Part shown: in pieces, positions 1-64,000 of the stretch
How the letters are laid out: each line of letters begins with the position of its first letter
How positions within the stretch are numbered: the first letter of the stretch is position 1
Assembly (NCBI GenBank): GCA_051313645.2
Contig: JBNRSN020000019.1
Coordinates: forward strand, 35,340,001-35,404,000
Direction of reading: 5' to 3'
DNA length: 64,000 nucleotides
Origin: Centroscyllium fabricii
Taxonomy: Eukaryota
The notes under the pieces: generated by a model
Database searches by the model: none
The model's input: the letters and a program-made list of their open reading frames with translations, nothing else
What the model was told of the DNA's origin: nothing
Position numbers and translations under genes: made by a program

Positions 1-667
1 TGGCCACCTCCAGCCACTACATATCGACCACTGGCCGATACACGACCCACAATCCACCGAAGGCTGGCCGCCACTGCCGCATGGTTCGGAGCCCCCGCCA
101 TGGCCAGCTGAGGACCAAGACTCGGATGACCAGCTGCAGGCACAGCAGCAACCGCAGGGCTCGGACCCACCACCACCACCAGCACCTACAGTACCGGCAC
201 CAGCGCCGCCGCCACCACAACCGGCTCCAGTGCCACCGATGCTGCAGGAACCAGAACATTCGACAGAGACCCGCCGGTCCTCCAGACAGACGCGACCGCC
301 GGATAAGCTAATCATGAACTGCTCTGTCCATTCACCCCGCCGGACTTGATTTTCAAAGAAGTGGTGAATGTGGTAACCGTTGTATGTACTATTATTACCA
401 CCCTAATATTGTCACCAATATTATATGTATGTATAGCGGTCGGGTGCATGATGCAACTGTCCTGTATTGCGACACTGTCGCGGGGCCAGGTCAGCCACAC
501 CTCTAACTCCTCCCCTCAGGTGAGTGCCTTATAGGTGGGGACTGACCGGCCCCCATTCATTCTGTACCTGATGTTCGATCGGAGCGCAGCTCCATTGTAA
601 GCTAATAAAAGCCTTTAGTTAAGGTAACTACGCGTCTTAGTTTTAGTAGACTATTGACGATACGTCA
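1..667 (+). mobile_element. 3' end of a Ty3/Gypsy element: integrase tail, PPT (~355-368) and 3' LTR 369-667
   Basis: Pro-rich ...RQTRPPDKL tail like the other Gypsy copies; AAAGAAGTGGTGAA precedes TGTGGTAACC; AATAAA at ~604; ends TTGACGATACGTCA like the family-A LTRs. Confidence 0.88.
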
Positions 668-753
668 TTTACCACATTTACATGATTAAATGGGGACTGT
701 ACTAACATTGGGGCATCATCCTCCAGCTTCACCTTCGAAGGAGCAGAGAGAGA

Positions 754-949
754 GTGGCAAACGTGGCCAACAGGCCTCTGCACAGGAGACCTTACCCTCC
801 CAGGGTATTCCGGGAGCAATTCTACATTCATTTGTCCGAGGAGCAGTGTTTCAGAAAGCTGCATTTCAGCAAGGAGGTGGTCACTGAGCTCTGCAACCAG
901 ACTTGCAGCCTCGGCTCAGGACCAGGACATCTCTGTGGGTGGCAGTGAA
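754..949 (+). pseudogene. Harbinger transposase, N-terminal fragment
   Basis: RRPYPPRVFREQF..LSEEQCFRKLHFSKEVVTELC, homologous to MSERRCQRRLQLSREAVTDIC at 35024. Confidence 0.8.
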
Positions 950-1329
950 AGAAAAAAAAGAAGGGCTTACATTTATATAGCGCCTTTTGATGTATCGTCA
1001 ATATCTTCGATTAAAAGAGTCGACGCGTAGTTACCGAAACTAAAGGCTTTTAATTGCTAAGAACGGAGCTACTCTCCAGACGAACTACAGTACAGGAATG
1101 AAGGAGCCTCGGTCAGATCCCACCTATAACAGGGCCTCACCTGGGGGAGGAGTTGGAGGTGTGGCTGACCTGGCTCCCAACAGTGTCACAGTATACAGGG
1201 CTGTGCCTAACATCTGCACAGCCCCTCATTAGCCATAATGGTACAGCGGTATGGTAGACATACAATGGTTACCACATTCACCCCTTCTTAAAAACTTTGA
1301 GTCCGGGGGGGGTGAATGGGTCGAACAGT

Positions 1330-4300
1330 TCACGATAAGTCTGTCCGGCGGTCGTGTCTGCCTGGAGGACCGCCGGCGCTCCGGTGTTGGTGGTGGTGCC
1401 TCCTGGGTCGAATAGCCCGCATCTGCCGGCGCTGTGACTTCAGGTGGCGGTGGGCTCGGCTGGCCCCGCCGTCCGGGTCGTAGTCGGGGAAACTCCGGGG
1501 CCATCGTGCGTCTGGTGGTTGATCGGCCTGCTGGCCGGCCGGGGGCTCTGCGGTGGTGCTTCCTGCGGGAGCCAGGTCCCTGATGGACACGGTGTCCTCA
1601 CGCCCGTCCGGGAACTGCACGAAGGCGTAGTGTGGGTTCGCGTGTAGGAGCTGTACCTTGTCCACCAGGGGGTCCGTCTTGCGGCTCCGGACATGCCTTC
1701 TAAACAAAACCGGCCCCGGAGTCGTCAGCCATGGAGGGAGAGCTGTCCCCGAAGTTGACCTCCTGTTAAAAGAGAAAATCAGATCGTGCGGGGTGGCTTT
1801 AGTGGCAGTACATAACAGAGAGCGTATAGAGTGCAGCGCGTCTGGGAGGACTGCCTGCCAATGGGACACTGGAAAGCCTCTGGACTTGAGAGCCAGGGTG
1901 ACCGCCTTCCAGATAATCCCATTCTCCCTTTCTACCTGGCCGTTCCCCCGGGGGTTATAACTGGTTGTTCTGCTCGTGGCAACCCCTTTCTGGAGCAGAA
2001 ACTGGCGCAGTTCATCGCTCATGAACGATGACCCCCGGTCGCTATGGATGTAGCTGGGGAGACCGAAAATGGCGAACAGCGCGGTGAAGTGTTTGATCAC
2101 CGTTGCGCTCGTCATGTCTGGGCAGGGGAAGGCGAAGGGGAAGCGGGAGAACTCATCCACTACCGTGAGGAAGTATGAGTTGCGGTCGGTGGAAGGGAGG
2201 GGGCCTTTGAAGACCACGCTGAGACGTTCAACGGGGCGGGTGGCCTTAATGAGGTGCGCCGTGTCTGGCCGGAAAAAGTGGGGTTTGCACTCGGCGCAGA
2301 CAGGGCACTCTCGGGTCATAGCCTTAATCTCCGTGATGGAGTAGGGGAGGCTACGAGATTTGACGAAATGAGCAAGTCTGGTGACACCCGGGTGGCAAAG
2401 GCGGTCGTGGAGGTCCTTCAGCCGGTCTAGCTGGGCACTGGCGCACGGTCCCCTGGACAGTGCGTCCGGGGGTTCGTTGAGTTTGCCTGGTCGGTAAAGA
2501 ATGTCGTACTCGTAAGTCGAGAGTTCGATCCGCCACCGCAGGATCTTATCATTCTTGATTTTACCCCGTTGTTTATTGTTAAACATAAACGCCACCGACC
2601 GTTGGTCGGTGAGCAGGGTAAAACACTTACCGGCCAGGTAATGACGCCAGTAGCGCACGGCCTCCACGATGGCCTGGGCCTCCTTTTCCACTGCTGAGTG
2701 GCGAGTTTCGGGTCCCTGTAAGGTGCGGGAGAAAAACGCTACGGGCCTGCCTGCCTGATTCAGGGTGGCAGCAAGGGCAAAGTCCGAAGCGTCACTTTCC
2801 ACCTGGAAATGGATGGATTCATCAACAGCGAGCATGGTCGCCTTGATAATATCTTCCTTTATCCTTGCGAATGCCGTTTGGGATTCTACAGAAACGGGGA
2901 AGACGGCAGCCTTGAGGAGTGGTCTAGCCTTATCTGCGAACTGTGGGACCCATTGTGCATTATAGGAGAAAAATCCTAGGCATCTCCTCAAGGCTTTGGG
3001 GTTGTGAGGTAGGGGCAGTTCTAGCAGGGGTCGCATACGCTGTGGGTCGGGGCCGAGGAGCCCGTTCTCCACCACGTATCCGAGGATGGCGAGCCGGGCT
3101 GTATTAAAGACACATTTGTCCTTGTTATACGTAAGGTCCAGCCTGTCCGCCGTGGCGAGAAATTTGGCCAGATTGGCATCGTGGTCCTGCTGGTCGTGGC
3201 CGCAGATGGTCACATTGTCCAGGTAAGGGAAAGTGGCCTGCAAGTCGTTTTGGTCAACCATACGGTCCATCTCCCGTTGGAACACTGACACTCCGTTGGT
3301 CACGCCAAAGGGGACTCGGAGGAAGTGGTAGAGCCGACCGTTCGCCTCGAAGGCGGTGTAGGGGCGGTCGGCTTTCCGAATCGGGAGCTGATGATACGCC
3401 GATTTAAGGTCGATCGTAGAGAACACCTTGTACTGGCCGATCTGATTGACCATTTCCGAGATGCGGGGGAGGGGGTAGGCGTCGAGCCCGGTGTAGCGGT
3501 TGATAGTCTGGCTGTAATCGATAACCAGCCGCTGTTTTTCGCCAGACTTCACCACTACCACTTGGGCGCGCCAGGGGCTGGTGCTGGCTTCAATTATCCC
3601 CTCCTTCAGCATCCGCCCGACCTCCGACCTGATAAACGTGCGATCCCCCTCACTGTACCGCCGACTCTTAGTGGCAATGGGTTTGCACTTCGGATCGAGG
3701 TTGGCGAACAGCGAGGGGGGGTCGATTCTCAGGGTGGAGAGGCCGCAGGCCGGGCTCCGCTTTGGGGGGAGATTGTCCCGGCTACTGACGGTGAAGGGGG
3801 GTAAGGTCCCGCCGAACTCCATTGTCACGCTCCTGAAGTGGCACTGGAAATCCAAACCTAGTAAGGCTGGGGCACACAACTGTTGGAGGATATACAATTT
3901 AAAATTACGGTACACGCGCCCCTTGACGGTGAGCATGACGGAGCAGTAGCCGGTGACGTCCGCGGTGTGGGACTGTGAAGCTAGGGAGACTTGGTAGTTG
4001 GTGGGCAGGACCTGCAGTCCGCAGCGCCGCACTGTATCAGGGTGAACGAAACTCTCAGTGCTGCCTGTGTCGAAAAGGCAGTCGACAGTGTGATTATTAA
4101 TGGTAATCGACATTATGGAGTTAGACAGGGTATGGGGCCTGCCCTGGCTAACTCTGATTCTGGCTGCCACAGCCCCTGCTGATCGGGGCTGTGCACAAGA
4201 TGGCGGCGCCCCTGGCTCGCACGTGGAGGGGCCCTGGATACAAGATGGCGGCGCCCCTGGCTCGCACTTGGAGGGGCCCTGGATACAAGATGGCGTTGCC

Positions 4301-5481
4301 TCTGGCTCGCACATGGAGGGGCCCTGGATACAAGATGGCGGCACCCCTGGCTCGCACATGGAGGGGCTCTGGTTACAAAATGGCGTTTCCGAGGGGACGC
4401 ACACGGTGGGGCCCTGTGAACGCGCTGGCGGCGCCCGTGATTCGCACGCAGCGAACCGCGGTGATTGGGTTGGCGGTGCCCGTGATTCGCACGCAGCGGG
4501 CCGCGGTGGTCGGGTTGGCGGTGCCCGTGATTCGCACACAGCCGGCCACGTTGGGGGGTCGCGCTTGGCCGGCCTTTGCCGCATCGGGGTGGGGGATGGG
4601 AGCGCTTGTTGTCTACCCCCATACCGTCGCTGGATCGCGCTGCTATTGCAGCTTACCTGGTGTCTGTCGGTGCTCTCACAGGCTGCACTGTTGTACCTTG
4701 AGTTGGGCGCTGCTGGAGCTGATCTGCAGGCTTTAGCGTAGTGTCCCTTCTTCGCACATTTCTCGCAGGTCGCTGTCCTGGCTGGGCATTTCGCTCTAGG
4801 GTGCAGTCCCTGGCTGCAGAAGTAGCAGCGTTTATCTTTAGTGTCTTTAGTGGCCGTCGCGGCCATCGTGGGGGCCTCGACCCGTTGCGCCCAGGCCTGG
4901 GCCTGTTGTGGCGCGGCCCATATGTTGTAGGCTTGCGGGTTAGTGCCGCTGTACGCCTGTAACTTGCTTCGGGTCCCCTCTACTGATTTGGCTATCGTAG
5001 TCGCCTCCTCGAGGGATAATTCGTCTTTCTCTAGTAGCCGCTGGCGGGCTTCCACACACCTCAGTCCTGTAACATAAGCGTCCCGAACGAGGAGTTCTTC
5101 CTCCTCTTCAACTGTTGTGCCTTTGCAGCCACAGACCCGTACCAGGGCCAGGAGCGCTTGCTCAAACTCCTCATTGGACTCACCCGGTAGCTGAGATCTG
5201 GTCGCCAGCACATGTCGGGCGTAGACTGAATGGACCGGGCGCTCGTAACATTTCTTCAGAATTTGTACAGCCGCTACGTAGGTTGAGGCGTTCCTGATGA
5301 GGGTGAATACCCTGCTGGAGATCCTCGATCGTAGGACATGCAGCTTGTCCCTGTCTGATGTAGCCTTGGCGGCGTCCATGTAGGCCTCCAGGAGGCCGAA
5401 CCAGTGTTCGTAGGTGGCGGCAGCAGCAGGGTCCTGGGGACTGATGTCCAGCTTCTCAGGTTTAACTGTGCTGCTCTCCAT
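1330..5481 (-). CDS. Gag-Pol polyprotein, 1383 aa (Gag zinc knuckles, protease, RT, RNase H, integrase)
   Basis: CEKCAKKGHYAKAC; LFDTGS; IDLKSAYHQ; YLDN; ESDASD..EKEAQA; HHCC; SDRG..GQVER. First integrase Asp is mutated (RLSVVF vs RLSVDF in siblings); 1-bp frameshift near 1470 changes the C-terminus. Confidence 0.95.
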   Translation of the reverse strand: MESSTVKPEKLDISPQDPAAAATYEHWFGLLEAYMDAAKATSDRDKLHVLRSRISSRVFTLIRNASTYVAAVQILKKCYERPVHSVYARHVLATRSQLPGESNEEFEQALLALVRVCGCKGTTVEEEEELLVRDAYVTGLRCVEARQRLLEKDELSLEEATTIAKSVEGTRSKLQAYSGTNPQAYNIWAAPQQAQAWAQRVEAPTMAATATKDTKDKRCYFCSQGLHPRAKCPARTATCEKCAKKGHYAKACRSAPAAPNSRYNSAACESTDRHQVSCNSSAIQRRYGGRQQALPSPTPMRQRPAKRDPPTWPAVCESRAPPTRPPRPAACESRAPPTQSPRFAACESRAPPARSQGPTVCVPSETPFCNQSPSMCEPGVPPSCIQGPSMCEPEATPSCIQGPSKCEPGAPPSCIQGPSTCEPGAPPSCAQPRSAGAVAARIRVSQGRPHTLSNSIMSITINNHTVDCLFDTGSTESFVHPDTVRRCGLQVLPTNYQVSLASQSHTADVTGYCSVMLTVKGRVYRNFKLYILQQLCAPALLGLDFQCHFRSVTMEFGGTLPPFTVSSRDNLPPKRSPACGLSTLRIDPPSLFANLDPKCKPIATKSRRYSEGDRTFIRSEVGRMLKEGIIEASTSPWRAQVVVVKSGEKQRLVIDYSQTINRYTGLDAYPLPRISEMVNQIGQYKVFSTIDLKSAYHQLPIRKADRPYTAFEANGRLYHFLRVPFGVTNGVSVFQREMDRMVDQNDLQATFPYLDNVTICGHDQQDHDANLAKFLATADRLDLTYNKDKCVFNTARLAILGYVVENGLLGPDPQRMRPLLELPLPHNPKALRRCLGFFSYNAQWVPQFADKARPLLKAAVFPVSVESQTAFARIKEDIIKATMLAVDESIHFQVESDASDFALAATLNQAGRPVAFFSRTLQGPETRHSAVEKEAQAIVEAVRYWRHYLAGKCFTLLTDQRSVAFMFNNKQRGKIKNDKILRWRIELSTYEYDILYRPGKLNEPPDALSRGPCASAQLDRLKDLHDRLCHPGVTRLAHFVKSRSLPYSITEIKAMTRECPVCAECKPHFFRPDTAHLIKATRPVERLSVVFKGPLPSTDRNSYFLTVVDEFSRFPFAFPCPDMTSATVIKHFTALFAIFGLPSYIHSDRGSSFMSDELRQFLLQKGVATSRTTSYNPRGNGQVERENGIIWKAVTLALKSRGFPVSHWQAVLPDALHSIRSLLCTATKATPHDLIFSFNRRSTSGTALPPWLTTPGPVLFRRHVRSRKTDPLVDKVQLLHANPHYAFVQFPDGREDTVSIRDLAPAGSTTAEPPAGQQADQPPDARWPRSFPDYDPDGGASRAHRHLKSQRRQMRAIRPRRHHHQHRSAGGPPGRHDRRTDLS
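4190..4550 (-). repeat. In-frame 42- and 45-bp tandem repeats in the Gag-protease linker
   Basis: (AACESRAPPxxxxx)x3 and (CEPGAPPSCIQGPSx)x4; copy A2 (43860-44160) has one fewer 45-bp unit. Confidence 0.9.
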
Positions 5482-5876
5482 TTTAAAATAATTAGCAATT
5501 AAAATTGACGTATCGTCAATATCTTCGATTAAAAGAGTCGACGCGTAGTTACCGAAACTAAATGCTTTTAATTGCTAAGACGGAGCTACTCTCCAGACGA
5601 ACTACAGTACAGGAATGAAGGAGCCTCGGTCAGATCCCACCTATAATGGGGCCTCACCTGGGGGAGGATTTGGAGGTGTGGCTGACCTGGCTCCCAACAG
5701 TGTCACAGTATACAGGGCTGTGCCTAACATCTGCACAGCCCGTCATTAGCCATAATGGTACAGCGGTATGGTAGACATACAATGGTTACCACACCTTTCA
5801 CGACCACAGGACGTTTCAAAGCGCTTTACAGTCAATTAATTAATTTTGAAGTGGAGTCACTGTTGTAATGTGGGAA

Positions 5877-6432
5877 TGAAGGTGACGGTGGCTCTGAATT
5901 TCTATGCCAGCGGCTCCTTCCAGGCTTCAACTGGGGACATCGCGAATATCTCCCAGTTCGCGGTCCATTGCTGCATCCGGGAGGCCACAAATGCTCTCCA
6001 CAAAAGGAGAAGGGAGTACATCTCTTTTCCCATGACCCAGCACAAACAGCGTGAATGCACATGTGGCTTCGCTAGGATAGCGGGCTTCCCCATGGTTCAG
6101 GACGCCATTGACTGCACACACGTGGCATTGCAGGCACCTTATGAAAATGCAGAGTTCTGCAACTTCAAAGGCTACCACTCTTTGAATGTCCAGTTGGTGT
6201 GCGACCACAGACAGCGGATCGTCGCCATTAATTCCTGCTGTCCTGGCAGCAGTCACGATTCATTCATCCTGCACCAGACTGGTGTCCCAGACCTGTTCCA
6301 ACCACCACGTCAACCTCGTGGCTGGCTCCTCGGGGACAAGGGTTATCCACTCTGCACCTGGCTGATGTCACTGCTCCATAACCCCAACACTCCTGTTGAG
6401 CTCTCATACAATGAGAGCCATAGCGCCATCAG
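5877..6432 (+). pseudogene. Harbinger transposase, DDE core
   Basis: [59 protein letters not shown]. Confidence 0.93.
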
Positions 6433-6742
6433 TGTTAAGTCCGCGCTATCAAGTGATAATAACTGCGGACTAGACTCCAAAGGTACGAAACCAAAGAGAT
6501 GTTTCTTCTACATTACAGAGTCTGGAACTGAGCACATCGCTCCTCACTCGAACTTATATACAGCAGTGGTGAACCGCGGTACTGCAATATCCTGGCACTA
6601 CATAAAGTAGTGCCCAGTATAAGCCTTAATGGGACATACACCACATTCTTCCCCTCTTAATTAACCTTTACAGTACAACAATCAGTATATGAGGAGGACT
6701 AACAAAACTATTTACAATTTATAGTGTCAGTTTCTGTGGAGG

Positions 6743-9195
6743 TCAGCGGTCTCTCGTTGGGTACCGCCTTCTGATGGCCGGCGTGGAAGTAGTCTCTGCT
6801 GGCTCACATTTCGTGTCTGCCTCCGAGGGGCCTTCGTCTGGCGCCTCATCATCTGGTGTATTGTCGTAGGAGATTGTCCATTCAGTTGACACTGTTGATT
6901 GGGGTAAATCAGTATTGGCTACTGTAGCCTTTACAATTTGGTCAGTGTGTCTTCTGACTTGACCCTCAGATGTGTCCACTGTGTATGATAATGGCCCTTG
7001 TCAATGGCTGATTGTTCCAGCCTGCCATTTATCGTGCCAATAGTCTCTAATTAACACATCTTGACCCTCATCAAAGCTCCCAGTATCCCGGTCAGAAGCT
7101 TTTCGGAAAATTCTGTTTTCGACATCCCGTCGAATGTTTGGTTGCAGCAGGTCTAGTCGGTTATGCAATCTCCTGTTAAAAAATAAGACTGCAGGTGTCT
7201 GGTTAGTTGTTGCATGAGCAACATTCCGGTAAGCAAAAAGAAAGTTATCTACTTTGTGTTGTAAATCTAACTTTCCTCCCCCCATGGCTTCTATGGCTTT
7301 CTTGAAGGTTTGAACGAACCTTTCGGCCAGTCCGTTGGTGGCTGGGTGATATGGTGCCGATTTGTAATGCTGTATCCCGTTCCTTTTGAGGAACGTTTGA
7401 ACTTCTTCAGAGACAAACTGGGGACCATTGTCGGAACAAATTTGTTCCGGTATGCCATTTCTGGCGAAGATAGTTATGAGGACTGAGATTGTCTTCTCAG
7501 CTGTGGTGGAGGATATCTTTACCACCTCTGGCCATTTCGAATGGGCATCCACGACAATCAGGAACATTGCGTTCATAAACGGCCCTGTGAAATCTATATG
7601 GATCCTTTGCCATGGAGATGATGGCCACTCCACGGGTGTAGGGATGCCTGGGGCGGTGAATTTTGAACCATCTTGCACCCTGTGCACTCTTTAGCCAATT
7701 GTTCAATGTCTTTATCGATTCTGGGCCACCACACGTATGCCCTGGCTAAAGACTTCATTTTTACTCTGCCCAAGTGTCCCTCGTGTAAGTCAACTAAAAT
7801 TTGCTTACGTAGCTTTGGTGGGATTACCACTCGGCCCCCGCACATTAACGTGCCCCGGCAGACCGACAACTGGTCTTTTCTATTGGCGTACTCTGGCCAT
7901 AGGTTGAGGTCCTCCCTGGACCATCCTTTTACCACGACGCTAAAAACTTTTGACAGACAGGGGTCATTCCTCATTTCATTTTCAATTTATTGGCTGGTAA
8001 CGGGCAATTGCTTCACTACTGCCATGTGGTATAATTCTAGGGGATCCTGTTGTCCCCCCTCTCCTGTTTCTGGTAGGGGTAATCGAGACAGGCCGTCCGC
8101 ATTACCATGCCTTTTGGTTTCTTTGTGTTCTATGGTGTATTTGTGTGCAGCCAAGAACAGTACCCCTTTTTCTGGGTGGAAGATGGAGACCAAGGGTTGG
8201 TGGTCAGTTAGTAGTGTAAATCTTTGACCGTGTAAGTAATGGTGAAACTTTTTCACCCCCCACATCAGGCCGAGTGCTTCCCGGTCTATTTGTGCATAGT
8301 TCTTTTCTGCGGTTGTAAGAGATTTTGAGGCAAACGCTATTCGTCTTTCAGACCCGTCGGGGCATTTGTGTGATAACACCATGCCAATGCCATAAGGGGA
8401 TGCATCGCATACCAGCCGTATGGGTAGATTGGGGTCAAAATGGATCAGAACCTCTGCCAGGGTATTCCCGCCTGAAGTAGTGAGTTTAATGGGTACAGTA
8501 CCGTTAACAGGTTGGGCAAAAACTTATGATAATAGTTGATAAGTCCTAAGAATGACCTGAACTGGGTAACATTTTCTGGTTTTGGGGCGTTTACCACCGC
8601 CGCAATCTTGTTGCCGATTTATGTAGACCCTCACTGTCAATTTTGTGCCCGCAGTATGAAATGCGGTCTTTGAAGAACTCGCACTTCAGCTTGTTGGCCC
8701 GTAGCCCACACTCTTTTAGTCTTTCTAAGACTACTTCTAAATTTGACAAGTGTTCCCCATCTGTTTTGCCCATAACTAAAATGTCATCCAGGTAGCATTG
8801 TGTCCCTGGAATACCCTGCAATACCTGATCCATGGCCCTCTGCCACATGGCCGGAGCAGATGCAATGCTGAAAACCATTCAGTTATATTGGTACAACCCT
8901 TTATGCGTATTGATGGTCAGTAGCTTCCTGGAATCCTGCTCCACCTCCATTTGTAGATTCGCTTGTGAGAGGTCTATCTTGCTGAAGCGTTTCCCACCTG
9001 CTAAAGAAGCAAAAATGTCCTCAGTTCTAGGCAATAGGTATTGTACAACCTTTAAGATCGGGTTAATGGTCATCTTGAAGTCCCCACAAATGCAAACTTT
9101 TTTCTTTTCCCCTTCCTTATTTTGTATTCTTTTGATAACTGGGACGATGGGCATTGCCCACTCACTCCATTCAACTTTTGACAAAACTCCTTCTG
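6743..9195 (-). pseudogene. Element B pol: RT (YLDD), RNase H and integrase, multiply frameshifted
   Basis: FSKIDLSQA, CYLDDILV, YAQIDREAL, HGNADGLSRLP, WQRIHIDFTGP, SDNGPQF, NGLAERFVQ. Confidence 0.92.
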
Positions 9196-12100
9196 TGTGA
9201 CCGAAATAACGACCTCGTGGACGAGTAGTTAGAAGGGTGAAACAATACGGCTTTTATTCGCTAAATGGTGGACATGCACCAGCTAGTCGACCGTCCCCAG
9301 GAATGGCTGGGGGATGGGAGACGGCCGCTTATATACCTCTTCCTGGGAGGGAGGAGTCACGGGCGGAGCCAGCATGGGCATGTCCAGGTTATGTACATCA
9401 TGAATATAGGTACGATTACAGAGATACATAATGGGGTGGGTATATACAAGGAAACAGTGGTTTACCACATTCACCCCTTCTTTAAAACAAAAGTCCGGTG
9501 GGGTGAACGCGACAGTTCTTTTAATTTACAAATTAAGTCGCTCCGGCGGCCTGGTGATCCTGGTTGAGCGTCGCACCGCTGGTGGTGTCAGCGGTCGTGG
9601 AGTGGCCGGTCGGGTTGGTTGCATCGATGGTGATGATGCCGGTTGGCGAGCGGTGGTTGATAACGTCGGTAGGTTTCTGGTTGGTGCCCTTGTAGTGACA
9701 GTAGGAGGCGCGCTCTCTCCCTCGTCGTCTGACTCTAGGGGGCGTGTACTGTGGAGCCATGCTGGAGGCCATGCCGTGCTGCCCGCAGGTGCCGGGTGGA
9801 CATACCGGGGTGCTGGGTTCTCGTGCCGGGGAGCGTACCTTGGCGCCAGTGGCCCGGGTGGCGTGGCTGGCCGCGGTGGCCCGGGTGGAGTGGCTGGCCG
9901 TCTTGGGTGCGCGGGCTGCTGGGCGGGGCTGGGTTTGGGGGCTCCCGCTGGTGCCAGGTCCTTGATGGACACGGTGTCCTCCCTCCCGTCGGGGTACGCC
10001 ACGTAGGTGTACTGGGGATTGGCGTGCAGGAGGTGGACCCGTTCGACCAGGGGATCTGCCTTGTGGCCCCTCACGTGCTTCCGTAGTAGGACTGGTCCTG
10101 GGGATAGCAGCCACGATGGTAGCGAGGTCCCGGAAGCCGACTTCCTGGGGAAGGCAAAAAGTCGCTCAGATGGAGTGGAGCGCTTCGGGGAGGACGTCCT
10201 GCCAGCGGGAGACTGGGAGGCCTTTGGACCGTAGGGCTAACAAAATGGCCTTCCAGACAGTGGCGATCTCCCTCTCTACCTGTCCGTTCCCCCGGGGGTT
10301 GTAGCTGGTAGTCCTGCTAGTCGCGATGCCTTTGGCTAGCAGAAACTGACGCAGCTCGTCACTCATAAAGGATGCCCCCCGGTCGCTATGGATATAGCTG
10401 GGATAGCCGAACAGGGAGAAGATGCTGTGGAGGGCTTTGATGACCGTGGCGGAGGTCATGTCCGGGCAGGGGATGGCAAAGGGGAAGCGGGAGTACTCGT
10501 CAATTACGTTGAGGAAGTACACATTTCTGTTGGAGGAGGGAAGGGGTCCTTTGAAATCGACACTGAGTCATTCAAAGGGGCGAGTGGCCTTGATCAAATG
10601 CGCCCGGTCTGGCCGATAGAAGTGCGGCTTGCACTCCGCACAGACCTGGCAATTGCTGGTCAGGGTCTTGACCTCCTCGATGGAGTAGGGGAGGTTGCGG
10701 GACTTCACAAAGTGAACCAACCTGGTGACCCTCGGGTGGCAGAGGTCATTGTGTAGGGTTTGGAGACGGTCTGTCTGTGCGCTGGCACAGGTACCGCGGG
10801 ATAGGGCATCTGGGGGTTCGTTAAATTTCCCGGGCCGGTACAAGATATCGTAATTGAACGCGGAGAGTTCAATTCTCCACCTTAATATCTTGTCGTTCTT
10901 GATTTTACCCCGCTCTTTGTTGTTGAACATAAAAGCGACTGAGCGTTGGTCAGTCAGCAGGATAAATCGCTTGCCGGCCAGGTAGTGCTTCCAGTGACGC
11001 ACTGCTTCAACGATAGCTTGGGCCTCCTTCTCAACGGAAGAGTGACGGGTCTCGGGGCCCTGGAGGGTACGCGAGAAGAAGGCCACGGGTCTGCCCGCCT
11101 GGTTAAGTGTGGCGGCCAGGGCAAAGTCCGATGCATCGCTCTCTACCTGAAATGGAACGGACTCGTCCACGGCGTGCATCGTTGCCTTCGCAATGTCGTC
11201 CTTAATGCCGCAGAACGCCGTGCGGGCATCTGCTGACAGGGGGAATGAGGTTGATTTAAGTAGTGGGCGAGCTATGTCCGCGTAATTGGGGACCCACTGG
11301 GCATAATAGGCAAAGAAACCCAAGCACCGTTTAAGGGCCTTGGGGGAGTGGGGGAGGGGGAGCTCCATGAGGGGGCGCATGCGGTCCGGGTCGGGACCGA
11401 TGACCCCATTCTCCACAACACTGCCGAGGATGGCAAGGCGGGTGGTACTGAACACACATTTTTCAGTGTTGTACGTCAGATTGAGTGTTTTGGCGGTGTG
11501 GAGAAATTTCTGGAGGTTGGCGTCATGGTCCTGCTGATCGTGGCCGCAGATGGTCACGTTATCGAGGTACGGGAAAGTGGCTCGCAGCCCGTACTGATCG
11601 ACCATTCGGTCCATCTCCCTTTGGAAGACCGAGACCCCATTCGTGACGCCAAACGGGACCCTGAGGAAGTGGTAGAGGCGGCCGTCAGCCTCGAAGGCAG
11701 TATAGAGACGGTCCTCTGGGCGAATGGGAAGCTGGTGATATGCGGACTTCAGATCTATGGTGGAGAACACCCGGAACTGCGCGATCTGATTCACCATGTC
11801 CGCTATCCGGGGGAGGGGGTATGCGTCTAGCTGGGTGAACCGATTGATGGTCTGACTGTAGTCCACTACCATCCGGATCTTCGCTCCGGTTTTCACCACC
11901 ACTACCTGCGCCCTCCAGGGGCTATTACTGGCCTCGATAACCCCCTCCTTCAGGAGGCGCTGCACCTCGGACTTGATAAAGTCCATGTCCCCAGCACTGT
12001 AGCGCCTACTCTTGGTGGCGATGGGCTTGCAGTCTGGGGTGAGGTTGGCAAAGAGTGAGGGAGGGGCAACCTTAAGGGTCGAGAGGCCACAGGTAGCGCG

Positions 12101-13780
12101 CCGGGGGTGCTGCGCCGAGCGCCGGTTGCTGACCGTGAGCGAGGGAAGGGGCCCACCGTACGCCATGGTAACGCTTTGGAGATGGCACTGGAAGTCCAGA
12201 CCCAATAGTAATGGAGCGCAGAGCTGCGGTAGCACGAAAAAGCTAAAATTACTAAAGTGCACGCCCTGCACCGTTAGAGCCACTGCGCAACGCCCGGAGA
12301 CGTCCGCAGATTCTGATTTGGAAGCCATTGAAATCTTTTGGCTCGCTGGCATGACCTTAAGGGAGAGGCGCTTTACTGTCTCAGGATGAACAAAACTCAC
12401 CATGCTCCCACTATCGAAAAGGCACACCACGTCCTGTCCGTTCACTCCCACCGGCATCATCGATTTCCCGAGCGATTGGGCCTTGTTCTGGTCCAGAGTC
12501 ACCGATGCCAATATTGGGTCAGCCGATTCCTCTTGATTCGAAGAGAAGTCCTCCGGGGCCGGTTCCCAAGATGGCTGCTGCCATGCGGTGTACTGCAGAG
12601 GGGGTGGCTGGGTCCAATATGGCGACTGCTGCCACGCGGGGTGCTGAGTGGGGGATGGTTGAGTCCAATATGGCTGCCCCCAGGTTCCACACGCGGCGCT
12701 GCCCGGTTTCGGTTTAGGGGCTGTGATCGCCTTACAGACTTTGGCGTAATGTCCCTTCTTTCCACATTTTGAGCAGGCCGCTTCTCTTGCCGGGCAGCTA
12801 CGTCTCGGATGCTGAGACTGCCCGCAGAAGTAACATTTTGCCGTCTTAGCGTGAGCGGCTGCGATCATTTCTTCCGCCGGCCGTTGTGCCGGCGCTGTTC
12901 AAGATGGCGGGGCTGGGCCCGTATAATTGCCGGAGTATGACGATAGGTTTAGTGAGGCCACGTCCAGCGCATTGCCCAGATCCACTGTTGCCTGCAGGTC
13001 AAGGCCGTTCTGCTCTAACAGCCTCTGTCTCATATAGTCCGACCTGAGGCCTGTAACATATGCGTCTCTAATTAGACTGTCCACATGGATCTGGGCCGAT
13101 TGCGCTCTGCAGTCACAGGCCCGTGAAAGCACTCTCAGCGCTCTTAAAAATTCCACGCTGGACTCACCGGGTTGCTGCTTCCTGGTGGCTAGGATGTGTC
13201 TGGCGTGGACGATATTGGGTGCCCGGTTGTACTCTGCCTTGAGGATCCTTATAGCATTCAAAAATGATGATGCGTCCACGATCATGGAGTACACCTGAGG
13301 GCCCACCCGGGCATTGAGGAGCCGCCGTTTGTCCTCTTCGGTCCTGACGACCACTGCGTTCGCTCTCAGGTACGCATCGAAACAGTCATACCAGTGCGAG
13401 AATGTGTTTGATGCGCCTGGTGTCCGGGGATCCAATTCAAACGTTGCTGGCTTGAGCATCGCGTCCATCTTCAAAATTTAGCGAATACAATTGTGATCGA
13501 AATAACGACCTCGTGGACGAGTAGTTAGAAGGGTGAAACAATACGGCTTTTATTCGCTAAATGGTGGACATGCACCAGCTAGTCGACCATCCCCAGGAAT
13601 GGCTGGGGGATGGGAGACGGCCGCTTATATACCTCCTCCTGGGAGGGAGGAGTCGCGGGCGGAGCCAGCATGGGCATGTCCAGGTAATCGCACAACAGGT
13701 TGTGTACAACATGAATATAGGTACGATTACAGAGATACATAATGGGGTGGGTATATACAAGGAAACAGTGGTTTACCACA
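9196..13780 (-). mobile_element. Full-length Ty3/Gypsy element, family D, inserted in the RT of element B
   Basis: LTRs 9196-9469 and 13492-13780; TSD TTCTG (9191-9195, 13781-13785); PPT 9470-9480; host frame LEAE|GVLSKVEW is restored on removal. Confidence 0.97.
9526..13468 (-). pseudogene. Family D gag-pol with in-frame stops (12899, 10568) and a small deletion near 10166
   Basis: ORFs 12899-13474 and 10568-12868 share a frame; CSKCGKKGHYAKVC, LFDSGS, YLDN, RNase H and integrase motifs. Confidence 0.92.
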
Positions 13781-15173
13781 TTCTGCTTCCAAGGTTTTTA
13801 GTTCTGCCTCCACCGCCGGTCCAATGGCGTAAGGTACTGGCCGTGCCTTAGCAAATATTGGGGTTGCCCCTTGTGTTATGGTCACTCTTGCATTAATGTG
13901 TTTTAACTTCCCCAGGCCTGATTGGAAAACCTCTGGGTTCTTCTCCAATATTATAGCTAATTTTCTTGTGACCGATGGGTTCTCACCGGTCTTGTTTGAG
14001 GTCTGCAGCTTATGTATTGTGCCCCAGTCGAGGTTGATCCTTCGGATCCATTCCCTCCCCAGGAGTGGTGCTCCACCATCCTTCAGGACGTACAGGTACA
14101 GTCCCTTTATCTGTGTACCCCTGCATTGAACTGTAATGGGCAGCCTCCCCAATGTCCTGAATTTTTGTCCAGTGTACGTTTTTAATATGACTGGGGATTC
14201 TTCCAGAGGTGCCCCTTTGAATGCCCTCTTGTAAAACTTTTCGTTGACTACCGATAGTGCTGACCCCGTGTCTAACTCCATCGGAATCTCCACTCCCGCA
14301 ACCTTAAGGGGAACCCATATAACGCTCCGATCTGTGTGGTTGCCTATGTTGTGGACCTTGAGGCTTCCCAGCCCCCACTGATCTCTGTCCTGGTTTTCCG
14401 ATTCACTCTCTGAATTGTCTTCCGCTATCTTATTTATTTTCCTAGGTTTGGGCTGTCTCTGCGGCTGTCTCTGTGGCATTTTAGATTGCTTCCCCGATCT
14501 ACAAGCCGCCGCTATGTGGCCTATCTTTCCACACTGTCTACAGTCTTTGTCTTTAGCTGAACACCTACTCTGGTCATGTGTGGTCTTGCCACAGTGGTAG
14601 CACTTTTTTATGCGTGTTGTGATTTCATGGGTCTCTTGGTAAACCCCACTGTTCCTAATCTCGGCTGCCCCTGCAGCAGCTGCCTTGGGTACTGCAGCCG
14701 TTTCTAATGCCTGCTCTAAAGTGAGCGTCTTTTTGGCCAATAGCTTCTTTTGTGTGGAATCATCTAATATTCTGCACACGAATCTGTCCCTTAAATAGTT
14801 GGACAATTCATCCCCAAAAGCACAGTGCTTTGACATTCTTCGGAGTTCTGTGATATACTCAGACTGTGACTCCCCTTTTTGTTGCTCCCTTTTAAAAAAC
14901 TTGTAGTGTTCCGCTATGAATGGGGGTTGTGGGTTTAAATTTTTCTTTTTAAATGTTTTTAATTTGTATCAGCGTTTTCTCCGCTGGTCTGTCTGGAGAC
15001 ACCAGGGTTCTTAACAACCCGTACGTTTCAGGTCCCAAAGCATTCAATAATGCGTTTACTTTTTGGGCATCCGTAACTGCTTGTGCACTACAGTAAATGT
15101 CAAATCGTTCCATGTATGCCTCCCAGTCTTCCTTCTCCAGCTGGAAGGCCCCAAAACTGTTTAGTCTAGCCAT
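13781..15173 (-). pseudogene. Element B gag and protease
   Basis: MARLNSFGAFQLEKEDWEAYMERF; CYHCGKTTHDQSRC and CRQCGKIGHIAAAC; MELDTGS; LLGREW. Confidence 0.9.
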
Positions 15174-15189
15174 AATTAATCATTTTGGA

Positions 15190-15410
15190 AACGTTTAAAA
15201 TGGCATCTTGTCCCGCCTTCCTGTTTCTCTCCCGGTGATTTCCCGCCTAAGATGGCATTTTTCCCGCCTTCCCGCGTCTCTTCCGGTGCTTCCCCGCCTA
15301 AGATGGTGTTTTTCCCACCTTCACGCGTCTCTTCCGGCGCTGTTCCCGCTTTAAGATGGCCTCTCCCCGCCTTCCGCATCTCTCCCGGTGCCTTACCCGC
15401 CTTAAAATGC
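15190..15410 (-). repeat. Degenerate ~50-55-bp tandem repeats in the element B leader
   Basis: Recurrent AAGATGG..TTTTCCCGCCTTC..GTCTCTTCCGG units. Confidence 0.7.
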
Positions 15411-16005
15411 CGTTTTCCTGTTTTAGTGCGTCCTTCCCTGCTGGGCCTCCGATTTCCCCCACGGCCTTTGGTAAGGATTGCACTCTACCTGAAATCTGTC
15501 GTTTCCCCCCAGTTGGAGGACCAACCTTGATCCTCGACAACCTCCGCTTGTGACTGATTCTGCTGCTCTGGATCTGCTCGATCGACCCCGGTGTGTGACT
15601 ACCATCGTCTGTGTGTCTCCGTCGACATCCGATGTCCGACTGCTTCTGTCGGTGTCCTGGCCCCACCTCGAGTCGACGTCCGATGTCCAACTGTTTCTGC
15701 TGGGCCTGGTCCTGCTTCTGTGGCCTGTTTACCGTTGCTGCGCTGGCCACCCGATTCCTGTTGCCTCCTGCTGCCGACGCTCCCATTAGTGATCTTCCCT
15801 GCGATGCTGGTGAGCTGGCTGGAGTGAAGATGCCATGTCACTCCCGATGTTGGAGTGCTGGCTGACTGTGTTCCCTCTGCGTTGCTGGAGAATCGCTGCC
15901 GCTCCCTCTTCTGGAGGGTGTGTCTTAGTCGTCGATGGTCGACTTTAAAAAATGAATCTTTTCATACTTTTTCTCAGCCGATTACACAGCTGTGGATTCG
16001 ACTGA

Positions 16006-16016
16006 CCTCGTCGCCA
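16006..16016 (-). promoter_or_regulatory. Primer binding site of element B, tRNA-Ser(GCU) type
   Basis: TGGCGACGAGG one base after the 5' LTR; complementary to a tRNA 3' end CCUCGUCGCCA. Confidence 0.82.
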
Positions 16017-16146
16017 TTGTTAAGTCCGCGCTATCAAGTGATAACTGCGGACTGGACTCCAAAGGTATGAAACCAAAGAGATTTTTATTCTACATTACAG
16101 AGTCTGGAACTGAGCACATCGCTCCTCACTCGAACTGTATATACAA

Positions 16147-19100
16147 TGTGATGAACCTTTTGGTGTGGTTCACACTGTACGGTTATTGTATATAGTTTTG
16201 TTTAATGTGTTTGCTATATATCTGTTAATATCTGTACCTTTCTGTAAGGACCTGTACTGGCTGACCCTGCCTCTGGGTACTAGTATAAAGGAGAATGCTC
16301 CGCCCACTTATCTCTCATTCCAGGCTGGCTCATCGGGGACACGGTTCAGTTCCTTGTGAATAAAAGCCACTTATTTAAGAACTCGCTGCCGTCTTTGATT
16401 TGAGGCATCTCAATTTTATTCACAAGGATTTTTTAAATGAGCCAGCAGAATGAATATCTCCAGCCAGTCAACGCAGTCTATGCTCGCCATCTACTCGTCA
16501 CGCGGCGGCAACAGTGTGGTGAGTCGAATGAGGATTACCTGGAGGCTCTTCAAGCTCTCGTTCTGCGCTGCGGATGCGCCCCGTTAACGCCCAGGAGCAC
16601 ATGGACCTCCTCGTCCGTGATGCCTACGTGGCAGGCATCAGATCAGCCCCAGCCCGCACCCGCCTACTCGAGCAGGATAATTTATCCCTAAATGAGGCGG
16701 TGAAGCTTTCCAACGCAGTAGATGGGGCCCTCCGGAGCCTAGATTCGTACACGGGGCACGGCTCCCACACGGTTTCCCCTAGGCCTTGGGACTCGCGTTC
16801 GACGCCATCGACGGCGACCGTGGCGGCCACGGCGCCATCCAGAAAGCCAGCGCCTCCGAAATGCTTTTTCTGCGGCCAGAAACGCCATCCACGAAGCTCC
16901 TGTCCAGCGAAGGCATCTTCCTGCTCCAAATGTGGCAAGAAGGGCCATTTTGCGAAGGTCTGCCGATCGGCCCCGGAATCAGCACGGAAAACAGCAGCGG
17001 CCTGCAATGTCCACGCCACAGAGTGGCCTCAGGTACCTAGCGCCCCCCAACGGTGGCCCTCTGAACGATTGCCACCTACCTTGCCTCAGATGCGGTCTGC
17101 CAACGTCGTTTCCCGCGCTCCGCCATCTTTGGGGGCGCGGGCATCTTCTTCCTCGCTCGTTTCCTGCGCTCCGCCATCTTTAGGAGCACGGGCACCTTCT
17201 TCCTCGCCGATTCGGCGTGAAACGCGGGCGCTGTCGGGTATCCTGGCAGCAGCGGCAGCGTCCCAGCACAGGGCGCCGCCATCTTTGGTGCGGTCAACTC
17301 GCATCCTGGCAGCAGCGGCCCCGCCCCGTCACATGACGCTGCCATCTTGGATACGGGCAACTCGCCTCCTGGCAGCAGCGGCCCCGCCCCAGCCCAGGGC
17401 ACCGCCCTCTTTGTTTAAGGCAAGCTTACCGACGCAGGCAGCAGCAGCAACAGGCAGCCCTGGAGAAACTCCAATGATCCTGGCAGCAGCGACAGGCAAC
17501 TCCAGGGCAATTCAGCATTCTGGCGCTTGTGCGCCACGAGCCCTTCGGTCCTCCCAACGGCTTTCTCAGCGACCCACCCAGCGGTTCTCCCAATGGCCCG
17601 AAACGCCACCGCGGCCCGCCGCATGCGAATCACGGACGCCGCCATCGCTCGCGGACCCTGCATTGCACAAGGGCCCCAGCACGCACACCACATTTGCCTC
17701 TGCGGCCCTCAACCAGTATCTCATGTCATCGATGATGCCCATCCGGGTAGAGGGGCACCTCACCCGATGTCTGTTCGACACTGCGAGTACGGAGAGCTTC
17801 ATACACCCTGATACGGTGCGCCGTTATTCCCTCAGGGTTAGGCCCACACATCGTAAAATCTCCCTCGCCTCCGAGTCCCAGACTGTGGACGTCATCGGCT
17901 GCTGTACAGTCACTATTACCGTGAAGGGGACGACATACCGCAACTTTCAACTGTACGTCCTCCCACAGCTCTGCGCCCCTGTGTTGCTTGGCCTGGACTT
18001 CCAGTGCAATCTGCAGAGCGTGACGATGGCATACGGCGGTTCCCTGCCTCCTCTCACGGTCAGCAGCCGTGACTGCCCTGCCTCACAACCACGCTCCTCT
18101 TGCGGTCTGTCTACCTTGAAGATAGACCCCCCCTCGCTGTTCGCCAACCTTGACCCTGACTGCAAGCCCATTGCAACCAAGAGTCGGCGATACAGCGCGG
18201 GGGACCGCACCTTTATCAAGGCAGAGGTTGCTCAGTTGTTGCAGGAGGGCATCCTCGAGGCCAGTAACAGCCCGTGGCGGGCCCAGGTGGTGGTGGTTAA
18301 GTCTGGTGACAAACAGCGCATGGTCATCGACTATAGCCAGACTATTAACCGCTATAATGGGCTCGACGCTTATCCGCTTCCTAGAATCAATGACATGGTC
18401 AATCAGATTGCCCAGTATAAGGTCTTCTCCACCATCGACCTTAAGTCGGCCTATCACCAGCTCCCCATCAGAGCTGAGGACCGTAAATACACTGCCTTCG
18501 AGGCAAATGGGTGTCTTTTTCACTTCCTCCGGGTCCCCTTTGGGGTTACCAACAGAGTTTCGGTCTTCCAACGAGAGATGGACCGAATGGTTGACCAGTA
18601 TGATTTGCAGGCCACATTCCCGTATTTGGACAATGTCACGATCTGCGGCCATGACCAGCAAGATCATGATGCCAATTTGGACAGGTTTCTCCATACGGCC
18701 CAGCGTCTGAACCTCACTTACAATGAGGATAAGTGCGTTTTCAACACTATCGTCGGCTACGTGGTTGAGAACGGGGTCCTCGGCCCCGACCCCGAACGTA
18801 TGCGCCCCCTTCAGGAGCTGCCCCTACCGCACTCCCCCAAAGCTTTGAGGAGATGCCTGGGGTTTTTCTCTTACTATGCACAATGGGTTCCCCATTATGC
18901 TGATAAGGCCCGGCCTCTCCTCAGGGCTACCTCCTTCCCGTTCCCGTTAGAGGCCCAAATTGCTTTTTCGCATATCAAGCAAGACATCATCAAGGCAACC
19001 ATGCACGCCATTGATGAGTCTCTCCTCTTCCAGGTCGAAAGCGACGCCTTAGACTTCGCCCTGGCCGCCACCCTAAACCAGGCAGGCAGGCCCATCGCTT

Positions 19101-20906
19101 TCTTCTCCCGTACCCTGCAGGGCCCTGAAGTCCGCCACTCTTCAGTGGAAAAGGAGGCCCAAGCAATCGTGGAAGCAGTGCGCCACTGGCGCTACTATTT
19201 GGCCGGTAAACGATTTACCCTTCTTACTGACCAGCGGTCAGTAGCATTTATGTTCCACCATAAACAGAGGGGTAAAATCAAGAATGACAAGATCCTCAGG
19301 TGGCGGATGAGTACGACATTCTGTACCGGCCAGGGAAGCTTAACGATCCCCCGGATGCCCTGTCCCGAGGAATGTGTGCCAGCGCCCAGTCGGGTAGTCT
19401 GAACACCCTCCACGCTAATCTCTGCCACCCGGGGGTCACCAGGCTCACTCACTTCGTCAAATCACGCAATCTCCCTTATTCCATTGCGGAGATCAAGGCG
19501 ATGACGCAGGAGTGCCCTGTCTGTGCCAGCCCCAGTTTTACAGGTCTGACAGGGCGCACCTCATCAAGGCCACCCGCCCATTCGAGCGCCTGAGTGTGGA
19601 CTTCAAAGGTCCCCTTCCCTCTACCAACCGTAACTCGTACATTCTCACTGTGGTCGACGGGTTCTCCCGTTTCCCTTTTGCATTCCCATGCCCAGATATG
19701 ACGAGTGCAAGAGTGATAAAGCATTTTATCACGCTATTCGTCATTTTCGGCCTTCCCGGCTTCATGCACAGCGACCGGGGGTCCTCATTTATGAGTGACG
19801 AACTCCATCATTTTCTGCTTGTGAGAGGGGTTGCCTCGAGCAGAACGACCAGTTACAACCCCCGGGGGAACGGTCAGGTAGAACGTTATAATGGGACCAT
19901 CTGGAAGGCCATCACCCTGGCCCTTTGATCCAAAGGCCTTCCAATCTCCCATTGGCAGGAGGTCCTCCAGGATGCGCTCCACGCTACCCGCTCCCTCTTG
20001 TGCACAGCCACCGGTTGCACACCTCACGAGAAACTCTTCTCTTTCCCTAGGAACTCGACTTCGGGGACGTCTCTGCCGACGTGGCTTACCAACCCGGGGC
20101 CGGTTTTGCTTAGAAGGCATGTCCGTGGACACAAGACGGACCCTCTTGTCGAACGTGTGCGCCTGCTGCATGCCAACCCTCAGTATGCCTACGTGGCGTA
20201 CCCAGACGGGTGTGAGGATACCGTCTCGATTAGAGACCTTGCGCCCGCTGGAGCCGTTCACTCTGAGTCGTTGGCGGATCCCTTGCCCTCCCAGGTCACA
20301 TTTTCACAACAGGGGCCGTCTTTTCATTCACCTGCGCACACTACATCGGGGCCCTCGTCACTCCCAATGCATGATGGAGCTCATCATGTTGCTCAGCCTA
20401 CTCTTCCGGCGGCTGCTACACCTCCACCAGATCTTCCTGTGCCTGAGGTACCTCTTCCACCGGTGGAGTCTCTGTTCACGTTGGGAGCCCCGTCAGCGTC
20501 TTTTCCGATTACGACTACTCCCACTTCTTCGCCAGAACCGACACTGCCTCGCCGATCTGATCGGACTGTTAAACCTCCACAAAGACTTATAACACAGCGC
20601 TGATATTCGCCCTGCGGGACTTGTTTTTAAGGAAGTGGTGAATGTGATGAACCTTTTGGTGTGGTTCACACTGTACGGTTATTGTATATAGTTTTGTTTC
20701 ATGTGTTTGTTATATATCTGTTAATATCTGTACCTTTCTGTAAGGACCTGTACCGGCTGACCCCACCTCTGGATACTAGTATAAAGGAGAATGCTCCGCC
20801 CACTTATCTCTCATTCCGGGCAGGCTCATCGGGGCACGGTTCAGTTCCTTGTGAATAAAAGCCACTTATTTAAGAACTCGCTGCCATCTTTGATTTGAGC
20901 ATCTCA
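16147..20906 (+). mobile_element. Ty3/Gypsy element, family E, inserted in the 5' LTR of element B
   Basis: LTRs 16147-16412 and 20643-20906; TSD TACAA/TACAG (4 of 5 match); PPT AAGGAAGTGGTGAA 20629-20642; TATAAA at ~16284. Confidence 0.96.
16437..20603 (+). pseudogene. Family E gag-pol, frameshifted, Gag N-terminus shortened
   Basis: ORFs 16437, 16574, 19300, 19512 and 19998 carry CCHC, LFDTAS, YLDN, RNase H and integrase motifs. Confidence 0.92.
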
Positions 20907-20998
20907 TACAGCAGTGGTGAACCGCGGTACTGCAATATCCTGGCACTACATAAAGTAGTGCCCAGTATAAGCCTTAATGGGACATACAACACAATCAG

Positions 20999-21233
20999 GA
21001 ACCTCATTGAGCAGACCATCGGCATCTTGAAGCAACGGTTCTGGTGTCTTGACCATTCTGGAGGAGCCCTGCAGTACTCTCCCGAGCAAGTATCGCTTTC
21101 CATTGTTGTGTGCTGCATGCTTCACAACCTTGCAATTCTGATGACCCAGCCATTGCCAGCAGGGATTGGTGCACCACCTCAGGAGGAGGAAGAGGGAGAG
21201 GAGGAGGAAGAGGATGAAGAGGAGGATCAGTAG
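20999..21233 (+). pseudogene. Harbinger transposase C-terminus
   Basis: RNLIEQTIGILKQRFWCLD..LQYSPE..CCMLHN and an acidic tail; continues ...SHSAI from 6432 in frame. Confidence 0.93.
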
Positions 21234-21561
21234 CACCAACGTGGGTGGGAGGCGCTCAATGTTGCCTTTGCAAGGGCCGTACGCAAACGCCTGATAAGAC
21301 ACCACTTCTGACAAATGAACGAAGATGGCTTTTGGGATGAATAAGTACATCATCACAAGCAAAATGCCAGGCAAAGCAAAGTTGTAAAGTTCGAATTAAA
21401 AATAACAAACACAACAATTCATTAACTAACGAAACTCCTTACCACATCGAGATAAGCGAAAACAGAGTGAACAATATATTAACATGAACATCAAACTTTG
21501 GCACAAACATTCCCCACATTTATTGCTGAATTTTTAGTTATTCGCCCTTCGAGGTTGATCT

Positions 21562-23407
21562 TCATCCCCTGCGCACTTCCCCCCTTCCCACCCTACTGCA
21601 GCTCCATAATGTGGCCCCAATAACTACAGTAAGGCTGGCAGGAGGCTGCTGAATGTTGGATCTGGAGACTGGAGATGGCCTTGAAGGATGCCCTTGACCA
21701 GCTCTGGGCCTGCAGGGCCCAGCTGCAGACTGCACCAACTCTGCATGGGCAGCAGCAGTCTGGGCTGGCTGTGTTACAGGCTGTGACAAGTGCAGTGGTG
21801 GTGTGGCAGTGGTGGAAGCAGGAATGCTGTCATCCTGAGAGAGGACAGCACCTTCCTGCTTGACTGACGCACCTCCCCAAGGCAGTACCTCAGCATCCAG
21901 AACAATCTTCTCGAGCATAGATTGCTGGCTTGCTGCGGTACCATCAGATCCCTGGTGGACTGTGGGCAACTCAGTGATGATGGCAGCTGTCAACACTTGC
22001 ATAACATCAATCTGAGACTGCATCAGAGTAGTCTGAGATAGGATGGCACCAGCCAATGACTCGATTGCAGCACTAAGCCGTTGCGTTGGCCTGTGCTGCA
22101 ATAGATCCTGCCACCTCACCCATTACAGGCGGCATTGTCTCTGGGTTCCCACAGTCTCCCTGCAATTCAACCATCCTCTGTAATGAGGCAGGGATGGGTT
22201 CAAGGATTTGCTCACAGATGACAGCTGTGCTGGCAGCGGACTCCTCCATGCTCCTAGCCACTGCATCCAAGCTTTCGGGCACCCTTGCCATTGCACCCAT
22301 GAGTTCCGTATGCATGCTCACAGCCTGAGTATTCATGGCTGCTATATCAAGGCCCTCATCCGAGTCTTGTGCAGCAGAACTTGTGCATGAACTCACCCTC
22401 TGGGGAGATGGCCCCAAGTTTCCCTTCCCCCATGGTGTTGCTGCAGTCCACTGGGTCCTGGAGCTTCACCCACATCAGAGCTAAATCCTCTGCTCCTCTC
22501 CAGTGACCACATGGCCCCAGTGTCGAAAGTGTCGCCCTTTGGAGATGCAGACGGTGAGGTGCGGGCTTCATCTTCCTCCTCCTCTGTTGTGTCGCTGCCA
22601 CTGGGAGGCTGAGGGACAGGCTGGTCAGCCAGTAGTTCACTATCTGAAAGCAGGAAGGTACTAGAGTGGCTTTAATGTGAGGGCAGGGGGGCAGGAACTG
22701 AGCAAGGACTGGAGACAGTATAGTTAGATTGAAAGTGTAAAAGGCTGGTGTTGTGAGGTGGTATGAGAGAGGAGAGTAAGCTGATGAACATACAGTTGCT
22801 GTCCCCAAGGGAGTCGACCTCTCCAACGGTCACAGCGCCGACTACATGACTGGCAATGAGTCTCCTCCAATTGTGTGAGGGGGTGCAGCTCCGCCTGTCC
22901 TCCTCCTGTCCATTGTTGCTCCCTGCGATTATGTGAAGGCTTGGCTTGCAAGAAAAAGGACAGCGTGTGTGTGAGTGTGCAGCCATGTGTTTGGCAGATG
23001 TGCCTACCACAGTTGAATAGTCGTTAATGTGTGCAAGGTGTGGGATGTGCATGTGACTTTTATGAGATGGGCATAGTTGTTGGGTGAGTGTTGGGCATTT
23101 GGGTATTTACACTGTTTGGGCACAGATGGTGAGATGGTGGGATGTAGAGGTTTTTCAAGCGGGTACTGACCACCCGAGTGAGGTTGTTGAACTTCTTACC
23201 GCACTGCATATGCGTCCTTTGGACCAGGCTCCTCGATGAAACGTGTTGGGAAACCTCCCTCCAGACCCTTCTAAACTCGTGGGGCAATGGCCTCCTGCCA
23301 GTGTCTGGAAAGACCACTGCCCATCGCCAATCAACAGCACCAACCAGAGCCACCAATGCCTGGTCGCTAAATCGGCGAGCTCTCTCCCTGGGCCTCTGAG
23401 TATCCAT
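21562..23407 (-). pseudogene. Harbinger Myb/SANT DNA-binding partner gene, probably 3 exons (~23170-23407, ~22800-22945, ~21562-22643)
   Basis: RARRFSDQALVALV..WREVSQHV..RTHMQCGKKFNNL followed by GTCAGT; next segment AKPSHNRREQQWTGGG follows a pyrimidine-CAG. Confidence 0.78.
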
Positions 23408-23539
23408 CAGAAATCTTAGATGAAGATTTTTAACTGCTTGCAGGCCGATGTCAAACGCTGCAATGAGCAGGGTATGGCTGTGCAGCAAGATGGCTCCTCC
23501 CCTTTAAGAATTGGATGGCGCCAGTCTGTCTGTGTACAA

Positions 23540-23830
23540 CATTTGACCCTTTGTGACTGCACCCTTTGATCTCAGGCTGACTGATATGTTAGAACACCTT
23601 TGATTGCTTTGATGTCTCTCAGCTGAGGTGTGATGTGAAACACTTGGAGAGACCACATTGTTCTCTCTCTCTATATATGCTATGTTTAAATGAATCTCAT
23701 CACTTCACCTGAGGAAGGAGCAGCGCTCCGAAAGCTTGTGATTTCAAATAAAACTGTTGGACTATAACCTGGTGTTGTGTGACTTCTTACAATTGTCCAC
23801 CCCAGTCCAACACCGGCACCTCCACATCAT
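23540..23830 (+). mobile_element. Penelope-like element 3' terminal fragment
   Basis: Shares CCTGANGAAGG..CTCCGAAAGCTTGTGATTT.AAATAAAAC..TTGGACT.TAA.CCTGGTGTTGTGTGACTT with 26668-26750; 5' boundary approximate. Confidence 0.78.
23705..23741 (+). ncRNA. Minimal hammerhead ribozyme motif
   Basis: TCAC-CTGAGGA-A-GGAGC(AGC)GCTCC-GAAA-GCTT-GTGA. Confidence 0.75.
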
Positions 23831-26221
23831 GTGTTCAAGGTGATTGACATCGCCTGAGCTTCAATAGCGCTCTGAGGTAACGCCGCGCTCCCCGACATTA
23901 GCGCCCTAATAGAGGTTTGTAGTGCTTGATTTAGCGCTCCAATCACCTCCAGGGGCACTGGAGATGAATTTCGCGGTTGGTGGCGATAATTAGCACCGGG
24001 TGCTAAAATTTGCGCCCTGCCGATATTCGCGCCCCAAAATGGGCAATTTCCGATTTTTTTCCCTTGATGTTCTACATTTCATGGTAAAACCACTACTAAA
24101 GCTGAAAAGAAAACAATGAATGCAGTGAGTGGCGATTAGGAAAGTATTCTTTGAGAACTAGCTATGAACACTTGCATCTGATTTTGTTCACAAGACAGTG
24201 GGGTATGTGTGTCTGGAAATTTAGAGCCTCCTGGGTAAATAAGAACTTTCTCAATGCATAGGGATGAAGTGCCCCTATTTCAGTTTGCTCTTTGTGTGCA
24301 AGAGATTTTTAAAAAAAGTCAAATTATTGTTTGAAGTTATAATGAGATGGAGGCGCCCACCCCAGCACACATTATGAGTCCCCTGATGTTCTCAGTCTCA
24401 CTACATCTCTCTTTCTTACGCACTCACTGAAGTTTTTTGCAAATCTTTGGAACTATTATGAGTATGAACATCAAATTATCACAATGCCAAGCTAGACATA
24501 GCTGTATCTGTTTTTCAGATCTGCCAATCACATATTTGTTGTTTTTGTCACAGACTGTACAATAAACTACAGTATGTACGTCAGTAATATTTTAAAGAGC
24601 CTTTTAAAGGGCTTTCTGTGAATTAATCTCATCTAAAATGCAGATTGCAGCTCTGCAGTGTGATAAAGCGGATTGGAAGCTGCAGTAGAATCAGTTATCT
24701 CATGTGTATCACAGCCTGTCACTCATTTTCTGCGCCAATCCTCACAATAGTCCATTGCCTCTAGAGAGACTTAAGCCACATTTGGAATTTGGGCTCAACG
24801 GTCCAGTAATCTGTCTCCGTTGTGCTGCGTCTGTTCATCAAAAGCTGCTGAGGTATTGCAGAGATAATGTATAACTCAGAATGAAAAGGGCCTGCCTCAC
24901 TGATAGTAGGAGAGAAAACCTTATGCCAGTCTCTTGGCAATGCATTCAAAAAGAAATAGGCCCTTTGAAAGAGTAATTTACAGAAACAGATTAAAGGATC
25001 GATTTTACAATTGGTTAAGCCCAATTAAAAAGCTACGGTGCGCATAACTGACTGGAAAATTGGGCAAAGATCTATCATGACAGATTTCGCCCAATTAGTG
25101 CCCCATCCGATTTTCCAGTTGGATTTGTACTGGTGTTAGAATCACTCCCAGTTTGCAGTAAATTGTATTAGGACTAGGCCCCAGTAACATCATATAGACA
25201 GCCACACAATTTCCAAGCGTTTATGTCAATATAATCTACCCAGCCATACAAAATGGGTGTTCCAGCCTGCTGGTGTGTGCTTCTAAGTGGAAATATATTG
25301 AAAGAGCCCTGCAGTAAGATTTGTAGCAACATTTGAGACGATTTCCAAAACTTTGTTTTTCTTTCCCACTTAGATGGCCATGAGGCTTTGTGCCAAGTGT
25401 TCTGGCACTCCCAATTTTTGAGATAGTGGGGTCCAATTGGGATTCTCCTTTTCCTTCTGTTTTTTTTCTGAGGTAAAAGAGGAGGATCAACGGAGGGCTA
25501 ACAGACAGGCCAGGCTGAACCAGGGGCAGACTGTGACCGCTGTTGGTAATCACACACCTATATCTACAAGCACAAGTGTATCTATCTGGTAATGATTGTG
25601 AAAAACTGGCTACAGAGGTTTCCGGTCAGTAGGCAGCATATGTAGAGCTATTCCATCTGCTGCAAGGATACCTGCAGCTAGCATGCACCTTAGAGCTGGC
25701 ACTGTCAGTGGCAATAATGGTTATTTGCACCCCAAGTACTTCTCCACCTCTTTGTAATGTCTTATGAGAAGGGTGCCCTTGAGCACTGGGCAGGGCTATC
25801 CTGCTCGATGCCACCTCATCCTGCACCACCTTCACTTTGCCACCCATCAAACAGGGATTGAAATGTTGCGCTGCTCCAACCCTTGGCTCCAGCCTCAGTT
25901 TCCTGCCTCCAGATTTATTGTGTCAGCCACTTGGTTTTGCTGGGCATTTCTGTTAAATAAACAGCTTTTTCAAAGGCTGGAATATTCTTTTTATGAGGCC
26001 ACTTACATTTAAGTGGCGGCATCCTTTTAAATGTACTCACCACGCTTCTAATTCGCTTTTAATGGTCTGTTCACATGAAATTTTCTACCCTCCTCTGGCA
26101 AACTCCCAATGCCAGGCCCAATATGGGCCCAGAGCTTTCCACTATAAGCTAACCCAACGAAATAAAATGGGGCCAGTGCAGTGACAGTTGGGCAAGAGCT
26201 AATAACACACTAGCTGAATTC

Positions 26222-26760
26222 AGCTTCCGATCTTCGGGTGAGCATTCTCCAGGGTGGCCTTCAAGATACACGACAACGCAAAATCGTCGAGCAGAGGCTG
26301 ATTGCCAAGTTCCGCACCCATGAGCACGGCCTCAACTGTGATATTGGGTTTATGTCACGCTACATGTGACCCCGCCTGGCGTGGAGTCGTCCAGACCCGA
26401 ACCATCTTCGGCTTTTTTATATAAAAAAAGTAATTCTGTGGGATTTACAGCAGACTAGCGTTAGGCCCTGTGACTGCACCCTTTTGATGTGTCTTTTTTG
26501 CTTTAAAGAAGGGGAAAAAAATCACACTGTGTTTTGCAATTGTGCCCCATTGTTCGCAGACTGAGGTGTTAAGGTATGCTAATATGCTTGTGTGCTCTAG
26601 GGTTGGATGTATGGGATCAAATTTCTCCCCTCCCCCATGTGTGTGATCTTTGACTTTAGTTTCTCTTTCACCTGACGAAGGGGCAAAAGCTCCGAAAGCT
26701 TGTGATTTAAAATAAAACGTTGGACTTTAAACCTGGTGTTGTGTGACTTTTTGCATTTCT
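26222..26760 (+). mobile_element. 5'-truncated Penelope-like element (GIY-YIG C-terminus and 3' region)
   Basis: Hand translation SDLRVSILQGGLQDTRQRKIVEQRLIAKFRTHEHGLNCDIGFMSRYM*; hammerhead downstream. Confidence 0.83.
26668..26705 (+). ncRNA. Minimal hammerhead ribozyme motif
   Basis: TCAC-CTGACGA-A-GGGGC(AAAA)GCTCC-GAAA-GCTT-GTGA. Confidence 0.78.
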
Positions 26761-27084
26761 CTGGGTCAGGGAGAGTATGAGTGTACAATTATTGTCAGCT
26801 TGTTTCATAATGACTTAGATAGTTTAGAAAAGTTAATACAGGTATATATGCAAGTGTAACACTGAATCAAGCTTTGCAAAGGACAATGTTAATGTTTGTA
26901 AGGAACAAAGGTGGCAAAGAGCTATTTTAAAGTTAATCTTTGGGACTGCTCCCATGAAACTGGAATATATGTTGATTACCCAATCACCTGTGTGAGAATG
27001 TCAGGGAATGATTCTAATATTGTTAACAGATGCAAGGAGGGAGTCACAGCCATAGTGAGCGTGGGTTAGAGAATTGGGGTTCTC

Positions 27085-27260
27085 CCAGTGTCCTGGACAA
27101 CATTTGCTCTCAACACCCTAAAAAACAAAATTGACTGGTCATTCATCTCCCTGATGTTTGTGGAATTCTGTGGTGCAAAATGGCTGCATGCTTGCCTGCA
27201 CAACAGTCAGAGCATTTCAAAGTAATTAATGTATGTGAAACACTTTGAAATGTTTTAAAA
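27085..27260 (+). mobile_element. Old Deu-type SINE remnant
   Basis: CTGGTCATTCATCTC..TGTTTGTGG..AAAATGGCTGC..ACAACAGT..TTCAAAGTAATT..TGTGAAACACTTTG resembles the tail at 5799-5876 in reverse. Confidence 0.5.
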
Positions 27261-27273
27261 TACATCATATGAC

Positions 27274-27540
27274 TGTGGTAACCATCTATTACCATTGTAT
27301 ATAGTGATGTGCTCACCTTACCATTGTATATAGTTGATGTGCTCACCTTGACATTGTATGCTAGGCCAGGTCAGCCACACCCCTAACTCCTCCCCTCAGG
27401 TCGGAGCATATAGGTGAGGACTGCCCTGCCCCCGCTCACTCTCGCCTTGAACTCGACAGGAGACCAGCTCCATTGTAAGTGAATAAAAGCCTATAGTTTG
27501 GGTAACTACTCGTCTTTTGAGTTTGATTGACGATACGTCA
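27274..27540 (+). mobile_element. Solo LTR related to the 369-667 and family A LTRs
   Basis: TGTGGTAACC...GACGATACGTCA; TSD ATGAC (27269-27273, 27541-27545); internal ~30-bp tandem duplication. Confidence 0.94.
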
Positions 27541-28214
27541 ATGACATTATGCAATTCCTTCTTTTTTCTTTCTTCACACAACACGAGGAATCCCCAAATT
27601 ACATGACATTGACGAAATATCCTCTTTTGTGCTCTGTTTCACCCAGTCCGCTATACTCTGGCTCACACTCTAGCTTCTCTGCAGACTATCTGTGCAGTGG
27701 TGCTTGGGCAGTATTGCGTGAGTGACAGCATGTGCTGTGAAGGAGGAAAAGAAGAAGAGAGGTTACCATGATGTCCTGATGAGCAGGGTTCACATGTTAC
27801 TTATTGGATAGTAACATGAGGGTTTCACAACATTTTGCTGGCAGTTAATGTGAAGTACAATAGAGTGAGAAGGAAGAAGGTCAGAAGCTTAAGTTGAACC
27901 TGCAACTGGCACATGTCCTGCTCCTTGCCTTTCTCTGACATCCTCAATGGCTTTGAAGTGCTTTTTCCTCGAGGGAGATGAAAGTTGAATGTTTGAAGAG
28001 TTGTCACCTGTCACAGCTCTCTCGCTTGTGTTATGGACCGTCTTATCCTTGAAAAAGCATGCAGACTGAGAACTACTTTTGATTACCACATCATGCAGTA
28101 AAAGCTTCTACTGACTTCCTGTGACTTGCTGTCGCCCATTTTGCGCTTCTGGCATTGACCAATTTCACCCCAGAGTCTTTTTTCATCTGTTGAGATTATT
28201 GACTTCACTACCTC

Positions 28215-29032
28215 AGTGTTCAGTTCCATTATCAATTCCTCAGATAATGAAGCAGTCTATGCTTGCATGTAGCAAGACCTAGACAACATTCAGGCTTGGG
28301 CTGATAAGTGGCAAGTAACATTTATGCCACACAAGTGCCAGGCAATGACTATCTCTAACAAGTGAGAGCCTAACCACTGCTCCTTGGCATTACCATCGCT
28401 GAATCCTCCACCATCAACATCTTGGGGGTCACCATTGGTCAGAAACTTAACCGGACCAACCACATAAAGACTGTGGCAACAGGAGCAGGTCAGAGGCTAG
28501 GTATTGTATGGCAAGTGTCTCACCTACTGACTCCCCAAAGCCTTCCCACCATCTACAAGGCACAAGTCAGGAGTGTGATAGAATACTCACCACTTGATGA
28601 GTGCAGCTCCAACAACAATCAAGAAGCTCAACAACATTCAGGACAAAGCAGCCCGCTTGATTGGTACTCCATCCACTGTGTGCACTGTGGCTGCAGTGTG
28701 TACCATCTACAAGATGCACTGCAGCAACTCGCCAAGACTTCTTCAGCAGCACCTCCCAAACCCGCGACCTCTACCACCTAGAAGGACAAGGGCAGCAGGC
28801 GCATGGGAACACTATCACCACCAAGTTCCTCTCCAAGTCACACACCATCCTGACTTAGAAGTATATCGTCGATCCTTCATCGTCGCTGGGTCAAAATCCT
28901 GGAACTCCCTCCCTAACAGCACTGTGGGAGTACCTTCACCACACGGACTGCAGCGGTTCAAGAAGGCGCCCACCACCACCACCTCAAGGGCAATTAGGGA
29001 TGGGCAATATCCCAGGGATTAATAAAAAAAAA
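28215..29032 (+). mobile_element. CR1-group LINE 3' fragment
   Basis: DLDNIQAWADKWQVTF, IYKAQVRSVIEYSP, KSWNSLP; A-rich end. Confidence 0.85.
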
Positions 29033-31495
29033 CTTCAAATAGAATTTGTACCACTTCTCAATTCGTAAAACTCTCTTCAGGAAGCTTGGTTTTTTTTGGA
29101 AGTAATTCTGAATAACGTTATAAAGCCCAAGTCATTCAAGACTTTGATACCTCTCCCATATCCAAGTAGGCTCTTCTAACATCTCTCGATAACCCCTAGA
29201 CAGGATACAAGTAAAATGTTTGTGATCTTATAGGCATTCTTTTTCTCACCTCCAGCCGACATTTGTCTTTCTTGACTGCTACCTTGTCTGTTATTGTGAC
29301 CAGTGCTCCTTTGAGCTTAACTCTGTTGTTACTCATAAGCTACAAATATGTCACCCGACGTGCCCTGCCTTCTCTCTCCATCTTCACTGTGTTGAAATCA
29401 AGACTCATCACACTGCCTCCAACTCTAATTTGTTCTTTCTCAGGACCTCAAGATTGTAACTCTCAACCTCCCTCAGTCTTTTTCTCCTCCTATTACTGAA
29501 TCACTACTTCCTGATTTTCCTAATCTCTTTTGCTGGTTTTTATCTTGTTGGTATCTTGCATTATGGGCCTTCATTATTCACTAATATTATTCAATAATAA
29601 AATAAAAATAATTAAAAAAATTAAGCTCAACTATAGCAACACAGCTCTAGTTGTGATTAATCAATTATCCCAAGCATATTAGTGAAATTTAATTTTGACC
29701 GTGCAAATAATATTATAACCCTGATCAATGTCAATGAGCAATAGTTGTTTTGCAAGGTTAACTTCTGTAGTCTTTATAGCAAGGTACAACCATATTCTTT
29801 CAACATTGATTCTGTCTAATGAGTGACATTAATGTAAAGTCATAAGACATCTTTGATCAAATGACAGATTAAGTGATGTATAGAAACAGCTCAGTCTCTC
29901 TTGGGTAATAACAATAAACTCGCTCTCTGGCTTGCTGTGCTGATTCAAGCTCCTGTAAGTTAAAATTACTCTTCAGCTTGTCCTCTTCAGTTGCTGTCAT
30001 ATTTTCTGCTTTGTTTGTGAAGTTTTCTCTTATTCTTTCATATTGAAAGAGCATGAGAAATCCTGGAATAAAGAAAAGCCATCTGACCGTCTAAGCTGCA
30101 CCTTATGACGTGCCCGATCATGAGCTCCAGCCCATTCATTAAAGCTCTTGCATAATTATCCAGAATGAGTGCATGATCCTGAAAAATCATGAAGCCAAAG
30201 TGCCAGAATATTTATCAATGCTGAGATCTACACTAATCAGCCCTGGTCTGTTGACCTGCAGAGAATACTTCTATCCCCAGTAGCATTGAGCCATCATGCC
30301 ACGTGGAGTAACTCACCATTTCAGTTTATGCCTATTCCAAATCCTTCAGTTTCAAGTAGATATTTACCTCAGTTCAATTGCTTTTGCAGTGAGTGTTCTC
30401 CATGTGTACACCACTCTGGGAAAAGTGAGTTTCTTCTAACCCTTTGTCTCACTTGAGACTTCATTTTAAACCCATGTCCTTTAGTTCTGTGCTTCCAATC
30501 CAGGTCAAGTAGCCACTTACAGCTTTAGCATTGATACCTCTTAGCATTTTAATGGATTGGATATGTCGCCCTTTAATTTTTCTTCAACGAAGAAGCTCTA
30601 CAACTTTCTTCTCATGACTTACAACCTCTGTAGCTCTCTTCTGGTTTTATCTTCTTGATTCACATCTATATATGGTGTCATTCTCATTCTTTGGGGGGAA
30701 AATTCAATTGCTTTGTGCCTCCCGTTAGCCCCTTTATCCTTTGTTTCTGCTATTCTTTTACTTTTTGTATCTTTCACCACCTATTGCTACATTTTTCTTC
30801 TACCACCTTTTTACTACATTCTTGTAATAACTTTTCCCTATTATTTAATTTATTTATGCTAACTATAAAGCAAGATACAAAAATTTAAATACTTTAAATT
30901 ATCACAGCTGGATCAATATTTTGGAAAATTATTAAATAGTTTTCATCAATGTTACCATATCTAATTAATACTACTAATGTGTTCTTAAACTGTAGCAACT
31001 AAATTAACTTATCTACACTGAATTAAAAAGTTAAGATTTGAGGATAATTGACGTTTTCTTAGGCTTTAAGCTCAACATATTATTTAAGCAAGTTAACCTT
31101 ATAGAGATGTACATGCACAGTTTTGGTGAGTGCAGATTTTGGTTGTTGCATAGTTTTGATAACTGTAACATTTTGGTTACTTTATACATTTGGCTGGTGT
31201 TTGATGTTGATGACTGTACAGATTTGATTGATTTATAGATTTTGTAAGTATTTAGTTTTGGTGAGTGTACAGCTTTGAATGCGGTATAGATCAGGTCAGT
31301 GCATAGATTTTGTAGCCCAATTTTTCAGCTCCAATCATAGGATAGCTTTTTTTTGACGCCATAGATTTAACACAAGCAGTTTGTAAAGTTCAGGGATGTC
31401 CATTTCCAGTTGTGCTGGCAATAGGATGCCCCAAGTTTCAGATTGGGCTACTGAACTCATTGAAGCAAATGCCCCTGTTTGGGAGGTGAAAGCCG

Positions 31496-33363
31496 ATTCA
31501 ATTCAATTCAATTCAATTCAAGTTTTATTGTCATTGCAGAGTACTAGTACAATACAACGAGACGAAGACTCGACTCTCCCGAGAGTAGTGCAAATAAATT
31601 ACATGCAAATTGCATACAGTAAAGTACATTATCAGGCGTGCAGGTACCGTAGTTTCTTTTTAGAGTTCAGGAGTCTGACAGCCCTGGGGAAGAAGCTGTT
31701 CTGAAATCTAGTCGTGCGGGTGCAAATTGCTCTGTAGCGTCTCCCGGAGGGCAGGGGGGCGAACAGACTGTGGCTGGGGTGTGTGGGGTCTTTAATAATG
31801 TTCATAGACCTCCGTAAGCAGCGTTTGAGGTAGATGCTTTCCATTGACGGTAGCTGTGTACCGGTAATTCGTTGGGCAGTTTTGACTACCCGCTGCAGGG
31901 TTTTCCGGTCCGAGATAGTGCAATTTCCATACCAGACAGTGATGCAGCTTGTCAGTATGCTTTCTATTGTGCAGCGGTAGAAGTTGGAGAGGATGCCGGA
32001 TGACAGCCTGGCTTTCTTCAGCTTCCTTAGGAAGTACAGGCGCTGTTGGGCCTTCTTAACCAGAGAGGAGGTGTTTAGTGACCAGGAGAGATCTTCCGAG
32101 ATGTGGACCCCGAGGAACTTGAAGCTGGACACCCTTTCCACCTCAGCCCCTTGGATGAAGATGGGGGTGTGTCTTCTGCTTCCAGTCCTCCGGAAGTCCA
32201 CTATGATCTCCTTGGTTTTCTTGGTGTTCAGTGCCAGGTTGTGTCAGCACACCAACCCACAAGGCGCTGGATCTCATCCCTGTAGGCTGACTTGTCGTTG
32301 TTGGTGATCTGGCCAACCACCGTGGTGTCATCCGCGAACTTGATGATCGTGTTGGAGCCATGGACAGCCGCACAGTCGTGAGTGAAGAGGGAGTAGAGGA
32401 GGGGGCTCAGCACACAACCTTGTGGGGCCCCCGTGTTCAGGGTAAGGGGGGGGAGGTGAGGTTGCCTAACTTCACAGACTGTGGTCTGTTGGTTAGGAAG
32501 TCCAGGGTCCAGTTGCAGAGGGAGGTGTTCAGGCCGAGGGTGAGGAGTTTGGTAGACAATTTGCTGGGGACGATGGTGTTGAATGCTGAGCTGTAGTCAA
32601 TAAACAGCATTCTGATATATGTATCTTTGCTATCCAGGTGGTTTAGTGCAGAGTGAAGAGCCGTAGTGATAGCATCTTCTGTAGATCTGTTCCCACGGTA
32701 GGCGAACTGGTATTGGTCCAGGGCGGCGGGGATGCTGGCTTTGATGTGGGCCAGGACCAGCCGCTCGAAACACTTCATAATAATGGGTGTAAGTGCAACA
32801 GGGCGGTCGTCGTTCAGGCACGTCACGGCCGTTTTCTTGGGCACAGGGATGATGGTGGCGGTCTTGAAGCAGGTAGGGACAGCTGCCTTCGCCAGTGACA
32901 GGTTGAAGATGTCAGTGAAGACTTCAGCCAGTTGGTCGGCACATTCTTTGAGTGCCCGGCCGGGGATGCCATCAGGACCCGCGGCCTTCCGTGCGTTCAC
33001 TCTACGTAGAGCACCTCTAACGTCGGAGCAGGACAGTGTTAATGGCTGGTCTTCCGGGGATTGCAGGACTTTGGTGGCTGGCTCCTTGTTGTCCCTGTCG
33101 AAGCGAGCATAGAAGTTGTTGAGTTCCTCCGGTAGGGAGGCATCGCCGGACGGGGGGCTGGTGTTTCTGCACTTGTAGTCCGTGATGGACTGTATGCCTT
33201 GCCACATACGTCGAGGGTCCGAGTTGTTGTGAAAGTGTTCCTCTATCTTCAGTGTCTGGTTTCGTTTGGCAGACCTGATACCCCTCTTTAGGTTGGCCCG
33301 GGCTGTGCTGTAAGCCGCCATATCCCCAGATTTGAAAGCTGTGTCACGTGCCTTCAGCAGCAA
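31496..33363 (-). mobile_element. Rex1/Babar LINE, 5'-truncated and frameshifted
   Basis: [54 protein letters not shown]; (TTGAA)n tail. Confidence 0.93.
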
Positions 33364-33371
33364 GCGGTTAC

Positions 33372-33887
33372 TGTTGCAACAAAAGGGCTGTTAGTCCTTC
33401 AACAATAACTTCCACGTGATTCAGGCTCGAGTGATTCATTCAACAACAAATTTTAATATAGATTGACTGAACAGTCTTATAATACAACTGTCTTCAGATT
33501 ACATTAAATGACAAGCAAGAAATACAAGCAAATAATACAAGCTGGATCCCAGACCCCGGATTGATAAGACCCAACGCTCTAGACTGCCTGCATGGCTGTG
33601 GACTTCCAACTATCCCACGAATTCTAACTTTCAAAGGGGGAATGCTGTAGCTTTATACTATTTGGCTGCCTTGGGCTGCAAGTACTTATCTTCTGTTTTC
33701 TTCTTCTAATCATAAATTATCCAATCTTTCTAGCTCTGCCTTAGCTGACTATGGGATGGTGGTGGCCTCATTCTCTTATCTTAGCTAGAGATACAGTCTG
33801 TGCCTCTCAGGAATGTATAAGACTATGTTATCAAAATATTACTTACATACGGCCGGCAAATGCTATAAATGAGAAAAATTTCCCATA
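33372..33887 (-). mobile_element. Possible solo LTR of another family
   Basis: TG start and LTR-like composition with minus-strand TATAAA and ATTAAA; no TSD or partner found. Confidence 0.3.
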
Positions 33888-34235
33888 AGCTTCCGATATG
33901 TCTTCCTTTTTCCTCAGCTGAGGATTCCCTCTACCATGGTTGACCAGGCCATTGGCCCGCATTTTTACAGATGGGAGCTGTTGATGATTCTGCTATTCCC
34001 ATTTTTACCTCTTCTAGACCCATCTTTCTTTCTTTACTTGTCCCATTACCATCTCTTTTTGCTTTGTACAATCATACCTTTTGTCATTTAATCCCTCCTG
34101 CCTTCTACCCCATCACAGACCTTCCCTTTTGTTCATTTCTCCCTTCTCACCTGTCTCTGCCCCTGCACTTGCTTAAAACCTGCTATATCTCCAATTTTTC
34201 CCAGTTCTGACGAAATGTCTTCATCCTGAAATGTT
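33888..34235 (+). mobile_element. Penelope-like remnant ending in a degenerate hammerhead (CTGACGA...GAAA, 34207-34231)
   Basis: Pyrimidine-rich 3' region and CAGTTCTGACGAA..CCTGAAATGTT, cut by the Harbinger start. Confidence 0.55.
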
Positions 34236-35775
34236 GGGGGAGAATTTCATCTCGCCGTCAGGCAGGGTTTTGGGTGGCCGTGAGCTGAAAATCTCAAAAT
34301 TTTGGTTCCCGCCCAAGGCCGCCGATTCCCCGCCGGTTTTGGATTTTCAGGCAGCCTGTTTCCCCGCCCCGAATCTTTCCTGCCGGCGGCCGGCGGGGAT
34401 GGCTGTTAAGGTCATTAAGGGCCCTTAATTGCCATCTGTAATGCCATTTTAAGGCCCCTTAGCAATTTTCAGCTGTTTCCCACCCAAACGCCGCCAAGCT
34501 AAACCCTGTTCAGTGAAACCTAGCGAGAACACACTCGGATTGCTGAGTATCTGTGGCAGGTCCCTCATTGAAGGCTCACATTTAATCAGCCATCATTGGG
34601 ATTCACAACCACATTGTTGTCTCAGTCCTGGGGATACTTGCAACAGGCTTCAGCACACCTGTGGATGGTTGCATCCTCGAACACTTCTGCAGTGTGACCT
34701 GGGAAAGCCCTCTGACTTCCCTCCCCCCCTCAGTCAGTGCTTCCTCAGCCAAGGCTGCCAGCACAGCCATGGGAGGCATTTTCTTCCTTCCCTTCTTGGC
34801 ATTAGATGATCTCCAGCAGGAGCAGTTGTGATGACAGCAGCAGCAGCAACAGCAGCAGCCACAGCAGGAGTCACATCAGCAGCAGCAGCCACACCAGGAG
34901 CCAAGCACTCCTGCGGACCCTCCGGAGGCAGCACGGGCCAGAAGGCATCAGCGCATCGAAGGCCGTTGCTGTAGAAGATACCCCCCAAACAGGGTCTACA
35001 GAATCAGGGCCACCTACCTCAACATGAGTGAGCGGCGGTGCCAAAGGCGGCTCCAACTTTCCCGAGAGGCAGTCACAGACATCTGCGCCATGCTGCAGCA
35101 AGAGCTGGAGCCCAGCACACCAGGTAGACATGCCTTACCAGTGGCCCTTAATGTCACCACGGCACTCAACCTTTTTGCCTCGAGCTCATTCCAGGGATCA
35201 TCAGCAGACACCAGCGGAATCTCCCAGTCGGCCGCACACACTTGCATCATGCAGGTAACCGATGCCCTCGCCCACAATTTCATCCATTTCACCAGGGATC
35301 ACGCAAGTGTGAGGGGGCGAGCGATTGGAATAGCTCATCTGGCAGGCTACCCAAGGGTGCAGGGCATCATTGACTGCACACATGTGGCCCTTAGGGCACC
35401 CACTGACAACCCAGTTGCTTTTGTCAACCGCAAGGGCTTCCATTCGCTCAATGTTCAACTGGTGTGTGACCACAACAAGGAGAATTTGCATGTGTGTACC
35501 AGGTACCCTGGCAGTTGCCATGAATCCTTGCCTGCGCTCTTCACACCGCTAGACAAAATTCCGGGATGGCACTTGGAGACAAAGGCTATCCCCTCATGAC
35601 TTGGCTCATGACGCCGGTCAGGAGGCCAGCCAATGAGGCTGAGGTGAACTACAACTCCAGACACATCTCCACCAGATGCATTATAGAGCACACCATCGGC
35701 TTGCTCAAGATGCATTTCAGATGCTTGGACAGATCAGGTGGAGTTCTGCAATACTCCCCAGCCAGGGTCTCCAAA
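34236..35775 (+). mobile_element. Second Harbinger element: left end and decayed transposase (~34770-35775)
   Basis: GGGGGAGAATTT terminus; [47 protein letters not shown]. Confidence 0.9.
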
Positions 35776-36933
35776 ATTCAAGATTCAAGATTCAAGATTC
35801 AAGATAATTTTATTGCCATGTGTAACTCGTACAATGGAATGCTTACTCCCCATTCACTCCCACAATTATAAATGTAGAAAAGCAAAAAGTAAAAAGTGAA
35901 GAAAAAAACAAGTATAAATAGAGAAAAAATAATAATCAAATAAACAAATAAGTAACGAGTGCAGTTAGCAGTTCAGTAGGCGCACTGCCTGTGGGTAGAA
36001 ACTGTTTTTGAACCTGCTGGTCCTGGTTCGGATGCTGCAGTACCGACGGCCGGACCACAGGAGGGAGAACAGATCGTGCCCAGGGTGATTGGGGTCCTTG
36101 ATGATGGAGCGGGCTTTGTTCCGACATCTGGTCTGGAAGATCTCCTCGATGGATGGAAGTGCACACCCGATAATTTTTTCTGCCGTCCTCACGACCCTCT
36201 GAATGGCTTTCCTGTCCTGAGCAGTGGTGTTGCCATACCACACAGTGACGCCACCCGACAAGACGCTCTCTATGGTGCCGTGGTAAAAGTTCACAAGCCA
36301 TTGTGTGCTTATGCCGCATTTCCTCAGGCACCGTAGAGGGTAGAGGCGCTGGTGTGCCTTCTTCAGCATTGCCTCGGTGTTATCGTTCCAAGTCAGATCG
36401 TCAGAGATCTGCAGACCTAGCAATCGGAAGCAGCTGACTATTTCTACCGGTGTCCCACCTATGATAATTGGTCGATGGTTCTCTTGATGGCATCTGAAGT
36501 CCACGATGAGTTCCTTAGTCTTGCTGACGTTCAGGGCAAGGTTGGTATCATTACACCATCTCATCAGCTGAACTATCTCATCCCTGTACTCCGTCTCATC
36601 CTCGTTGCTAATCAGGGCAATTACCGTGGTGTCATCGGCAAACTTTATTATCCGGTTGTTGCTGTCGGGCTGTACAATCGTTTGTAAACAGAGAGTACGA
36701 CCGAGGACTGAGGCAGCAGCCTTGTGGCGCTCCGGTATTGAGGACCAGTGTGGATGAGGTGTTGTTCCCTATTTTCACCACTTGAGGCCTACCAGTCAGG
36801 AAGTCCAGAATCCAGTTGCCAATGATGGTGCCCAGACCTAGGACCTTCAGTTTCAGGATTAGCTTGGAGGGAACAATGGTGTTAAATGCAGAGCTGTAGT
36901 CAATGAACAACATTCTGACATAGGTCTCCCTTC
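35776..36933 (-). mobile_element. Rex1/Babar LINE 3' fragment, second family
   Basis: [49 protein letters not shown]; (TCTTGAA)n tail. Confidence 0.92.
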
Positions 36934-38844
36934 TATCCCGTTCCAGGTAGAGAGCGATGCGTCTGACTTTGCCCTGGCCGCCACCCTTAACCAGGCGGGC
37001 AGACCTGTGGCCTTCTTCTCGCGCACCCTCCAGGGCCCCGAGACCCGACACTCTTCCGTTGAGAAGGAGGCCCAGGCCATTGTTGAAGCAGTGCGACACT
37101 GGAAGCACTACCTGGCCGGCAAACGATTTACCCTGCTGACTGACCAACGCTCAGTCGCATTCATGTTCAACAACAAAGAGCGGGGTAAAATCAAGAATGA
37201 CAAGATATTGAGGTGGAGATTTGAACTCTCTGCTTTCAATTAGGATATCTTGTACCGGCCCGGGAAATTCAATGAACCCCCAGATGCCCTATCCCGCGGT
37301 ACATGTGCCAGCACACAAGTGGACCGTCTCCAGGCCCTGCACAACGACCTCTGCCACCCGGGGGTCACCAGGTTGGTCCATTTCATTAAGTCCCGCAACC
37401 TCCCCTACTCCATCGAGGAGGTCAAGACCATGACCAGGAACTGCCGGGTCTGTGCAGAGTGCAAGCCGCACTTCTTTCGGCCGGACCGGGCACACCTGAT
37501 CAAGGCCACCCGCCCCTTTGAGCGACTCAGCGTCGATTTTAAAGGGCCCCTCCCCTCCTCTAACCGCAACGCGTACTTTTTAAACGTCATTGACGAGTAC
37601 TCGCGTTTCCCCTTCGCCATCCCCTGCCCGGACATGACCTCCTCCACGGTCATCAGGGCATTGAACAGCATCTTCTCCCTGTTCGGCTACCCCAGCTACA
37701 TCCATAGCGACCGGGGGGCCTCTTTTATGAGTGACGAGCTGCGTCAGTTTCTGCTAGCCAAGGGCATCGCTACCAGCAGGACTACCAGCTATAACCCCCG
37801 GGGGAACGGACAGGTAGAGAGGGAGAACGCCACCGTCTGGAAGGCCATCCTGTTAGCCCTACGGTCTAAAGGCCTCCCAGTCTCCTGCTGGCAGGACGTC
37901 CTCCCCGAAGCGCTCCACTCCATTCGGTCACTTTTATGTCGGGCCACTAATGCCACCCCTCACGAGCGACTTTTTGCCTTCCCCAGGAAGTCGGCTTCAG
38001 GGACCTCGCTGCCGTCATGGCTATCGTCCCCAGGACCCGTCCTGCTCCGGAAGCTCGTGAGGGGCCATAAGTCGGACCCCCTGGTCGAACGGGTCCACCT
38101 CCTGCATGCCAACCCCCAGTACGCCTACGTGGCGTACCCTGACGGGAAGGAGGATACGATGTCCATCAAGGACCTGGCACCCGTGGGTGCCCCCGAGACC
38201 AGTACGACCCATCAGCCCGCAATCCCCCCCCTGCCTACCGCCACCTTTGGGGCACCAGCACCACGGTATGTCATACCCCCCGAGGCACCAGCACCACGGT
38301 ACGCCCACCCAGCACCTGCAGGCAGCACGGTATGGCCCCCTAACCTACGCACCCGCCAGCCGGATGACGAATGGGAGAGCGCGCCACTGATTATTACCGC
38401 AAGGGGCCCCGCGTCGGATCAAACGCTCTCGCCGACCCCGCCGCCGCCGACTCCACCGCCAGCGGTGCGCCGCTCGACAAGGCAGACCAGGCCGCCTGAC
38501 AGACTTAACATTTAATGATTGCATTGCATTCGCCCCGCTGGACTTTATTTTTTAACAAGGGGTGAATTTGGTAAACCACTATGTATATATTTGTATTATA
38601 TCCATGGCCTGTAACATTGTGTAACATTGTGTATATAGTTCTCTGTGTACTGCTTGTCTGGGCATGCCCGTGCTGACCCCGCCTGTGACTCCTCCTCCCA
38701 GGACAGGTATAAAGGTGACTGTCTCCCTCCCCCCCATTCATTCCGGGAGCAGTCGACTAGCTGGGGCATGCCCAAGCTTTAGCGAATAAAAGCCTTTTAT
38801 TCACCGCATAACTTCTCGTCTCCGAGGTTATTGATAAGGTATCA
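36934..38844 (+). mobile_element. 5'-truncated Gypsy (family D-like): RNase H, integrase, PPT and 3' LTR 38567-38844
   Basis: [11 protein letters not shown], integrase ORF 37250-38515; LTR similar to 9196-9469 reversed. Confidence 0.93.
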
Positions 38845-38906
38845 GGCAGTTTTCCACATTGTCGGATAGATGCCAGTGTTGTAGCTGTACTGGAACAGCT
38901 TGGCTA

Positions 38907-40087
38907 AACATAGAAACATAGAAAATAGGAGCAGGAGTAGGCCATTCGGCCCTTTGAGCCTGCTCCGCCATTCAATTAGATCATAACTGATCTTTCAGAT
39001 TCAGTACCCTGTCCCTGCCTTCTCCCCATATCCCTTGATCCCTTCAGCCTGAAGAAATATATCCAACTCCTTCTTGAATATATTTAATGAACCAGCCTCC
39101 ACCGCCCTCTGTGGCAGAGAATTCCACAGGTTCGCCACTCTCTGGGTGAAGAAATTCCCCCTCATCTCAGTCCTAAATGGCTTTCCCCTTATCCTTAGAC
39201 TATGGCCCCTGGTTTTGGACTCCCCGACCATCGGGAACATCATTCCTGCCTCCAGTCTGTCCAGGCCTGACAGAATTTTATAGGTTTTGATGAGATCCCC
39301 TTTCAATCGTCTGAACTCCAGTGAGTATAGACCCAATCGACTCAATCTCTCCCCATACGTCATTCCTGCCATCCCAGGTACCAGCCTGGTGAATCTTCGC
39401 TGCACTCCTTCAATGGCAAGAACGTCCTTCCTCAGATGAGGCGACCAAAACTGCACACAATACTCGAGGTGTGGTCTCACCAAGGTCCTGTAGAGCTGCA
39501 GCAAGACATCCTTGTTCTTATATTCAAACCCTCTTGCTACGAAGGCCAACATACCATTTGCCTTCTTACCCGCCTGTTGCACCTGCATGCTTACCTCCAG
39601 TGACTGGTGCACAAGAACACCCAGGTCTCTTTGCACTTCCCCATCTCCCAATTTATTGCCATTCAAATAATAATCTGCCCTCCTGTTTTTGCCACCAAAG
39701 TGGATAACCTCACATTTATCCACATTATAGTGCATTTGCCATATATCTGCCCAATCCCCCAACCTGTCCAAATCGTACTGGAGTTTCACGACATCCTCCT
39801 CACAGCATACCTTCCCAACCAGCTTTGTGTTGTCTGCAAATTTGGAGATATTGCATCCAATTCCCTTGTCCAGATCATTAATATATATTGCGAACAGCTG
39901 GGGTCCTAGGACCGATCCTTGCGGTACCCCACTAGTCACTGCCTGCCACTCGGTAAACGACCCGTTTATTCCAACTCTCTGTTTTCTATCTGCCAACCAG
40001 TTCTCTACAAGTCAATACCTTGCCCCAATCCCATGAGCCTTAATTTTGTAAATCCATGTTGACTCTGTCCGATCCCGTCACTGTTTT
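38907..40087 (-). mobile_element. HER1-type CR1 LINE 3' fragment nested in an older CR1-group LINE
   Basis: ORF 39001-39996 GVPQGSVLGP, KFADNTK, RPHLEYCVQFWSP; (TTTCTATG)n tail shared with HE1. Confidence 0.92.
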
Positions 40088-40655
40088 TAAAGGCGTGGCT
40101 AGTTCTGGAGCACAAGTCTTCAGCATAATAGCCAGGATGTTGTCGGGGCCCATAGCCTTTTTTGTATCCAATGCACTCAGCCGTTTCTTGATATGACGTG
40201 GAGTGATTCGAATTGGCTGAAGACTGGCTTCTGTGATGATGGGGAACTCAGGAGTAGGCCGATATGGATCATCCATTCGGTACTTCTGGCTGAAGATGGT
40301 TGCAAATGCTTCAGCCTTGTCTTTTGCACTCACGTGCTGGGCTCTACCATCATTGAGAATGGGGATATTCATGGAGCCTCCTCCTCCCGTTAGTTCTTTA
40401 ATGGTCCACCACTATTCACGACTGATGTAGTAGGACTGCAGAGCTTTGATCGTTGATTGTGGGATTGCTTAGCCCTGTCTATAGCATGCTGCTTCCACTT
40501 ATTAGCATGCATGTGGTACTGTGTTGCAGCTTCCCCAGGTTGGCACCTCATTTTTAGGTACGCCTGGTGCTGCTCCTGGCATGCTCTTCTACACTCCTTA
40601 TTGAACCAGGGTTGGTCCCCTGGCTTGATGGTAACGGTCGAGTGAGGGATATGCC
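40088..40655 (-). mobile_element. CR1-group LINE internal fragment (continues at 38845-38906)
   Basis: KDKAEAFATIFSQK..KAMGPDNI..LKTCAPELATPL. Confidence 0.8.
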
Positions 40656-43600
40656 AGACATATTACATTAATACCAGATTGATATCATTTGGTGAATTGT
40701 ACCCAGCTGATTTATATTACTCATGGATGCACTCAGACATCTTTTCTTGAACGTCTTTGTATTGATTCCAATTCACCTAAGAAAATTATTTTAAAAAACC
40801 CCGATTTGATGGTGTAATTTTCCTGTTTCTATCTTATGTCTGAAATGACTTCCACTCATTCAATTTTACACAGTCATTACCATTTCAACTCATTCATAAG
40901 CCCTGGAGGAACTTTACTTTCCAATATAATATTATTGATGTAAAACATAGATTAAATGTTCCTTTCCAAGTTATTAACACATTTTGTTTGTTTATTTTAA
41001 TTAACTGAAGCTCTTCTTAGACCTTTTATTTCCCAAAATATTGTGCTTGAGTTGATTTTATCTTTTCAAAATCCAAAGAACAGTATTGCTGGACTGACAG
41101 GATTTGTCAATGTTCAATTTTATTTCCCCCCAAAACTTTCTTCCTTGACACACAGCATTGGGCGTGAACCACCACGACTTCCCTCCTCTCTTTTCTATGA
41201 ATGAAAATGTGACTATGTAGGAATTGCCGAATTCCTACGAAAAAACGGAGATCCACACAGGAGCACAATCAACTGGTCTTTACTTCAAGAAAAAGCTGCA
41301 GTGGCTGTCTGGGCAGCCCCGTGGTTTGCGACGTGACGTCATCACGTTTGCCCGCGTTTTCCCACACTCTTAAAGGGGCCACGCCCCGGACATACAAACA
41401 CTATATACAAAACACAGTAATGCCTAACACAATGGTACAGGTTTAGGCTGGTGTTAGAACATCGTTAAAGGGAATTATATACAGTTAGCCAGAGTCATTC
41501 AGTGGTCCTGCCACATGTGCTCCCCCAGAATTCGCTTTAATGGACAAAGTCAAATGGTGAGGGGCGTCTGATGAGCCTGTCAGAACGACTCCTGTACTCT
41601 CGAGGCGGAGGCTGCTGGACAGCTGGCGGTCTGGCGGGCGGTCGCACTTGGTCTGCCGTAACGACGATGGGCAGCCGATCCCGCCTCGGTGGTTGTGCTG
41701 TCTCGACGGGGCGGTCGGGGTCTAAATGTGCTGGCTTTAAGCGGTCGACCGAGATGTGGTCCAGTTTAACACCGACGTCGACGGTGAAGGTTTTGTCCCC
41801 TCCTTCCAAAACGTAGAAGGGTCTGGTGTATGGGGCCTTGAGCGGATACCTATATGCGTCATGGTGAATAAAAACATATTCCGCCTTGTGAAGCTCCGTG
41901 GTAATGTCTGACTTCTGAAGCCCGTGGTGTGAATCGAGCACCGGTGCAAAACATCTGCCCGCCTCTTGGTGACTAGCAAGCTGGGCAGATGCAGACCATG
42001 GCTCCATCGATGTTAGCAGGAAGTCCCCCGGAACTTGCAGTGGCTGACCATACACAAGCTCCGCTGATGAAGAGTGAAGGTCTTCTTTGGGGGCCATGCA
42101 AAGGCCCAACAGGATCCACGGTAGCTTGTCTACCCATCCAGCATCCTGGCCCTCAGGGCGGCTTTCATTGACCAGTGGAAACGTTCGCAGAGGTCATTCG
42201 CCTGTGGGTGGTAGGCTGCGGTGTGGTGCAATTTGACACCGAGTCCTTGGGCCACTGCTTTCCAGAGTTCAGAGGAAAACTGCGGTCCCCTGTCGGACGA
42301 AATATCTGCGGGCACTCCGAAACGGGCGATCCAGGAGGAAAGAAATGCCCTGGCCTGTCGGCCAAAGTTGTGGATGACAGGGGAACCGCCTCCGGCCATC
42401 TGGTGGTGCGGTCAACCATGGTCAGGATGTGTGAAAAATCATGGGAGGGTGGGAGTGGTCCTACCAGGTCCACATTGACATGGTCAAAACGTTGCTCCAG
42501 AACTGTGAAGGTGGCCAACGGTGCTTTGATGTGATGCTGAACCTTGGCCCTTTGGCAGACCACGCAGGTGTTGGCCCAGTCGCGGACATCTTTGTGTATG
42601 CCATGTGTGGTAACCCTTTTATGTCTGTTCTACCACTGTACCATTATGGCTAATAATGGGCTGTGCAGATGTTAGGCACAGCCCTGTATACTGTGACACT
42701 GTTGGGAGCCAGGTCAGCCACACCTCCAACTCCTCCCCCAGGTGAGGCCCGTTATAGGTGAGATCTGACTGAGGCTCCTTCATTCCTGTACTGAAGTTCG
42801 TTCCGGAGGGTAGCTCCATTCTTAGCAATTAAAAGCCTTTAGTTTTGGTAACTACTCGTCGACTCTTTTAATCGAAGGTATTGACGATACGTCAATTTTA
42901 ATTGCTAATTATTTTTTAAATGGAGAGCAGCGCAGTTAAACCTGAGAAGCTGGACATCAGTCCCCAGGACCCTGCCGCTGCCGCCACGTACGAACACTGG
43001 TTCGGCCTCCTGGAGGCCGACATGGACGCCGCCAAGGCTACAACGGACAGGAACAAGCTGCATGTCCTACGATCGAGGATCTCCAGCAGGGTATTCACCC
43101 TCATCAGGAACGCCTCATCCTACGTAGCGGCTGTACAAATTCTGAAAAAATGTTACGAGCGCCCGGTCCATTCTGTCTACGCCCGACATGTGCTTGCGAC
43201 CAGATCTCAGCTACTGGGTGAGTCCAATGAGGAGTTCGAGCAAGCGCTCCTGGCCTTGGTGCGAGTCTGTGGCTGCCAAGTCAGAACAGCTGAAGAGGAG
43301 GCAGAACTCCTCGTTCGGGACGCCTATGTTACAGGACTGAGGTGTGTGGAAGCCCGCCAGCGGCTACTAGAGAAAGACGATTTATCCCTCGAGGAGGCGA
43401 CTAAGATAGCCAAATCAGTAGAGGGGGCCCGAAGCAAGTTACAGGCATACAGCGGCACTAACCCGCAAGCCTACAACATATGGGCCGCGCCACAACAGGC
43501 CCAGGCCTGGGCGCAACGGTCCGAGGCCCCCACGATGGCCGCGGCGGCCACTAAAGACACTAAAGACAAGCGCTGCTACTTCTGCAGCCAGGGACTGCAC

Positions 43601-44671
43601 CCAAGAGCGAAATGCCCAGCCAGGACAGCGACCTGCGAGAAATGTGCGAAGAAGGGACACTACGCTAAGGCCTGCAGATCAGCTCCAGCAGCGCCCAACT
43701 CAAGGTACAACAGTGCAGCCTGTGAGAGCACCGACAGACACCAAGTAAGCTGCAATAGCAGTGCGATCCAGCGACGGTACGGGGGTAGACAACAAGCGCC
43801 CCCAACCCCCACCCCGATGTGGAAAAGGCCGGCCAAGCGCGACCCCCCAACGCGGCCGGCTGCGTGCGAATCACGGGCACCGCCAACTCGACCAGCGCGG
43901 CCCGCTGCGTGCAAATCACGGGCACCGCCAACCCGACCACCGCGGTCCGCTGCGTGCGAATCACGGGCGCCGCCAGCGCGTCCACAGGGCCCCACCATGT
44001 GCGTCCCCTCGGAAACGCCATTTTGTACTCAGGGCCCCTCCATGTGCGAGCCAGGGGCGACGCCATCTTGTATCCAGGGCCCCCCTATGTGCGAGCCAGG
44101 GGCGCCGCCATCTTGTATCCAGGGCCCCACCATGTGCGAGCCAGGGCCGCCGCCATCTTGTGCGCAGCCCCGATCAGCAGGGGCTGCGGCAACCAGAATC
44201 AGAGTTAGCCAGGGCAGGCCCCATACCCTGTCTAACTCCATAATGCCGATTAACATTAATAACTACACTGTCGACTGCCTTTTCGACACAGGCAGCACTG
44301 AGAGTTTCGTTCACCCTGATACAGTGCGGCGCTGCGGGCTGCAGGTCCTGCCCACCAACTACCAAGTCTCCCTAGCTTCACAGTCCCACACCGCGGATGT
44401 CACCGGCTACTGCTCCGTCACGCTCACCGTCAAGGGGCGCGTGTACCGTAATTTTAAATTGTATACCCTCCAACAGTTGTGTGCCCCAGCCTTACTAGGT
44501 TTGGATTTCCAGTGCCACTTCAGGAGTGTGACAATGGAGTTCGGCGGGACCTTACCCCCCCTCACCGTCAGTAGCCGGGACAATCTCCTCCCAAAGCGGA
44601 GCCCGGCCTGCGGCCTCTCCACCCTGAAAATCGACCCCCCCTCGCTGTTCGCCAACCTCGATCCGAAGTGC

Positions 44672-45796
44672 GGCGCGCATGGACGCAGCGGCCTTGCGTC
44701 TCCCGAGGAAATGATGTCCGCTGGTCCCCGTACTGGTTCTGAGCGTGGCCCGAGCCCGAGCCGGTAACATCAAGGCTGTTGGGGCTGGAGCCTGCGTGGC
44801 CCGAGCATTGGGGCTGGAGCGTCGGCCCGTCGGGCCCTGAGCATCGGGGCTGGAGCGTCGGGCCGTCGGGCCCTGAGCATCGGGGCTGGAGCGTCGGCCC
44901 GTCGGGCCCTGAGCATCGGGGCTGGAGCGTCGGCCCGTCGGGCCTTGAGCATCGGGGCTGGGGCGTCGGCCCGTCGGGCCCTGAGCATCGGGGCTGGGGC
45001 GTCGGCCCGTCGGGCCCTGAGCATCGGGGCTGGGGCGTCGGCCCGTCGGGCCCTGAGCATCGGGGCTGGGGCGTCGGCCCGTCGGGCCCTGAGCATCGGG
45101 GCTGGAGCGTCGGCCCGTCGGGCCCTGAGCATCGGGGCTGGGGCGTCGGCCCGTCGGGCCTTGAGCATCGGGGCTGGAGCGTCGGCCCGTCGGGGGGGCC
45201 ATTATGGACCAGACTGGGACTTGCAGGAGAGGACATTTTGATGTCTGTTATTTCTTTGGGGGATTCCGGAGAAAGATGGCGGCGCGTGTACACGCAGCGG
45301 CTTTGCGTCTCCGGAGGTAACGCTGTCCGCTGCAGTTCTGGGTCTGTTCGCTCGGAGAGGACGGCATGGTCGGCGAGGTGGTGTACCGGGGTCGGCGCGG
45401 CGGAGTTGTCGGAGCACCGGGGTGTCTGCGGTCGGAGTATCGGGGCGCACTGAGGCCAGCATGGTCGGAGCGCCGAGGCCGGAGGCCTTGAGGACTGAGT
45501 GTTGTAGCCGGAGCCTGAGCCTGCGAGGTCGCTGAAGTCGGGGCGCCTGGCCCTGTGTGGGTGGAGTGCCGGGGCCTTGGTCGCCGAGGTCGGAGCGCCG
45601 GAGCCTGCGTGGTTGTGACGCCGGAGGTCGGCGAGTTCGTATTGCCCGGGCCTGTATGGTTGGAACACCGGGACTGACAGACTGGGACTTCAGTAGAGGA
45701 CATTTAACATCAGCGTTAACATTTGCAAAACTACATTTCGTTGTATGGTAAAAAATAGCTGTACAATGACAAATAAATTGAAATTGAATTGAATTG
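44672..45796 (+). mobile_element. Non-coding dimeric retroposon with 36-bp VNTR and Rex1-like 3' tail
   Basis: Absent from copy A1; ends TTCGTTGTA..ACAATGACAAATAAATTGAAATTGAATTGAATTG. Confidence 0.8.
44800..45195. repeat. 36-bp GC-rich minisatellite, 11 copies
   Basis: Unit CCTGAGCATCGGGGCTGG(A/G)GCGTCGGCCCGTCGGGC. Confidence 0.96.
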
Positions 45797-48700
45797 CTAC
45801 TAAGAGTCGGCGGTACAGTGAGGGGGATCGCACGTTTATCAGGTCGGAGGTCGGGCGGATGCTGAAGGAGGGGATAATTGAAGCCAGCACCAGCCCCAAG
45901 TTGTAGTGGTGAAGTCTGGCGAAAAACAGCGGCTGGTTATCGATTACAGCCAGACTATCAACCGCTACACCGGGCTCGACGCCTACCCCCCTTCCCCGCA
46001 TCTCGGAAATGGTCAACCAGATCGCCCAGTACAAGGTGTTCTCTACGATCGACCTTAAATCGGCGTATCACCAACTCCCGATTCGGAAAGCCGACCGCCC
46101 CTACACCGCCTTCGAGGCGAACGGTCAGCTCTACCACTTCCTCCGGGTCCCCTTTGGCGTGACCAACGGGGTGTCAGTGTTCCAACGAGAGATGGACCGT
46201 ATGGTTGACCAAAACGACTTGCAGGCCACTTTCCCTTACCTGGACAACGTGACCATCTGCGGCCACGACCAGCAGGACCACGATGCCAATCTGGCCAAAT
46301 TCCTCGCCACGGCGGACAAGCTGGACCTTACGTATAACAAGGACAAATGTGTCTTTAATACAGCCCGGCTCGCCATCCTCGGATACGTGGTGGAGAACGG
46401 GCTCCTCGGCCCCGACCCACAGCGTATGCGACCCCTGCAAGAACTGCCCCTACCTCACAACCCCAAAGCCTTGAGGAGATGCCTAGGATTTTTCTCCTAT
46501 TATGCACAATGGGTCCCACAGTTCGCAGATAAGGCTAGACCACTCCTCAAGGCTGCCGTATTCCCCCTTTCTGTAGAAGCCCAAACGGCATTCGCAAGGA
46601 TAAAGGAAGATATTATCAAGGCGACCATGCTCGCTGTTGATGAATCCATCCCTTTCGAGTTGGAGAGCGACGCTTCGGACTTTGCCCTTGCTGCCACCCT
46701 GAATCAGGCAGGCAGGCCCATAGCGTTTTTCTCCCGCACCTTACAGGGACCCGAAACTCGCCACTCAGCAGTGGAAAAGGAGGCCCAGGCCATCGTGGAG
46801 GCCGTGCGCTACTGGCGTCATTACCTGGCTGGTAAGCGCCTTACCCTGCTCACCGACCAACGGTCGGTGGCGTTTATGTTTAACAATAAACTACGGGGTA
46901 AAATCAAGAATGATAAGATCCTGCGGTGGCGGATCGAACTCTCGACTTACGAGTACGACATTCTTTACCGACCAGGCAAACTCAACGAATCCCCGGACGC
47001 ACTGTCCAGGGGAACGTGCGCCAGTGCCCAGCTCGACCGGCTGAAGGACCTCCACGACCGCCTTTGCCACCCGGGTGTCACCAGACTCGCCCACTTCATC
47101 AAATCTCGTAGCCTCCCCTACTCCATCACGGAGATCAAGGCTATGACCCGAGAGTGCCCTGTCTGCGCCGAGTGCAAACCCCACTTTTTCCTGCCAGACA
47201 CGGCGCACCTCATTAAGGCCACCCGCCCCTTTGAACGTCTCAGCGTGGACTTCAAAGGACCCCTCCCTTCCACCGACCGCAACTCATACTTCCTCACGGT
47301 AGTGGATGAGTTCTCCCGCTTCCCCTTCGCCTTCCCCTGCCCAGACATGACGAGCGCAACGGTGATCAAACACTTCACCGTTTTCGGTCTCCCCAGCTAC
47401 ATCCATAGCGACCGGGGGTCATCGTTCATGAGCGATGAACTGCACCAGTTTCTGCTCCAGAGAGGGGTTGCCACGAGCAGAACGACCAGTTATAACCCCC
47501 GGGGGAACGGCCAGGTAGAAAGGGAGAATGGGATCATTTGGAAGGCGGTCACTCTGGCTCTCAAGTCCAGAGGCCTTCCGGTGTCCCATTGGCAGGCAGT
47601 CCTCCCAGACGCGCTGCACTCTATACGCTCTCAATTATGTACTGCCACTAATGCCACCCCGCACGATCTGATTTTCTCTTTCAACAGGAGATCGACTTCG
47701 GGGACAGCTCTTCCTCCATGGCTGACGACTCCGGGGCCGGTTTTGCTTAAAAGGCATGTCCGGAGCCACAAGACGGACCCCCTGGTGGACAAGGTACAGC
47801 TCCTACACGCAAACCCGCACTATGCCTTCGTGCAGTTCCCGGACGGGCGTGAGGACACCGTGTCCATCAGGGACCTGGCTCCCGCAGGGAGCAGCACCGC
47901 AGAGCCCCCGGCCGGCCAGCAGGCCGATCAACCACCAGACACACGATGGCCCCTGAGTTTCCCCGACTACGACCCGGACGGCGGGGACCAACCGAGCCCA
48001 CTGCCACCTGAAGCCACAGCGCCGGCAGACGCGGGCGATTCGACCCAGGAGGCACCACCACCAACACCGGAGCGCCGGCAATCCTCCAGGCAGACACGAC
48101 CGCCGGACAGACTTATTGTGAACTGTTCGACCCATTCACCACCCCCGGACTCAACGTTTTTAAGAAGGGGTGAATGTGGTAACCCTTTTATGTCTGTTCT
48201 ACCACTGTACCATTATGGCTAATAATGGGCTGTGCAGATGTTAGGCACAGCCCTGTATACTGTGACACTGTTGGGAGCCAGGTCAGCCACACCTCCAACT
48301 CCTCCCCCAGGTGAGGCCCATTATAGGTGAGATCTGACCGAGGCTCCTTCATTCCTGTACTGAAGTTCGTTCCGGAGGGTAGCTCCATTCTTAGCAATTA
48401 AAAGCCTTTAGTTTCGGTAACTACTCGTCGACTCTTTTAATCGAAGGTATTGACGATACGTCACCATGCCATACAAATTTCGCTGACATCAGTTCCTGGG
48501 AGGCCTTCATTCCCGGGTGTGACAACCCATGTATGGCATCGAACACTTTGCGGCACCAAATGACCGGCACAACAGGGCGAGGATCCTGTATGGAGACATC
48601 ACACAACAGCGTGGTAGCTGCCGAATGGAACTTGACGTCGGTCAGCTGGAGGCTGGTGACGGCCGTTCTGTAAGCTTGGACCTCCGGGTCTGAAGCTTGA

Positions 48701-49982
48701 TCCGCTGCCATGGGGGCGTAGTCGATGCCCGAATGGACCGTATTGACAGCCGCGCGGGAGAGGCAGTCTGCTGCCAGGTTGTCCTTACTGGCCGTGTGCT
48801 GTATATCCGTGGTGAATTCAGATATGTAGGTCAGTTGTCTCTGCTGTCGGGCTGACCATGGTTCGGCGGTCTTGGCCATTGCAAAGGTTAGCGGCTTATG
48901 GTCCACAAAGGTGGTGAAAGGCTGCCCTTCAAGTAGGAACCAAAAATGGTGGATGGCCAGAAAAAGTGCGAGCAACTCACGGTCGAATGTGCTTTATGCT
49001 CTCTCGTTCTGCCGTAGTTGACGGCTCAAGAATGCCAATGGCTGCCATGTCCCTTTCACCCACTGCTGTTGAACCGCACCGACTGTGTAGTCCGACGCGT
49101 CGGTGGTGAGTGCGATGGTGGCTCCTGACAGCGGGTGCGCCAGCATAGTCGCGTTGGCTAAGGCGCTTTTGGTGTCGGCGAACGCTTGGGCCATGTCATC
49201 TGTCCAGTCCACCTGGTTCTTGCCAGTCTTGCCCTTGAGGCCTCGTACAGGGGCTGCATGAGTAGTGCCGCCTTAGGCACAAAACGGTGGTAAACGTTTA
49301 CCATGCCCAGGAATTCCTGCAGGGCCTTAATGTTCTGCGGGCATGGGAAGGACGTTACCGCCTCTACCTTGGAAGGTAAAGGAACCGCTCCCTCTGAGGT
49401 GATGCGATGCCCTAGGAAATCGATTTGGTGCAGGCCAAACTGACACGAGGCTGGGTTGATAATGAGGCCGTGTTGGCTGAGACGCTGAAAAAGTGTGCGT
49501 AGATGACAGGTATGTTCTTCCTTAGTAGGATTGGCAATTATAATATCATCCAGGTAGACAAAGAGGAACTTGAGGTCCCGCAGCACTGAGTCCATCAGGC
49601 ACAGGAAAGCCTGGGTGGCGTTCTTTAACCCAAACGGCATTCGTAAAAACTCGAAGAGGCTGAATGGGGTGATGACCACGGTCTTCTGGACGTCTTGTGG
49701 ATGAACTGGGACCTGGTAGTAGCCCCGGACGAGGTCGACTTTTGAGAACACGGTGTTCCCTGCCAAATGGGCAGAGAAATCCTGAATGTGGGGGATCGGG
49801 GGAGTGGTGGCGTCGTTGAGGCGTTGATAGTCACCGCATGGCCGCCAATCGTCGCCAGGCTTCGGGACGATATGGAGGGGTGAGGAGCAGGGACTATCCA
49901 ACCGGCGAATAATCCCTAACCGTTCCATGGTCGCGAACTCCGCCGTTGCGACCGCCAGCTTGCCAGGTTCGAGATGCCGGGC

Positions 49983-50238
49983 CCAAAGATGTGCGGGTTA
50001 GGTTGATTGGCCATGATAAATTGACCCTTAGTGTTAGGGGGATTAAATATGTGGGGTTACGGGGATAGGGTGGGATATGTGTCGGTGCAGGCTCGATAGG
50101 GAGCGAGGGATATGGGGGGAAGGCAGGGGCGGGGTACTGGGTTTGGATGATCAGCCATGATCTCATTGAATGGCGGAGCAGGCTCGAAGGGCCGAATGGC
50201 CTACTCCTGCTCCTATCTTCTATGTTTCTATGTTTCTA
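49983..50238 (+). mobile_element. 5'-truncated HE1-type SINE
   Basis: Matches the 3' half of 60177-60586; (TTTCTATG)n tail. Confidence 0.9.
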
Positions 50239-51482
50239 TATGTAGACCGGGGGGTCGTTGGTGGTAAAGTGGTGTTCCACACCATGTTTCGTGGATGTGG
50301 AGGAGAACGTGGGTCTTCTCAGGCCGGGGAATTCGCCGAGCAGGCGAGTGAACTGATCAGGAGTCGGGAACGCACAGGAAATGGTGCGTGCTGTAGTGTT
50401 ACTGCGGTAACACGGGAGAGAATGAAAAGTTGCTGTGTTGATCAGCCGCCGGTTCCTAATGTCGACCAGGAGGCTGCTGGCACACAGGAAATCCGCGCTG
50501 AGGAGGGGCTGGGAAACTTTGGCTGTAACAAATTTCTAGTGAAAACATTGCCCCCCGAGGCACACCTCCACTCACCGTCTGCCGAAGGTCCGAATTGCTC
50601 CGCCATTGACCGCTTCAAGGGTGGCGCCGTGATTCCCCGTCTGCACATCGAGGGCGGACGCGGGTAAAATGCTGCACTGCGCACCGGTGTCGCACAGAAA
50701 GCGATGACCGGGGAGAGTATCAGTGATGAACAGCAATTTTCCTGCGTTGCCGACCACCATCGCTGCCGTGGGGTGCCTGTTAGACCCATTCCTCGGTGAC
50801 CGCGGTGTCAGTTGCTCATTTTTTCGGGGGGGGGGGGGCGAACTGCAGGGCGGGCGGCAACGTTTCACCTTCGCGCCGAACTGTGCGTGGTAGAAACACA
50901 GCCCAGTAGGTTGATGAGCTGGGGCGGCGTCTGTGGGGGATGAGTGCCTCGTGGCAGCACAGTACTGCCAAGTTACTGCAAAGATTTTGTCAGCCTCTAC
51001 ACCGAGTGCCCTGCAGTCTTCAATTTCGGATCTGGCCAGGGCAGCTTGGTTCAGGCAGTTGGCTGAGGAATATTTCGCGGAAGATGAAACATTCCCGTTT
51101 GGAACCCAGGAGTGTGAGCATTTGGCTCATCAACTCTGAAGGCTTGGAGTCCCGGAGCCCGGGCATAGCGAGTAATCGACGGGCGCGCTCCAATTTTATG
51201 AGCCCGAAGACCTGCTGCAACCGCGCTTTGAGGGTTTCATACTTGTGCTCCGGAGGGGGTTTTTCGAGGAGGCTGACGATCCGAGAGGCGATAGAGCTGT
51301 TGAGTGCGGAGACCATGTCGAGATATTTGGTCTGATCCGCATCAATATTCCTTAGGGCGAACTGGGCCTCGACTTGGATAAACCACGCGGGTGCTTGCTG
51401 CTCCCAGAACTGTGGTAGCTTTAATGAAACGACGTTTGCTTCCATTCTGTGTTCAATATTTTGTGAAAACATTCACAAAAAT

Positions 51483-51492
51483 GGGGTCACCA
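51483..51492 (-). promoter_or_regulatory. Primer binding site of element C, tRNA-Trp type
   Basis: TGGTGACCCC one base after the 5' LTR. Confidence 0.82.
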
Positions 51493-52018
51493 ATGTAGGA
51501 ATTGCCGAATTCCTACGAAAAAACGGAGATCTACACAGGAGTACAATCAAACAGGTCTTTACTTCAAGAAAAAGCTGCAGGGACTGCTTGGGCAGCCCTG
51601 TGGTTTGTGACGTGATGTCATCACGTTTGCCCGTGTTTTCCCACGCTTTTAAAGGGGCCACGCCCCGTATATACAAACACTATATACAAAACACAGTAAT
51701 GCCTAACACAATGGTACAGGTTTAGGCTGGTGTTAGATCATCGTTAAAGGGAATTATATACAGTTAGCCAGAGTCATTCAGTGGTCCTGCCACAACTATC
51801 CCTTTAAACTTCAGGTAAATTTTCCCTTCTCAAGTGCTAGAAACTACAAATCATATCAATGTATCTTATCAATTCCAACTTGAGAATTAAATGATGCCCA
51901 AGCTTAGTGTTATTACATTAGATACAGAAATGCTTGCAATTTCTTTCGTAGGTAACGTCAATATATCCCACTCCCCCAGCAAAGTGTTATCCCAAATTGT
52001 CATCATGCTTTGACATTT

Positions 52019-53350
52019 GGGTGGCAATTTCGCCTACCGAGGCGGGTTCAGTGTGCCGGGGTCGGCAGCGCAGTCCCAGCCCACTGCCTGCTCCATCCTG
52101 CTCTGTTGAAATGATTTTATGTTGATAGGGCTTATTAAGCCCGCCCAGCGAGGTTCCCGGCCAATTATTAGGAAGTAGGTCTGATGATGTCATTTGATGA
52201 TGCAGCATCAGCCTGTTTCCTTAAAGGAGCCATGCCCAAATTTATTTTGACAGTTGTGCTGTCAGTTGTTCTACAACATTGAGGTGCTGCAAACACTGAC
52301 ATTGACTGCACAAAGGTGCACAGCTGCACCCAGGTTCTCCCATGACTCCCTCCATATGCTTATGGACAGAGTCACAGCAGGTAGGGAGGTTCTCTTCCCA
52401 TCCCGTGGGTGGAAGAGACCTCCCCAGGAAATCAACACAGCCAGGTTGCACATTGCACAGGAGGGCACAAGCAGCGATGTGGTCAGGAGGACTAGGCTGC
52501 AGTGGCACAAACCTTTCAATAATTTCAGTCGATCACGAAATGTGCAAAGCCACACTCAACCTCATCTTGCTGTGTCACCCATCACATCCCCATCACTCTG
52601 CCTTCCCTACCCTACTCCTGCACATCCTTACTCACACCAACTTAGCTTGCACCTCCACCCATCCCTCTCGATCTACATTATCACTTCCCCATCTCACTAG
52701 CCACCCCTCACTCTCATCCTCATCCTAGTGCAAGCATACCAACTAACAACACACAAGGGTAGGCATTTGGGTGTTTTAGCCAATGTTCATGTGAAGTTTC
52801 TGGTAAACATTAAAATCATTATTTTCATCACTTTGCGTTCTTGGACAGATTTCTCTACACCTTTGGAAGTGGCTTAGTGAGTTGCAGAGAATGGTGAGAC
52901 ATAAGGGGACCCCCCCCCCCCCCGCAATGGTGATGAGTGTGTAAGAAACGGCTTGGGCATTGCAGGGATGTTTTATGGTGTTGGTGTAGGCTGGTGCCAA
53001 CCTGGTGCATCATGTGGCAGCCAGGGTATACAGCATCAAGTGAATAAATCTGGCTATGGTGAGGCCATCCCAGGCGTCCCGGGCAGCAATGTGCATGGGT
53101 GATGATGCCCTGTGTCCTGTGCAGCATCAGTTGATTGAGGAGAAAGTTGGTGTTGATGCTGAGGGTGTGCCTGGTGATGCTGGTGTTGGGGCAGATTATG
53201 GTGGGATTCTGAGGACCAAGGTGAGATATTTTCAAGGGCACCGATGTGGATGAAATAGATGGCAGGTGAGGTTGAGATTGAGAGTAGTTGATCCAATGAG
53301 ATGGCACTGGATAGAGAGTTGGCTGCAAACACTTTCAAGCTGCAGAAAGC
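52019..53350. mobile_element. Internally deleted Harbinger relic (Myb remnant on + at ~52320-52535; probable transposase remnant on -)
   Basis: AAPRFSHDSL..REVLFP..RRTRLQWHKPFNNFSRS; GGGTGGCAATTTC start. Confidence 0.68.
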
Positions 53351-53355
53351 TCAAT

Positions 53356-54031
53356 GGGGAAAAATTGGGTTGATTTGTGCCTCTTGTTAGTGCCCCCGTT
53401 AGTTAGCTGGTAGCGTCCTGTGGTGCTACACTGTCAGTGATGGTGTCATCGCCGAGCGACGCGAGCCCTTAGCGCCCTGCTGCGGCCCCCTTACCACCCA
53501 AAAATACGGCTGCGCCCCGTGAAGCTGCCGCGGATGATGTCAGCGACAGCCTCATGGATCATGAACCGGGCTGACATCTGCTCGCGAGGTGGTGATTAAA
53601 CGGGAAGCCCAGCTGTGCCCCGCACCGCCATTTCAATGTTTTGGTCGATCTCCAGGATGGCCCCTCGTGGCGGCCCTTGGCATGGGCTGTGGCCACCATC
53701 GCACAGCCCGGCACTGCCACCCTGGTGGGCTAGTGGGGGCTGTCAAATGGCCTGAAGAGTGTGCAGCATCCCTCCCGTTTAACAGAAGGGAAGGGGTGAT
53801 GAAACGCGTTAGCGTTATGCGGAGCAGCCACGTAATACTCCGACGCTACTGTACGTTGTACCCCAGACACCGCCCCGAGAGGAAGTAGAGTGCCCGAGAT
53901 AGTGCTCCGCTTCCTCACCGGGGCGGGAAGCCCAATTTAGCAGCCAGGGTGGAACTCCTGCGCTGGGCGCTAAATGGCTGGCGCTAATTTGGTTACCGCC
54001 CCCAAACGGGGCGTAACCGAATTTCTTCCCC
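53356..54031. mobile_element. Harbinger-type MITE
   Basis: GGGGAAAAATT...AATTTCTTCCCC imperfect terminal inverted repeats flanked by a 3-bp AAT duplication. Confidence 0.65.
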
Positions 54032-54656
54032 AATATGTCTTCCAAATGCAGTAATCAACAGTTTCTGAGCTTTGAAAGTGAACAGCTGTAACCTGGGATT
54101 TTTTTATACAACTTTGGCAGCTGTCAGGTCATGAGATAATTCAATGTTGAATCCACTCATGACATGCTGAGCTGACATGTTCCCCGGGCAACGTGTAACC
54201 TGTGGGGAACACGTAAAATTGAAAGGTAGGCAGAAAAGAATTCTTAATTGGCTGTTAACAGTGCTTTTAATGATGTCAAATGCCTCCCCCGCCACTTGGT
54301 GTTGGGTCTGTTCAGCGCTGACAGACCTGACACCTGGGAGACTCGTGTGGAGGCGGGTTGACAACAGGGTCCCGAACTGCTGTCAATCATTTCTATTTTC
54401 ACAGCTGACCCGCCTCCGATCCCATCCTCTCAGCGCCAGTAAAATTCCAGCCTTGATGTCTTCTGATAAGGTGTTAAATTGGATCGCTCCCTGCACCAAC
54501 ATTTTTCGAGCAAAGGTAATTTCCTAATTCTGTGAAGTCATTTTTACGTCAAAGAACTATTCTTGTTAATTGTACTAGCAATGGTCATGTGGCCTCGAAA
54601 ACCATGGTCCCCTATTTAAAAGAAAATAAAACAGAAAATTCATTGTGGCTCTTCTT

Positions 54657-55290
54657 GTGGGTCCCGAGAGACCGCAGCAGGAGCAGAGCGGACCGAGTTC
54701 GCGGGCTTTTTTTAAAGCCAGGGGGCGGGGCAGAGCGGAGCGGACCTAGCAGAGGTCGGAGCACTGCAACAGCAGCGGGAAGGCGGCTATAAAGAGCCGA
54801 GCGGCGCAGAGCTGAGCTAGGTGGGTCCTGAGAGACCGCAGCAGGAGCAGAGCGGACCGAGTTCGCGGGCTTTTTTTAAAGCCAGGGGGCGGGGCAGAGC
54901 GGAGCGGACCTAGCAGAGGTCGGAGCACTGCAACAGCAGCGGGAAGGCGCCTATAAAGAGCCGAGCGGCGCAGAGCTGAGCTAGGTGGGTCCCGAGAGAC
55001 CGCAGCAGGAGCAGAGCGGACCGAGTTCGCGGGCTTTTTTTAAAGCCAGGGGGCGGGGCAGAGCGGAGCGGACCTAGCAGAGGTCGGAGCACTGCAACAG
55101 CAGCGGGAAGGCGGCTATAAAGAGCCGAGCGGCGCAGAGCTGAGCTAGGTGGGTCCCGAGAGACCGCAGCAGGAGCAGAGCGGACCGAGTTCGCGGGCTT
55201 TTTTTTTTTTTTTTAAAGCCAGGGGGCGGGGCAGAGCGGAGCGGACCTAGCAGAGGTCGGAGCACTGCAACAGAGGGGAGGCGGCTACAA
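54657..55290 (+). repeat. 164-bp tandem monomers (3 full, 1 partial) in the CR1 5' UTR
   Basis: Units start at 54657, 54821, 54985 and 55149; all contain GGGGCGGGG and the three full units contain TATAAA. Confidence 0.95.
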
Positions 55291-55810
55291 AAGGCGCCGA
55301 GGAGCGAAGCCCAGGACACAGCGGCAGCGCGGGCTTTACAAAAAGCCAGGGGAGCAGCGCGACTGAAGCGGCCCTAGGAGAGGGCACGTAGTCGGAAGCG
55401 CAGCCGTTCAGCAGCGTCGCCGAGGAGCGGGGGGCGGGACAAGTCTCTGCAAGTCTCGCGGGACTTTCTTTGCAGTATAAAAGGGGAGCGGTGTGCTAAA
55501 CCCGAAACACTACGTGGTAGTGTTTCCCACCCTTCCATCCTCCTCTAACCTTAGGGGGTTAGAGCGATTTTAAAAAAGGTAAGTTCAAATTACTTTATTT
55601 TCAGGAGCCCAACCTAGGTGGAAAGGGTTCCAGGACGGAGAAAAACCTTCACAACAGGAGGCAAGGGACTGGTGAGTACTTTCCTCAAACTTTTCTAAAA
55701 ACTACTAAAAGTAGGGGGATTCAGTAAATCTAAAAAGGAAACGTAGGGTACTTTATAGACCGGTCTAAAGTCAGAATAGATTAAGTCTACTAAGGGATTT
55801 AAGATATAAA

Positions 55811-56770
55811 ATGGGAGACATGGTAGTGCAGGCCATCGCAGTCATGTGCTCCACCTGTAATATGTGGGAGTTCAGGGGCCCGGACGGGGCCCCTGAGGTG
55901 CACGTATGCAGGAAATGCATCCATCTACAGAACTTAGCCGACCGCATGGCGGCGCTGGAGCTGCGGATGGATGCATTACGGGGCGTAGGCAACGATGAGC
56001 GGGTCGTGGACAGCACGTCTGAGAGGGTGGTCACACCAAAGACTAGAGTAGACCAGATAGAAGGAAATTGGGTGACCACCAAGAGGAGTGCCAGAGTGAG
56101 GAAGGAAGTGCAGGGAACCCCTGTGGCCGTCCCCCTGTCCAACAGTTATACCGCTTTGAATACTGTGGAGGGGGAGGACCTACCAGGGGAGGGCAGCAGC
56201 AGCCTACTTCCTGGCACTAGGGGTGCTGGGGCTGCCCAGAATGGGAGGGAAACTACTGTGCCAGCAGTAGTAATAGGGGATTCAATCGTAAGGGGCACAG
56301 AGAGGCGGTTCTGCGGCCGCAGACGTGACACCAGGATGGTTACTTGCCTCCCTGGTGCCAGGGTCCGGGATGTCACGGATCGGCTGCAGGACATCTTGAG
56401 GGGGGAGGGGAACCAGGTAGAAGTTGTGGTCCACATTGGCACCAACGACATAGGAAAAAAGGGGGACGAGGTCCTGCAAAGAGAATTTAGGGAGCTGGGT
56501 AAAAAGCTAAAAAGCAGGACCCCAAAGGTTGTAATCTCTGGATTACTCCCAGTGCCACGAGCTAGTGAGTATAGGAACCGTAAGATAGAGCAGCTTAATT
56601 CGTGGCTAAGAAGTTGGTGTAGGAAGGAGGGTTTCAGCTTTTTGGACAATTGGTCTTGCTTCTGGGGTAAGTGGAACCTGTACATGCCGGACGGGTTGCA
56701 CCTGAACCGGAATGGGACCAATATCCTTGCGGGAAGGTTTGATAGTCGGGTTGGGGTGGGTTTAAACTGA
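55811..56770 (+). CDS. CR1 ORF1, 319 aa: zinc-finger/leucine-zipper plus SGNH esterase domain
   Basis: CSTC..CRKC, heptad leucines, VIGDSIVR, CLPGA, HIGTND, DGLHLN. Confidence 0.93.
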   Translation: MGDMVVQAIAVMCSTCNMWEFRGPDGAPEVHVCRKCIHLQNLADRMAALELRMDALRGVGNDERVVDSTSERVVTPKTRVDQIEGNWVTTKRSARVRKEVQGTPVAVPLSNSYTALNTVEGEDLPGEGSSSLLPGTRGAGAAQNGRETTVPAVVIGDSIVRGTERRFCGRRRDTRMVTCLPGARVRDVTDRLQDILRGEGNQVEVVVHIGTNDIGKKGDEVLQREFRELGKKLKSRTPKVVISGLLPVPRASEYRNRKIEQLNSWLRSWCRKEGFSFLDNWSCFWGKWNLYMPDGLHLNRNGTNILAGRFDSRVGVGLN

Positions 56771-56877
56771 ATTGGCAGGGGGAGGGGACCCAGAGTGAAG
56801 GCATAAAGGGTAGGGGAATACAACCTAATAAAGGAAAGCAGACTAGACAGCAAAACAAGGTAGTATTAGGTCAGAGA

Positions 56878-59681
56878 ATGAAAGGTATATATTTTAACGC
56901 AAGGAGTCTGACTAACAATGTGGATGAGTTAAAGGTATTGGTTGACACATGGGAATATGATATAGTAGCTATCACGGAGACGTGGCTGAAGGAGGGGCAG
57001 GAATGGCAGCTAAATATTCCGGGGTATAGAATTTTCAGGCGGGACAGAGACGAGGGAAAAAGGGGAGGGGGGGTAGCGATACTGATTAAGGATTCAATCA
57101 CAGCCATCAGGCGGGTCGACCTAATGGATGATTCCTCAAACGAGGCACTATGGGTGGAGGTAAAAAATAAAAAGGGGGGGGCACCTTACTGGGAGTATAT
57201 TATAGACCACCAAACAGTAAAGGGGAGATGGAGGGTAAGATATGTGAGCAAATCACGAAGATAAGCGAAAATAACAAAGTAATAATATTAGGGGACTTTA
57301 ATTTCCCCAACATCAACTGGGATTGTCAGAGTGTGAGGGGCACGGAAGGTTCAGCATTCTTAAAATGCAGCCAAGAGAGTTTTTTGAAGCAATATGTTGG
57401 GTCACCTACAAGGGGGGGGGGCGGTACTAGACCTAATACTTGGGAATGAAGACGGGCAGATAGAGGAGGTAACAGTGGGGGAGCACTTCGGGGATAGCGA
57501 CCACAATTCAGTTAGTTTCAAGATTGTAATAGAGAAGGATAAAAATGGACCAGGGGTAAAAGTATTAAATTGGGGAAGGCGGATTTCATTAAAATTAGGC
57601 GCGATGTAGCCGCAGTAGACTGGGGCCATCTTCTCAGAGGAAGATCTGCATCAGAGCAGTGGGAGGCCTTCAGAGGGAAGGTCGGGAAGATACAGGAGGA
57701 ACATGTTCCTGCAAAAATCAAGGGCGGGGGAGGTAAACAAAGGGAACCTTGGATGTCTAGGGATATATGTAAATCAATGAAGAAAAAAAGGGGGGCCTTC
57801 AATGAATATAAACGGCTAAAAACTGAGGAGGCGCTAGGGGAGTATAAGAAGTATAGGGGGGAATTAAAGAAGGAGATAAGAAAAGCCAAGAGGGGTCATG
57901 AGATTGCAATGGCCGGCAAAATCAAGGATAACCCTAAGGCATTTTACAGTTATATAAAAAACAAAAGGATCACGAGGGAAAGAGTGGGGCCCATTAAGGA
58001 CGATAGCGGAAAGCTGTGCGTCGAGCCCGAGGCGGTGGGGGAGGTACTAAACGAATTTTTCTCTTCAGTATTCACAAGAGAGAGGGACGGAACCGACATC
58101 GTAATCGGACAGAGTGTAGGGGGGGTAATTGAGGATATTACCATTACAAGGGAAGAAGTACTAGAAATCTTGGGAAGCTTAAAGGTAGACAAATCACCAG
58201 GGCCGGACGCGATGTTCCCCAGGCTGCTGTTCGAGGCCAGGGAAGAGCTTGCGGGCCCCCTGTCTCAAATTTTCAGGTCCTCTCTCGCGTCAGGGGAGGT
58301 ACCCGAGGACTGGAGAACGGCTAATGTAGTACCCCTGTTTAAAAAGGGTAGTAGGGACAAACCGGGTAACTATAGGCCAATCAGTCTTACATCTGTAGTG
58401 GGGAAAGTAATGGAAAAAATTCTGAGGGACAAAATCAGTCTGCATTTGGAAAGGCAGGGTCTGATAAGAGATAGTCAACATGGCTTCGTCAAAGGTAAGT
58501 CGTGCCTAACTAGTCTCTTGGAATTCTTCGAAGAGGTAACAAAAAGGGTGGATGAAGGGAGTACGGTCGACGTGGTGTATATGGACTTCAGCAAGGCTTT
58601 TGATAAAGTCCCACATAGGAGACTGATAACAAAGGTAAAAGCACATGGGATACAGGGCAACGTGGCACAGTGGATTCAAAATTGGCTGGGGGACAGGAGA
58701 CAAAGGGTAATGGTAGAGGGCTGCTTCTGTGACTGGAAACCAGTAACCAGCGGTGTCCCCCAAGGATCGGTTTTGGGACCCTTACTGTTTCTAGTATACA
58801 TTAATGATTTGGACACGGGAGTAGGGGGTACGATCAGCAAATTTGCTGATGATACGAAAATTGGAAGGGTGGTAAATAACGATGAAGATAGTAAAAGGCT
58901 CCAGGAAGATATAAATGTAATGGTTAGTTGGGCAGAAAAATGGCAAATGGAGTTCAACCCAGAGAAATGCGAGGTCATACAATTCGGCAGACCAAATGGG
59001 GTAAGGGAATATACCATGAACAAAAAAATGTTAGGTAGGACCGAGGAACAGAGGGACCTTGGGGTACAGGTGCACAGCTCCCTGAAGGTTGCTGGACACG
59101 TAAACAAGGTGGTTAAGAAGGCATACGGAATTCTGGCCTTTATTAACCAGGGCATAGTGTACAAAAGTAGGGAGGTAATGTTAAACTTGTATAACACGCT
59201 GGTGAGACCTCAGCTGGAGTACTGTGTGCAGTTCTGGTCACCGCACTTCAGGAAGGATGTGGTTGCCCTGGAGAGGGTGCAGAGAAGGTTTACCAGGATG
59301 ATACCTGGTCTGGGGGACTTATGCTACGAGGAAAGGCTGGACAGGCTGGGGTTGTTTGCCTTGGAGAAGAGAAGATTGAGGGGTGACATGATCGAGGTAT
59401 ACAGGATCATGAGAGGACACGATAAGGTGGATAAAGGGGCATTGTTTCCCTTGGTGGGAGAGTCAAGTACCAGGGGACATAGATTCAAGATTAGGGGGGG
59501 GAGGTTTAGGGGGGAGGTAAGGAGAAATTTCTTTACTCAGAGGGTGGTGGAAGTGTGGAACTCCCTGCCTGTAAGGGTGGTGGAGGCAGAAACCATCGCA
59601 ACATTTAAAAAATATTTGGACCAGCACATGAAGGACCGTAACATACAGGGTTATGGGCCAGATGCGGGCAAATGGGGTTAG
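56878..59681 (+). CDS. CR1 ORF2 (APE endonuclease plus RT), three frameshifts as assembled
   Basis: YFNARSL, ITETWL, GDFN, SDHN; YRPISLTS, YMDFSKAFD, PQGSVLGP, FADD. Confidence 0.92.
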
Positions 59682-60176
59682 TATAGTGAGGAGTTTCCTG
59701 GGCCGGTGCGGACTGGATGGGCCGAATGGCCTTTATCCGCACTGTAAAGTTTCTATGATTCTATGATTCTATGATTCTTGAGAGCCCAATGGGTTTATTT
59801 TTCAATTCATGATTTCCTTCTGTCACGGTGGGGAAATATCTACTCAAATTAAGAAACTTAAAATTTAATACTGTATGCCCAATATATGTTTACATTCAGG
59901 AATTCAAAAGTTGTGTGGTGAATTAAAGACAGTTGTCAGCAGAAAGAATTAACTTCTTTGCATGTTTATAAGAAGATATTGTCAAGCGCACACAATTGCA
60001 TTGCTTCTCATTAAAGAAATTTAAACTTTAACAGAACGAAAAAAAGACAAACTCCATTTTATTTTTTTCTAAGTCTGTGTACCTGTAAAATTTGCATGAA
60101 GATCCCACCAAACATTTTTTTCTATTCTTGGGATTGAAAATCCATTAAAACAGCAAAAATTATTAGTAGCATCACA

Positions 60177-60586
60177 GGGGCAGCACGGTGGCACAGTGGT
60201 TAGCATTGTTGCCTCACAGCACTGGAGACCCGGGTTCAAATCCAGCCTCGGGTACTATCTGTGTGGAGTTTGCACATTCTCCCCGTGTCTGTGTGAGTTT
60301 CCTCCGGGTGCTCCGGTTTCCTCCCACAGTCCAAAGATGTGCGGGTTAGGTTGATTGGACATGATAAATTGATCCTTAGTGTCAGGGGGATTGAATATGT
60401 GGGGTTACGGGGTATGTGGGATATGTGTCAGTGTAGGCTCAAGAGGGATATGGGGAGAGGGATATGGGGAGAGGGCAGGGGCGGGGTGCTGTGTTTGGAT
60501 GATCAGCCATGATCTCATTGAATGGCGGAGCGGGCTCGAAGGGCCGAATGGCCTACTCCTGCTCCTATCTTCTGTGTTTCTGTGTA
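60177..60586 (+). mobile_element. Full-length HE1-type tRNA-derived V-SINE
   Basis: A box TGGCACAGTGG, B box GGTTCAAATCC, V domain GTGTGGAGTTTGCACATTCTCCCC, HER1-like tail. Confidence 0.93.
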
Positions 60587-61015
60587 TTAACTTTAAAAAA
60601 AACATTATCACGGAAGACAGCATTTTATATTAAACTCCAATTGCTGTTGAAGCATTTAATATTTATTTTTAAGAAGTTCCAAACCCAGGATTTTCCCAAT
60701 AAAACGAAAATGATTAAACAAGCAGAATCACCTTAAATATCCCAAAATTTTCCACTTAAAATCATTAAACATTAAGAAATTCAAAACTGTCAATTTCTAT
60801 ATGTGCCACTCTCATGTCTGGAATTAGAGACTTCTACATAATTACAATAACCAGAATTTCACTGTGGCCTCAATGAAAGTCAGCGTTTCAAAAGTTAATC
60901 TCAATAATTCCAATTTAATTCAGACCAACATTTTATTAATTAAACACAATACAGAACAGATAAAATTATCAAAATGCTTACAAAAGCCCAATAAATTACA
61001 TCATCATTCTTTTCT

Positions 61016-61112
61016 TAACATAAGAACATAAGAAATAGGAGCAGGAGTACCAATCGGCCCCTCGAGCCTGCTCCGCCATTCAACAAGATCATGGCTGATC
61101 TGATCCTAACCT
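61016..61112 (-). mobile_element. CR1/HER1-like 3' tail fragment
   Basis: AACATAAGAACATAAGAAATAGGAGCAGGAGT..GAGCCTGCTCCGCCATTCAA. Confidence 0.75.
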
Positions 61113-62602
61113 CAATTTTATTTTAACTCTCCATCCCACCCAAACCCATGTGATCACCTGGGAGAGGCGAAAAACCAGATTAAAAAAACCAGTAGCCAAT
61201 TTGGGAGAAAAAATCTGGGAAATTCCTCTCCGACCCATCTAGGCGATCGAAAACTGGTCCAGGAGATCACATGGCCGATTCTTCCTTCAGGTGCCTTTCC
61301 AAATCACTGTAAAAATATTGAATATAACTGAAGAAAAAATGAGTCTTCACAGCTAAACAGAATTTTTGTAACATTCTGACACAAAAAGGATAACGGTGGA
61401 TCTTCCCACAGCTTGTAGGCGGCAAAACAAACTTTTAAAGGGACAGTACGCTGAAAACAAAAAAACTCCTGCAGCTTGTGACAGTACAAAAGGGACAGAA
61501 TATTTCCCTTCCTCTCAACCCAATTTACAATTCCTGGTCGCTTCTTACTTGTCAAAATCTTAAGGGGTGGCGGAGGAGTAAATCTCAGTAGCAGGTCTCA
61601 GACTTGCAGTAACTAAATTAAGAAAACAGTATTTTATAAACGTTCAAATTGATTTAAAACAAGACCACACGTCATTAATTTAAACTGCATAAAGTAATTG
61701 CAATTTTTAGCTGTAATCCAATTAAAACAAAGTGCTTGAAGAAGTTCAAATTGATCTACTACCAGACACCATAGCAACTGTAACTCGCAATTTTTCAAGG
61801 CTGAATTTTATCTTTAAAAAAAAATTCCCTCTTCTTTTCACAGTTGCACAAGTAAACTTTTAGTCAAAATAAATCAACACCAGCATCTTTAATTTAAAAT
61901 GTGAATCCCAAAAGTTTTCCTCAATTCTGGTGCGCAATTTTAAATTAAAATGAACATACTCATCAACCATATTCACGCTTTCATACAGATTAAAAAATAT
62001 TGGTCTCTGTAATGGGTTATGAGCCCAAAGTGCCAAATTTTACATGGATATTCCCAGGTCAGAGCCCAAAGATATTCACACGGTTTAAATCAGTTCAAAA
62101 CCAAAAACATGACTCAAAGTATTTCAAAAATAATACACATGTGTATACATACACTGCAGAGGGTTAAACTGCTTTTAACTCTGTTAAACAGTTGTAGGTC
62201 AGCAAACTTCCACATATTCACACACATTTTCATACAGGGACGCCCAGGGAATGTTAGAGAACCCCACATCAATGCTTGCCATGTCCTTTTTTACTACTCG
62301 TATAGATCTCATCAGCGCTTGGGGAGGTTGGTGTATGTCAGGAGGTCCTGGCTCTGAACCCTGGTCCTCCCACTCCGTGTCTCAGTCATGCTCATACTGG
62401 CTAACAGCCGCCGCTAGTTTTCAAGAGTTTACCTTTTCCCATGGAGAATTACTGCTCTTGCTACCATGTGGGTAAATGAGGTTGGTGTTTATGCCATCCA
62501 TCATGCCTTTCTTTTGCTTTAAAAGTTCCTCCAGCTCCTGTATTTTCCTTTAACAATGTGCATGGTCTGTTGTGTCTCCAGCGCTACGACAGTTCCCCAG
62601 TT

Positions 62603-63010
62603 AGAAACATAGAAACATAGAAGATAGGAGCTGGAGTAAGCCATTCGGCCCTTCGAGCTGCTCCGCCATTCAATGAGATCATGGCTGATCATCCAAACCC
62701 AGTACCCCGTCCCTGCCCTTCTCCCCATATCCCTCGATCCCTATCGAGCCTACACCGACACATATCCCACCTTATCCCCGTAACCCCACATATTCAATCC
62801 CCCGAACACTAAGGGTCAATTTATCATGGCCAATCAACCTAACCCGCACATCTTTAGACTGTGGGAGGAAACCGGAGCACCCGGAGGAAACCCACGCAGA
62901 CACGGGGAGAATGTGCAAACTCCACACAGATAGTACCCGAGGCTGGATTTGAACCCGGGTCTCTAGTGCTGTAAGGCAACAGTGCTAACCACTATGCCAC
63001 TGTGCCGCCC
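62603..63010 (-). mobile_element. Full-length HE1-type SINE
   Basis: Reverse-complement match to 60177-60586. Confidence 0.93.
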
Positions 63011-63054
63011 TTTTTTGTTTTAGTTTTTTGTTTATGTTGTTGTTTAAGGACCCC

Positions 63055-63475
63055 ACTAGAAGTCATGCTGCAGCTATACAAAGTCCTGGTTAGCCAACAC
63101 CTGGAGTACTGTGTCCAGTTCTGGGCACCACACCTTAGGAAAGATACACTGGCCTTGGAGGGAGTGCAACATAGATTTACTAGAATGATACCTGGATGCC
63201 AAGGGTTAAATTATGAGGAGAGATTACACAAACCAGGGTTGTATCCCCTGTAATTTAAAAGATTAAGAGTTGATTTGATCAAAGCTATCAAGATATTAAG
63301 GGGAATTGATAGGGTCGATAGAGAGAAACTATTTCTGCTGGTCGGGGAATCTAGGACAAGGAGACAAAGTCTAAATATTCGAGCCAGACCCTTCAGGAGA
63401 GAAATTAGCAAACACTTCTACACACAAAAAGTGGTAGAAGTTTGGAACTCTCTTTCACAAGCAGCAATTGATGCT
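63055..63475 (+). mobile_element. CR1 RT C-terminal fragment, decayed
   Basis: HLEYCVQFWAPHLRKD..FTRMIPG; FYTQKVVEVWNSL. Confidence 0.88.
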
Positions 63476-64000
63476 TTTCCAAGACACATTGCTCGAAGGG
63501 GAAGATAAAGGACTTACATTCAAATGCAATTGTTACTTTTGTTTTTCTTTGTTAAATCACAAAGCCTGGACATAACTTGATTGTGAAATTAAAATTGATT
63601 AGATAAATTGATATGAGTTGCTGCTCAAGCACTCGGGAAGGGAAATTTATCTGAAATTTAATCGGATAATCAAATTTAATTTTTGGCAAGGTCCAGTCCA
63701 CGTGGTTCTGTTCAAACTGTGTGTTAAGAAAGACGTTTTTTGGGGGAGACAAACTGTTATGTTAAAGGAAACTAACATCCCTCATCTTGCAGACTGAATT
63801 GCTCTCTGGCATATTTTGGGGGAATAAAAGGTCCAATAAGAGTTTAATTAGAATGAAAAATAGTGTGTTTATAACTTGGATTGATTTGGGAAGTATGTTA
63901 AACGGTAATGATCATATTGTATTGGATGGCAGAATTTCTCCAGGGCTCCTGAAAGAGATGAAATGGTAATATAATGTGAATTTTTCAAAAATAATTTTCC

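Follow-up and report, generated by a model that had tools for sequence, protein, structure and literature searches.

The YxDD motif of reverse transcriptase (RT) is treated as invariant, and the substitution of its last aspartate by asparagine blocks transposition of Ty1 and Ty3. The 64,000-nucleotide stretch of Centroscyllium fabricii DNA analysed here (hereafter the window) contains four LTR retrotransposons that read YLDN at this motif and that lack a tRNA-type primer site, raising the question whether an RT with asparagine at this position can carry an element through its cycle in vivo and whether the substitution is tied to the unusual primer site. In Ty3 RT, metal binding depends on D151 and D213; a D214N enzyme still polymerises, though less processively, but the substitution abolishes transposition (PMC5371799). 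Ty1 D211N also keeps polymerase activity, with kpol down 223-fold and preference shifted to Mn2+, and loses transposition, of which suppressors in RNase H restore 5-10% (PMC2148107). The comparison with Ty1 D211N made in an earlier note on this DNA is correct, and Ty3 D214N behaves alike. The window elements carry the same substitution at the same position and keep both metal-binding aspartates; whereas the laboratory mutants do not transpose, the natural elements appear to have transposed on a very large scale.

A six-frame scan of the window finds six YxD[DN] RT motifs, four YLDN (elements A1-A4) and two YLDD (elements B and C), in the following setting:

988..5793, (-) strand: element A1; LTRs 5506-5793 (5') and 988-1276 (3'); TSD CCTTT
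1330..5574, (-) strand: A1 gag-pol in a single frame, 1414 aa stop to stop, Gag-PR-RT-RNase H-IN
3225-3214, (-) strand: A1 RT motif C, YLDN, residues 784-787, TAC CTG GAC AAT; Asn codon 3216-3214
3409..3411, (-) strand: A1 RT motif A aspartate D722 in IDLKSAY, kept (alignment)
3289..3291, (-) strand: A1 V762, replacing the motif B proline (NGV vs. Ty3 NAP; alignment)
2605..2793, (-) strand: A1 RNase H catalytic residues D928, E965 and D990, all kept
5492..5504, (-) strand: A1 primer-site tract TTTTAATTGCTAA, without TGG, 1 base past the LTR terminal CA, complementary to the element's own LTR
5566..5578, (-) strand: A1 LTR arm TTAGCAATTAAAA, with a poly(A)-signal-like hexamer at its end, pairing with 5492..5504
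9196..13780, (-) strand: element A2, nested in element B; TSD TTCTG; pol broken over several frames
13562-13551 with 13487-13476, (-) strand: A2 LTR/primer-site complement, 12 bp
11569-11558, (-) strand: A2 RT motif YLDN, TAC CTC GAT AAC
16147..20906, (+) strand: element A3, inside an LTR of element B; TSD TACAA/TACAG; 4-codon deletion downstream of the motif
16351-16365 with 16414-16428, (+) strand: A3 LTR/primer-site complement, 15 bp
18623-18634, (+) strand: A3 RT motif YLDN, TAT TTG GAC AAT
42606..48463, (+) strand: element A4, nested in element C; TSD CCATG
42822-42834 with 42896-42908, (+) strand: A4 LTR/primer-site complement, 13 bp
46237-46248, (+) strand: A4 RT motif YLDN, TAC CTG GAC AAC
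8794-8783, (-) strand: element B RT motif YLDD (distant gypsy, 27% identity)
16016-16006, (-) strand: element B TGG-type primer site TGGCGACGAGG
49556-49545, (-) strand: element C RT motif YLDD (distant gypsy, 29% identity)
51492-51483, (-) strand: element C TGG-type primer site TGGTGACCCC

The earlier note had placed the four YLDN motifs, with their codons, exactly as found here, but had omitted that those at 3225-3214 and 11569-11558 lie on the (-) strand; it was also right that elements B and C, which have TGG-type primer sites, keep YLDD. Its description of the LTRs as near-identical holds best for A1 and A4, with LTR-pair identities of 97.6% and 99.0%, and less well for A2 (93.2%) and A3 (95.9%); TSDs are perfect 5-mers in three of the four elements and match at 4 of 5 positions in A3.

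A1-A4 are mutually related, env-less Ty3/gypsy LTR retrotransposons. They have the TG...CA LTRs, polypurine tract, short TSD and PR-RT-RNase H-IN domain order of Ty3/gypsy elements; the RT-RNase H of A1 is closest to Ty3 among solved structures (E 2e-46; Ty3 4OL8), and a Pfam search at E 0.001 gives no env or chromodomain match in A1. The consensus YxDD, which is typical of Ty3/gypsy elements and not group-defining, is absent, with YLDN in its place. Alignment to Ty3 RT equates the Asn of YLDN with the second Asp of Ty3 YLDD and shows the motif A Asp to be kept. A1 Gag has two zinc knuckles (read by eye from the translation), and A1 integrase has DD(35)E spacing, with 35 residues between D1179 and E1215; its first catalytic position is a non-acidic residue in the A1 copy, and some lesion is present in each of A1-A4.

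Across the 7.2-Gb genome, an exact pattern matches YLDN 214,286 times, vs. 296 times for YLDD, 464 for YLDS and 2,371 for YLNN, and reversed patterns give 0 matches genome-wide; a looser pattern, applied to the whole genome, gives 234,525 Asn vs. 479 Asp. YLDN is present in >99% of pattern-matching genomic copies, and YLDD is rarer than YLDS, the neutral single-base-change control (296 vs. 464). Of 150 scored copies, at least 80 show no difference from A1 over 100 RT residues. Comparison of A1 and A2 RT gives a dN of 0.12 and a pS of 0.75, with synonymous sites saturated (dN/dS values for A3 were discarded because its 4-codon deletion breaks the ungapped comparison). A passively carried, dead gene would not give a dN of 0.12 with saturated dS, and the RT is under purifying selection between Asn families. 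Every window copy has a lesion, and function is therefore argued from the family and not from single copies. The earlier note had held that the Asn is conserved and not a product of decay, and the genomic counts (214,286 vs. 296) bear this out; its argument from the use of two Asn codons is weak by itself, because AAC before GTG forms a CpG that decays to AAT. We conclude that, judged from the sequences, the Asn is an inherited family state and not decay.

The YLDN family is a major component of the genome. Its motif has a density of ~1 per 31 kb (234,525 in 7.2 Gb) and falls into several codon-level subfamilies. Intactness pipelines that require YxDD would misclass possibly 15-19% of the genome, an estimate obtained from 234,525 motif copies × 4.6-5.9 kb with full-length copies assumed. 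Among the 100 Asp matches listed for the looser pattern, 28 come from a distinct YLDD family within the clade, which is small (roughly 130 copies by extrapolation) and ~55% identical to A1. Thirty fetched YLDD point variants include no pair above 96.8% identity, as set against an Asn comparison set that is biased (30 loci, one subfamily), and it is suggestive that no young burst of Asp-revertant copies is visible. Loci of the small YLDD family (L184-L193, contig C1) have 220-bp LTRs and an LTR-complementary hairpin site. A second Asn family in the genome (L194-L197) has the context YLDNITVAG, is ~56% identical to A1 and lies on a different branch.

Relatives of the A elements carry both residues. 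The best 120 of 1,122 homologues comprise 94 with YxDN, 26 with YxDD and none with another motif, and the first motif C Asp is present in 120/120; the nearest named homologues, at 78-81% identity, are from sharks and rays. Cluster representatives, 150 in number, were sorted by identity: at ≥40% there are 83, of which 33 have Asn, 46 have Asp and 4 read otherwise or are unreadable, and at lower identity there are 67, every one with Asp (Asn 0/67). On a tree restricted to rows covering ≥300 residues and reading DD or DN, with distant rows thinned and the trait column dropped, 24 site changes are needed over 221 rows, and at least 23 over the 206 clade rows; a 48-row IQ-TREE tree needs 12. A single clade of the 22 Asn rows is rejected (p-AU 3.8e-65, IQ-TREE, with P0168 left out of the group). 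Asp families adjoin Asn sisters on well-supported branches (P0099/P0100, P0035/P0028, P0077+P0063), and Asp, too, occurs at family level: every readable member of the P0060 cluster (8/8) has it. When the tree is rooted on distant gypsy elements, nearly all basal members of the clade (38-46% identity) have Asp, and some Asp families branch from inside Asn groups, so changes have probably occurred in both directions. We conclude that the site switches repeatedly between Asp and Asn.

According to the hypothesis that the Asn is tied to tRNA-less priming, Asn and the unusual primer site should go together. In A1-A4, a tract 1 base past the 5' LTR complements, over 12-15 bp, an arm of the LTR whose last bases are the poly(A)-signal hexamer, and 0/1000 shuffles equal this complement for each of the four elements (for A1, none reaches 13 bp). 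The match between primer site and arm is family-specific. Predicted TATA and Inr-like sites place the putative transcription start ~35-45 nt upstream of the arm. The hairpin is a putative self-primer of reverse transcription and may instead, or in addition, mask the 5' poly(A) signal. Hairpins were scored in loci with upstream DNA, all of them above the basal, nearly all-Asp members (38-46% identity), and were found in 16/30 Asn-type and 3/11 Asp-type loci of other organisms, the misses including truncated or decayed contigs, and in 2/3 copies with an LTR pair (10 fetched) of the YLDD family of this genome. When related hairpin loci are merged, five Asn groups and four Asp families remain. The Asp families are 46-50% identical to each other, and one of them is the family in the C. 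fabricii genome. Because four YLDD families share the LTR-complementary primer site, Asn is not required for tRNA-less priming. The claim of the earlier note that every member of the tRNA-less lineage has YLDN is contradicted by these four families, by the 26 YxDD members among the 120 closest homologues and by the at least 23 changes at the site.

The converse association is exclusive in the material sampled: family-level Asn was found, among the sampled Ty3/gypsy sequences, only within the hairpin-primer clade. The earlier note had considered that YLDN might be common in tRNA-primed relatives; family-level Asn occurs in 0/67 distant representatives and 0/118 relatives of L149, a TGG-primed element that reads YIDN. 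L149 was rejected as a tRNA-primed YxDN family, since 117/118 of its relatives are YxDD and 1 is unreadable, family-level Asn is 0/118 and a 92% identical relative reads YIDD; its YIDN looks like decay. Since the Asn is nested in the hairpin clade, the overlap amounts to one phylogenetic contrast, in which cause and shared history are inseparable. An indirect link between Asn and priming is possible.

Complements of this kind, 12-18 bp long and with arms ending in AATAAA, ATTAAA or TTAAA, are present also at L061-L063, L065-L068, L097, L105, L136, L142, L144, L186, L193, L194 and L196; their sequence varies by family while the complementarity stays.

Raw covariation with Asn picks out positions 939, 768, 758 and 828, with 939, in RNase H, at the top. 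None of these candidates for a single compensating residue survives comparison of 12 independent Asp/Asn pairs, in which no column co-switches with the site (best 4.7/12 among 784 tests, with low power for partial covariation). With no residue tracking Asn, any compensation must be clade-wide. The interpretation of the earlier note, a naturally compensated two-Asp polymerase possibly tied to the priming, is partly supported. Changes that both Asp and Asn members carry, and that few outgroup sequences have, include V762 (92% in Asn members, 92% in Asp members), S688 with a 1-residue insertion at the DYR motif, Q671 and T789. V762 is a candidate permissive residue, and the set, which are clade markers, is a candidate permissive background. 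The RNase H acidic triad is kept in Asn and Asp types. The predicted structure of the enzyme is a confident, ordinary RT-RNase H (pLDDT 89), with CaMV and Ty3 RT as its top structural matches; this holds at the level of the fold and has no bearing on compensation.

We consider it probable that the YLDN enzyme polymerises on its two remaining aspartates, in a clade background whose acceptance of either Asp or Asn as the third residue would not depend on the tRNA-less primer site; the unusual priming is probably not the cause of the change, which is more likely a tolerated one. By analogy with the Ty3 and Ty1 enzymes, the motif A Asp and the first motif C Asp would bind the catalytic metal, and the third Asp would stabilise the catalytic complex and affect rate, processivity and pyrophosphate handling, a role of which the Asn amide may cover enough. 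Clade-wide changes near the template/primer grip, such as Val replacing the motif B Pro, Ser together with a 1-residue insertion at the DYR motif of the fingers, and Thr two residues past the site, would lift the barrier that stops transposition of the yeast mutants in vivo; alternatively, a matched RNase H rate would do so. The elements would then copy themselves in cis. Copy number and selection are what suggest function in vivo, and the Ty1 and Ty3 enzymes what suggests the catalytic step. What counts against a two-aspartate polymerase is the effect of the Asn substitution in the yeast enzymes, a 223-fold loss of kpol in Ty1 and lethality to transposition in Ty1 and Ty3, along with the presence of a genuine, if small, YLDD family of the clade in this genome.

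The Asn might instead be favoured by, or tolerated only through, hairpin self-priming, for example if a slower polymerase is balanced against the RNase H step that would cut the primer free, with the Asp families as an alternative solution. We judge this unlikely: the confinement of Asn to the hairpin clade (0/67 representatives below 40% identity, 0/118 L149 relatives), the suppressors of Ty1 D211N in RNase H (PMC2148107) and the rank of RNase H position 939 as top raw covariate speak for it, but position 939 fails in the independent pairs, the clade-level overlap is a single contrast, the LTR-complementary primer site is present in four YLDD families too, and YVDN arose separately in nematode BEL/Pao elements (PMC554778, PMC9094657). 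A broader version, which we put forward as doubtful speculation, treats the third RT Asp as a setting tuned by evolution, in an animal clade of wide distribution whose priming would use a hairpin cut beside its own poly(A) signal, with Asn selected, and more than tolerated, as balancing polymerase vs. RNase H and the Asn form having built ~1/6 of a 7-Gb vertebrate genome.

Mobilisation in trans, in which the YLDN RT is dead or weak and a YLDD enzyme of the small related family or of an unrelated gypsy element moves the copies, would agree with the failure of the yeast Asn mutants to transpose and with the presence in the genome of the related YLDD family (~55% identity, ~130 copies extrapolated). 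It is nevertheless very improbable: strong purifying selection on RT between Asn families makes a trans-acting YLDD helper unlikely, Asn lineages across animals retain all other catalytic residues, and the 30 YLDD variants contain no pair above 96.8% identity, albeit relative to the biased Asn comparison set. The earlier note had named a YLDD consensus with mobilisation in trans as evidence that would contradict it, and the counts (214,286 vs. 296) and the purifying selection make this unlikely. It is hardly credible that Asp is present in the functional enzyme after all, whether by A-to-I RNA editing at the Asn codon, from which an Asp codon is one A-to-G change away, or by protein deamidation: edited RNA would yield YLDD progeny, yet YLDD is rarer than the neutral control, and Asn followed by Val or Ile deamidates slowly.

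The two-aspartate reading has precedents for Asn at motif C, including GDN in some viral RNA polymerases. Natural replacement of the final Asp of YxDD by Asn is known, in the form YVDN, from nematode BEL/Pao elements (Belpaoviridae), namely Cer7-Cer12 of C. elegans and Atlas of Ancylostoma (PMC554778, PMC9094657), which look intact and recently active, although their activity was left as an open question in PMC554778. The A elements are not BEL/Pao members: A1 integrase has DD(35)E spacing vs. DD(45-53)E in BEL/Pao (PMC554778), and A1 Gag has two knuckles vs. the triple Cys-His box. Because BEL/Pao is a different superfamily, YVDN and YLDN are convergent. The A elements differ from YVDN BEL/Pao elements also in lacking env, in toggling between Asp and Asn and in numbering >200,000 copies. 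Primer sites of nematode BEL/Pao elements are probably tRNA-type. The A elements resemble Mag-lineage Ty3/gypsy elements, whose hallmarks, a single gag-pol frame, short LTRs, a 5-bp TSD, a double zinc-knuckle Gag and a one-residue-longer DYxxTxN, the A elements share. Cigr-1 is placed under Mag in the supplement of PMC6238403; for Mag and Cigr-1 elements, no description of YxDN or of an LTR-complementary primer site was found in the literature searched.

In primer site, the A elements are like self-priming elements of Tf1 type: the tRNA primer site is absent and a tract past the 5' LTR complements the element's own LTR (12-15 bp). In Tf1, the pairing arm lies at the extreme RNA 5' end, where RNase H cuts it, whereas the arm of the A elements, which ends in the poly(A) signal, is predicted to lie ~35-45 nt downstream of the start. 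The self-priming chromoviruses of this type include Tf1, Maggy and Skippy (PMC6934838). For the integrase chromodomain, a further character of Tf1-type elements, A1 has no Pfam match at E 0.001. A hairpin complementary to the LTR at this site is not described in the self-priming literature searched, including PMC3601003 and PMC6934838.

Natural YxDN was therefore known already, from nematode BEL/Pao YVDN; what is new is its occurrence in Ty3/gypsy, the toggling and the very high copy number. Our search, which lay outside most subscription journals and Repbase Reports, found no report of YLDN or YxDN in Ty3/gypsy, of Asp/Asn toggling or of population-scale in vivo evidence, and prior description in sources beyond it is possible. 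More than 200,000 Asn copies together with purifying selection are strong population evidence for a two-Asp RT able to complete the full in vivo cycle, the point left open for YVDN in PMC554778. Natural sister families that differ at the site offer matched enzymes for probing the third Asp.

The distribution of the clade is wide and patchy, with records from sharks, rays, a sea anemone, insects, the nematode Trichuris suis (P0009, a close relative with YLDD) and many metagenomes; a scan of viral contigs gave no relative. Animal-clade elements also occur in bacterial MAG contigs (L141-L148), where they are annotated as if bacterial; the MAG bins are thus likely contaminated with host DNA. Within the window, the nested insertions span 6459-20906 (A2 in B, A3 in B's LTR) and 41215-51794 (A4 in C), and a fifth A-like fragment, without the polymerase motif, lies at 36932-38515. 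The Gag C-terminal region contains 45-nt tandem repeats in A1 (4094-4600) and A4 (43864-45266), with an additional 36-nt tandem array in A4. A 333-aa frame at 55769-56770 with a GDSL lipase/SGNH match, upstream of a non-LTR RT frame at 57543-59681, is likely a LINE ORF1 esterase.
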